DNA of 63,281 bases, the filler included, from Folioceros fuciformis (lineage: Eukaryota): the NCBI GenBank assembly GCA_049999805.1. It is 15 parts of 15 records of this genome, joined end to end, with 100 filler letters (N's around TTAATTAATTAA, not from the genome) between each part and the next. Parts side by side here need not be neighbours in the genome. Positions count along the whole stretch, not along the records: positions 1 to 17,550 come from JBNGIO010005272.1; 14 more parts are not named here. One strand, written 5' to 3'. Within the stretch, counting starts at the first letter, position 1. Each line of letters begins with the position of its first letter. Under the pieces are notes generated by a model that saw only the letters and a program-made list of their open reading frames with translations, was not told where the DNA came from and did not search any database. A program made the position numbers and the translations under genes. Positions 1 through 63,281 of the stretch are shown here, piece by piece.

Positions 1-1002
1 CATATATAGAGACCTAGGGGGCCCCGGACCACCAAAGGCCACGGTCATACCCCACTTACCTACCTACAGACCTGGTCCTTAATGTTCTCAATGACCCGAG
101 AGGAAAGGAGGCACTCGCTCATTCCTCCTCCTTCTCCTGGTCTTCAGTACACCCCAAACCCCAAAGCCCAAGAGGGACTTTGGGCATAAACGCCCTGGTC
201 TTATTTACCTACTAAGCCGATTTGCCTGTCCCTTCACAAAAAAAAATCACAACCTGCTCATTCCAGTCCAGGTGCTGCGTGATTCCACCTCTGGGCCATG
301 AACCCAAGGCCTAGCTCCTCGACAAGCCCTCTAGCTCTGACCCTCCAGTGCTCCATGTTTGGCCAAAAGGCCAGCTCTACCCTCAAAACAGGAGGTCCCT
401 TCTCCTCTCCAATCGCTGTCTCCCCTGTTGGCAGCACCGCGAGATTTCTCATTCTGCCTGGCCGCCTCCATAGTCCCGATCGCCGCTGTTGTCCTTCTTT
501 TGCTCCGCTCCGCTCCGCTCCGCTCCTGGTCGAGGTTGCGCTCCACTTCTACTTCCGCTCCCACTCCCCGATTTGCAGTCACGCTCTTGTTCGAATCACG
601 ACTAAATCCCCCTGCCTCACCTAGGGTTTTATATCGGTCGGTTCATTCCNNNNNNNNNNNNNNNNNNNNNNNNNNNNNNNNNNNNNNNNNNNNNNNNNNN
701 NNNNNNNNNNNNNNNNNNNNNNNNNNNNNNNNNNNNNNNNNNNNNNNNNGGGGGGGGGGTGCATATATAGACCCCCTGGTACCCCCCTGACCACCAAAGG
801 CCAAGGACACTCTCGCTCATACCAACCCTCCGTCCTGTTGCTCAGTCCAGTCAAAACACCAAGGTCCAAGGAGACTTTGGGTATAAATACCCCAGTCTTA
901 TTCTCAAGCTAAGCCGTTTCACTCACACTTTCACAAAAAAAATCAAAACCTATGTATTTTGTCTCTCAAAATGGGAGTTCCGAAAGTTTTTTTTCCTCTA
1001 CA
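1..1002 (+). mobile_element. Small LTR element (family A): partial LTR 1-~255, short internal region, purine tract, complete 243-bp LTR 760-1002, abutting a LINE
   Basis: 760-1002 runs TGCATATATAG...CCTCTACA after a G-run. Similar sequence occurs at 1-255 and at 35706-35948, where it also follows AGGGAGGGGG. The internal sequence (minus-strand QRWNHAAPGL) is shared with 35000-35700. Confidence 0.6.
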
Positions 1003-2380
1003 TGCACCATTTGTGGAAGAAGCCCATCCGTTCCTACTCAATCCAATCGTCCAGAAAGGGTTTCAGCCAATGAGCTAAGACCTGTGCAATCACCTTATAT
1101 GTGGTAGTGAGCAAGATGATTGGATACCAATTAGAGATGGAGATGCCGGCATCCTGCTTGGGGAGCAAGGAAATGAAGCCCAAGTTGAACCATCTCCCCA
1201 TTCTACCTTCTGCCCTATTGCACTCAATGCCTCCATGAATAGAGGGCCCATAAACTCCCAACCCCAGAGTAGGAATTCAGGAGGGATACCATCATGGCTT
1301 GTAGACTTGTTCCTTGGCATGTCCTTCATAGCTTGAAGGACTTCATTTGCCGTAATCGGGGCATCCAACGCCAAACATTGATCCTTGGAGACCTTAGCAG
1401 GGAATTGGTCATATGTTGAGGACTAAAGCGGCTCCCACCCAGTGCTTTTACCAAGACTAGTGAATATTCCAACATAGAAACAAACAATCAATTTCTTCAG
1501 CCTTGCCAAAGATTCTTAGAGCACACTTGGGGCATTGGGTAGTGCAGGGATCCTGGATTTGTGGTGATTGGCAACCACCTTGTCAAAGAAAAATTTGGAC
1601 AAACAGTCACCTTTCTTGACCCACTTGACTTTCGCTCTATGAAACCACCCCTGGCCCTATCTTCTTTAAGCTTCGCCATGGAGCATTGTAGCTCTATATT
1701 TCGCTGCACTTCCGCTGAGGTCAATTCACACATTTTACACAAGCTTTGCAGGTACCTTAATTCATCACGCCAGAAATCCTCTTGTTGTGGCTTTTCTTTC
1801 TTTCGCTTGGCTCCTAAGCCCATTAGGAACTTACTAGCTTTTGTATTTGGTGTTATTAGCCTTTGAATTGTTGGCTCCTTCCATTGTTCTGCTACTTGCC
1901 AAATATGACTAATATGGTCATGAACTCTCTCTCATCAACTAGCAGGGAAGTCTTCATCTAGAAGTACTGACTACTTTCCCGCGACCTTCCAGCGTTCGCA
2001 TTGAGGGACAAAAACAGACTCACTAGGTGATGGTCCAAAAGGATTGTTTCTACCAATATCCCGTATTCTTGTATGAAGGGTAACCACGTCAAAGGCACGC
2101 AGAGCTTATCGAATCGTCTCGCCTCTAGATTCCGCTGTTGTTGGTTAGACCAATTGTACAAGAGAGATTGGGAGTAGCAATGCGCCCGTAGGGCTAGCCA
2201 TGGGTCCTATATTTGGAGAATAGTGTCTCTAAGCTCCTGCCGAGATAACGGCACCATTCGCACATCCCAAGTGCTATCTCCCCAAATATCCTCCCGTCAT
2301 TAGTACTATCATGAATGCCAAAGATACATGGGTTTAAGTCCATGTCTAGGATAGAATGGCTCGGACAAACCATGCAAATT
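1003..2380 (-). mobile_element. Degenerate L1-like LINE ORF2 fragment (endonuclease C-terminus, linker, RT N-terminus)
   Basis: Motifs RRFDKL...LLDHHLV (APE endonuclease end), PITANEVLQAMKDMPRNKSTSHDGIPPEF and NWYPIILLTTTYKVIAQVLA. Frameshifts and stops are present. Same family as 44179-46250. Confidence 0.85.
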
Positions 2381-3175
2381 GCTTGGAACAAAATATTCAC
2401 AAACAACATATTTATGTTTTAGTGGCCAAACTTAGCAAAGATTATAGAAATAACTTTCATTCAATGCATATGGCTTGCTATGAAAGTGGGTTTAGTGCTC
2501 AAAACTGGATAAGGAAATATAGAGCAGCATTTCTATATCACACATCTCTAAGCTATTTTGACACTTTACATACAAGCTTCAAATAACATAAAGGGATTCA
2601 ATTTATTTGATACAGCACTTAAGCTTTGGATGGAAAAAAGAATTCCTGCCATATTTTTCAGGCTATATAAATTTGAAGTTTTAGAGTTTAGGTGTTGTGC
2701 AAGCTAGTAGTACATTATTATTTAAATATTATAAATTAAATTTATTAAATTAATAAAATAAAAATATTTTTAAAGTCAAAATGACGTTAGACCTTCAAGT
2801 GAGCTCAAATGAAAAATATCTTGAGACATTAGAAAGAGAAAAAAAATTAAATCCCCTCTGAAATTTTTCTCCCGAGGTCTTAATAATAACCCTCTCTAGC
2901 CTTTCAAACTTGTATCAGTTAGGGAATTATAAACATCAATATTCTTCCAGACTAATGATCACTCATAGTCCAATTTTGCATTTTTTGCCTCTTTTCAAGA
3001 GTCTTGTGACTGTTACAGCAATTTCCTACACATACCTTGCTGGAAGGTGGGCCAGGGCCATCCGATCCCTAGCGCGCCGCGCCGCTCCGCGCCGCCCTCC
3101 ACCACCATTTTTACTCCTCGCAGCCAGCATCTATCAGTTCTTTGTCGACTCTCTCACACGCCCCTCAGCAGCAGC

Positions 3176-6161
3176 ATGGCCTCTACGGTGCTCAGCGCCG
3201 GGTTTGTGGAGTTCTTCATCCCTTTTGCGGCCATATTTGGCATCGGTTTCGCGCTACTGCAATGGTTTCTAGTGTCAAAGATCAGCGTCTCCCACTTCTC
3301 CTCTAACAATGGCTACTACGAAATCGAGGACGGCGTCGACCAGACTAGTATCGTGGAAAAGTGTGCGGAGATCCAAGCGGCTATCTCTTTGGGTGAGCTC
3401 CCCTGTGTAGTTCTGCTAGCGCTGCTGTATCTTTCATTCAACTTTTTTTTTTTTTTTTTCCTTTTTCTTCTAGCTCTTCGTACCCAGCATTCACGCCAAA
3501 ACAGGCTCTAGATCTAGAGCTTGAAACCCACAGTTTGCCAGCTCTGTGTGGATTTGCTGACCTTCGAAGTTTGCTACTTTCAGGAGCCGAGTCATTTCTG
3601 CAAACGGAGTACAAGTACCTCTCGTTTTTCATGCTTGCTTTCTCCATCCTCATCTTCCTGTTCCTTGGGTCAGTGGAAGGCTTCAATGATAGGGCTCTGG
3701 CGAATGCCTTTTTCACTACTCTGGCCTTTATACTGGGTGCCCTCACATCCACGCTTTCGGGCTACCTGGGCATGAAGATAGCTACTTACGCCAATGCTAG
3801 AACAACTCTCGAAGCGAGGAAGGGTGTCGGAAAAGCCTTCGTGGTTGCGTTTCGCTCCGGATCTGTTATGGGATTTTTGTTGGCCTCAAACGGACTCCTT
3901 GTTCTTTTTGTCACTATCCTTTTGTTCAGCTTGTTCTATGGCGATGACTGGGTTGGTCTTTACGAGGCGATCACCGGCTACGGCCTTGGAGCTTCTTCTG
4001 TGGCTCTTTTTGGACGGGTTGGAGGTGGTATATACACGAAAGCCGCTGATGTCGGTGCGGACCTGGTGGGGAAAGTGGAGAGGAACATTCCGGAGGATGA
4101 TCCAAGAAACCCTGCGGTTAGCTCTTTTTTCTTACGATGTGCTCCTTATTTGCCCGAGCAGTCTGTATGTCAGTTTTACCAAGAATCACGCATTTCTGTG
4201 CTGCTGGACAGGTCATTGCTGACAATGTCGGTGACAATGTGGGAGATATAGCTGGAATGGGAGCAGATCTGTTTGGGTCATTTGCGGAGTCTTCTTGTGC
4301 AGCACTAGTCATTTCCTCCCTCTCATCTTTTGGAACGCAGAGGGACTTTGTAGCTATGAGCTACCCTCTCATGATTAGTGCGTCTGGTGTTTTTGTCTGC
4401 TTCTTCACCACTCTTGCTGCCACGGACTGTTTTCCGGTTAAATCTGTGAAAGGCATTGAGCCCACTCTCAAGCGTCAGTTACTTATTTCAACGATTTTGA
4501 TGACATTCGTTATTCTCCTAGTCTCCTTTGTCACCCTCCCTGCCGAATTTTCCATCAACATAGTTGGTGGATCTGCAAAGGCTGTGAAGAGCTGGTGAGT
4601 ATGCAAACACGCGCTTTTAGGAACCAAAGCTATTTTTCCCAGCATGCTATGGAGACTGATGTTTACCTGGGTTGTTGCAGGCATATCTTTTTCTGCGTGG
4701 GCTCTGGTCTCTGGGCTGGCTTAATTATTGGATATGTTACAGAGTATTTCACGAGCAATGCCTACAGGTGGTGACGGTTTTGAATTTCTTGTCTTTTTTG
4801 GCACTGGAATGCTGTGTAGTTGAGTATGCTCACCCGTGTTTAGTCAGTTGCACTTTGTCGGAGTTCTCACAATCAACAACGTTTGCGATTTTGACAGGCC
4901 TGTGCAGGAGGTTGCCGATTCTTGTCGCACTGGCGCTGCAACAAATATTATATTCGGGCTTGCCCTTGGTTACAAGTCCGTTATTATCCCAGTGTTTGCT
5001 ATAGCGGCTGCAATCTATTTGAGTTTTAGCCTGGGAGGCTTGTATGGCATTGCTGTGGCAGCCCTTGGAATGCTCAGCACAATGGCTACTGGCCTTGCTA
5101 TTGATGCGTACGGACCAATCAGCGACAACGCGGGTGGCATTGCTGAGATGGCCGGGATGGCTCACACCATCCGTGAGCGGACTGATGCCCTCGATGCGGC
5201 CGGAAATACAACTGCTGCCATTGGAAAGGTACTTGTCTCGATGCTGCTCTTTCATTTAAGCTGGTTTGAGGAAGAAACCTGCCTCACTCTTGAGGCTTTT
5301 CATTGCAGGGATTTGCAATTGGGTCAGCTGCCCTGGTGTCACTTGCTCTGTTTGGTGCATTCGTCAGCAGAGCAGGAATTGCCAGTGTTGATGTCATGCA
5401 GCCGAAGGAATTTATTGGCCTAATTGTTGGGGCAATGCTTCCATATTGGTTTTCGTGTCTGACCATGAAAAGTGTGGGTACGGCTGCTCTGGCCATGGTG
5501 GAGGAAGTGAGGAGGCAGTTTAAGGACACTCCTGGATTGCTGGAGGGGGATACTAAACCGGATTATAAGAAGTGTGTTCAGATTTCCACTGATGCTTCCC
5601 TCCGAGAGATGATCCCACCGGGAGCGCTTGTTATGTTGTCTCCGATCGTCACTGGTTGGCTTTTCGGTGTATCTACTCTTGCAGGATTACTGGCCGGGGC
5701 TTTGGTGTCCGGCGTCCAGGTAATCATATTGTGTAGGCTAACAGATGTCTGTGGTTGTAGCTGTGCGAAGGTGGTGTTTGCTCTCCGGGAATTAATGCAA
5801 AATCTTTGTTGCAGATTGCTATCTCTGCCTCCAATACTGGCGGTGCCTGGGATAATGCGAAGAAATACATCGAGGTATCTTCAAGCCTCGTCCTTTCAGC
5901 TGTTTGTGAAAACTTGTTACCTCTCGGGTCATAACATAAAGTCGTCATGGTGGGCAGGCTGGGAATTCTGAGCATGCGAAATCTCTCGGACCAAAGGGGT
6001 CCGAAGCTCACAAAGCAGCCGTTATTGGAGACACCGTGGGGGATCCTCTGAAGGACACGTCAGGCCCTTCTTTGAACATTCTGATAAAGCTGATGGCCGT
6101 CGAATCTCTAGTTTTAGCCCCCTTTTTTGCTACTCATGGTGGCATTTTGGTTCGAAACTGA
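3176..6161 (+). CDS. AVP1: Vacuolar H+-translocating inorganic pyrophosphatase, type I (K+-dependent). Exons 3176-3392, 3584-4116, 4212-4594, 4681-4767, 4898-5228, 5309-5719, 5815-5874, 5958-6161
   Basis: Motifs [42 protein letters not shown] (Ala = K+-dependent type), [14 protein letters not shown]. All introns are GT-AG and the frame is continuous from ATG to TGA. Confidence 0.97.
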
Positions 6162-6519
6162 AATGACTTTGTCCAGTCCCTGGATATCGGACGACAGATG
6201 TCCTTTTAAATACAATGCCTACGTCAGATTTTAATTTCTGCCTTTTAACATTTAACTGTTATCACTACTTATCCACATATTCAGAGCATTTCTCTCCGGC
6301 GGTGTCGGTCACCCAATGTCTCAACCTCACTTCGTTGTTCAATTTGTCGCCCGAGAGTAGACTCTGTATAACTCTTCTTTAGGCAATATGTATAGAAGGC
6401 GAGATTCTGTATACACATCATAGTCTTCTAGTCAATTGCTGGAGTGGGCCTCAGACATGAGGCAGGAGCCAGTTGCCTTCGTCGCCGTTCCTCAAACCCT
6501 GCTCGTGTAGGCGAGGGTT

Positions 6520-9500
6520 ATGGACCACTCTCAGCCCCATGGTAGCGTTATTCGCTGGGGAGACTACCAGTTGCTGCTGTTGGCCAGCGCCGTGAAGAGG
6601 CATGGTACTGGAAACTGGAGTGCTATATTTGAAGAGCTGAATTCCTGCTCGCTGAAGAACGGCATCCCCCTTGCTTTATCGCCTGAGGTGCAAATTTGCT
6701 GCTGTGTGGTTCCCTCACTGTTGCCATTAAGTTAAGGTGCCGAGGTTGCTGCGAGGTTGTCAATATCCATGGTTCGAGCCATGTTTGTTTGTTGTTTCAT
6801 TTACCTTGAACCGGGATTTTCATACAAATCTTGGCCTTGGCAGGCTTGCAAGCACAAATTCGAGGACTGGCGGGAACAACATGCAAGCTGCAGCAGCAAA
6901 AGCAGGTAGGAGGCTTCCCCTTGCTTGGTTTTACGGTAATTCGCGGTCAACTCGGGTGCCTAGCTACAAGGTAATGTACATGCAGCTGGGCTCAGAGGAT
7001 CCTGCGTCACCTTCGGTGGGAAGTGTGGAGCTGGATGACTTCTCTTTGCTTCTCTGAACGAGCTTACCCTTGATTGCGCTGTCCCAGGGATCACGAGATT
7101 TGTGAAACAGTGCTAGCAGAGCTTACGAAACTGAGGGTAACGAGCCTGAAGCGAGAACTGGAAGTCTTCGATGGGAACATCGGGTCAGCCTCCAAATCTG
7201 CGAATCGCTCCCTCAAAAAACTAGTTCATTATGACCCGTTCCCCGCAATAGACGTTGTCGGGTCTTCCTCGATGACGAGAAATGTTCAAAGTGCACTATA
7301 GGTGTTTAGAGCCCATAGTTTGCTCCTTGTGCAGGTCTTTGGAGAGAAAAATCAAAAGGCTCAGAGCAGAAAGGGACCAACAGCAGGGCGTAACAGTGAA
7401 TGAGCTACTGGTGGAGAGTCTTGCGCCGGACCTTGACCAGAATTTGGACCCTTTTCTTCAAGGGCCTGGCACAAGGTTTATCATTGCAGACTTGGACAGC
7501 AGCCATGGAAATCAGCTTGAGTCGAAATGCACAGGTGCTCTTCCTGACAGCTCCCAATCTGTGGGTCCATTATCTTCCAGGACAGGAGATTCCAAGGTGA
7601 TGGTTTCAGCATCGCCTGATGTTGAAATTGTAGCGGATCAGGTAACATTTTCAGCTGCCAACGTAGGGTATAGAATCACCCAGGATGAGGTTGATAGGGA
7701 TGACGGTAGCACAGCTGTCCAACCGGAACAAAGTGCCTGTGATAGTCAGTCTGACACTAGTCCTCGGGAGGGACCCAAGCACTTGGAGCAAGCAAGCAGC
7801 AACAGTGACTTGACAGTCGTGGATGGAGCAGTGACGGTACTCAAATCTTCCATTCAGGGTTCTAATGGTTCATCATTACCACGCTTGGATGCGGCAGATG
7901 TTCAGGATGTGTCCTTGATGTCCTCCCCTGACCTTGCTTATTGTAGGTCCGTGCTGGGTACCAATAGAAATATCAAAGACCGGCCAGTGGGTCTCAAAGA
8001 TCTGAGAATTTCACACCAGGAACATCGGGCAGGCACTTTAAGTGGTGATTCTGGTTTTGCAGTGGAGTTATTGCCAGTGGATGCAGACAATTCTTGTACT
8101 GCGAAGATCCAGGGAGATGGGATAGATGATGAAGGCAATCCGAAAGTGTTTAGTCTCGATTGTAAGCCTCAAAAGATATCCCTCGGTCCATTCCTCCATA
8201 GTAATTCGTTTCGTGAAGCTGGGCAATCGCGGATCTCTGTCATTACATTGGCCCCCGCTGCAGATCTCCTTCAAGGAAACTGCAAAGGAATCCAGGTCTG
8301 TGTGGTGAAAGATTACTCCCAGTCTGACGTAGAACTACATAGTAATAGCATCCTTGGGGATATCCAGCATCACTCTGGTGTGAAGGACATAGCCAAGCCT
8401 TCATCTATACCGTCGCAAAGGGCATGGCAACATGAAGGCATGTGCCCAGTCCATACTGTTTCTCATGGGTGCGCGGAGAAACGTGAGCGCATCTCTAAAG
8501 ATCTGGCCGTCGTGGCTGCCCACAAACAGCAGGAGTGTGATGACCAAGCAAGTTACGCACATGTTAAGGTGAAGGTGGAGGAGCGGAATACAGATCGTCA
8601 AACTGGGTGGTCTGGACACAGCTCAGATCTGCGTACTGACAATCCTTGTGAAGCTTTACAGATGCACACAACTAGTTCAGATCTTTCACGTATACCAGAG
8701 CCAGTCCCTCTATGTGGTAGTCACGAGAGCATTGGTACTGCACACGAGCATGATAAGGATGGTGATGAACTCCTGGGGAGCAGGGATTCTGGTGACAGCC
8801 AGGTGGAGAAGAGTGAGGCAGGCTCTCCTCTTGATGGTATTGATGATACTTCACCTAATAATCGGAGGAGTAAACGCGAGCCGAGGGTTCCTGGGAAACT
8901 CATTCCTTTACTCGAGTGTCTGCGAGTGATATGCATGCACAAATTGTCACCCTTGTTCAAACAGAAACAAGAAAATCAGGTACTTTGTTGGTGTTCATGC
9001 GCGCAGCAAAACGGGTTCTGAGCTTAAATTGTAAGTCTGTTGTAACCTGCTGACTCTGCCTTGGTATTGGCTGCAGGACAATTCTCGGTACCATTGCTTG
9101 ATTAAAAGGCACATGGATCTGAGTGTAATACGTGCACGGCTTGAGGAGGGTGCCTATTCTGGCAGTCTGGAGTTTTTTAGGGACATGCTTCTTATTTTCA
9201 ACAATGCTCTCGTCTACTATCAAAAGGATACTCCAGAATACTTGGCTTCCAAGGTCCTTCGTGAGGTCACTATGCAGGAAATGCAGAAAATTTTTCAAAC
9301 CGAGGCTTTAATAAAGCAAGATGGGCCTGCCACCAGAAACCGAGAGCCCAAGAAGGCAGCCGATAATTCTAAAGCTGTGACTCCAAATACTGGTTGTGAT
9401 GGACGAAGAAAGGCAAGTGTGAGGCTCTTGTCAATGGACAATCGAAGTACTGATTCTACTCTGGACTTTGAAGATGTGTCAAAAAGTGCTAGTTTGAGTG

Positions 9501-10003
9501 CCATGGGTCCTAGTACCAGCAGTAGAGGTGATGGCCCAGGTAGTACAGAGGAAGATGATGAAGTCGTTGGAAGGTTGAAGGATGTAAGGAAGGGCATTCA
9601 AAATGGAACACGGGGAAAGGTCAGGCCAGAAGTAGAGTTGAAGAACGGGCAGAAGAAGGCACGGCATACAGTTTCCAAGGATGACGAATCAGTGTCTGGC
9701 CATATAGCACCCCTTAAAGGAAAAGGGAAAGAGCACGAAGAGATGCCTTATGATGAAATCAGGAGGTTTCAAAGAATACCGACCAAAAGTCTGCTGAGGA
9801 AAGATAAAGAATTAGATCATAACGCCAAGTTGACAGTTGCAGGCTTGATAGAGGTTAAGCCGAAGGGCCAATCGGGACGGCAGCAACCCGCTTCTCCTGA
9901 AGCCAGAGGACGCCCAGGTCGGGGTTCCAAGAGGTCAGGTACACAGCTGTCAAAGGAGAGCAAAAGAGTTTATAGCCAACCAAGAAAACGAGCCAGACGA
10001 TAA
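6520..10003 (+). CDS. N-terminal SANT/Myb-like + coiled-coil + bromodomain protein (plant DNA-binding bromodomain, BRD8-like family). Exons 6520-6687, 6844-6905, (6986-7015 possible), 7088-7183, 7335-8979, 9077-10003
   Basis: WGDYQLLLLASAVKRHGTGNWSAIFEEL (SANT-like); ELTKLRVTSLKRELEVFDGNIGSLERKIKRL (coiled coil); IKRHMDLSVIRARL...FFRDMLLIFNNALVYY (bromodomain). GT-AG junctions keep the frame. Confidence 0.9.
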
Positions 10004-10439
10004 CTGGTCGCCTACAAGTTGAAAGTCTGACCTTTGCAAGGGGTGTGAATCCAGGGTATTTATTGTTATCTTCTCGGAACTATGCTTTATGTTTCCGTAT
10101 GAATAACTTATCGTTTGTGATATGTAAAGCATGCCCCTCCTAGGACGCAAACCATTTGAATATAATTGTATATTTTGACATGTCATCGTAATGGTAGATG
10201 GGATATTTCTATATGTTTGTCTCAATAAGCCTCTATTGCCTTGAGATTGGATGTAGTAGTAGGGTTGTCCTCCATGAAGGGGCAAGCGCTGGTTTCCTAG
10301 GCCATCTAGTTTCAGAGCGGCCTGGGACCTCACCCATGCACTTAATAAAGGTGGATTTATTACTCAAGGTACTCAACTCTCTTGCAACACAACACAACCC
10401 GCGGGATATAGTTTGTGTAGCCCACTCTATGGTGACCAG

Positions 10440-12019
10440 CCTTCACTAAAGTAGTGGATATGCCATGTGGAGGCTCCACTTCATGGATGACGAGCCTCCA
10501 ATCCACTCCATTTTTTGGCCCTAGTTATCCACGTCTTCATATTGCTCACTATCAGTTCACCCTGCAAGACTTTCTCTAGAACAAACATCATAATACGTTC
10601 GCTTGCTCCCTTGTGTGGCATGTGCCATAAAACTCTCCACGCAGTCACATGCATAGGCTTACTAATTAAGTTGGGGTCGAAGACCGCTAGCTCAATGTCA
10701 GCATTTCCTCTCCTAGGTCGGCGTCAACATTCCTCTCATGGATGGGCGTCAACATTTCCTCTCCTAGATCAACGTCAACATTTCCTCTCCTAGATCAGCG
10801 TCAACATTTCCTCTCTTGGATCGACGTCAACATTTCCTCTCCTGGATCGATGTCAGCATTTCCTCTCTCGGATCGGCGCCAGCATTTCCTCTCGGATCAG
10901 CGTCAGCATTTCTTGTCCCAAATCGGTGTCAGCATTTCCTCTCCTAGATTTCCTCCATTTACTTCCCTTCTTTCTGTTGTCTTGCTTCGGAAGTTCTCCT
11001 CTTTCCAAGAGGCAAAAAACTTTGTCCACCTTTTCCCAAAGGTGGGGTGGCACACTAGCTATGCATGGAACGGCCATCTTCTAGTCGGTGAGATGTTGCT
11101 TCTCATCCCTATCACTAGCATCTCCAATGACCCCGAGCATTCGGTACAAGCCATATTTCCATGTCATAGTTATTGGAGTTCCCTACTCAGCAACAATCTT
11201 CAGCTCGTCGTGTATCTTCAGCCTTGACGTTGTGGTTAGTTGGTAGGCATCACATTTCCTTCTGAGTAAACTCCGCATATATATGAGCCTCCATGCACTA
11301 ATAGTGAGAGTTGTCCGGAACTTATATGTATAGTCTTTGGATTGCGCAGGAGCTGTGATTCCCTCCAAGTACCCCCATTGTGTACTTCTGCTTCTTTAGT
11401 TTCTCACGATCAAAGTCCGAGATCGTCGGGCACTCCCTAGGATATATCATACACAATAACGGCAAGACGTCTTCCGGCATAGGCCCCTTAATCTGACGTA
11501 GCAAATGTTTCCCCTATGACTCGTCCACATGCCGGATCTAAGCATCTTTTGTCAAGTAGTCCGCAGCATGCAGCATGTTGATGGTGACCATGTCGGCGTG
11601 TGGAATACACCGTTCACGATGAGCCAATTCCCGTATGAGGTTGATGGGGTCATTATGCTGAAGTGTCCTTTCAACCCAATCACTATCCTCTAGAACAACC
11701 TTTGTAATCACATGTTTGGTTCCGCACATATGGTCTTCTTCTTTTGCCCAACCTTTGCTTTTGCCTTGTGTGGAAGACCACATGTGCAATAACCCTCCCT
11801 TGGACTATTGGTTTATATGACTTTTTTTGTTTGGGTGTATGTTTTGAGTGATAAAGTGTTCATGTACTACCGAGGCAAGGCCTTCTATACTAGAACTGTC
11901 CTTGGCCTATGATAGCACCACTCCTTGGCTTTTGGTCTTTTTCCTTTTGCAAATAACTAGTCCTTGCCCCTTGAATTGTGAATGTTAGGCTAGGCTAGAA
12001 GGTCCTTGGACCTTGGCAT
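10440..12019 (-). pseudogene. Degenerate gene with a ParB/Sulfiredoxin-like domain (VLGGNH motif), probably transposon-borne, split by a 26-bp tandem repeat
   Basis: Reading through stops gives DA*IRHVDES*GKHLLRQIK...LPLLCMIYP...YTMGVLGGNHSSCAIQRLY...AHIYAEFTQKEM*CLPTNHN, then ...PPHLWEKVDKVFCLLERGELPKQ. After the repeat it continues SKPMHVTAWRVLW...FVLEKVLQGELIVSNMK. Confidence 0.6.
10692..10948. repeat. Minisatellite, ~26-bp unit (ATCAGCGTCAACATTTCCTCTCCTAG), about 10 diverged copies
   Basis: Direct reading of tandem units. Confidence 0.9.
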
Positions 12020-13561
12020 TTTTAGAATAAAAAATTGTCTATATAAGGAGGGGGTTCTTCCTTCAACAACAGTTGTGGGGAGGTGTTGTGGGGAGGGTAG
12101 TGGGGAGGTGGCCCATTCCACAACAATGGCTAAGTATGGAATGTACACACATAGTCCAAGTAGAAATAGCAACCCTAGGTGCAGAGTCTGGACGGACCAT
12201 GAGCAGAGGAACACTAACACAGGCGGGACACAACTGGAGGAAGACCACCATTTAGCATTGTGAACATGTGTGATTCCAAGGCAAGTGGAGATTCGGCAAT
12301 TGGGTGTGACCGTTGTGGCAATTAGGAGGAGTAACAAGCACCACCATGCTAGAGAAGTTCAGGAAGCTGGCAGAGAGGTGTACGCGGGAGAGAGATGAGG
12401 CTAGGGCCATGGTCAAGAGAGAAACAGGTAGGCCGAAGAGGGCAGGGATGAACTATCGTGGTGGCTGAAACAGCTACCATTGTGGAACCAGCCACCGCAG
12501 TAGCGGAGTTGGCCACCGTCATGGAAGAAGAACCGAACACCACTAGAATGCACGTCAATCTATGATGCGTTTAAAGATGAAAGTATGATGCATTCACACC
12601 TTCAATGATACGGTCCTTACCAGTTTCCCATCATACAAATATCATTAAAAATGCCGTCATCAGAGGTTGTTTATGAAATTGTAACCTAGTTCGTGGTTCG
12701 CATCAAGTTTCGATGGCCGATACCAGTAACTTGCCTTTCTCTTCATAAACTACGGTTAAAACACTTGACTTGTACCATCACCTATACGTGCTTGGACAAT
12801 CAGGTATACAGACTCTGCCACCATTGTACTTTCCCATGGTCTTGCCTTCTTCACACCCCACTTTTGTACACACAATTTGTGCATGCTGTAGTACGAGTTT
12901 CCGACAAATGTGTTTTGACATCCATCACAGGCCACGCCCGTTTGACCTTTTGTATACATGTACATCACCATATGATTCATCATAACTACCACCTGTTAGT
13001 AAAGTTGATCAGGGCAATTCATAGCCTTCACATACTTACCTTTTCCCCGATTCAAATCATGCAAAATCCCTTTAGTATCATTATATGGTTGTCCTTATAA
13101 CAATTATACTGTATTAAAATCAAACCACATTCTACACGACCACCTTCACTGCCCCGCACATGCCTCTTGGTGCAACTCACGTACTTTCAGGGGCCCTACA
13201 ACTGTTCAAAACCCATATGCATCCCTATACCCTCCTCGACATTCCACCTCCTCCCACCTAGCCTTTCTTCAAACATCTTTGTGATGCACCTTATTGTTCT
13301 CACTCCTGCAAAGCCATCACTTGTGCATTGGCAAATATCCCAACACATTTATCCTACCACAACAAGGGTTTGCCCAATGATAACTGCACACCTTATCCCT
13401 CCCTGTCCATTGCTCTCGCTCCCGTTAGCTCTACCTTTCTGGGCTTTTTTCTGTGACGCTGATTCTCTCGCAAGCCCTGATGTCCCTCCTACACACGGAA
13501 CCTCATATGCTTGTTACATTTGGTCATCAAAGGGATTGCACAGTTCGACCTTCGCACACAG

Positions 13562-13791
13562 TGTTGTGCTAGGGCAATGTTGGTGATGAGTGAGTCCCAA
13601 GAGTGGACAGCTGGGACTCACCAAGTCCTGACCCTGGCTAGCACGCGCTTGAAGCTTGGGGTTCTATCTTGAACATTCAACATTTGTACTTGTATCCTAG
13701 TGCTTCTTCCCACTACTCTCCATGTCATAGATTGCAGCACAATCTACTGCAAGTGAGGACATCCTATGTCCATAAAATGAAAGATTCTGAT
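13562..13791 (-). repeat. ~200-bp LTR-like repeat (13562-13761) plus 30 bp of shared flank; second copy at 14791-15020
   Basis: Diverged direct repeat of 14791-15020 with TGT...GACA termini. Confidence 0.75.
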
Positions 13792-14790
13792 TTAGGTGGC
13801 ACTGCCATCGTCTTGGTCGGATTCTCATGCCTCAGGGTAGGGTTCACTTTGCAGGTATGCATCCTGGGGCTACGTTCGATAGAGACGACTTTGAGGGTAC
13901 CTTGAGAGGGACAAGGCCCTTAACTCCCCTCAAAGACTCTTACCAAAGGTTATCAGCCCATACAGGAGCTGCTGTCTTCCCATGTTGCTGCCCAACATGG
14001 GAAGACAGCAGAACTTAGGGTACAATAGCAAGGCATCATGGAAGGAGCAGCGCTGATGCAAGGGCGTGAAGCCAACTCAATTGGACGCTAGATCGTGAAG
14101 ATGATGGCTGGCGCTAGGCAAAAGGGGTAGCCAGGGCAAAAGTCCATAGTTGTTGAAGTTGCGCTGCGCAGTGTTGTAACTTGGGGAAGGCAGCTCAAAC
14201 AATGTTTTTGTGTTCTCTGGAATTGGGAGCTAGGATGAAGAACGTTTTCAGTGCCGCTGATTCCAGTGTTGCAGTTCATGGCGCAGCTTACTGACTCACC
14301 AAGCTGCGTGTGTCACGCAGATCCTTTAAAATCCAGATTGCTGCAAGTTTTTGCTGCAATCTCTTCTTTTTGTACAAGTCTTGGTTTCGAGCGCTCTTGC
14401 CTCAAGGCTTTGGTACGTCGGCGTAGTCTCCAGAACAAACACCCTCATTAGTGTTGTTCCAGGACGACTGACTAACCTCAATCAGTTTGGCGTATCAGGG
14501 AATAGTTGTCCTTGATGGTCAACCTATGACATAGCGGAAGGCTGTGGAGGATTCCATCTATTAGGGTGCATGAGGGTTGCGCAAGCAATCCAAGTGCCAA
14601 ATTCCGCCACCACCAAAGAAAAATAAGTCGAATAAGTCGGATGAGGGTTGCGTAAGCAATCTAAATGCCAAAGTCAGATGGAGAGGCAGCTAAAGTGCAT
14701 GAGGGCTGCGCAAGCAATCGAAATGCAAAGTTGGCTGCCACAAACAAACAAAAAAAACAAAAGGGTTGGATAGGTCACCTTCATGACAAC

Positions 14791-16490
14791 TGTCGTGCTA
14801 AGGCAATGTTGGTGATGAGTGAGTCCCAAGTGTGGACAACTGGGACTCACCGAGTCCTGAGCCCAGCCAGCACCCACTTGAAGCTTGGGGTTCTGGCTTG
14901 AACATTCAGCATTTGTACTTGTATCCTCGTGCTTCTTCCCACTACTCTCCATGTCACAGATTGCAGCACAATCCGCTCCAAGTGAGGACATCCTATGTCC
15001 AGAAAATGAAAGATTATGATCCCCCCCCAATTGATTGTGCCATAGTTACAGCCGGTGTAGCACAGCGAGGGCAGTACCAAAGCTGCTCAAGAACCTTCGA
15101 GAGAGGTGGATTGAGATAGAACAAATGGTAACCACCGTTGCAGTGATCACAAAGTAGCAATAACTCAGCGCCATCAATCCTCCCGCATACCTGGCATGGC
15201 TAATCTTGAGGAGGAATCCAATAGGTGGTGATGATGGTCGGTTTCAGGTTAGGAAGGTGGCAAGGAGCGCAATTTTTCATATGGTCTGTGATAGTGCGCC
15301 CATTTGACCCTTGCAGCAGCAAAACCCCATTTGGTTGGACCTCCCTGACTCGCAGCACATGACGACTGCTGACAGTGTCCAAAGTGTCCCTTGTTTGCCG
15401 TTGCAGGTATACAAAATCCCCCACTTGAAATTTGTTCAGTTGGGGTCTGAAACTACCACTGCGAGTGTATGCATACTGCAATGTGTCCCGGTGCCATGCA
15501 TGCGGAGATTGGTCATTGCCATGGGCATCACTTGCCTGAACAATGCAGCCCTCTCACCAATAGCGCGTGCCCAAGCACCAGGATCATCCAGATCCAAAAC
15601 TTCTGCCATATGCTTGGCAATAGCACTGGGTGGTATGGGCTCCCTCCCAAACAGCAAAAAGTAGGGACAGAAGTGGGCTAAGGAGGCATGTTTGCTGAGC
15701 CTGTACCCCATGGCAATGTATGGTAGGGCCAAATCCCACTCTGTCTTGGGCATCCATAAGCCCAGTTTCCTCAGCCCCTTCTTGATTGTTTGCACCATAC
15801 GCTCTGCGAGACCATCGGCTTGGGGGTGGTCTCGGCTAGTCCTGCGATAGTCAATCAATGCTGCATCTAGTAGATCTTGGAATTCTCCTCTGAATTCAGA
15901 GCCCTGATATGTCAAGCACTCAGCACAACTTCCAAAGCGCGCTAGCGCATTCTGAAGGAAAGCCTGCACTGTGCTTCTGGATGTCTTATCAGGGAGGGCC
16001 ACCACTTCAATCCACTTGCTGAAATGCTCCATCATAACAAGCATGTAGACATTGCCCCTGGGTGTATAAGGGAGTTCCCCAAGCAGGTCACAGGACCACC
16101 GAAAGAACAAACCCATGATGGGCAAAGGTTGTATCTGTGGATTCTAAATGTTGAAGGTGGTCTTAACTCTGTCACGCTCCACACAGCGAGCCACTTGTTG
16201 ATTCACTTGGGCATGCATCCCATACCAATGAAAATATGGAACTAAGAGGCTGTAGGTCCTTTTGACACCAAAGTGACCCATGCCGTCATGGACTCGACGA
16301 ATCAATTGCTCCCTCTCAGCTGGTGGAGGCATAAGATGTTCCACTCCGTTACCCATATGTCCTTGGGCTTGGTAGTACTTGCATTAACCTCCAGCTGTCC
16401 CAAGCATGACATGGCCACCAGGGCTGCCACATCAAGACCCTCTGCCTCATCGCTATCCCAATCCTGTCAGGTTGCGGTTACATCAACATG
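14791..16490 (-). mobile_element. Ty3/Gypsy 3' part: integrase (zinc-binding domain, DDE core, C-terminal domain) + PHD finger, G-tract, putative 200-bp LTR (14791-14990)
   Basis: HDGMGHFG...RCVER, WSCDLLG, EHFSKWIE, GSEF, HPQADGLAERMVQTIK. Past one stop the frame reads CQVC..CDHC..H..WYCPRC (15199-15014). Confidence 0.88.
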
Positions 16491-17550
16491 AGTGTCACTA
16501 GTAAACGATTAGAAGCGCACATCGCGACATGTAGAACAAGTAGTCTTGCCCCAGAGGCTGATGTGTGTGAGAAGACAACGTTTTGAATCAAGAAAAGAAA
16601 ATACATATACAAGGAAGTTGTAACCGTTTCATGATTAGGAATTAATTTAAACTACTCGCTAATCCAGCTAGAATAAACTTGCCGAATATTTCACATTTGG
16701 ACTGAACTAGTGATATTGATAATATCTCAATACCCCCTCTCAAGCCGAATGGGGTAATATGCTATTGAAAATCGGTAAGTACTTCCACCAGTCTATTGCC
16801 TCCATCTGTGATAAGGTGATAAGGTGCGATTTGCCAGTGATGCATAAAAGGAAGAAACCCTCGTCCACAAACATAAGACGTGCTTCAACTGACATGAAGG
16901 GGTCTGATGGCGCTTAGCAAGGTGCACGACACAGACAGACCAGGAGTTGAAGCAGAGAGCTAGTAGGACGACCAAGTCTTTAGGCAAAGGGAACGCCCGT
17001 TACAAGCACCACAAGTGCTGAAGATGCCCTCCCAATCCATGAGGTATGTTTGTGAAGAAACTTCAATACTGCTGACCTGATTGAATGTAACACTAAAGCT
17101 TCATCCAAGTGTAGTTGCGCTCCGTCGAGTCATAGGGATCTGTGGTGGCGGCAGTAGGCAACGCCCCGTCATCTAAACCCAAGGATAGGCGATGCTGCTG
17201 ATGTGATGCCTTCAACAAGTCCTTGGTAAGCAGATCTGCGACGTTCAGGGCTGTTGGCACATAGGCAAGTCGGATTACCTTCTGTTGCACTGCCTGCCGT
17301 ATGTAATGAAATTGAATTTCAATATGTTTAGATCGGGCATGGAACATTGGGTTCGCTGAAAGTGCAATGGCTGACTGATTGTCACATTGCAGGAGGGTTG
17401 GCTGAACTTGCTCCAGACCTATGCTAGCTAAAAATTGTCTGATCCAGGTGATCTCGCATGCAGCTAGGGAAAGGGCACTGTACTTGGCCTTTGTTGACGA
17501 GACACTAATGGTTGACAGCTTCTTACTTTGCCAGCTGATCGCAGAGCCAC
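16490..17550 (-). mobile_element. Ty1/Copia 3' end (RNase H, 3' UTR, PPT ~16731-16745, LTR) nested in the Gypsy element
   Basis: CDNQSAIAL..NPMFHARSKHIEIQFHYIR...NVADLLTK; PPT GCTTGAGAGGGGGT on the minus strand. Confidence 0.85.
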
Positions 17551-17594
17551 NNNNNNNNNNNNNNNNNNNNNNNNNNNNNNNNNNNNNNNNNNNN

Positions 17595-17606
17595 TTAATT
17601 AATTAA
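17595..17606. other. Artificial scaffold linker TTAATTAATTAA (stops in all six frames) inside N runs; also at 27843, 31016, 34291, 38091, 47940, 49212, 51105, 53227, 54897, 56100, 58112, 60129, 62108
   Basis: Identical 12-mer embedded in N runs 14 times. Confidence 0.97.
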
Positions 17607-17699
17607 NNNNNNNNNNNNNNNNNNNNNNNNNNNNNNNNNNNNNNNNNNNNGACTAGACATGTAAGGTCTCAATGGGCAATTGGACTTTTAAGACAACCC

Positions 17700-18260
17700 T
17701 ATGAGCTTATTAATAATCAACACTCAAAGCAACCCTTTTGATAAATTTAAGGCATATTAGTTCAATCTAGCAACATTTTATCCTTATTGCTTGGATTACG
17801 AGTCCTAGGAGTGTTGTGAGACCTATTGCAGTATTTTATCTTATTGGAAGGGATTGCAAGTCTTGGGCGTTCTATCAAACATCTTGATCTTGTCAAAAAG
17901 TTTGTAGATGCAACATTAAAAGAAGATAAGATTCACAGCATGGACCTCTCAACGGATTCATAGCATGAACCTCTCAGGAATCAAGGACCCTCAAATAGTG
18001 CTCGGTATTCTTTCTTCCTACTTTGCATGATAACTAGGACTTTGCATGACAACTTCTTATTCGTCTTCAGCTTTTCTAACAACTATGGAAATTTTTGATA
18101 GTTGTATTGTGTAGGCCTTTGGAGACATTATATGCACTAACCTTGAGTTGGTGTTTTAGCCTAGAAGTAAGAATTTTGCCAACGGGCTTAGAGGGGCATG
18201 GGCTTGCTAGCCATGAAGGCCTTGGTCCTAGCAAGCATCAGGTGTAGCTAGCTGGACCTT
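17700..18260 (+). mobile_element. Highly decayed non-LTR RT relic (CRE/RTE-like C-terminal half)
   Basis: Remnants GLQVLGV, DPQIVLGIL and RGMGL.AMKALV in the order typical of these RTs; many frameshifts. Confidence 0.35.
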
Positions 18261-19106
18261 ATCTTCCCCAATTCTAACCTCTGTATTTTTTTGGATTGCT
18301 TGCTTCTGAAAGGCCAGCTGTAGTATACAACCTCTGTATTTTTTTGGATTGCTTGCTTCAGAAAGGCCAGCCAGCTGCAGTATACAATGACAGGCTTGAA
18401 ACAATGAGTCTTCACTGCCTTACAACAAGCATTAAGTAGTATGATGCAAATGCAAAGTACAAAATTTTGAGATGCAGTAGGAATGTATATGATTAGTAAT
18501 ACCTAATAAGAATTAGTCTCTTATCTTTTTTTCTCTCTTATAAATTATGCCTTAGTACATGGATTTTGCATCAGTTTTTTATAATAAAAATTCCAATTTA
18601 TAGTTCTTCTACCCCTAGGAGGCTAGGCAGGCTGTTCTGCTTGGATGGATTTCTTCCCCCTCCTGGCTTTTTAATGAACTACTGGTATTCAACGCAGTGT
18701 GGAAGAGATACCCGATGCCCATGGTGGAGCACCCTAAAATGTGCTGATAAACGAATGAATTTATATGACAAACAGCTGGCAGCCCTAAGCTGGTCGCTCT
18801 TCCAACAGGGGTAGGAAACCCTTCAGAGCTCTCGTCTTTCACTCGACCGTCGCCGAGCGCAAGCCCGGATCCTCCTTGCCCCTTCCTTTGACGCTGCCGC
18901 CTCCGGGCCTCCTTCCTCTCAGCAGGCGTTCTAGCTTCCTCTCATGCGCAGTTGACAACGAGGCGCCCACGAGCTCTTTCTCCGCCGACGTTTCCCGGCC
19001 GCACCCTGAGAAGCCGCTGCCGCGTACACTGTGCTCCTACGCGACCCCGTGCCGTCTCCAGGCTCCCCTCCATCCCATTTCTGAGCAGCAAAGCCCGTTT
19101 CAGTTT

Positions 19107-21355
19107 ATGAGGTGCGACCACTCGCTATGCCCGGTCTTGGTCAGGGTTTGCATTTTGCCTGCCGAGGGTGGCCCTGGCTGCGGCAAATGTTTAGATCTGA
19201 AGCTGCCGCTTCATCTAGTGTTCGATCCAGTGTCATTTGTGAGTCGGGGGGCCAGATTTTGAGGNNNNNNNNNNNNNNNNNNNNNNNNNNNNNNNNNNNN
19301 NNNNNNNNNNNNNNNNNNNNNNNNNNNNNNNNNNNNNNNNNNNNNNNNNNNNNNNNNNNNNNNNCCTCCGTCTGTATGCACCGCCTCGCGTAGGGGTTGC
19401 CTTCCTTCTGACGAGTGTTTTGCTCTTATGTCCTTGCAGCTCGAAGGAGAAGCCGACCCTTGGGTATGTGTAGGATCAGGATTGTTTGCGCCTGTACGCT
19501 TTAGTTGCCCTTCTGGCTGGCGTGGTTAACTGACTTATCTTGTGCTGTGTTTTCTAGCGGTACGCGGATCAAAACCCGCAAACGGAACATCGCGGTTCCG
19601 TTAGACCCGTCAACATTTGCGGATGCTGTGGTTAAGATTTATGTCAAGCACAATGGAGACTTGGTATGTTAGCCGTTGGGGGACGGCTGTCGGTTTATTG
19701 CCACCTTTCTGCCAGTCATGTACCTGTGTTTGGTCGATTATGTTATGGCTGGGGTGTTTTGGAGCTCAGGTGTGATTAGTTTGTGACTTCGTGTGTCCTC
19801 CGTGCGCAGGAGCACATTGCCAGGGACATTGAGGCCTCAGATCTCGACTTCTCACGATATGGAGATACTTTCTTCGAGGTATGTTGAACTGTCCTAGTGT
19901 GACAAGTGCCGTGTCTGTACTCATCCGGTGCGATTCATTCACGTGAAATGCTGTCTCGTTGCAGGTCGTTTTCACAGGGGGCCGTAACCAGCCGGGCACG
20001 ACAAAGCCCGAGGAGGGAGAGAGGCAACCATTCTCTGTCCTGAACAGGGAGCCTACAAGAAACAGCATTCTTGAATATGTTCTTTATTTACAGAAAATTA
20101 TTCGGCGACGGCCATTCATGATCAAGAGTCTTGAGAATGTCATGCGTAGGCTTTTGCAGTCCCTGGTGGGTTGTTCTCCTAGGAGGTGAACGGTCAGCAG
20201 TGTCCTGCCATTCTTGTTTGTGTGCGTGGTAAAATTTAACTTGTTGATCACATTCTGACTGCAGGAGCTGTACGGAACAGAGGACCGTAAGAAGCTGGCA
20301 GTGTTCACTGCCCTGACGTTCTCGCAGAAGTTGTCCGGGCTACCACCGGAGACCATCTTTTCAGCCTTGCTTGATGACAGTCTTGTTGCTAAGGGAACTG
20401 TTCTTAGCTTTGTCACGGATGTCTTCAAGGAATATCTTGTGGAAAACAGTCTGGATGATCTTGTAGCTTTGCTAAAGAGGGCAAAGATGGAGGACCGGCT
20501 GCTGGATATTTTCCCGCCACAGAAGAGAACTGTGGAGTGTTTCGCTGAACATTTCAGGTTGGTGAAATGGTATCATTTGGTGTGCGGAGTCTTTGGAAGG
20601 AAGCTGACGTGATGTTTATATGTGCAGCAAAGAGGGTCTGGGGGTTCTGGTGGAGTACAACACGAAGAAGGTGTTTGATGTTAAACTAAGGGAACTGAGG
20701 ACTACGATGACTGATCAGATCGCTGAAAATGTGGACGTGGATGAAGTTATAGAGATTGTGAAGCAGCGCAGAAAGGAGGCGAGTCTGCCTGACATTGATG
20801 TTGTTCAAACCATATGGGATGCCATAATGGATGCCGTTCAGTGGTCCGGGAAAAATCAGCAGCAGAACTCGAATCTTGCACTACGCCAGGTGGGTGTTGG
20901 GTTGTGGGAATGCTTGGCTTTGCCCTTGTGGATGCAGGACGGACACTAAACTCGGCCGTGATGCATGTGGAAACAGGTGAAATCGTGGGGCAAGCTCCTG
21001 GGGGCCTTCTGCACATCCGCAAAGCTGGAAATGGATTTGATCTACAAGATCCAGATCCACTGCTATGAGGATGCGAAGATTATGAAGTTGTTTCCGGATA
21101 TTATTCGAGCTCTGTATGACCAGGATGTACTTGCGGAGGATACTGTTCTCATCTGGTTCAGGAAGGGGACAAATCCTAAAGGCCGGTAGGTGGTGACACC
21201 GGTGGGGATGGTTGAGAGGATGAGAAGGGTAAGAGTCTTGGGTTAGGTTGAGTTGGTGCATCTTCTGATGGAATATTGTGCGTCGCAGGCAAACATTCGT
21301 GAAGAGCCTGGAACCGTTCGTGAAGTGGCTGGAAGAAGCTGAGGAAGAAGATTAG
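19107..21355 (+). CDS. BZW2: eIF5-mimic / basic leucine zipper and W2 domain protein. Exons 19107-19111, 19440-19463, 19558-19663, 19810-19878, 19965-20165, 20265-20557, 20628-20889, 20977-21185, 21289-21355
   Basis: MSSKEKPTLGGTRIKTRKRNI, DFSRYGDTFFEV, QWSGKNQQQN and the W2 terminus YDQDVLAEDTVLIWF...FVKWLEEAEEED*. All introns are GT-AG; intron 1 spans a gap. Confidence 0.95.
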
Positions 21356-22539
21356 TGCCGGGGGAGTGTAATAAGAGGGCACGGCACGAATCATCATGAC
21401 TTGAGACAGTGTTATCTGGCTTGGCGTGTATGCTTGCTGCAGTCCAGGGCTGTAACAGCCATGTTCGTTAACAACCACCGTTGTGGGATATGTTTTTTTC
21501 GTCGCCCGTGTAGGCGCTTAGAGGTTGTATCGTGCGTACTGTGATGGGCGCGTGGCGTGCGCACACGCCTTGCCTTTGTGAGAAGAAAGCACCACGTTTT
21601 TCAGGTGCCTGTTCGCCCGAGTAGTGCAGCTGTCTCTCGGGACTTGGTCGAGGGCTCGGCAAACGGGTGTTTCGGCGACCAATCGGGTGTGGTTAACCGG
21701 CTTGGGGAATTGTCGGAAATGTTTGTTGGTGCTTGCTTTCCCTTAACTCGATCGTGATGGCGCATCTACACTCACTCACTCGCTCAGCCTCGGCGAGCTG
21801 CTTAGATGAAATGATAGCCCATTGTTTGACGTCATACCCTTTGTCCATGCATTTGCTTGCGATTGGAAGGAGTTTGGCACACAAGTCCAGGCATGTACCT
21901 TGAATACGCACCCCACCCCAGCGACGATGAAACTCAATCCTTTGCTTTTTCAACCTCACCTGCGAACTATGATGATGCCAGGATGACGGGTGACGTCAGG
22001 ATTCGTACACCTGAGGTTGTTATACTTACTTACTTGTAGATAAAGAAATATAATATTTTTGAGATCCTTTTTACTCTATTTTATTAGTTATATTACTTAA
22101 TTCAGCTCACCAGGTGTTGGGTATTGGAGTTTGGTACTAGACAGTGCCGGTATTTGTATTTATATTTATTGTAAGCTATATAATATGTGTCCTTAGTTTT
22201 GCCTTTGACAACCAGCTAGATTTGAAGTATGCATTGACGCAATGGCGGTGTATAGGGTCTGCTCTTTTCTTCTTTGATTCTACTTCAAGGCTTGGAGTTC
22301 ATACACCAGGCCTCCAAACCCAGTATCATAATCCTGAAGGTATTATATTATAAACTTAAATGATAACATGAATATAAAAATATTAAAAAGAAGTTCATTA
22401 TGAAATAAATGATGATAAATAAGGGCTGCATGGATGCATAGAGAAGAGTAGAGTAAAGTAAAGTGATTGGAAGTTTCTAGACACGTGATGGAGTACATGT
22501 ACTCCTTGTGAGATACGTACAAACTTAAAAACCCGTGTG

Positions 22540-24894
22540 CGAGAGGGAAGGGAAGGGAAGGGAAGGGAAGGGGGAACGCAAAGAGTGTGGCCAAGGGAGC
22601 GTGAATAGTAATAATGCGTATATATATACGGAGGAGCAGGAATTAGACAGTAGCGAGACGGCGGGAAGAGGAGAGGAGAGGAGAGGAGAGGAGAGAGCAG
22701 TTAGTTGCTGCCGTAGCGCGCGTCAGGTCCAGGTCCAGGTCCAGGTACGGCGCCAGGGCCAGGCGAACGTACACACATATTCACTCACGGACGCAGTTAC
22801 AGCCCGAGTCAGTCCAGTCCACGGTCCACGGTCCAGGGTCCAGCGTTGAAGTGTGGGGCCCAGGTCCAGGTCCAGGTCCAGGCCCCGGCCCCGGCCCCGG
22901 CCCCGGCTGGCTCATTTCCTCGGGGGGGGTAAAAGGACGGACGGGCAGTGGCCGGTGCAAAGGAGGTGGTAGCCAAAAGCAAAGGACCCTGCAGCAGGGT
23001 TGTCCGTCCGGCTGTCCAGAGGGGCTGAATTATTTGGGTGCCGGTCTCTGTCCCGGTGGTTGGCAGTCACCGTCATCTCAATGCTTCACGTTCCTTCTCT
23101 TGGCGCCCTGCCCTGGCAGGGAAGGGAAGGGAAGGGACCCTGGCAGGGAAGGGGACTCACAGGCTTGGGTCTGACGTCACCCGGTTGCCATCACCCCCAA
23201 CCCCTTCCCTTCCCCTTCCCCTTCCCTGCCCATTGTTAGGGTTAGGGTTAGGGTTAGGGCAAAGGGCAAAGGGCAAGGGAGTACAAGTAGGGAGGGCTAG
23301 GGCTAGGGCTAGGGCTAGGGCTAGCGCTAGCGCTAGGGCTAGGGCGAGGAGGATTAGCAAGAGTGGAGGAGCGTAACGCTAGGCAAGGGGCCTGCCAGGG
23401 GCAGAGCCAAAGCGTAACAAAAAAGTTATTAGTCAGGCGAGTGGAGCGTAAGACGAAGAAGAAGGGACGTTGGACCGGGCGCGTTAGGTCAGTGAGCATT
23501 GAATACACAGAGGCGTTTAGAGGATTTAGGGTCGTGAGATGATGGGAGAGGATCTATGGCGCCATGAATGACGAGATAAGGTTTTGGCACGGAGCGCGTT
23601 TTGGTGGGAGACGTGGCGGGTGAGGCCGGGCCAGGCCGGGCCAGGCCGGGCCAGGCCGGGCCAGGCCGGGCCGTATCGTATCGTATGGATGAAGGCAGTT
23701 ACAGTATATATTGGGGACCAAGGTGGGGGGGGGGGGCCTGCGCCTACGGCCGGGCCGGACCGGACCGGGCCTGGCTGCCTGGCTATACTGACGCACTTCA
23801 GCTACAGGAAGCAAGCAGAAGCAGCAGGAGCAGGAGCAGCATAATACATGCCAGGCAGCGTATACGGGATTAAAGGTGGATCAGGCTGACAGAGCGTGGT
23901 TGAGAGAGCAAAGAAATGTCACGCTCACAATAAAGCCTGGGGATAGGGTAGGAGGAGGAGTAGGAGGCTAGGAGCTTTAAGGAAGGGAAGTGTACCCTGA
24001 ACCCGACCCTCTGCCATGTTCCACTGCCCACTGTCGCTCTCCTTCCCGCTCTACTTATGGCCCGAATCGGGCCGTGATTTTCACCCTCGCCTCATCTTCC
24101 ATCATTTACTGCGCCTGTCCCAGGCCTGGCCTGGCCTGGCCTGGCCTGGCCTGGCCTGGCCTGCCCTGACCTGCCCCCTCGCGCCCCGCCTGTACCCTCC
24201 TCCCGTTTCCGAATATCCTCGCATCCGCTCCGTATCCCGTTCCAACCCGTGTGGGTATGGACGTGTACCCTACGCCATCCTGGCGCAACTACACGCCTCC
24301 CTCCCCCCCTCTTCCTCTTCCTCCTATGTATGTATATATGTATTTGCACGTGGTATAAGTAATCTTACCATGTACTCATACTCTCAAGAATATGCGTATA
24401 TTTATATATGTATGTATAGACTAGAGGCGCATGACATAAGGTCATAGCTGAGGTACATTTGATTGGATGGAAATACAAAATGGCCAAGGTTGCTATGGAG
24501 GAAGGAAACCAACTTCAAGACCATAATGGAAGGAGGATGGGGAACATAATTCTTGGCTGATGAAGTTGACAACAGTTCTTCTGCATGAAGAAGGTTATAT
24601 GATGCGTGCGTGCAACTCAGCAACAATCGTGTGGGCGAGGGATGTGCTGTAGCAACATTCGTGTGTATTCTTACATCACAACTTTATGGTAGATAGCCCG
24701 TATGTCTCCTCTCCTCTCCTTTCCTTTCCTTTCCGTATGCAATCTATGCAAAGTAGGGTAGAGTAGAGAAGAGTAGAGCAGAGGGGTTGTCGCTGGCAAC
24801 AAAAGCGTGTATTCGTCTTGTCTGCCTCACCTTTAGACATACGGTTGAATCTATGTAGGTGTAGCCGTATTCAACGCCTTACCCATGGGTACCT

Positions 24895-24938
<44 letters not shown>

Positions 24939-27798
24939 TGCCCACGCCCACACTCACGTTTGGATATACGGTTTCAATCTATGTAGAGATATCCGTATGC
25001 AACACTTTATCGATGGGATGGGTACCCATCACACTCTACTCAGGCTGTGAACCCTACCACCTTGCTTTGTGTCTGTGGCTGTCGCTTTGGTTCTGGAGGA
25101 TAAGAACTTTCTAGGCGACAAGGTGGGATAAGACAGTAGGACGACAGTGATGAGGATGGTCAGTGCCCTTCATGGGGGTAAAGGGAAGGACAATGTGTGA
25201 CGAGGATGGATGGTCGGTGGAGTGACGTTGGTGCATGCTTCAGTCCGTTGTACAACGGCTAGTGCGCAGAGTAGATTCCCTTGCTTGCCTGCCCGTTGCA
25301 TCTATTTGTCGTATTATGCAGCTTTGGGGACACCAAGGAGAGGGACTGGGATTGTGACACAGACTGACTCCTCCTCGCTTGGCTCGTGCGGAGGATAGTG
25401 GGTGGAGTGACGTTACTTCAAGTTGAACTGACTCCCCATGGGCTGGGCTTGGCTCGTGCGAAGGATGGTGGGTGGAGTGACGTTACTCCAACTTGAAGGC
25501 CAAGTTTGGGTCAGGGTACGTACGTACATGCAAAGCCAATGGGTGGAGTGACTTTAATTTACTCCAAGTTGAGGGCCTTGGGTGGGTGGAGTCATTGGGA
25601 TGCAGCTTGCTCGAATTTGAAGGGATGGCCAAGCTTGGGTCACACGAGGCACAAGGTACGTTCATACAAAGCCAATGGGTGGAGTGACGTTGCTCCAACT
25701 CCAAGTTTAGGGCCTTGGGTGGTAGAAGATATGCATGTTGTACATAACTAGTGGGTGGAGTGACGTTGCTCCAACTTGCTCAGAGCCTCGCTTAACAAGA
25801 GAAGGTACGTACGTGGCTAGATGGCGTGAGATTCCCGATTTGCTTTGCTTCGGGGCCTGAGCCTGACTTGTGTTGAATTCAAGGGGAAGGGGAAGACTGA
25901 GGACCACCTGACCGACCTGACTCCCGACCTGACCTGTTCACTACAAGGGATGGAGGACCACTATACGAACAATGGTCATTGGTGGGGCGAGGGACGGACT
26001 GACTCTCTGACTCTAATACGGGACTGACTCTCTGACTCTAATATGTACAAAGAGTACGCTAGAGTTGCAATGCATCTAGCCAACTCTTTGTTCAAACGCA
26101 GCTCAACCCGTGTTGTGCTCTGTTGCGTCTGGCAAACACGAGGGGAGGACAGGAGAAGGAAAGGGAAGGGAAGGTCTTCTCTTGGTAAACACGGAAGCTC
26201 TGACAGTCTTTGCTACTTCCCCACCTAATTCATTGATAAGGAGGAAGGACGATGGTAAGGATGGTCGGTGGGCTGCCAGTAAGTGTGTACTCCAAAGTTG
26301 CAATGAATCTAACCGGACTTTGTGAGCGTGGACTGGATGTTACAATGAACTTTGGTCCGGTTTGGGACAGGGAGAGGAAATGGAAGCTTGGAGAACACGC
26401 ACGTAAGAAGATGGCGGTGCAGGAGAGGATTAGATGAAAGGACTTCCATGGAAAGGACATACATGGTGGGTGGTGAAGCTTGCAAGAGTTGAGTGGCGTG
26501 TTGGAACATGTAGAGGACCGTGAAGTGGAGATGCATAAATAATGGCATGCATCGTGTGAGTCATACATATGCATGTATGCATATGCGAAAGGAAGAAGGA
26601 AGAAGGAAGAGGATGAGATCCGGGCCGGGGCTGCGGGCCAGGCTCGGGATCGGGTTCGAGTCAGGCTCGGGCGCCGTCACAAGGTCGGAGACGGTCGGTA
26701 CAGGGAAAACGAATAAACAAGCATGAAATATTTTGAAGTGGGGTGGAAAGTAAGGGGCATGGTGTGGTGGGTTCATGATAGGGAGGATGATTCCAGAAGG
26801 CGACAAGGGATCCAAATTTGAGCGGAGGGGACCAGAGGGACCGGCAACGTCTCTGCACACTTATCAAGTGTCCAGATGTCTGCTTATGCAGCGGACCGGG
26901 GAAGTGAGAAGGAAGGAAGAGGCCGGGAAAGCAGGAAGGAAGCACACACAACCCAATCCAAATTGGCGTACAATCCATACATACCTACATACTGTATGGG
27001 CCCAAGATCGCAGATGAGGCGGCTGTGGTTTCGGGTTCTGTGCTTTTTTTTTTCCTTGTCCCTGGCCCGGGCCCGTCGGAGCCGCAGGCGGAGACGAACG
27101 CCTGTTCCCATTCCATGCCATCCATGCAGCTTCTGTTTCCATGTACATACTCTGCAAACTGTGCAGTACATACACACACATGAATGAATGAACCGACCTT
27201 AGGACCTTAGGAAGGGAGTGAATGAAGGAGTCCCCATGAGGATGCGGATGCGGATGCGGATGGGGGGCCCGGCGGCTCCATCGGCGTTTCATTCCAGTTT
27301 GCACGCCCTACATCACGCCCCGGTTGTCGCCTGCAGGACGCAGGGAAGGAAAGAAGGAAGGAAGGAAGGAAGGCAGGCTCGTGGCTTCAAGGAGTAGGAC
27401 GATGCGCACTAAAGATGACGGATCACACCCGGATTAGGCCCGGAACCGAACCGGAACCGGATAAGAAAGAGGATGTGAGGCCAAGGCATCGGCCATGGCA
27501 CATGGCCATGGGGAAAGATGCGTGGTCTCCCCCCCCCATCACCGGGACATGTTATATATTGGGATCCCAGGCTCGCCGCCTGCCCTATCGGATCGTGGGT
27601 ACACACGCGAAGAGGTTTGGGCATTTATTATCTCCTGTACGAAACCAAACCCGCAAGCCCCGCAACCACAAGCGTCCAGCCACCGGCACAAGCCGCAGCG
27701 ACGGAAACGCGAGGAACCCCATCCCAGTCCCCTCCTCGCCTCCTGATTCCGCCCCTCCTGGCTGGCTGCGGGGCTGCCCCGCCCCGCCCCGACCTCCG
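22540..27798. repeat. Microsatellite-dense non-coding island: (GGGAA)n, (GGAGA)n, (CAGGTC)n, (CCCCGG)n, (TTAGGG)4, (AGGGCT)n, (GGCCGGGCCA)n, (CCTGG)n, (CTCACC)n, (GGATGC)n, (GGAA)n
   Basis: Direct reading. ORFs in this region are repeat translations. Confidence 0.9.
25215..25780. repeat. Array of 7 copies (some partial) of the near-palindrome TGGAGTGACGTTRCTCCA in a degenerate ~70-bp tandem repeat
   Basis: Copies start at 25218, 25403, 25473, 25544, 25587, 25680 and 25756. Confidence 0.8.
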
Positions 27799-27898
27799 NN
27801 NNNNNNNNNNNNNNNNNNNNNNNNNNNNNNNNNNNNNNNNNNTTAATTAATTAANNNNNNNNNNNNNNNNNNNNNNNNNNNNNNNNNNNNNNNNNNNN

Positions 27899-30325
27899 TG
27901 GCCTCGACAAGGTTACCTTACATCACACTAATGGTGCGTCCACATCTGTTGAAGCTTGGAAGTAGATCACTGACATCTATCAATCCACGAACGTGATGAC
28001 GCTGGTCACGGTACGCCTAGAATTCTATTCTTTGCGCATGGGCCCCAATGACAGCATTGCTCAGCACGTTAGCAAGTTTCAATATTTGCGAGCCCAGCTT
28101 GCTGCTCTTGGGACAACCATCACTGAATTTGAAGCTGTTGTTCAGTTATTGGCTAGCCTCCCGGCTAGCTACCAGACATTTGTCCTCTCTCAAAACCAAA
28201 TGGTGAGAAATGCACATCAGGCTGTGTAGTTGGGTATGGTTCCCAACATCACCGNNNNNNNNNNNNNNNNNNNNNNNNNNNNNNNNNNNNNNNNNNNNNN
28301 NNNNNNNNNNNNNNNNNNNNNNNNNNNNNNNNNNNNNNNNNNNNNNNNNNNNNNCTCAGCACCCTCTTTGTCGAAGACACCAAAGCGGCAAGGTACGTGC
28401 AACTGGCGCCAGTCCCCAGGTCATTGGGAAAGGGAGTGCAGGAAGAAGCAAGCTGGTGAGGCCAAGCGCGAACCTCGCACGGCAAATACCGTGGCGGTTT
28501 TGACTAAGGCCAAGAACCATTCTAACCGTGGCGTTGCTCTCACTGTTTGTCTTGTGACCTTTGAATACAAGAGTTCCTGGGTGATAGATTCTGCCGCGTC
28601 AGTGCACTTCTGTAGCCACAAGTCGATGTTCGCTACGTATGCAGCGTCTACTAATACTCAACGTTTCAAACTGCTTGGGGATGACTCTGGTCTTTCTATT
28701 GCGGGACATGGTTCCATCACCTTCACTTTGGATGATGGTTCCTTGATGTTTCTTACTAATGTGCTACATGTTCCCCAGATGGCCAAGAATCTTATCTCCG
28801 TTAGACAGCTCATGCAGGACGGATCCTTTCGCCTCAACTTTGGCCCTGGAGACTGTCTGTTATCTCGGACTTCTAACCCACGGGTTATTGTTGCTAAAAG
28901 TCCTCGTCATGATTTATATGTCTTTTAAAGCAAGCCCGTGCTTTCAGCGGCTGCCTCTACGGTGGTTTCCTCTCATGGAGACCAGCCTCATAGGAGCTCG
29001 CATCCAGGTGCAGCTCTCTTGTGGCATTGCCGGCTCGGGCACCTCAACCCTGCTCGACTACTTGCCACCTCCCAGCAGGACTTGTATCGGGATAAACTTC
29101 CTAAGCTTCCGTCAACACAACCTCTCTGCGAAGCTTGTGTCCTTGCTAAATAGCAAAGTTCCCCTTATCCTACTCTTCCTGCTCGTCGGTCTTCGGCACC
29201 TCTTGATTTGGTCCACATAGATTTAAATAGGTGGTCCTCTCCCTATCTCGTCTTTAGGCGGAGCAAATCACTTTATGGTTGTTGTGGATGATTTCTGTCG
29301 ATATACGTTTGCATTTCCTATCCATCTTAAGAGTGACTCGTTCAATGTGTTCTCACCCTTTGTTACAATGGCTGAGTTACAGACTGGCCGTAAACTTCGG
29401 TGTATTCGCTCCGACAATGCGGGAGAACTCAACAACCATCAGTTTCGCGACTTCTGCGAGCAGTGTGGTGTCTTGCGTCAGTTTACAGTGCCCTACACTT
29501 CTGAGCAGAACGGCGTTGCTGAGAAGGTCAATGGCGATTTGATGTTCATGGCTCGTGCCATGCTGGCATAGTCCCAAATGCCCAAGTCCTTTTGGGCTGA
29601 GGCTGTGTCTATTGTGGTGTACATTAAGAACACAGTCCTCACCAAGTCGGTTTCTGGCCGTACTCCATATGAGTGTTGGCATGGGAGCAAGCCTTTAATT
29701 TCACATCTTCGTGTTTTTGGTTGCCCTGCCTATGCTCTTGTCCCATCACAACTTTGCGACAAGCTTGATGCTCGTGCTCGCAAGTTGGTGTTTGTCGGTT
29801 ATGGCGATGACTGCAAAGCCTACAAGCTCGTGGACTTGGACTCTCGGATTCCTATCTACACCCGCACTGTCACCTTTGATGAACCTAAGATAGTGCCTGC
29901 TCTTGCAACGTCATTTGAGCCTCCTCTTGACGTGCAAGATGGTGCTTCCTCTGGCTCGAGCACTCCTTGCTCTTGTGGTGATACTTCTATTGTTCACTTT
30001 GTTCAGCCCTTTACTTTTCCGACTGTTGGTGTTCCTCCTCCTCCTGTGGCTCCTATCCCTCAAGCAGTTCTGGTGCCGCTAGTTGCTGGTTCTGCTCCCC
30101 AAGTGCAGCCCGCTCCTGAGTCACCTATTCCTGCTCGAAAGGGGGACATGGAAATAGACCACAAGGTAGTATCTGAGGACCCCCGTACGAAACAAGGTGA
30201 TGTTGAACATGTTGATTTTGAACACGTGGTGCCCCATGATATTCCTCAAGCACCTGTCACTCCTCCATCCCCACCTAGGCCCCCGGCTGCTCCTGAGCGT
30301 AGATATCCTACTCGTGTACGCCAGC
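27899..30325 (+). mobile_element. Degenerate Ty1/Copia gag-pol (UBN2 gag, zinc knuckle, protease, GAG-pre-integrase, integrase), truncated by an LTR insertion
   Basis: LLASLPASY, CNW.QSPGHWEREC, WVIDSAASVH, LWHCRLGH, VVDDFCRY, IRSDNAGE, PYTSEQNGVAE, HLRVFGC. Confidence 0.93.
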
Positions 30326-30926
30326 TGTGGAGGCAAAACCCCGGGCACTGATTGCCGACGGGTTCCACCTTTAGTGGCCACACTTATCCCACTGTCGTTG
30401 AGACATTGGGTTTCGTTCCCACGAAGGAGCGATGGGGTTCCTTGCTGCTGTGGATGGAGGGTCGGACTTGATCGACTCGATGACGGATTCGAGGGCTCCC
30501 CTCCAGCTCCGATCAGGCGTAGGACAGGCCTCGCTGTCCGGCGGTCAGCTGCACCTCTCTCGGTGCCCACAAACTCACTCCAGTCACTACAACGACTCTA
30601 ACCTCTCAGATCTGCGTCTTTCCTCACACACCTCACTCACTCTCTCACTCCAGCACCAACACCAGCAACTACCAGCCACCAGCAACGACACCACTACCTT
30701 CTACGCTTCCTACGGACTCCTCCTACCCAGCAAGAGTCACTAGACTAACCCCAAACAAAAGGAAGAAGGGAACACACTCCCCTCTGGGGTATCTCCTCCC
30801 CACAACCTTACCAGACGCCATGAGACATGGCCGGCCTACAGCACTTGACCAAGCAAGGAACAAGAGTGGACAGGTCGGGAGGAAGACACACCCTTTACAA
30901 TCAAGAGCTAGGGGCAAGCCCCTTCA
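30326..30926 (+). mobile_element. 601-bp LTR (family B; TGTGGAGGC...GCCCCTTCA) followed by internal sequence up to the gap
   Basis: TG...CA ends; highly similar copies at 31476-32095 (-), 32096-32684 (-) and 37179-37772 (+); interrupts unrelated TE ORFs. Confidence 0.8.
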
Positions 30927-31071
30927 CCCTGGTCATTACACCTTGTGATCCTACCAGACACTATACAACCGNNNNNNNNNNNNNNNNNNNNNNNNNNNNN
31001 NNNNNNNNNNNNNNNTTAATTAATTAANNNNNNNNNNNNNNNNNNNNNNNNNNNNNNNNNNNNNNNNNNNN

Positions 31072-32684
31072 GGCCAGGAGCTCATTGGTGGCAGGATGTG
31101 CTAGAAGTCTAAATAAGTGGCTGGTGATAGCCGGCTAGGCTAGTGGTCCTATTAAAATAATATTTCTCAAGTTAGAGAGAGATGAAGTCAGAGAGAGAGA
31201 GAGGCTCCTATAAGATCAGGTGAGCCTGTAGGAGGAGGGAGTCATTTACTTTGGGAGTCAGTCTATCTCTTCGTGAGCTCTTGGAGGTCCTCTCTTCATG
31301 AGCTCTTGTGGCCTGTCCCTGCTTGGTTTAGGACCTGCACTGTGTTGCCGACTGTGCAACGTCTGGTAGGATCGCAAGCCGCGTGTTGCCGGTTGTACAG
31401 TGTCAGGTAGGATCACAGGCAGCGTGTTGCCGGTTGTATAGTGTCTAGTAGGATCACAAGGTGTAATGACCAGGGTGAAGGGGCTTGCCCCTAGCTCTTG
31501 ATTGTAAAGGATGTGTCTTTCTCTCGACCTATCCACTCTTGTTCCTTGCTTGGACAAGTGCTGTAGGCCAGCCATGTCTCATGGCCTCTAGTAAGGTTGT
31601 GGGGAGGAGATATCCAAGAGGGGAGTGTGTTCCCTTCTTTCTTTTCTTTGGGGGTTAGTCTAGTGACTCTTGCCGGGTAGGAGGAGTCAGTAGGGAAGTG
31701 TAGAAGGTAGTGGTGTCATTGTTAGTTGCTGGTGTTGGTGCTGGAGTGAGAGAGTGNNNNNNNNNNNNNNNNNNNNNNNNNNNNNNNNNNNNNNNNNNNN
31801 NNNNNNNNNNNNNNNNNNNNNNNNNNNNNNNNNNNNNNNNNNNNNNNNNNNNNNNNACCGAGAGAGGTGCAGCTGACCGCCGGACAGCGAGGCCTGTCCT
31901 ACGCCTGATCAGAGCTGGAGGGGAGCCCTCGAATCCATCATCGAGTTGATCAAGTCCGACCCTCCATCCACAGCAGCAAGGAACCCCATCGTTCCTTCGT
32001 GGGAACGAAACCCAATGTCTCAACGACAGTGGGATAAGTGTGGTCACTAAAGGTGGAACCCGTTGTCAATCAGTGCCCGGGGTTTTGCTTCCACAAGGGG
32101 CTTGCCCCTAGCTCTTGATTGTAAAGGATGTATGTTTCTCTCGACCTGTCCACTCTTATTCCTTGCTTGGACAAGTGCTGTAGGCCGGCCATGTCTCATG
32201 GCCTCTAGTAAGGTTGTGGGGAGGAGATATCCAAGAGAGGAGTGTGTTCCCTTCTTTCTTTTCTTTGGGGTTAGTCTAGTGACTCTTGCCGGGTAGGAGG
32301 AGTCAGTAGGGAAGTGTAGAAGGTAGTGGTGTCATTGTTAGTTGTTGGTGTTGGTGTTGGAGTGAGAGAGTGAGTGAAGTGAGTGAGGGAAGTCGCAGAT
32401 CTAAGAGGTTAGGGTCGTTGTAGTGACTGGAGTGAGTTTGTGGGCACCGATAGAGGTGCAGCTGACTGCCGGACAGCGAGGCCTGTCCTACGCCTGATCG
32501 GAGCTGGAGGGGAGCCCTCGAATCCATCATCGAGTTGATCAAGTCCGACCCTCCATCCATAGCAACAAGGAACCCCATCGCTCCTTTGTGGGAACGAAAC
32601 CCAATGTCTCAACGACAGTGGGATAAGTGTGGCCACTAAAGGTGGAACCCGTTGGCAATCAGTGCCCGGGGTTTTGCCTCCACA
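31072..32684 (-). mobile_element. Two head-to-tail family B LTRs (32096-32684, 31476-32095) plus 5' internal region with a ~42-bp triple repeat
   Basis: Reverse-complement match to 30326-30971. Confidence 0.8.
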
Positions 32685-33768
32685 CCCTACCACTAGCTGC
32701 AACCCTCCTCCTCTCATGCTCCTTGACAGCAATGAGGTGGAACTTCTCAAATTTACTAAGCATTTCCTCCATCTTGGATTCTTGCTGTTCCACCTTCTTG
32801 GCTACAGCCTCAGCCTCTTTCTTAACCTGTTCCACTTCCCTCTTAGCATGGGCCACCTCTTGCTTGGCGTTGGTCAGATCTTTGGCTTTCTTGGCCTCCC
32901 TCTTCTTCCTTGCCACCTCTTGCTCCTTCCTCTTCCTTCTCCTCTTGGCAGCCTCATCCTCTGAGGACTCCTCATCCGAGCTGTCCTCCGTTGAAGATGT
33001 GGAGGACCCCACTGCTGATCCTCCTGAAAAATCACTCTCCTCGGAGGATGAGTCCCTCTTTTTCTTCCCCTTCCTAGGCCTATTCTTCCTCTTATCCTTC
33101 TCCTTCACTCTCCCCTTCTCCTTGGACTTCCCTTTACCCCAAGGATGAGACTCCTCGTAATTGAGAGCTGCCCTTATAGCCCTGTCCACATCCTTTTCTG
33201 AGAACAATTTCACATGGCCCCCTATCCTCGATCCTAAGCCTCCAGCGAACCACCTAATGGCCTGTAAATCTGAATGAGGTCCATAGCAATCTCGTAGGCT
33301 GTGGAACCTCTCCACATAGGCCTGCAAGGTCTCCTTCCTCCTCCTCCTCAAGGCCTCCAGCTTGGACAGCACGTAGCCCTCTACGTCTATCCCCTTGAAC
33401 CGCTCACAAAAGGCCCTCTTTAGCACATCAAAAGTTGCTGGAAATGTGTCGGCCTTGAGGTACTGCCTCCTATACCACTTGGCAGGCCCTCCACGCAGCA
33501 CACCATAGAACAATTGGATGCATTGTGCATCCGCTAATTCCTGGTTAGCAAGGGTCAGCTGCTCAAACCTCTCCACAAATTCATCCGGGCCCTCATACCC
33601 CTTCTTCTCCCCATACAAGGGGTATGGCTGCTTGGTGAACATTGCAACAGCTGGGGTCGCCATGGTGCCTGCACTCACTCCTGCAGTTGCAGATCCAGCA
33701 GCTCCAGCCCCTGGAATTTGTCTGATGTTGCTGAACCCCTCAGCTCTTGCACCCCTAACCTCCTGCAC
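32685..33768 (-). mobile_element. Gypsy-type gag ORF (retrotransposon gag domain + charged coiled coil) interrupted by a family B LTR
   Basis: PDEFVERFE...LRGGPAKWY...TFDVLKRAFCERF...ETLQAYVERF...FAGGL; the ORF runs into the LTR (WRQNPGH). Confidence 0.85.
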
Positions 33769-34812
33769 AAGCCAGGTTGAGGATCAAAGGGCAGACTTGG
33801 GTTAGGTTGGCCTGAAGTAGGCCCCTCTCCCACAGCAGAAAGTTGGGGGTCTTGCTCCAATGTGTCTAATCCCCCCACAGCCTGCTGGTTGCTTGCCCCT
33901 CTCCTCCTCCTTCCTGGTGTATGTGATCGGTAGACGCAAGCAAGATTTGCATTGCTTAGCAAAAGATAGTTACAATGTCCACGCCTTGTAAACATATATG
34001 ACGGTTAAGTTATTAACCGTCAGTCCTAACCCTAAACCTGCTAATAAGTGTATAACTAACCTATATACACTATCACTCCCACTTAGGTTAAGGGTGGTTA
34101 TAGTTTAGTTTGATATATTTATATATGTTTATAGCTATGCTAGACTACGAAACGCTAACCCTATCTAAGAAACTTTGAAAATAAAAGAAACTTAGACTAA
34201 AACTTAGGGCACGCTTCAACTTCAGGCTTCACTCCTTCAGTCTTCGNNNNNNNNNNNNNNNNNNNNNNNNNNNNNNNNNNNNNNNNNNNNTTAATTAATT
34301 AANNNNNNNNNNNNNNNNNNNNNNNNNNNNNNNNNNNNNNNNNNNNCAAACTTTCCCAACCCTATGGCCCGGTACCGGACCTAAACTTTCCCAGGTCTAG
34401 AACCAGACCTGCACCCACTCTAATAACCAAACCAACTATTTTCTAGTCAATTAACCTAATTAGCACAAAGAAAAATAGGAAAAATGACCAGAAAATCAAG
34501 GAAAATTAGGGAAAATAAGTTGAAAAAGAAAACCAAACCATACCACTATTAACCCTTTTTCAACCAAAACAAACTACTACCCCAAACTTTGGAGGTTCAC
34601 ACCTACATACGTAGAGAGAGTACCTACGTGGGGAAAATGGAAGATACCTANNNNNNNNNNNNNNNNNNNNNNNNNNNNNNNNNNNNNNNNNNNNNNNNNN
34701 NNNNNNNNNNNNNNNNNNNNNNNNNNNNNNNNNNNNNNNNNNNNNNNNNNTACCACTATTAACCCTTTTTCAACCAAAACCATTTACTACCCCAAACTTT
34801 GGAGGTTCACAC

Positions 34813-34990
34813 AAGTCCCAATCTATCTTGGGCTTGGTGAGACACAACTTCCTCAATGCACGTTTGATGGTTTGCACCATCCTCTCGGCCAATCGATCTG
34901 CCTGAGGGTGATCACGACTGGTGTGCCAGTGATCAATGAGCGCAACATCTAGCAAGTCCTAGAACTCACCCCTAAATTCAGCCCCTTGGT
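34813..34990 (-). mobile_element. Gypsy integrase fragment, same family as 15014-16490
   Basis: TSRDHPQADRLAERMVQTIKRALRK. Confidence 0.85.
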
Positions 34991-34994
34991 CAGT

Positions 34995-35948
34995 CAAACA
35001 CTTGGTGCTGCTCCCAAACCGGCCATCCATTGGCCTCTCTCGATTCCTGCCTTGAACAAGGCCGCCGCCGCTGCTACAGTGCTATGCTTCGTCAGCGACT
35101 CGAGGATGAGTCCTCCTTCCTCCTCTTGACTATGCCCATACACTTTCCACACCAACTCCATGCTCCATTCTTGAGGATTGCCTCGGATTCCGTCCTCCTT
35201 TGTTGGGCTCCTCATTTGTTGAGCGCACTCCTGCACCAGGCCAGGAGCTGCGTGGTTCCAGCGCTGGGTCATTCTCTGGCCACTTGCGCCGACGCCAACT
35301 GCGTAGCGCTTCTCTCCCACTTCATCTCGCCCTGTCTCTTTGCTCCACCTGACTCCGCTGGTTCAGTCGTCCTCTGCGCTGCCTCTACCTTGCTCAGCCG
35401 CTATTGCGCCCGCTTGGTCGTTGCCGAGGTTGCGCAACCGCTCCACTTCTGCTCCCCGACTCCTTAGTTGCTCTCCTCTTCGAAATCGCATATGGACCCT
35501 TCTGCCTCTTACTTAGGGTTTTATACTTGTCGGGTCGTCCTGATTCCACCACCACTCGGAGCACTACTGCCGGTTGCCCTTCCATGACAATGGTTCACCT
35601 TCCACCACCGTTGCTGAGTCATGACATCCCTATTTTCTAGCCTTAGTCCACAACTTGCCTACTCTTAGGACCATTTCTTATTTCTAATATTTTAGGGAGG
35701 GGGTCTGCATATATAGACTTCCTAGTGCCCCTTCCACTACCAAAGGCCAAGGACTACCTAGCCAGCCCGGACACCTAGTCCGGCTACTGATTCACACCAA
35801 CCCTTCATGGTCCAAGGAGACCTTGGGTATAAATACCCCTGTCTTATTCTCAACCTAAGCCGTTTTCTTCACACTGTCACAAAAAAAAAACAAAGTCCAC
35901 TCAATATGTCACTCAAAAAGGGGTTTGCGCATATTTTTTTCCTCTACA
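34995..35948 (+). mobile_element. Family A LTR element 3' part: internal region, PPT, 243-bp LTR (35706-35948)
   Basis: Homologous to 258-650 and 760-1002; AGGGAGGGGG precedes TGCATATATAG...CCTCTACA. Confidence 0.65.
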
Positions 35949-36023
35949 GTCGCTCATCTCTGCTAGTTCCTGTTGTTGAGGAATCTGTAGCAGTGATCCA
36001 ATGCAGCCTATGGATCGGAACAT

Positions 36024-37178
36024 GGCTCTGATACCAATGCCACAACCTGGAAATTGCAAGTACAGCAGGTTGGGCTACTTGAGCGTACAAAGATTCCTCG
36101 TCTTGCTTCAGGGGCAATTCCCCTTTTGTACATGTGTGGGGGTGGTGGCCAAGAAGGTTGCACCTAACTACTCATCTGCCTAAACTATTTCCAGTTACGA
36201 GATCCTAGTTGATTACCTACCTAGTCGGTAGTTACAGAATTGCTAGTATTGCCAACATAACGGTTTGAATAGCCACTGGTCTAAATATCAGTAAATAACG
36301 AATAATGTAATAACCGGATAATAGCGAATAGTGGGTTAACAATTACAATATCAAATAACTAATCAAATGACTCATCTTTATAGCAGCCAGATGAGGCGAA
36401 TAACGGATGACCATATGGCGTTTCGAACCCAGTACCTTGTTCCTATGCCCTAGCTCTTGATCCAGCCGGGTCTATCACTGTTGTGACAGGAGGTTCCTTC
36501 CATCCTACGGGTTCGGAGATTGCAGGACGAGTTCTTAAGTTGTACCTTTGTGTAGGTTTTGGTGCATCTTCCACTGGAGCAGGAACATTAATAGGATCAT
36601 GGTGTTCCATGTCATTCACTGGAGGGTCATCATGCTCTTCATCAAGAGTGTTAGCTGGCTCCTCGACTTGAATGTTGTTGCCATCTGGTGGTGTTTCATG
36701 TGGAATAAATGCTAACTCCTCCTGCTCGTGCATAATAGTTCAACTACGGGAACACCTAGAGCAAGAACTGGAAATTGAGTGATATATTCAATATCATCAA
36801 ATAAGGAGGTATCTGAGGGCTCTTCGGAAGAGATGTCCTCAGGGCCGGATGTACCAGCTCCCATTGCTGGGGAAAATAAGTAAGACTCATGAAAAGTAAC
36901 ACTCCTAGCATATATAAGCTTCCGTGTGGTGGGTTCAAATAGCTTGTAACCTTTGATACCTTTGGTGTAGCCAATGAATAGATATTTCGCAACTTTTGGA
37001 TCTAACTTCTTGCGTTGTACTTCAGGGATAAAGGCATATGCAGGAGATCCAAAAGTGATCTATGGAAGGCTTGTTGCCGATGAATGCTTCACATGGAGTC
37101 ATACCTTGAACTGAGGAAGTCGGCAGGCGATTCATGAGATAGTTTGTTGTAACGAGGGCCTCAGCTCAATAAGCTTTG
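36024..37178 (-). mobile_element. Copia remnants: tRNA-iMet PBS (36024-36036), an LTR-like segment and an integrase C-terminal fragment
   Basis: TGGTATCAGAGCC on the minus strand; NYLMNRLPT...TPCEAF...FGSPAYAFIP..RKKLD remnants. Confidence 0.7.
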
Positions 37179-37772
37179 TGTGGAGGCAAAACCCCGGGCA
37201 CTGATTGCCAACGGGTTCCACCTTTAGTGGCCACACTTATCCCACTGTCGTTGAGACATTGGGTTTCGTTCCCACGAAGGAGCGATGGGGTTCCTTGCTG
37301 CTGTGGATGGAGGGTCGGACTTGATCGACTCGATGATGGATTCGAGGGCTCCCCTCTAGCTTCGATCAGGCGTAGGACAGGCCTCGCTGTCTAGCGGTCA
37401 GCTGCACCTCTCTCGGTGCCCTCAAACTCACTTCAGTCACTACAACGACTCTAACCTCTCAGATCTGCGACTTCCCTCACACACTTCACTCACTCTCTCA
37501 CTCCAGCAACAACACCAGCAACTACCAGCAACCAGCAACGACACCACTACCTTCTACACTTCCCTACTGACTCCTCCTACCCGGCAAGAGTCACTAGACT
37601 AACCCCAAAGAAAAGAAAGAAGGGAACACACTCCCCTTTTGGATATCTCCCCCTGACAACCTTACAAGACACCATGAGACATGGCCGGCCTACAGCACTT
37701 GTCCAAGCAAGGAACAAGAGTGGACAGGTCGAGAGAAAGACACATCCTTTACAATCAAGAGCTAGGGGCAAG
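37179..37772 (+). mobile_element. Family B LTR lacking its last ~8 nt
   Basis: Match to 30326-30918. Confidence 0.85.
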
Positions 37773-38145
37773 TGTGGACTCCACATGCTGAACAGACCCC
37801 TGGGAAATGATAGGTTTTCTTTTTTTTGGATTTGTGGGTGAGTGTTGTAGAGGAAAGGTTGGAAGGTTAGGTTAGAATAATAGTTAGGTTGATGGTGAGT
37901 CGATAAGGTAGGTAGGTTGTGTGGTAGATAGGACACGGGCTCTGGTTCCTCGGGGTAAGGTAACGGAGGAATAGGAAACCTGGGACGTCGCGGAAAGCGA
38001 GTTGGGGGTCCTCTGGCTGTCGCTGGTGGAAGTTGGGGACAGAGATNNNNNNNNNNNNNNNNNNNNNNNNNNNNNNNNNNNNNNNNNNNNTTAATTAATT
38101 AANNNNNNNNNNNNNNNNNNNNNNNNNNNNNNNNNNNNNNNNNNN

Positions 38146-40085
38146 NTGCATCTTCAGAGGTACAGTTCCTGTATGCACAATTGCATGTGTTGTGTCATCT
38201 CCAGTTTCTACATATCCAGGTTTGTCTAGCACTTGCATTTCTTTGAACCACTCCCCATGGCATGTCATGTGGTTCGAAGCTCCTGAGTCCACATACCACA
38301 CAATCTCACCATTGTTGGATCCATTAGCAGACACAGAGTTAAGCATATGCTGCATGACAAACAAGTTTTCTGAGTCATTCTGACTGCTGCTAGAGGCATA
38401 ATTGTTCTGCTGCCTCCTGTTGCCTTGATTTCTCCTTGGACAGTCTCTTTCGAAGTGGTCTAACCTACCACAAGTCCAGCAACCACTATTGTCTGCATTT
38501 GCATCATTTTGTTGTTGATTTCCACGTCCTCTTTGACTCCCCCAGCCTCGAGAATTTTCTCCTCTTCCACGTGTACTCTTGTACTGGGACTNNNNNNNNN
38601 NNNNNNNNNNNNNNNNNNNNNNNNNNNNNNNNNNNNNNNNNNNNNNNNNNNNNNNNNNNNNNNNNNNNNNNNNNNNNNNNNNNNNNNNNNNTTTCCCGAG
38701 TCTGTATGGAAGTCTTGAACTGCTTGTAGGCAGGTGTTAACCCGCGCAAGCAAACTTCGACCTTGTCATCATTTTCCACACTGACACCAATGGACGCAAG
38801 GGATTCCACTATCCCTTTGATCTTTAACGCGTACTCATTGATTGATAAGTTCTTCTTCATAACTGTGTTGAAGTCATTCTTCAACTGCAGTTTTCTCGCC
38901 TTCGTGTTAGTCTCATAGAGTTTTACCAACTCATCCCATGCTTCTTTGGGCGACTCTGCATCCTGTATGTGCCCAATCATGGTGTCATGAATGCTGATTG
39001 ACAGCCAATACATGACCTTCCGAGATCCTTGACTCCAATCCTTCAGCGCCTTAATCTGCTCCGCTGTTGCATTCCGTTCAAGTACTACAGGGGGTTTTTC
39101 ATGCTCCCCCTCAATGTAGTCCCAATAACCCTTTCCCATAAGAAAGTTTGTAAAACGAAACTTCCAGGCATGGAAGTTGTTTTTGTCCAGCTTCTCCTGT
39201 ACGATCTAGTTAATACTGTCACTGGCCATTCTTGCCACCACTCAAGGTTGACACTCAATCCTTTCTTGAGTACTCACACCTGATAAATGTCTGAAAGAAC
39301 CAGACTGCTTCTGACTGGAGTTTTACTCACAAGACCTTAAGTCTCTTCTTCCTAAGAGCAATCTGGTGCGGAATCACGCTGCCTTGCGTGAACCAGATTG
39401 TCTCATGCTCCGTGTCCTTACAGACTCTTGACTGTCTGCCCACAAAGCTCCCGTGAGATTTCCTGTCAATTCCTTCCTTGCTGCCAAGCTAGGGTTAGCA
39501 CACTTTCTTGCAGCTGCTGAGGCTATTGCAGCTGTTGCCTCCACTTGTCAGCCCTTCCATAGAGCTCTGGAGATCAACAGCTAGTCCAGTAAGCTGACAG
39601 GGCCTTGTCGCCCTTCTCCTCACTTCCTGCACACACCGATATGAGAGTTAGCTGCCGGGACGCTTGCTGCCGATCTCCCTCCAAGCTGCTCCAACTTCTC
39701 GTAGCTGCTCTAGCTTCTGGTGTGCACTCTTGCTGCCTCTTGCAGCACCTCCTACGCCGATCTTGCACCGCCTGCACCGGGCTCTGATACCATGTCAATA
39801 GGATCGACTCCAGTCTACGTGCAAGTGTAGGAGAGGAGAGGAGAGAAGAGAGGGTGGTATTGGTGATCACAACCATGAAATCAATACACATCACCACTGT
39901 CTTACTATGGAGGTCCGAGGTCTCTATTTAAGTAGTACATTTAGGGCTACACAACTTCCAGGTTCAATATGGGATAATCTACACTATCCTAAGTTCACTA
40001 ATAACTAGAACTAGTCTAGTATGAACCCAACTGGGATAACTAACACCACATGAGTTTAGCTCATATAGAGCTCGATAACTCAACA
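38146..40085 (-). mobile_element. Ty1/Copia 5' part: 293-bp LTR (39793-40085), Met-i PBS (39780-39792), gag (ATG 39229), zinc knuckle, protease
   Basis: TGTTG...TGACA LTR, TGGTATCAGAGCC, EKLDKNNFHAWKF, UBN2-type gag, WYVDSGASNHM. Confidence 0.92.
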
Positions 40086-40442
40086 ACTCCCCCTCGCTGC
40101 GAACTTGAGTTACCGTGTGGAATTACATGGCGATGATTTCCCATGCTTGCATGCAGGCAACTCTGAGTTTTCTGTCCACGATCTGGTGGATTCTTCAGGC
40201 TGAGTCAGGTGATCTTATCTGTTTGTGAAAAGATAGAAAGTCTCGAGCAACGGAAGTTTCCCAAGCGCAGATCACTGGCGAAGAAGTCTCAGTCTTTTGG
40301 TGTTTCCCCCACACTTAAGGCCACAAACATGGAGGTCGGCATGGAGGAATTTGAGATGGTTGTGCGTCAACCCTTGCCTGAAGACTAGAAGTCTGTGAGG
40401 CGGTGACCAAGTTCTGCAGCGCTGAGAGTACCGTGTGTCATG

Positions 40443-43400
40443 CTCCCCCTCAGGCCGAGCGTGGTAGTAGCTTCTGGGTGCTCAAACCCAAATATGTACC
40501 TCTGCTGATAAGTCCGATGCCTTCAGTGTGTCGCTCATGCAGTGCCTTGCTCAATCCCTTTGTGAGAAGATCAGCCGTGTTATCGTTGGTGTTTACATAG
40601 CTCAAGACAATCTGCTTGTTGGCTACCACTTGTCGAATAAAGTGGTGTTGAATTTCCACGTGCTTGGTCCTTGTGTGCAGCACTGGATTGAGTGTCATTG
40701 CTATGGTTGACTGATTGTCGCATTGCAGATTGGTGGGTTCCAGCTGTTCTTCATGCACGTCCTTTAGGAATTGATTTCAATGCACCTGGATCCCTTGCCC
40801 AGTCTGCGTCCGAGAAGGCTGTTAGTGTAAATGGCAGAGTTGGGTTTCCAGTGTACCTCAAACCTAGGGTTTTAGTTCCCTTTAGGTATCTCAGTATACG
40901 CTTTATGCATGTCCAATGCGCTATGCCTGGATTCGACAGATATCTCGAGGCCATATTAACAGCTTGCGCAACGTCAGGGCGTGTCCAAATGGAGAGGTAT
41001 AGCAGGCTACCAACTGCCTCACTATAAGGTATACTGCTCATTTCCTTCTCTTCCTCTGGTGTTGCTGGGCAGTCTTCAGCTGATACTGTTTGCCATGCAG
41101 CAATGGGTGTTGACACTGGCTTCGCATCCTTCAGGTTAAAACGCTCGAGCAGCTGGTCCACGTAGTGTGGCTGGTGGATGAAGAATGTATGATCAGTGGT
41201 GCTTCTCTCAAACTGAACTCCGAGAGCATATTTCAGTGGTCCCATGTCAGTGACTTCATATTCCTTGGAAAATAGTTCCTTCACGTGCTGAATGATAGCT
41301 GGGTCACTGCCGAAAATAAAGTTATCGTCGACATAAAGTGTTATGAGGACGAATTGCTTCGCTGTCCTCATCGAGTACACACTTGTGTCGGCGGTAAGAG
41401 GAGTAAAACCACACTTCTTCAGGTACTGGTCTATTGTATCGTTCCATACTTGAGCAGACTGTTTAAGCCCATAGATGGATTTGAGTAGCTTGCAGACCTT
41501 GCTTGGATCCTTCACAAAACCTGGCGGCTGAAGCATGTATATCTCTTCTTGCAGGGTGCCGTAAAGGAACGCAGTTTTGACATCAACTTGATGTATCTCC
41601 AAGTGATGCTGGGCTGCAAAAGCTAGCAAGATACGTATGGAAGTGGACTTCACCACTGGGCTGTACAGTCGGTTCTCTTCGTAGTCGAATCTAGGAATAT
41701 GAGTAAAGCCCCTAGCGACAAGTCTTCCTTTGTATCTTGATATGGTGCCGTCGGGATGCAACTTTCTTCTAAAGGTCCACTTACATGATATAGCCTTCCT
41801 GCCTGGCGGTAAATCAGTAAGTACCCATGTCTTATTGTTGATTAATGAATTGTATTCGTCACGTGCTGCTGTTGTCCATTCAGGGGAGTTAAAAGCTTCT
41901 TCAACGGTGAGAGGTACTCCTTGCATCTCGATTGCTGAAAATGCTTGATGAAGTGCCAACTGCACTTGATCCACTTGTGTTTCAGGAGAGTTAAGTGGTG
42001 TAGGTTCAGCAGCGGCAGAAGATTGCCGTTGAACAATGGAATCTCCTGGAGTGTATGGTGGTTCAGTCCATTCTGAACGAGGGGGTCTGTACCTTGTGGA
42101 TCGACGTAGTTGCTGAACTGGGGGGTTAGTAAGCTGAGAGGGATTAGGAATAGGATTTACCTTGGATTCATCTTGGGCAGATGGGGTACCGGAAGGTGGA
42201 GAGACCTGCTGATGCTTTATGAGTGGATCGGGCTACACAGGATCATTGTTAATGGGAACTGCATATAGAGTGGGTGCAAGTGCAGTGTGATGTGAGGGGT
42301 CTGATAATTGGTCCTAGTAAAACTCTGGAACTTGTGAGACAGAGGTATCGTCATAGGTGCCCCCCTCAAGGTCAAGAGGGTTAACAGGATCAGTGGGAAA
42401 ACCTTGCAAGCTAGCAGAAGGTAAAGGTGTGGCAGTGACGATGCTGGTGAGGTAATGTTGGATAAGATAAGTTTCATTGAAGTAGGCACTTCTAGAGTGG
42501 ATGGCATCACGGATGACGGGATCCCAAAGTTTGTAGGCTTTAACTTGGTCGGAGTACCCTATGAGGAGGAGCTTACGGCCTTTATCATCCCATTTTTTGC
42601 AAGTGGCGTCTGCTATATGGGCAAAGGCTGGACTCCCGAAAATTCTAAGATGAGATATTCTAGGCTTATTTCCTGTCCATCTTTCGTAGGGTGTTATATT
42701 TGGGAGTTCCTTGGTTGGGAGGCGGTTTTTGAGGTAGTTAGAGGTAGCTACGGCTTCTGCCCAATAGCCCTTTGCCAGACCAGATAGCTTAAGGAGTGAC
42801 CGTGAAATTTCTAACAAAGACCTATTCAGTCTCTCGGCAAAGGGATTTTGAGAAGGTGTATAAGGGACTGTATACTGACGTAGGATTCCTTTTAACTTGC
42901 AGAATGACTGGAAAGCATGACTGGTGAACTCTCCGGCATTATCAGTTCGAAGGGTACCTACCAGAAAACCGGTCTGCCGCTCACTCATGAGGAGGAACTC
43001 TTGGAAGTAAGCTAAGGCCTCATCCTTGTGTTTGAGAAAAAAGATGTGGGTATACCTGCTCCACTCATCCATGAAACTCAGAAAGTATGAATGTCCTCCA
43101 AAGGAGGGTGTACTCATAGGCCCGCAAATGTCAGAGTGTATTACCTCGAGAAGTCAACGAGCTTGTGTAGGTGATGAGTCAGTGAAGGGAAGTTGATTTA
43201 ATTTTGTATACTTACAAATCTCACAGAAAAAGTCTTGTGGAATACTGATCTTGATGGGGTCCCTATACATTGATGAGTTGGCGAAGGCATTGAGGTACCT
43301 TGGGTTGATGTGGCCAACTCTACAGTGCCATAAGAGTGCTGTATTGGAGTTTTCTTTGTTGGAATTGTCAACTAACAGTGAGGAAGCTGAGTGAATGTTT

Positions 43401-44150
43401 AGCAGATACAAGTCATTATACGGGAGACCATGAGCGAGAGTAGTTTGTGGTGGGTCCTTGGCGTGGCTGATGGTATAGTGATTACCTTGGAACACTATTA
43501 CCAGGTCATGTTCAGTGGCAAGTTTGCGTACAGACAGGAGATCAGTGTAAAACTCCATTGATGATGAGGTGTTCTCCATTGGATAGCCGAAGTCGAACTC
43601 CACCAGTTCCTTCGATTGGTAAAGCACTGTCGTCTCCAAGCAGTACATGTTGGTCCGACAGTACGTGGTGATAGGTTTCAAACGTATCTCTACTGCTGCA
43701 AATATGTGTGGTCGCCCCTGAGTCGAGGAACCACCTATGTGGATCAGTCCTGGTTAATGTGAGGCTGGCTCTATTGAATCTTTCGGTGCAGCCCTTATAG
43801 AATCTTGGAGACGGTGATGTGGGTCGTCTGTTGGGCGCGTAGTTTGCTGGTGAACGGCGTCGAGACATATTGCCGTTCAGTGCGCACGGCTAGCATCGTA
43901 CGATTCTGCTTCGGGCCATGCTCACGAACTGCAATCGCGTGGGCGCGAGGCGCGGGGAAGAGGCCGAACCACTCTGATACCATCATACAATTATGAGTGC
44001 AGAATAGAATATTTATTAGTTTAGGTAGATGTCTTAAATACACATTCGTAATACGGTTTCAACTCTTTAACCGTATTTACGGTTTGTTTAATCTAAACTG
44101 CTTTCGGTTTAATAACTGTCTGTAAAACCCTATGTGTGAAACGTGCCCTA
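40443..44150 (-). mobile_element. Ty1/Copia element lacking gag: PBS, protease, integrase, RT, partly deleted RNase H, PPT
   Basis: PBS 43972-43982; WFLDSGATTH; LWHCRVGH; MDEWSRY/RTDNAGEF; YKGRLVARGF, QVDVKTAFL, LYVDD, SDADWA; KHVEIQHHFIR. Confidence 0.95.
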
Positions 44151-44178
44151 AAACTTGAGGGGAATTAAACTCTGAGTT

Positions 44179-46250
44179 CTACAGTATGTACACGGATACT
44201 CCAACAACTGTGATAGCTTGCAACTCCACTCTTTGGACTTCTCCGTCTTCCCTGCCCTGATCTTCCAAAAGGCTTTCCAGCGACATGACCTTGAACGTCA
44301 ATAATTGCTCTTGGATCGCCATACCCGAAAGCCAAACAGCCCTGTCTAACTCTACGGCTTCCTCCTGTTCATCCTCCTCAGATTCCACATCCTTACTGTT
44401 GATGGAGTATGCATACCACCCCTCAGCGCCCGAGCTAGGAGGTTGCCTTAAAACCTGTTGCACCTTATTCTCTAACCCCTCTCGCAACCATGAAAAAAGG
44501 AGTCTGATGTGTTGAGCCACTAACCCAAACTCCCCCTTGACCTCGTCCATCTCCTTCCAACGAGACTCTGATCTATTCTATAGATGCCCCAGCTCGAAAA
44601 CTCCTTTTCGACCCGCCAACGCGAAGATTTGAGACCGAAATACCCTTGACCTGAACTCCTGAGCCCACAACCTTGAGAATCCTTTCAGAGAAATACCAAG
44701 TACATCATCAACGTGTGAAAGGTTACCAGAAATAATGTACTGTTTTACCTCTAAGTAACTGCTCTAGATGGACTTCAAGAGTGGGGAGCATTCTGCAGTA
44801 TCAAGCAACGGCTTGTCAGCAAGAATGTTGTCAATAGATCTCCTTCCCCTAGGGACAGCTTGGGTGCAATCCAAATGTTGCGTTAGCCAACTCTTCCACG
44901 GGTAGTAAGCCAGATAAGCCGCCCTAACAACCCATTGAGCATGCAAAACTTTCATCTTAGCAACCGGATCCACCACCCCTAGACCCCCCTGACTACGAGC
45001 TTGGATGATGTGGTGCCAAGCCACTTTAGAGCACCCGGCCATGCTATCCCGCGAACGTTTCCATAAAAATGAGGTCAGCACCTGTTGCAACCGCTTCACC
45101 TCTGTCTTGGAGAGGGACCACAAGAATAAGTGATACCATAGAGAGGCTGTAAGGATATGGTTAGTTACCACCAGCCTCCCTGCAAGGTTAAGCTCCAACA
45201 GCTGCAAGCTTGCCGCTTTCCGAAGGAATATGAGGCACACATATTTCCCTATCTCACCATTCTCATCCCGCTCTTGAAAGGGAAGCCCCAAGTACTTGTG
45301 GGTGGAACCCAAAGTCACACGCCTAAAGTGGCTAATGCATTGCGGAAGCTCCTCTTCCATGTGGAGACACATCATGCGAGTCTTGCTCCAATTAACCCTG
45401 GCAACCCGATAACTCCCCAAATACCTTAACCTGCTGGAGCAGAGCCTTCAATGAAGCCTCCTCAGCCGAGGAAAAGAGGAGAGTATCATCTACAAACGTA
45501 GATACCCTCAGCTGCGTTCCGTTTGGATTCCGAATACCTTCCACTCCTAGGTCTTGCTTAACTGCTCGGAGAAAGAAGTCAATAACAATAATAAACAAGA
45601 ATGGAGCTAGGGGGCACCCCGGACGTACCGAACGATGAATGCCAAAACGCTCTGTAAAAGACCCATTGACAGTCACCGTGGCACCTATGTCTTCACACAA
45701 AATGGCTATCCATCTACAGAAATTATTTCCGAACCCAAAACTACGCAGGCATCTCCACAAGAAATGCCACTCAATGGAGTCGTACGCCTTGTAAAAATCA
45801 AGGGAAATGAAGACGGCAGCTTTCTTCTGTACCTTAATATTGTACATAGCTTCTCACAAGAGAAAGAGGTTGTCCGGATGCACCTATTTTGAATGAACCC
45901 TTGCTGCTTCTTCTCTATTCATTTATCTAGAAAGGGTTTGATGCGATTGGCCAGAACTTTAGCAATCACCTTGTAAGTGGTTGTGAGCAAGGTGATTGGG
46001 CGCCAGTTGGATATAGATAGACTGGTGTCCTGCTTAGGGAGCACGGAGATGACCCCCATACTGAACCAACTTCCCATGCTACCATCCTCCCAAATCATGC
46101 TCCCAGATCACGCCTCCATGAATAAAGGCTCCATAAACTCCCACCCCCAAAGCAGGAACTCGGGTGGGATACCATCATGACCTGGGGATTTATCCCTCGG
46201 CATCCCCTTGAGAGCCTGAAACACCTCATCTGTAGTTATCGGCTTATCTA
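44179..46250 (-). mobile_element. 5'-truncated L1-like LINE (RT and C-terminal region), degenerate
   Basis: KSPGHDG, NWRPITLL, LDFYKAYD, RPGCPLAP, FVDD, KYLGLP, VAW..I...GGLG. Confidence 0.92.
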
Positions 46251-47895
46251 GGAGGTTGACTACATTGTTCAGCCAGTCAATCTGAAAATGCTGGGAATGG
46301 GCAGCTAACCAGGGTTTTCCTACGATCACAAGTTTCCCTAGGCATCACAATTAGTTTCAGTTCTTCAATGTACCCCTCTGGGAAAGTAAGGTGAGCTTCT
46401 ACCCACTTCTCTGAGCTAGTGTCCTTTTTGCCTAGCGATGTCACAACTGTGGATAACTAATCGAAATCTTGGATGCACAGGTCGGCCCTATGAGTCGCAA
46501 CTTCAGAGATGTAGTGATGACTAGCCCCACTGTCCAGAAGGGCTGTGACAGTGATGCCCTCCAACTGTACCCTAAACTTGAGGGGAACATGATGCAGATT
46601 ACAGGCATTCAACACACAGCAACCATTGCAGGCTTTAGGGTTACCCGGTGAGTGGTCTCCTTCTAATTCCTCGATGGTGACGGAATGATTGCAACGGGTG
46701 TTGGGTGTGCTGCGAGTGTGGCTGCTCCTTGTGGTGTTGCCCATCTTCTTCAACCATGCGATAAACTCCTTACGATGTGGACAGTTGCGAGACCCATGGT
46801 CAATGCCTGTGCAGGTAAAACACATTTTCTTGTCGCTATAGTCCTTCTTCTCCTCCTCTGATAGGATTTTGAACGCAGGCTTCTTGTTCACCACGTTGGC
46901 AGTCCTCCCGAACTTCTACTTCTGACTCGTGGCTGTCCCCAAGTGCTTGTATTTGTTCAGGCCATAGTTCATGGCAACTCGGATCGCCTCTACTTAGAGT
47001 TCCAGGATTTGTGTAGTTGACATCTGCCCGTAGCTCAAATCGGAGTCCGTCAATGAACTTCTTCACCTTTTGCTCTTCGTCCAATCTTGGCATATCCAAG
47101 GTAAGTTGGAGAAACTTGTCACAATATTCTTGTACACTGCCCTGCTGATGTATCTTCCGGAAATGATGATACAATTCCTTTCTGTGGTTGACAAGGAGGA
47201 ACTGTTCCAGGAAGAGCTGGTGGAACAGTGGCCATGAATACACCGGGGACTCCATTCCGAGGTCATACCCATCCAATGACATCACACAAAACTGGATCTT
47301 GTGGAGGTCATCCTTCTCGCTCGCGGCGAGGTACTTAATCTTGTCCAGCCAGTCGTACACACTATGTGCTTCCTTGGCTTGGCCGTCGAACGTGGTTGTC
47401 TTGATTTTTCGCTGCGGTCCAGTTGCGGTCTGGGCTTGAAGAGGTGTTCGTTTTCTTCAGGTGCATCCCTTCTCATCTTACCTCTTTGTTTCTCCCAATG
47501 TTTGTATCGCATTAGTTGCAGTCTCTTAACCATTGCTTTAATCTCCTTATCTTCCTTCTCTGCAGGGGTGAGTTCGAGTTCGACTCTCTTCCTTTCTTCT
47601 TCCTCGGCACTCAACTCCTGGCTGTGGGAAGGCCCCAATGAGGCTCCCTTCGTTTCTCCTGCCTCTCTTGTGCTAGCTGTGCCTTCGACGGGCGTTGCAA
47701 GGCGATAGGCGGTTCCTGGTTAAGGCGTTGGGGAATTGGACGTGGGGGGTAGTGACTGCTCCAAAGACTGGAGCACACCATTGAGCTGGCTTTCCAGATT
47801 GGCTTGTCCCTCCCCCACCTACGATTTGACCCGAGCCAGCAATGTTTCCAACTTTTCCAACTACAGTCTTGTCGGGACTGAGCACTGTGCAGTTC
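46250..47895 (-). mobile_element. Ty3/Gypsy gag, zinc knuckle and aspartic protease (degenerate)
   Basis: QQGSVQEYCDKF...FIDGL, CFTCTGIDHGSRNC, ALLDSGASHHYI, IVGKPWL...IDW. Confidence 0.9.
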
Positions 47896-47995
47896 NNNNN
47901 NNNNNNNNNNNNNNNNNNNNNNNNNNNNNNNNNNNNNNNTTAATTAATTAANNNNNNNNNNNNNNNNNNNNNNNNNNNNNNNNNNNNNNNNNNNN

Positions 47996-49167
47996 GCAAC
48001 CATGCCTCGTAGGAGGGTAGTTGATCCACCATTGTCTCAGGAGTTGCAACATCAAACTCGTCGAGGAGTGGAGTGGATCCCGCCACCTCGACAAGGTCCA
48101 TGGAGCCAAGACTATCTCGACGAGTATCGGATTCAACTTCGTGCATTTGGGCATAAGCAGGCCCAAGAACGAAGATGACATCACAATCAGCTACGTGAGC
48201 AAGATTTTGAAGGTGTTTTCCAAGCAGCAAAAATCTCACCATCTTGTAAAAGGCAGAATCTTTATTCAAGTTTGAAAAGTCCAAAATTGAAGGAGAATTT
48301 TTAAACTTGGACGCCCTACAAGATTCTAGCCAAGAGAGAGGAGAAGATTTATATGGAGAAACAATTCAAAGTTATTTGGAGAGAATTGAAGTCACATTTT
48401 CTCAATTGCGCTCTAGGCAGGAATTATTTCTGGAAGCATTATATGAGATGGAAAAACGTTTACAGCACAAAATTAATAACGTGAGCTATGACATTGATCA
48501 TGGCATTGAGCACATTACACAATTGCTACAATCCATGCATGTAATTTCCAAGGAGACTGCTGATCACGCAAGGCCTGCAAGCCCTATCGCACCCTAAATC
48601 TGAGAAAATTGCTTGCAATGTGGCTGAGTGGCANNNNNNNNNNNNNNNNNNNNNNNNNNNNNNNNNNNNNNNNNNNNNNNNNNNNNNNNNNNNNNNNNNN
48701 NNNNNNNNNNNNNNNNNNNNNNNNNNNNNNNNNGCAACCATGCCTCGTAGGAGGGTAGTTGATCCACCATTGTCTCAGGAGTTGCAACATCAAACTCGTC
48801 GAGGAGTGGAGTGGATCCCGCCACCTCGACAAGGTCCATGGAGCCAAGACTATCTCGACGAGTATCGGATTCAACTTCGTGCATTTGGGCATAAGCAGGC
48901 CCAAGAACGAAGATGACATCACAATCAGCTACGTGAGCAAGATTTTGAAGGTGTTTTCCAAGCAGCAAAAATCTCACCATCTTGTAAAAGGCAGAATCTT
49001 TATTCAAGTTTGAAAAGTCCAAAATTGAAGGAGAATTTTTAAACTTGGACGCCCTACAAGATTCTAGCCAAGAGAGAGGAGAAGATTTATATGGAGAAAC
49101 AATTCAAAGTTATTTGGAGAGAATTGAAGTCACATTTTCTCAATTGCGCTCTAGGCAGGAATTATTT
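47996..49167. repeat. ~430-bp apparently identical duplication across a 100-N gap (47996- vs 48734-); sequence of unknown type
   Basis: Same sequence and ORFs on both sides of the gap. Confidence 0.8.
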
Positions 49168-49266
49168 NNNNNNNNNNNNNNNNNNNNNNNNNNNNNNNNN
49201 NNNNNNNNNNNTTAATTAATTAANNNNNNNNNNNNNNNNNNNNNNNNNNNNNNNNNNNNNNNNNNN

Positions 49267-51060
49267 NGGAAGGGGGCTGTGACCCAAGGTCTGAAGGGCC
49301 TGCTGGTGAGGATATAGAGGTCACTAGATTCACCTCCGAAGACCTATTCAGGGAATGGGGAATGAGGGAGGAAGATCCTTGAGAGCCGGAAGAAGGGTTT
49401 GGAGTCAGCTTTGCTCCCGTGGATCGTGAATGGGTGCAGGTTGATGAAATTAAGGATGTGGAGGTGTTGTCGAGCAAGGTGCTGAAGCTTTCCAAACAGC
49501 TGGATGCCAAATTGGAAGAGGGAATGAAGCAACTCCTGGCTGAGTTCATCGATGTGTTTGCCTTTGAGGTGACGAACATGAAGGGAATTCCCAAAGAGTG
49601 GGGGGAGCACAAGATTGACTTGGAGCCAGGCGCTGTTCCTGTTCGAATTCCACAGTACAAGCTGAATCCAAAATACTCCATGAAGGTAAAGGAACAGCTG
49701 GAGCAGTACTTGAAGGCAGATGTGATTTTTCCGATTGTGAACTCAGATTGGGTGGCCCCAATCGTGGTGGTGCCCAAGAAATGGCCGGGGAAGATCCGAG
49801 TGTGCCAGGACTAGAGAAGGCTGAACAAAGCCACCAAGAAGGATAATTTCCCCTTGCCATTCATTGACAACATTTTGGATTTGGTGGCTGGCCGCATGAT
49901 TTACTCCTTTTTGGATGGCTATTCAGGTTACAATCAGCTGTCCCTAAGGGAGAGTGACTGGCCATTGACAGCCTTCACAACTGATTGGGGGACATTCGCC
50001 TACAAGAGGAGTGCTTTTGGGCTGAGAGGAGCACCGGGGTCCTTTATGCGCAGCATGTACAAGATCTTCAAGGATTTCCTCCACAAGTTCCTGGAGGTGT
50101 TCATAGATGATTTTTGTGTGTCTGGAGGGGTGGAGCAGCATCTGGAGCACCTAAGGCTGTGCTTGGCTAGGTGTCGTGAGACGCAGCTTTGTTTGCATAT
50201 GGAGAAATGCTATTTTGGCATGGCTGAAGGGATCTTGCTAGGTCACAGAATTTCAGCACGGGGCATTGAAGTGGACCTAGACAAGGTGAAGGTGATTGCT
50301 GCCTTGAGGGCCCCAGCCACACTCAAGGAGCTGTGTGGATTCCTTGGGATGGTGGGATACTACCGCCAGTTTGTGCCAAATTTTGCTAGACGGGCTGCCC
50401 CTTTGACGGGCCTATTGAGGAAGGAGCAATCTTGGGAGTGGACAGCGGCGAGGGAGGCTGCATTTCAGGACTTGAGGACCACTCTTGTGACAGCACCAAC
50501 ACTCAAGGGNNNNNNNNNNNNNNNNNNNNNNNNNNNNNNNNNNNNNNNNNNNNNNNNNNNNNNNNNNNNNNNNNNNNNNNNNNNNNNNNNNNNNNNNNNN
50601 NNNNNNNNNCCTACAAGAGGAGTGCTTTTGGGCTGACAGGAGCACCGGGGTCCTTTATGCGCAGCATGTACAAGATCTTCAAGGATTTCCTCCACAAATT
50701 CCTAGAGGAGTTCATAGATGATTTTTGTGTGTCTGGAGGGGTGGAGCAACATCTGGAGCACCTAAGGCTGTGCTTGGCCAGGTGCCGTGAGACTCAACTT
50801 TGTTTGCATCCAGAAAAATGCTATTTTGGCATGGCTGAAGGGATCTTGCTAGGTCACAGAATTTCAGCAAGGGGCATTGAAGTGGACCCGAACAAGGTGA
50901 AGGTGATTGCTGCCTTGAGGGCCCTAGCCACATCGAAGGAGCTGCGTGGATTCCTTGGGATGGTGGGATACTACCGCTGGTTTGTGCCAAATTTTGCTAG
51001 ACGGGCTGCCCCTTTGACGGGCCTATCGAGGAAGGAGTAATCTTGGGAGTGGACAGCGGC
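49267..51060 (+). mobile_element. Ty3/Gypsy reverse transcriptase, two slightly diverged copies across a gap
   Basis: EHKIDL, WVAPIVVVPKK, FLDGYSGYNQ, AFGL, FIDD, GFLGMVGYYR. Confidence 0.95.
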
Positions 51061-51160
51061 NNNNNNNNNNNNNNNNNNNNNNNNNNNNNNNNNNNNNNNN
51101 NNNNTTAATTAATTAANNNNNNNNNNNNNNNNNNNNNNNNNNNNNNNNNNNNNNNNNNNN

Positions 51161-52927
51161 TCCCACAATTTCAGATGACTTGCTTCGTGAGATGGCTTCC
51201 AAATTCCACGAGAGGATTCCTGAAGGTGAGAGACCAAAAATGACATACCATAGAGGTTGGGTTGCTCGCTGGAAGAAAAGATATAATTTTAAATCAGTTG
51301 TCAGACATGGAGAGGTAGGTAGTGTTGACAATACAAAAGCAGTGAAGGCAGCTATTAGAGAGTTGCAACTTCAAGTTCTTGATTATGGAGCTGCAAATGT
51401 TTTTAATATGGACGAGACTGGTCTTTTCTTCAGAGCAACGCCGAACATGACACTTGCAACAATGTGTGTTGCAGGACGGAAGCAGTTTAAGGACCGGTTG
51501 ACAATTGGACTGACAACAAATGTTGATGGATCTTGCAAATTGCCACCTTTTGTGATTAACAGATATCTTAGGCCTCGTGCTTTTTCCGTCAGGAATGTTC
51601 AAAATCCCAAGAATTTGAATATTATCTGGTCTGCAACCCAAAAGGCATGGATGACAATAGAGTTGTTTGAGAAGTTTTTACTAGATTTTGACCAGAGGAT
51701 GGTTGCATCAAGGCGGACTAGAGTATTACTTATAGTGGATAATTGTCCTGGGCATCGGTTTGGTAATGCAACTCACTTGCAAGTTACAAAGGTGGTTTTT
51801 TTCCACCCGATGTGACAAGCGTATATCAACCTTTGGACCAAGGGATCATCTGTTCTTTGCAGGCTCGGTATCGCAAGTTGATGATTTCGTACCAATGTAA
51901 CCAGATCATAGGTAATACGGCTACAACTATCGATGTATATCAAGCAATGGTTACGCTGGTAAAAGCTTGGACTTCATTTGTGAGTCCTCGTACCATACGC
52001 AATTGTTGGAGGCGTAGTACTTTGGATACGGAATTGCGTGCACAAGATGCTATGTTCCGTGAGTCTTTGGATCTAAACAGCGCANNNNNNNNNNNNNNNN
52101 NNNNNNNNNNNNNNNNNNNNNNNNNNNNNNNNNNNNNNNNNNNNNNNNNNNNNNNNNNNNNNNNNNNNNNNNNNNNNNNNNNNNCTTTGGATCTAAACAG
52201 CGCACCATATGATCCAGAGGATCCATTGTCGAATCCTCAAAATCACTCTAATTCGTTGAAAACGCAGGTAGAAGAGCTACAACAATCCATGCGAAGCTTA
52301 GCATTATTAACATCTGAGGATATGACAGGAATTGCTGATGGTGGATATCCAACGATGACAGCTAAAGAGTATCTAAACTTTGGGGAGGATGAAGCATTGG
52401 AGACTACGAATATTCCTAAGAGGACGAAATATGGCAAGCATTAATCCCTCCGCCAATCCATAAGGAGGGTGAGGAGAATGATACAACGTTAATGAAGACC
52501 ACAGTGCCAAGACCGTGTACGACAAATGATGTTGTAGATAATGCTCTAAGGATAGCGAAGATGTTTTTGGAAGAGATGCCACATAACACTCCTGCATTCT
52601 CACTTGGAAAAATATATTGCCAGTCATTGGATGAAAGCAACTCAGCATCAATCGAGGATTGATGATTATTTTAACCCGTCAAAGTAGAATTAGGTTGTGA
52701 TTATTTTAACTCGGCAAAGTAGAATTAGGTTGGCAGCTATGTAGTACGAGGGAGCATTTTGGATTTTTTTTGGAAGCTTTTAAGTTCTTTCAAATTTTTT
52801 ATTTAAAGGATTTTTTGATTTTTTAATATTTTTATTATCAAAAAAGATGAAAATGCCTAAACGGGAACCCTCTATGGGACGATTTTTCTACTCCCAATTG
52901 TTTCCAAATTAGAGGAGTCTGACTGTA
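51161..52927 (+). mobile_element. pogo/Tigger (CENP-B-like HTH + DDE_1) DNA transposon with a frameshifted transposase and right terminus ...GACTG|TA (52925)
   Basis: GWVARWKKRY, RHGE, FNMDETGLF, KDRLT, KAWMT, LIVDNCPGH, QPLDQGII; CAGT-type terminus followed by TA. Confidence 0.9.
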
Positions 52928-54452
52928 CAATGATCCAATGCTCTCCAACCCATCTCAACATTTGGAAATACCTGGCCTCCTAGAAGGTCCACCAACCATG
53001 GCACAAATAACCAAGCACCAATAACCAAGTCCAATCTCATCACATCAACTCGCCATGAACTGTGACTGCACCAACCAACTATCTGTATTTCTCTAATAAT
53101 GTCCCACCCCGGGGGGTGGACGTACGTTGTGGTCCTTGTCGCCCTTGGGACCACGCAGACCCATTTAGTTCATCCTTTTATANNNNNNNNNNNNNNNNNN
53201 NNNNNNNNNNNNNNNNNNNNNNNNNNTTAATTAATTAANNNNNNNNNNNNNNNNNNNNNNNNNNNNNNNNNNNNNNNNNNNNAGTAGCCGCCGGATTCAG
53301 TAGGCCAGGCGGGCGGCTGCCAGGGTCGAAGGCAAGGCAGAAGCCGGATCGGGGGCTGCTGTGGAGGGGTCAGCTAGGCCGGCTGGTTGGCCGGTCCATG
53401 GTGGCGGGGTGGAGCACGGTCTTGCCGGATCCTGGCGACTTGGCTGTTTGCCCAGGCGGGTCTGGACAGCTAGGCCTGGCAGGTCGAGGTCGGACCCGGC
53501 TGCAGTCCCGGGGGGCCAGCATGTAGGCAGGCGGGCTGATCGGGTGCCAAGCTTGCTGGCTGGGTGGCCGGTCAAATCGGCAAAAGGTAGGCAAGCCAGG
53601 GCGACCGGCTGGCTGGCAGTGGCAGTTACGGGGCAAGCACAGGTCGACTACCCGATCCGAAACTAGGTGATAGCGAAGGCTTGTGTCAATGATAGCGCTG
53701 TAGGGAGGTGTCGAATTGAGGGCGAGTGAACAAGTGCGACTCGGGGGCTGGTGTTCCAGGTTTCNNNNNNNNNNNNNNNNNNNNNNNNNNNNNNNNNNNN
53801 NNNNNNNNNNNNNNNNNNNNNNNNNNNNNNNNNNNNNNNNNNNNNNNNNNNNNNNNNNNNNNNNTGCTGGGGGCCCGAGTTCCAGAACCTGCTGGGGTTG
53901 GAAGGGGGAGGATGGATTGGGCAATTGGCAGAAGATTCATGCGAAGGAACAATGGTTATGTGGGGCGTGGAACAGTCAACCTTGGCAGATCCCAATGCAC
54001 TCGAGAGCCCTGCAACGCAACCCCTGCACTGATTGGGGCCTGAGCAGCGCACCCCTCCTACGAGCAGCCAGCAGGCGAAAGGTCTGAATACAGATGTGCT
54101 GCTCGCAAGTGGGGGGCCAGATGGTGGAGTGCCAGGTTTACAAGGTTGCCCTTCAGGGCACCAGACCAGCATGAATGAACTTGAAGAGGTGGAGGCTCTG
54201 ATGGGTTGTAGGATGCTCTGAAGGAAAGTACGATGGTCTGAAGGAAAGGGAGAGAGAAAGGGGGAGAGTATTGGAAGGCACTAACGATTTTAGTATTTTA
54301 GTAGTCTGAGAGGTTGGTCAATTTTGGTTAATTTTGGTAAGGGCACCCAGTGGTGTCAGGGACACAATCCTTCTTAGGTTGGGGTTAGGGTTAGGTTAGA
54401 GTTAGGGGCGACTTAGGTCAGAATTAGGGATAAGCTAGGTCGGAGAGAGAGA

Positions 54453-54852
54453 CTATCAGCTGTGGACTGAGGCTAACCTAGTAGATAGAGATGGGTCTAT
54501 CAGCTGTGGACTGAGGCTAACCTAGTAGATAGAGATGGGTCTTGGGCCCGGGTAATATAAGAGGATAGACCCTCCATTGAGGAGGGGGGTGGTCTATGGT
54601 GTGATTTCCCTTGACCTTGTGTGTTGAGCCAGTTTGAGACTGAACCAAGGGCTTGATTCCTCCTTGATTCCCCTTGCCACTAGGGGGACATGGTGGATCC
54701 CAAGACCGCCGAGATCCATGTGGTTGGATCCCGAGATCCATGTGGTTGGATCCATAATGGCTGACTATTTTGCAGGCTGGCCCCCGTGGCTGACTATTTT
54801 GCAGGCTGGCGGGGGCCACATGGATCCGTAATGGCTGACTATTTTGCAGGCT
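54453..54852. repeat. 44-bp tandem duplication (54453-54540) and short repeats (GATCCATGTGGTTG; GGCTGACTATTTTGCAGGCT x3), probably LTR-internal
   Basis: Direct reading. Confidence 0.7.
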
Positions 54853-55467
54853 NNNNNNNNNNNNNNNNNNNNNNNNNNNNNNNNNNNNNNNNNNNNTTAA
54901 TTAATTAANNNNNNNNNNNNNNNNNNNNNNNNNNNNNNNNNNNNNNNNNNNNCGGTAGGGGATATTGTCATACACCACAACATAGGATCCAGTTACCGAG
55001 TCTCCTATCTTCTATCAGAGAGTTGAAGATATCTGTTACGCAAGCACATCAAGCAATTGCTAATTTGTCCCACCAGGTCTCGAATCTGCGCAAAGACCAG
55101 CAGTCAGTCAACACTCAAATTGTCAAACTTCTTCTCTTGCATAAATTGGGAGAAAGCAATTTGGTCAAGCCCACGTTTGAGCCAGCAGCTGTTGACTCAT
55201 CAAAAGAAAGCTTGCTGGAGCGGTATGTGGAAGCAACCGCCGAATGTTTCCTAGAGGGCGTCGAGGCAAGTCACAAGAGCCCACAGGGAGCGAACCTGTA
55301 AAAGACCTTTGAGCTAGGAGGAAGGCCCGTTCAGTCTCACCGACGCGGAAGCCATACAAAGTCATGGNNNNNNNNNNNNNNNNNNNNNNNNNNNNNNNNN
55401 NNNNNNNNNNNNNNNNNNNNNNNNNNNNNNNNNNNNNNNNNNNNNNNNNNNNNNNNNNNNNNNNNNN

Positions 55468-56055
55468 TGGGATGTGGCTTCTGGCGCAACCGCCAAGCCT
55501 GCTGCCGCAACGTCAGCCCCCGATGTCATCTCCAAGTGGGAGAAGACCGACCTGCGTGCACGAGCTTTGCTTCAGTCCGCGTTGGATAGCTCAATGATGC
55601 ACCATGTTGACGACGCCGAGACCACAGCTCAAGCTTGGGCGTCCCTCCATCAGGTTTTTGCAACAACAAATTCCACATCGCTTGTTTCAGCCAGCCGTCT
55701 TTTCTGGAACTTGCACATGAAGGAGACACAATCAGTCGAACAACATATCCAGCAGTTTCGCCACTTGAGGCAACGGCTGGCGTCGGCCGGCACAAAGGTC
55801 TCGGAGCTCCAAGCTGCCGTTGCTCTCCTCATGTCTCTACCAGAACGTTTCAGAACCTTTGTAAGTACTCAAAATGCAACCCTGCGAGCAGCAGCAGCAG
55901 CGCCTACAGGCACAGTGACAATCACAATGTCAGAAATCATCGGAGCATTGCTGGAGGAGGAGTCCTCTCACAAATCAACTCGAGGAGCGTCTTCATCCTC
56001 CGGCAACGGCAACAATCGAGTCCTTTTTGCCGCAAGGGGGAGAGGGCGAGGCCGT
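55468..56055 (+). mobile_element. Ty1/Copia gag (UBN2-type)
   Basis: WEKTDLRARALL...TTAQAWASL...LHMKETQSVEQHI...LLMSLPERF. Confidence 0.9.
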
Positions 56056-57133
56056 NNNNNNNNNNNNNNNNNNNNNNNNNNNNNNNNNNNNNNNNNNNNT
56101 TAATTAATTAANNNNNNNNNNNNNNNNNNNNNNNNNNNNNNNNNNNNNNNNNNNNTAAACTTCAACCAATAACTAAATTGTTTTTGAAATTGTGTACTAA
56201 TTGCATTACCATTTAAAAGCTTTGTTAATTGAAAAGGAAAAAACACAAATAAAAATAAGCAAGCTTGGTAAATATTAGGGAAGAGGTAGTCATGCAGAAT
56301 ATGATACTCATGTTGACCAGATAAATCCCAAAAGCTTACTTGCAAAAGATGGAGAAGGGACTCCATTGCTATGCCTTCAGTTTTCCTCCATGGCTTCCAT
56401 ATNNNNNNNNNNNNNNNNNNNNNNNNNNNNNNNNNNNNNNNNNNNNNNNNNNNNNNNNNNNNNNNNNNNNNNNNNNNNNNNNNNNNNNNNNNNNNNNNNN
56501 NNAGTAATGGCACAAGTGAAACAAGGTGAAACTTAAAAGTAGAAAGGTGAAAGCTAAATCTAGAGCTGTCTTGATAAAGAAGCAAGTGTGCTTCTTGTTG
56601 TCTTGGGAAACAAGATGTGTATTCCAGGCAAAACCTCTTAAGAAGGATGGAGTTGTAATGACTGCTAGTATTCTGAGATGAGTGGTGTGTATCATTCCCA
56701 GCTTTAGCAATGACTTAGCTGTGGAGTATAAATAGGCTAGTGTTAAGGTCTTGAGGATTGTCGTGCTTTAAGAAGTCTTGCCCTTCAACATATGAACATA
56801 ACCCTAGACATCTCTAAACACCTATATATTCTACATATTTAGTATACATTCTTGTATATATAGGGTGGCTAGCCCCTATATGATATACGTGTATATTCTA
56901 TCAACAATGCACATAGATGCCTCCCCTTGGGTGCTTCCTCTCCGTCGTACACACCAAGGCTATTGGTCATCCTGCCACTCTTTGGTGGTTTACTACACAC
57001 AAGATTGACGGAAGGAGTAGCTTTCCTCTACTCCTCCTCCCTCGATGTGAGTACATTGATCACACTTATAATTCATGGATGCCTCCCCTTGATGGCTTCC
57101 TCCCCGTCGTGCACACCAAGGCTATTGGTCACT

Positions 57134-58067
57134 TCAATGATCACTTCCAGAATCTCCACATCCTGTACAAGCAAATCCCCTTCTTAGTATGAAAGCTTGC
57201 ACATCAATTGCTGAATTCAAGTAAGGCAAATGGCATGGCACACAATTTTTCATGTGTTCCCAAAAAGTTGTGCCATCCTTTCCCTCCAACTCCAAAATTC
57301 TATTCAACTTCACACTTCTCACCCTTAATATTATCCTACTCGCACGTGTATCAATTGTTGTCATTGTCTTCCTCTGCAAATATACATAATCTCCAACTTC
57401 AAACTTCTTCACCTTAGGCCTGAAATGCCCACTCCTTGTTTTTCTGTACCTCAACTCATCTCTATGTTAAGCTATTAACAAATTATCCATTGCCATAGGC
57501 ATAATTCTCCTGAACAATTCCGCTCTATGTGTAACTATCTTCAACCATTTATTATGGTCATCCAGATCCACTATAGTATTCACCTTGTCTTCTAACATCC
57601 TAGAAAACTATGGTCTATGTCCAAACAACAAGTATGGTGAAAATTTTCCCAGCAATGCTTCCCTACTCATCCTATAGCCCATCGCAAAAATGACAACATC
57701 CTATCCCACTCACTCTTGTCCATCACCAAACAATACTTCCTCAAAGCATTCTTACCTGTTTGTACCATTCTTTCTACCAAACCATCAGCCTCCAGGTGAT
57801 TCCTTGAAGTTACCCTATGATCAATAAAGATACTCATTTAAAAATTCATCAAAATCTCCCATAAATTCAATACTCTGATTTGTCAAAACTTATGCACAAG
57901 CCCCAAAAACACTCAACACATGATTAAGAAATGCTTCTTCAATGTCAGGTGACTTCTTCTCTCTCAAAGGCACCAAAACTATCCACCTAGACAAATGTTC
58001 TATCATCACCAACATATATCTGAATCTTCTATGGGTGAATGGCAACTCTCCAACCAAATCCAAATCA
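57134..58067 (-). mobile_element. AT-rich decayed Gypsy integrase, same family as 15014-16490, with the start of a PHD finger
   Basis: IEHLSRW, NHLEADGLVERMV, FEVGDYVYLQR...EHMKNCVPCHLP...CTGC. Confidence 0.85.
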
Positions 58068-58167
58068 NNNNNNNNNNNNNNNNNNNNNNNNNNNNNNNNN
58101 NNNNNNNNNNNTTAATTAATTAANNNNNNNNNNNNNNNNNNNNNNNNNNNNNNNNNNNNNNNNNNNN

Positions 58168-58419
58168 AAGCTCTTCCTCGGGCTGCCCGTCTCCGTCTCC
58201 GTCCGATCCGTAGTCTGAGGCTCCGCGCTGTCGGCGCCGCGCGCTGAGCGAGGCAGCAGCCAGAGCGTCCACAGCCTCTGAGTACCGCATCTCGTCCCCG
58301 TCCAAGGTGCTGCCATACTCGCTCTTCACAGACCACGAGTCCGCAGCCACCGACCGCTCATCGTCGGAGTAGTGCGACGCAGCCGCGGCCGCAGAGAATT
58401 CGAAGTCTGCCTGCTTCAT
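58168..58419 (-). CDS. EFM4: First coding exon (partial, runs into a gap) of an EF1A lysine N-methyltransferase EFM4/EEF1AKMT2 homolog
   Basis: SDDERSVAADSWSVKSEYGSTLD...EAVDAL...SDY matches, from recall, the plant-specific N-terminus of this family. The catalytic domain is not in the window. Confidence 0.75.
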
Positions 58420-59557
58420 CGCGCCCGTCGGTGGCGGAAGTCGGGGCGAATGGCCCTTGATGTTGTGTGCTTCCCACTCCCCAAAGCCTAGTCCGCTTGA
58501 TGACACACCCTTCTCCGTCTCACACGATGCGATGCGATGCGATGCGAGGCTTTGTACCAAGTCTGATACCGTGTCCACAGACCCAACCTCGTTCACCGTA
58601 AAGAAGGGGTGCAGTCATCTTTTTCGGAGTTTTGATGTAAACGACAAACTTCTCACTGTTGCAGTAGGAAACTTGAGGAACGGACCGACTGGGACACGAA
58701 TGAGGAGTGTCGCGGGCATGTAACGGACCCGACTGCCAATCAGAGGGAGTAAAACCGAGCGCATGAGGCTCATGGACATCTTTGCAAGAAATTAGCCGAG
58801 GCCTCCAAACAACTTGCGTTGGAGGCCTCCTACCAAGCCCTACAGTCGTTGGAGTGGTTCGCCACACGGGAGGTAATCAAGTGGAGACCCATGGCGTGCA
58901 CGTAAACCATCGGAACAACGTCTTGCAAATGGAGGAGGAACTCACCACCCTGGAGACGCATGCAGCCTAAATGAGAACGCTACCTTGAAGGTTNNNNNNN
59001 NNNNNNNNNNNNNNNNNNNNNNNNNNNNNNNNNNNNNNNNNNNNNNNNNNNNNNNNNNNNNNNNNNNNNNNNNNNNNNNNNNNNNNNNNNNNNACACTGC
59101 CTAAAGAACGTCCCCTGTGAAATGGGTTTTTCTCGCGGTTTTCATGTTTCTTAGAGAATCTAGATTTTTTTCGGAGATGTGAGATACTAACACTAAGATA
59201 CTAAATCGGTCAGCTGACTTCCCCTCTTTTCTGCTTAAACTTGGTGGGAATAGTTGTTCTTATGCTGTCAGCTACCACCAAAAACCTATTCCCAAATGCT
59301 CTATGCTAGAGCTTTAATCGACGTTTAGAACCTTTCAATCAATCCATTAGCATGCAAAAGTGCCGAGTGGCATATGCAAGTCCACGCTAAGGACCAATTG
59401 TCATACAAAAGTTCATGTTGGCAGCTAACCGGCGGCCACAAGTTCTTGCTCAAAGCATGACCACACAAATTTGCACTTGGAGCCCGCTGGTGAGGATAAG
59501 TGCAAGTTCTTGCTCAGAGCATGCACACACAACCACGATAAGTGCATGGCATAACCT

Positions 59558-60084
59558 AGCTGGCACACACTTGTGTACGCCATGACCCGATTGGCATGCA
59601 CAAGTGCACGCCATGACTTTGTTGGCACGCACAACTGCACACCATGCCCTAGTTGGCACGCACAAGTGCACACCATGCCATTGTTGGCACGTACAAGTGC
59701 ACACCATGCCGTTGTTGGCACGAACAAGTGCACGCCATGACTCTGTTGGCACGCACAAGTGCACAACATGCCCCAGTTGGCACGCACAAGTGCACACCAT
59801 GCCATTGTTGGCACGTACAAGTGCACACCATGCCACTGTTGGCATGAACAAGTGCACGCCATGCCCCAGTTGGCACGCACAAGTGCACACCATGCCCCAA
59901 TTGGCACGCACAAGTGCACACCATGCCATTGTTGGCACGTACAAGTGCACACCATACCCCAGTTGGCACGCACAAGTGCACACCATGCCCCGGTTGGCAC
60001 GCCCAAGTGCACACCATGACCCGATGGCACGCACAAGTGCACACCATGCCCCCGGTTAGCACGCACAAGTGCACACCATGCCCC
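59558..60084. repeat. 31-bp tandem satellite (GTTGGCACGCACAAGTGCACACCATGCCCCA), ~17 copies
   Basis: Direct reading; 31-aa periodicity in the translations. Confidence 0.95.
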
Positions 60085-60184
60085 NNNNNNNNNNNNNNNN
60101 NNNNNNNNNNNNNNNNNNNNNNNNNNNNTTAATTAATTAANNNNNNNNNNNNNNNNNNNNNNNNNNNNNNNNNNNNNNNNNNNN

Positions 60185-62063
60185 CTGTGCAGTTGGGTAT
60201 GGTACCCAACATCACCGTGTCCGAGATCGCTGGAGCCCTCCTAGAAGAGGAGGCTGCCAAGTTCAATGTCGGGACTTCAAAACATGGAGGAGACCGGGTT
60301 ATGTTCGTCGCCAAACGACGTCAACAACAGCGTAAGAATTCTACTAAACCTAAAACCAGGAACACTTCCCAAGGTTCCGACAAGCCTGCTTCCTTAGCTA
60401 GCTCTTCTACCAAGACTCCCAAGCGACAAGGCACGTGCAATTGGTGCCAAACGCCAGGTCACTGGGAGCGGGAGTGCAGGAAGAAGCAAGCTGGTGAGGC
60501 CAAGCGAGAGCACTGTATGGCCAACTCGGCTACTGTCTCGACTAAGGCCAAGAATCCTTCTCAACCTGGAATTGCTTTCACTGTTTGTCTTATGGCATTT
60601 GAGCACAGTCAGTCATGGCTGATTGATTCTGCTGCGTCCGCGCACATCTGTAGTCACAAGACCATGTTCACGAAGTATGAGGCGGCTGCTGACATTCAGC
60701 GCTTCGTTCTTCTCGGAGATGACTCTAGTCTTTCCATTGCGGGGATTGGCTCCGTCACCTTCACTCTGGTTGACGGCTCCCTCATGGTGCTTTCTCATGT
60801 TTTACATGTTCCCCAGATGGCCAAGAACCTCATCTCTGTTCGACAACTTGTCAAGGACGGCTCCTTTTGCCTTGAGTTTGGTTTTGGCGATTGTCTTCTA
60901 TATCGGTCCTCTAACCCTCGTGTGGTTGTTGCTAGAGGTCGTCCGCGTCATGACTTGTATGTCTTCACAAGCTAGCCCGTGCTTCCGCCGGCTGCCTCTC
61001 TGGTGGTTCCCTCTCACGGTGACCAGCCTTCAAGGAGATCCCACCCTGGTGACGCTCTCCTTTGACATTGTCGGCTTGGACATCTAAATCCAGCCAGGCT
61101 ACTGGCCACGACTCAGCAGGACTTGTATCGCGATAAGCTTCCNNNNNNNNNNNNNNNNNNNNNNNNNNNNNNNNNNNNNNNNNNNNNNNNNNNNNNNNNN
61201 NNNNNNNNNNNNNNNNNNNNNNNNNNNNNNNNNNNNNNNNNNTCACTGTTTGTCTTATGGCATTTGAGCACAGTCAGTCATGGCTGATTGATTCTGCTGC
61301 GTCCGCGCACATCTGTAGTCACAAGACCATGTTCACGAAGTATGAGGCGGCTACTGACATTCCGCGCTTTGTTCTTCTCAGAGATGACTCTGGTCTTTCC
61401 ATTGCGGGGATTGGCTCCGTCGCCTTCACTCTGGCTGATGGCTCCCTCATGGTGCTTTCTCATGTTTTACATGTTCCCCAGATGGCCAAGAACCTCATCT
61501 TTGTTCGACAACTTGTCAAGGATGACTCCTTTCGCCTCGAGTTTGGTTTTGGCGATTGTCTTCTATATCGGTCATCTAACCCTCATGTGGTTGTTGCTAG
61601 AGGTCGTCCGCGTCATGACTTGTATGTCTTCATAGGCCAGCCCGTGCTTCCGGCGGCTGCCTCTCTGGTGGTTCCCTCTTAATTATGGTCTTTGCTATAA
61701 ACCCAGCGGGAAGAAGCGTCTGCAACTCACCTGCTATGTAGATGCAGATTGGGCTTCTGACGCTAATACCCGCAAAAGTATATCAGCCTTTTGCTTTCTC
61801 GCCAGCTCCTCCATAGTTAACTGGTCTTGTAGAAAACAAGCAGCCATCTCTTTATCTTCCACAGAGTCAAAGTACAAGGCACTCACCGAAGCTACAAAGG
61901 AGGTTGAATGGGAAAGGAAGCTATGCGAAGACTTGGGTATGAAGCAGGAAGGGCCAACTATTTTGCATTGTGATAACATGTCAGCAATTGCTTTGGTTGC
62001 TAACCCCGTCTTCCATGCACACACCAAGCATATAGAGATACAACATCATTATATCAGGGATGC
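60185..62063 (+). mobile_element. Ty1/Copia gag-protease (two diverged copies across a gap; same family as 27899-30325) joined directly to RNase H
   Basis: CNWCQTPGHWEREC, WLIDSAASAH; from ~61681 YVDADWAS...CDNMSAIAL..NPVFHAHTKHIEI. Confidence 0.9.
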
Positions 62064-62163
62064 NNNNNNNNNNNNNNNNNNNNNNNNNNNNNNNNNNNNN
62101 NNNNNNNTTAATTAATTAANNNNNNNNNNNNNNNNNNNNNNNNNNNNNNNNNNNNNNNNNNNN

Positions 62164-63281
62164 CCGCGCCGGCCGCGCCGCCGCGTCCGTCTTCCCCCGC
62201 AGCCGGACAGCCAGCGACACCGGCGTCTCCCGCGACACCGGCGCCCCCCGTCGCACCGGCGACCGCGCAGGTCCCGGTGGTGCCGCCCGCTCCGTCGGCG
62301 CCGTCGACACAGAACGTCCCGCCCGCGCCGTCCGCGCCGGCCGCGTCGTCGGCACCGGCCGCGTCGTCAGCACCGGCCGCGCCGTCAGCACCGGCCGCGC
62401 CGTCGGCACCGGCCGCGCCGTCGGCACCGGCAGCAGCGCCCCACACCGCTCCGGCGATCGCACCGGACCTCGTCCAGAGCGTCCCGCTGTCCCCGCCGCA
62501 GACCGCCGCTCCCCAGGGCGCTCCGGCGCCCGCGCCTGACCCCGCTGCCGGCTCCCGGCGTGAGCTGCGGGAGGCCGGCGTCGAACGGCGATCCTTCCTG
62601 NNNNNNNNNNNNNNNNNNNNNNNNNNNNNNNNNNNNNNNNNNNNNNNNNNNNNNNNNNNNNNNNNNNNNNNNNNNNNNNNNNNNNNNNNNNNNNNNNNNN
62701 CCGCGCCCGCGACGCCTCCTGCGCCCGCGACGCCGACGCCTCCCGTACCACCCGCTCCCACGACCCGTGCGGCGGCGGCTGCAGCGGCCGCCGCGCACAG
62801 ACCCGCACCGGACGTCCGGCCCCTCTCGACGGGGCCGATCCCCTCCGCGCCGGCCGCGCCGCCGCGTCCGTCTTCCCCCGCAGCCGGACAGCCAGCGACA
62901 CCGGCGTCTCCCGCGACACCGGCGCCCCCCGTCGCACCGGCGACCGCGCAGGTCCCGGTGGTGCCGCCCGCTCCGTCGGCGCCGTCGACACAGAACGTCC
63001 CGCCCGCGCCGTCCGCGCCGGCCGCGTCGTCGGCACCGGCCGCGTCGTCAGCACCGGCCGCGCCGTCAGCACCGGCCGCGCCGTCGGCACCGGCCGCGCC
63101 GTCGGCACCGGCAGCAGCGCCCCACACCGCTCCGGCGATCGCACCGGACCTCGTCCAGAGCGTCCCGCTGTCCCCGCCGCAGACCGCCGCTCCCCAGGGC
63201 GCTCCGGCGCCCGCGCCTGACCCCGCTGCCGGCTCCCGGCGTGAGCTGCGGGAGGCCGGCGTCGAACGGCGATCCTTCCTG
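62164..63281 (+). other. Very GC-rich contig encoding a Pro/Ala-rich linker, probably a bacterial (actinobacterial-like) contaminant; 62164-62600 is duplicated at 62845-63281
   Basis: Roughly 80% GC by eye with GCC/CCG/GCG/TCG codons and abundant CpG. The + frame is open: ...PAAPSAPAAPSAP...GSRRELREAGVERRSFL. Confidence 0.65.

Follow-up and report, generated by a model that had tools for sequence, protein, structure and literature searches.

A probable dead fragment of a eukaryotic ParB-like gene in the genome of Folioceros fuciformis

The window, by which is meant the whole 63,281-nucleotide stretch of Folioceros fuciformis DNA analyzed here, holds ordinary genes, retroelement debris and, between them, the relic of a coding sequence that is the subject of this account. 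The two ordinary genes are on the plus strand: a H+-pyrophosphatase gene at 3397-5971, and a bromodomain gene that ends near position 10003 and is convergent with the relic. The retroelement debris is a fragment of a retroviral-type integrase, located at 15436-16143 on the minus strand. These genes agree with a plant or another streptophyte as the source. A six-frame Pfam scan over 9900-15100 returned no domain of any kind, be it a transposase, a methylase, a ParA, or another virus-like gene, and the Rfam and tRNA scans of the window were empty.

The relic lies on the minus strand and runs from ∼11690 to 10481, i.e., ∼1.2 kb, and it can be read as a single colinear coding sequence that is broken by in-frame stops (13 in all), shifts frame at least once, and has a minisatellite of 26-bp units inside it. 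Its first part, the ParB-like N-terminal domain (11217..11690), was recognized by profile, tblastn, and Foldseek comparisons and keeps to one frame, in which stops occur at five places: 11540, 11516, 11324, 11300, and 11252. Along this frame, which includes the stretches IRHVDES and GKHLL, the motifs follow in the order strand 1 (MVTINML), IRHVDE, PLLCMI, the VLGGNHSSCA core (VLGGNH at 11355-11372), IYAEFT, and NHN. Between 11084 and 11216, the frame of the N-domain gives way to that of the helical segments, with second-frame stops at 11185 and 11083; at least one shift falls in this zone, and its exact site would lie somewhere within it. Helical segment A (PPHLWEKVDKVFCLLERGELPKQ; 10973..11050) and helical segment B (HVTAWRVLW...MMFVLEKVLQGELIVSNMKTWITRAKK; 10508..10657) are both read on the minus strand in this second frame, which extends from ∼11240 to the stop at 10481..10483 and contains eight internal stops. 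The former matches the W..q..iF.mW..GeVk helix of the related proteins described below, and the latter their pW....ipvL.eV..g.lSl.em helices; the stop at 10481..10483 closes the last open stretch. Because two frames are involved and both contain stops, the chain can be read only if the frame shifts at least once, just after the NHN motif, and 13 stops are passed over.

Downstream of the closing stop, neither the full family profile nor tblastn finds homology to the relatives, so that the relic has neither the rest of the helices nor a methylase domain. Upstream of ∼11690, no relative aligns, either with the family profile run over the window or in the tblastn search with 19 relatives. These limits bear on the initial annotation, which had joined five minus-strand segments into one chain starting from an ATG at 12017..12019 with a TATA-like sequence in front of it. 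All the letters and coordinates that it quoted are in the sequence, TATATA included (∼20 bases upstream of the ATG), and four of the five segments, namely those of the core and the helical segments, hold by homology, order, strand, and spacing. The fifth finds no support: MPRSKDLLA amounts to nine codons followed by a stop, in a frame different from that of the core and inside a 122-codon stop-to-stop frame, and with no relative aligned there neither this ATG nor the TATATA in front of it is supported as part of the relic.

The homology of the core was established with several comparisons. A stop-masked translation of the relic, 210 residues long, was compared with a library of 1.84 billion representative proteins at a cutoff of E ≤ 1e-3, and 17 proteins matched, the best being P0002 (E 1.6e-10); all of them span query residues ∼53-200. 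A word-indexed protein search returned P0002 and P0015 only, and a word-indexed search with the relic gave no match. By tblastn, all 19 relatives match the same place, 11217-11636, with E-values from 3e-13 to 5e-7. The window itself provided the background for a further comparison: a profile of 13 relatives, from which the window sequence had been excluded, was run against the window, cut in six frames into 2514 overlapping chunks, and it matched the relic chunk with an E-value of 6.5e-28, against 0.92 for the best unrelated chunk. The profile aligns to 11217-11666 at 92.9 bits. In an alignment of the relic with 15 relatives, every block is colinear, and four residues of the core (G, H, A, and L) never vary; the core motif reads G-G-(N/G/S/A/L/D)-H-(S/C/G/N/Y) across the alignment and GGNHS in the relic. 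Colinear homologs of the segments, whose absence would have told against the initial reading, are thus at hand.

The helical segments call for more caution. In searches of the whole window with the sub-profiles, segment B comes first for its own (E 0.21), and segment A only third (E 3.8), one of the better matches being a non-colinear one near 40.6 kb. Within the colinear frame alone, which has 254 residues, the E-values become 0.00058 for B and 0.0081 for A. Segment A lies as far from the NHN motif as its counterpart does in the relatives (positions 65-90 in both the model and the relic), and residues 567-601 of P0010 fall by tblastn on 10538-10654, in the segment B region, with an E-value of 0.63. 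Both segments were accepted as parts of the relic on account of their order, strand, and spacing; segment A, taken alone, is a weak match, and its place in the chain would follow from these three features of the sequence. Elsewhere in the window, a helix-A-like match at 40482-40931 on the minus strand (E 0.06) and a helix-B-like match at 38102-38551 on the plus strand (E 4) were considered as a second relic. They were rejected as chance matches, since they differ in strand and break the colinear order, and neither the repeat-family search nor the family profile found a second copy within the window.

What kind of protein did the ancestor of the relic encode? Curated sequence models give no answer. 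The stop-masked translation hits no Pfam family in any of three frames, no PDB chain is matched by the relic (phmmer) or by the family profile, and the curated ParB profiles (Pfam ParB_N PF02195 or its kin) have no significant match in the relic or among 16-17 relatives. The best ParB-related Pfam hints among the relatives are DUF6551 (E 0.072) and PF08775 (E 0.16), in one member each. Structure prediction is more informative. An AlphaFold model of the relic, folded with the family alignment, has a mean pLDDT of 84.4 and a pTM of 0.77, and among the Foldseek matches listed for it in the PDB there are only proteins of the ParB/sulfiredoxin fold: ParB, Noc, sulfiredoxin, PadC, KorB, pNOB8 ParB, SbnI, free serine kinase, and 1vk1. 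The best of these has an E-value of 1.2e-2, the probabilities are 0.99-1.0, and none of the matches reaches E ≤ 1e-3. The model of an intact relative, P0011 (354 aa; pLDDT 84.0, pTM 0.73), has 13 matches at E ≤ 1e-3, all to Noc, ParB, Spo0J, or KorB. Noc 7nfu_B comes first (E 1.6e-5), followed by the ParB structures 7bnk and 6sdk, and later by Spo0J 1vz0 and KorB 8qa9.

The alignments of P0011 to Noc, ParB, and KorB extend over 260-300 columns and cover the N-domain and the subsequent helical domain, so that the model superposes on the bacterial clamps in both parts, with TM-scores that are modest (0.2-0.57) and identities of 10-17%. The canonical helical DNA-binding domain that comes after the N-domain is present in the P0011 model, and the window keeps only two decayed helices of it. 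When five phage ParB_N-methylase proteins were cut to their N-terminal halves and compared with the family by hhalign, the match was marginal (E 0.037, probability 1.4%); it pairs the family GGNHS with the phage GGHQR, and the AGLT..EA...HN block with the corresponding phage strand and helix. From the predicted models, we conclude that the family probably adopts a ParB-like fold, helical domain included, and that its membership in the curated ParB_N family is without sequence support. The assignment to the ParB/sulfiredoxin fold made in the initial annotation thus stands by structure, and a match to the Pfam ParB profile does not accompany it.

It is useful to see how the family departs from the better known proteins of this fold. 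The arginine-rich GERRxR box is the nucleotide-binding motif of CTP-binding ParB. Unlike the bacterial clamps, the family has in its place GG(N/G)H(S/C/G), without the arginines of the CTP-binding box, and for this reason nucleotide-dependent clamping with CTP should not be assumed. The relic also differs from a canonical partition ParB in that 9900-15100 contains no ParA partner domain and the 26-bp array no parS-like dyad. Sulfiredoxin is a protein of ∼100 residues with a GGCHR-type motif that includes the catalytic cysteine. The family shares with it the minimal fold, and its GGxH core resembles GGCHR; however, the relic has asparagine at the position of the catalytic cysteine, and the family is ∼300 residues longer with a helical domain and has no sequence match to sulfiredoxin. 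As for the role of the nucleotide, a phage ParB homologue is reported to activate its cognate DNA dioxygenase on double-stranded DNA, with mutation of its NTP-binding residues having no effect (PMC13229309).

The intact relatives reveal what may follow the ParB-like part. As the initial annotation had anticipated, some of them carry a DNA methyltransferase: 5 of the 19 have a C-terminal N6/N4 DNA methylase. Of the 17 relatives scanned, 3 (P0005, P0006, and P0018) end in PF01555 (N6_N4_Mtase), P0020 has it as a precomputed domain, and P0019 bears the UniRef name "DNA methylase N-4/N-6 domain-containing protein". Three of the 17 also match the NCBIfam model of the CcrM adenine methylase, and the motif-IV region of the methylase reads DFPYG in the alignment of the relatives. 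No methylase remnant (PF01555) was found within the window by the full-length family profile or tblastn, nor by the six-frame Pfam scan over 9900-15100.

Four of the relatives are proteins of Chara braunii (CBR_g3587, CBR_g8267, CBR_g44364, and CBR_g66820). They resemble the relic in the N-domain, the helical region, and the order of the segments, and they come from the streptophyte lineage; they differ from it in that the identity is 29-32%, the core is GGGH(S/C/Y)..AR, and they form a separate clade (100/99) that excludes the relic. This clade comes from a maximum-likelihood tree of the N-domain with 19 rows, from which P0003 and P0020 had been dropped by the motif filter. The relic sits there on a long branch (1.39), with no resolved position and with P0002 as its nearest neighbor, outside the well supported clade (100/99) to which all the methylase-bearing rows included in the tree belong.

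The methylase has kin among phages. A tblastn search of P0006 against 50,697 phage records matched 301 of them, and in the best 25 of the 301 the match involves the methylase part only (residues 534-789 at most), with 23-29% identity. Eight records were inspected; five have genes of ∼410-420 aa and three have the methylase only. Two of the genes, from the Streptococcus phages Javan93 and Javan69, were scanned and proved to contain ParB_N (E 4.2e-5 and 2.2e-5) together with N6_N4_Mtase, and that of Javan69 lies upstream of terminase genes. These phage proteins have the same two-domain order as the methylase-bearing relatives, their methylase domains share 24-29% identity with P0006, and hhalign pairs the NHN helix of the family with the N-containing helix of the phage proteins. 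They differ from the family in being ∼418 aa long, without the long helical middle, and in keeping an arginine after the histidine; the likeness of the N-domains is the marginal one given above. They belong to the methylase class of the "ParB-terminase locus", which Iyer and colleagues name as a source of some eukaryotic methylases (PMC4738411).

Proteins of this general kind have been reported from algal transposons. According to one paper (PMC12477816), the Ectocarpus transposon Sola1-1_Ec32 has an accessory gene for a protein of 1104 aa with a ParB-like part and a DNA methylase. In red-algal Plavaka elements, as described in a preprint (bioRxiv 10.1101/2025.02.11.637652), PAG3 combines ParB with a 2OG-oxygenase and lies beside tandem arrays of inverted repeats. 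Both resemble the family of the relic in having, in a eukaryote, a ParB-like N-terminus and a DNA-modifying domain, a likeness drawn from their descriptions only, and they resemble the relic itself in having a tandem repeat array beside or inside the gene. The relic differs from them in having no methylase and no transposon context, and its repeat units are not inverted repeats. Given these reports, the view that the locus represents an undescribed system was overstated: ParB-like proteins encoded by accessory genes of algal transposons have already been published (PMC12477816). The relic is a non-functional member of a group of accessory proteins of eukaryotic mobile elements for which published, if sparse, descriptions exist. 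Beyond the Ectocarpus paper, no paper linking ParB-like proteins with land plants was found in the literature, nor any relevant one linking them with Chara braunii, and ParB has no occurrence in the Fanzor paper PMC3627910.

Another possible connection is with DUF3723 (PF12520), which PMC9156397 presents as a conserved cargo gene of the fungal Starship elements, with its function listed as unknown. In a protein-language-model atlas, DUF3723 clusters were the nearest named ones, with 11 of the 30 hits, scores of 0.95 and 0.94, and 180 shared features for the first; PF12520 is found on 78% and 97% of their members. Viral ParB_N clusters gave another 11 hits, with a score of 0.93 and PF02195 on 35% of members. 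Like the proposed ancestor of the relic, DUF3723 is an accessory gene, carried by a giant mobile element, and the comparison is one of language-model features, with no alignment or E-value behind it. No relative has a Pfam match to PF12520, and the literature yielded no paper linking DUF3723 with ParB, so the kinship of the two is a lead only.

A peculiar component of the relic is the tandem array of 26-bp units at 10697..10949, detected by Tandem Repeats Finder (9.8 copies, 81% matches) and by the repeat-family search. It has a 78-bp super-period, equal to 26 codons, and the reading frame is the same on either side of it. The array occupies the variable linker between helical segments A and B, and a comparison of the alignments shows that this linker is ∼50-60 codons longer in the relic than in the relatives. 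Could the units be parS-like sites? None of them contains a dyad of 6 bp or more, which is why this reading was rejected for now. Given the missing dyad and a linker whose length varies among the relatives, it is simpler to suppose that a minisatellite expanded in a linker that was decaying or of low complexity; the array could in principle be the remnant of a cluster of binding sites. Terminal inverted repeats were sought around the relic as well, and three short pairs were found, at about chance level by estimate; one of them, 10277-10294 / 11955-11972, brackets the relic, and with 18 nt at 83% it was rejected as evidence.

Taken together, the relic is colinear with the first ∼400 residues of the family, that is, with an N-domain of the ParB/sulfiredoxin fold and, after it, helices whose model can be superposed on the part of bacterial ParB, Noc, and KorB that binds DNA. 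The explanation that we hold with good confidence is that it is what remains of a pseudogene, now dead, for a ParB-like protein of eukaryotes. In its present form, the relic presumably yields no protein, and no partner gene is detectable. Its ancestor would have been an accessory gene of a transposon or of an integrated virus, and with its ParB-like module the protein may have bound to, or been loaded on, the DNA of that same element. In one of the clades of relatives, and no more than possibly in the lineage of the relic, the module would have borne a CcrM-like N6-adenine/N4-cytosine DNA methylase, and the ParB-methylase layout may have been inherited from phage ParB-methylase genes located beside terminase genes. 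The initial annotation had proposed that the gene was cargo of a mobile element, and within the window this finds no backing: there is no transposase, no convincing terminal repeat, and no second copy. It would be suggested instead by analogy with the papers on algal transposons.

Which of the two origins applies? A relic that derives specifically from an endogenized large DNA virus, or from a virophage-like element, the rest of the insert having been deleted, appears rather unlikely. The nearest prokaryote-type kin of the family methylase are phage genes beside terminase, viral ParB_N clusters are among the look-alikes in the atlas, and there is no transposase nearby (9900-15100), all of which would suit a virus; however, the same interval has no further virus-like gene, and the published eukaryotic cases are accessory genes of transposons. 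The evidence does not separate a viral from a transposon origin. That a former host gene for a ParB-like protein, never mobile, simply decayed in place is improbable. The single copy in the window and the flanking bromodomain and H+-pyrophosphatase genes would agree with such a history, whereas the family is patchy and multicopy where the organisms are known (the four proteins of Chara braunii), the relic adjoins retroelement debris, and the published relatives are transposon-borne. Finally, a chance run of ParB-like motifs in noncoding DNA, or a sulfiredoxin pseudogene, has a negligible probability despite the missing Pfam match and the short motifs, for chance is refuted by the E-value of 6.5e-28 against the window's own six-frame background and by the 19 of 19 relatives that match the same place, and sulfiredoxin is disfavored by the absence of a sequence match in a PDB set that includes the human and Arabidopsis proteins and by a GGNHS core without cysteine at the sulfiredoxin position.

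One can also imagine a much wider scenario, offered here as a speculation with little chance of being right in full. The relic and its relatives would be an unmodeled branch of eukaryotic ParB, with the GG(N/G)H(S/C/G) core and the arginine box lost, that also includes the DUF3723 cargo of Starships; this branch would supply unrelated giant elements (Starship, Plavaka, Sola1, and a former element of the plant lineage) with a common accessory module that binds their own DNA, and the 26-bp array would be what is left of the binding sites of the protein.

In summary, the initial observation of a hidden ParB-like gene is confirmed in part, and the evidence supports its interpretation as largely right. 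The relic would serve as a marker of the past entry into the plant lineage of a ParB-like accessory gene of mobile DNA, a kind hitherto known from the transposons of brown, red, and green algae, and relatives are found also in the streptophyte alga Chara braunii. The scan of the relatives found no Pfam model for the ParB-like part of the family, and hence the family is overlooked by routine annotation; it is this lack of a curated model that makes the family more interesting than the modest locus from which it was approached. To learn how, in eukaryotic chromatin, a DNA methylase is directed by a ParB module, one of the intact relatives would be well suited.

The relic, a decayed ParB-like pseudogene on the minus strand (about 11690-10481), lies among ordinary genes. 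At lower coordinates, on the plus strand, are an H+-pyrophosphatase gene of several exons (3397-5971) and a bromodomain gene (7276-10003), the latter convergent with the relic and ending about 480 bases from its last open codon; a plus-strand exon of a 5MP1/2 HEAT-domain gene occurs at 20259-20612. The N count of the whole window is 2732; these letters fall into several runs, among them those near 640-750, 17550-17600 and 27790-28350, and the scaffold is therefore gapped.

Within the linker, the stretch between the relic's two helical segments, is a tandem array of 9.8 copies of a 26-bp unit (10697-10949). Three of these units make 78 bp, that is, 26 codons. The 276 bases across the array (10687-10962) hold six GATC, five CTAG and five GTYRAC sites; the density of GTYRAC over the whole window is 0.71 per kb. 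The array contains no dyad-symmetric sequence 6 bp or longer.

Just past the upstream side of the relic there is a pair of 230-nt direct repeats (13562-13791 and 14791-15020; 91% identity, spacing 1229 bases), which may be the termini of a small terminal-repeat element. Retroelement fragments, comprising the core of an integrase and an SH3-like domain of retroviral type, occur at 15436-16143 (minus strand) and 28230-30351 (plus strand), and a nest of inverted and direct repeats of 170-350 nt each, 93-97% identical, is found at about 30.3-37.8 kb (30326-37772). Farther along, there are a 31-bp tandem array of at least 13 copies and several 300-nt direct repeats, 100% identical and 645-738 bases apart (59478-60084; also 62164-63162 and 47952-48989). 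Array and repeats may represent satellite DNA or assembly duplications.

Could the window harbor a second relic? Sub-profiles of the family's helical regions gave weak matches at 40482-40931 (minus strand, first helical segment, E 0.06) and 38102-38551 (plus strand, second segment, E 4), judged to be chance because they are on opposite strands and not colinear.

A separate observation comes from the Atlas of protein-language-model features: queried with two relatives of the relic from outside the window (P0002 and P0011), it places DUF3723 (PF12520) adjoining the ParB-like family. No HMM-level match between the two was found, and a literature search returned no paper connecting DUF3723 to ParB. 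DUF3723 is an unexplained cargo gene conserved in the Starship elements of fungi (PMC9156397).
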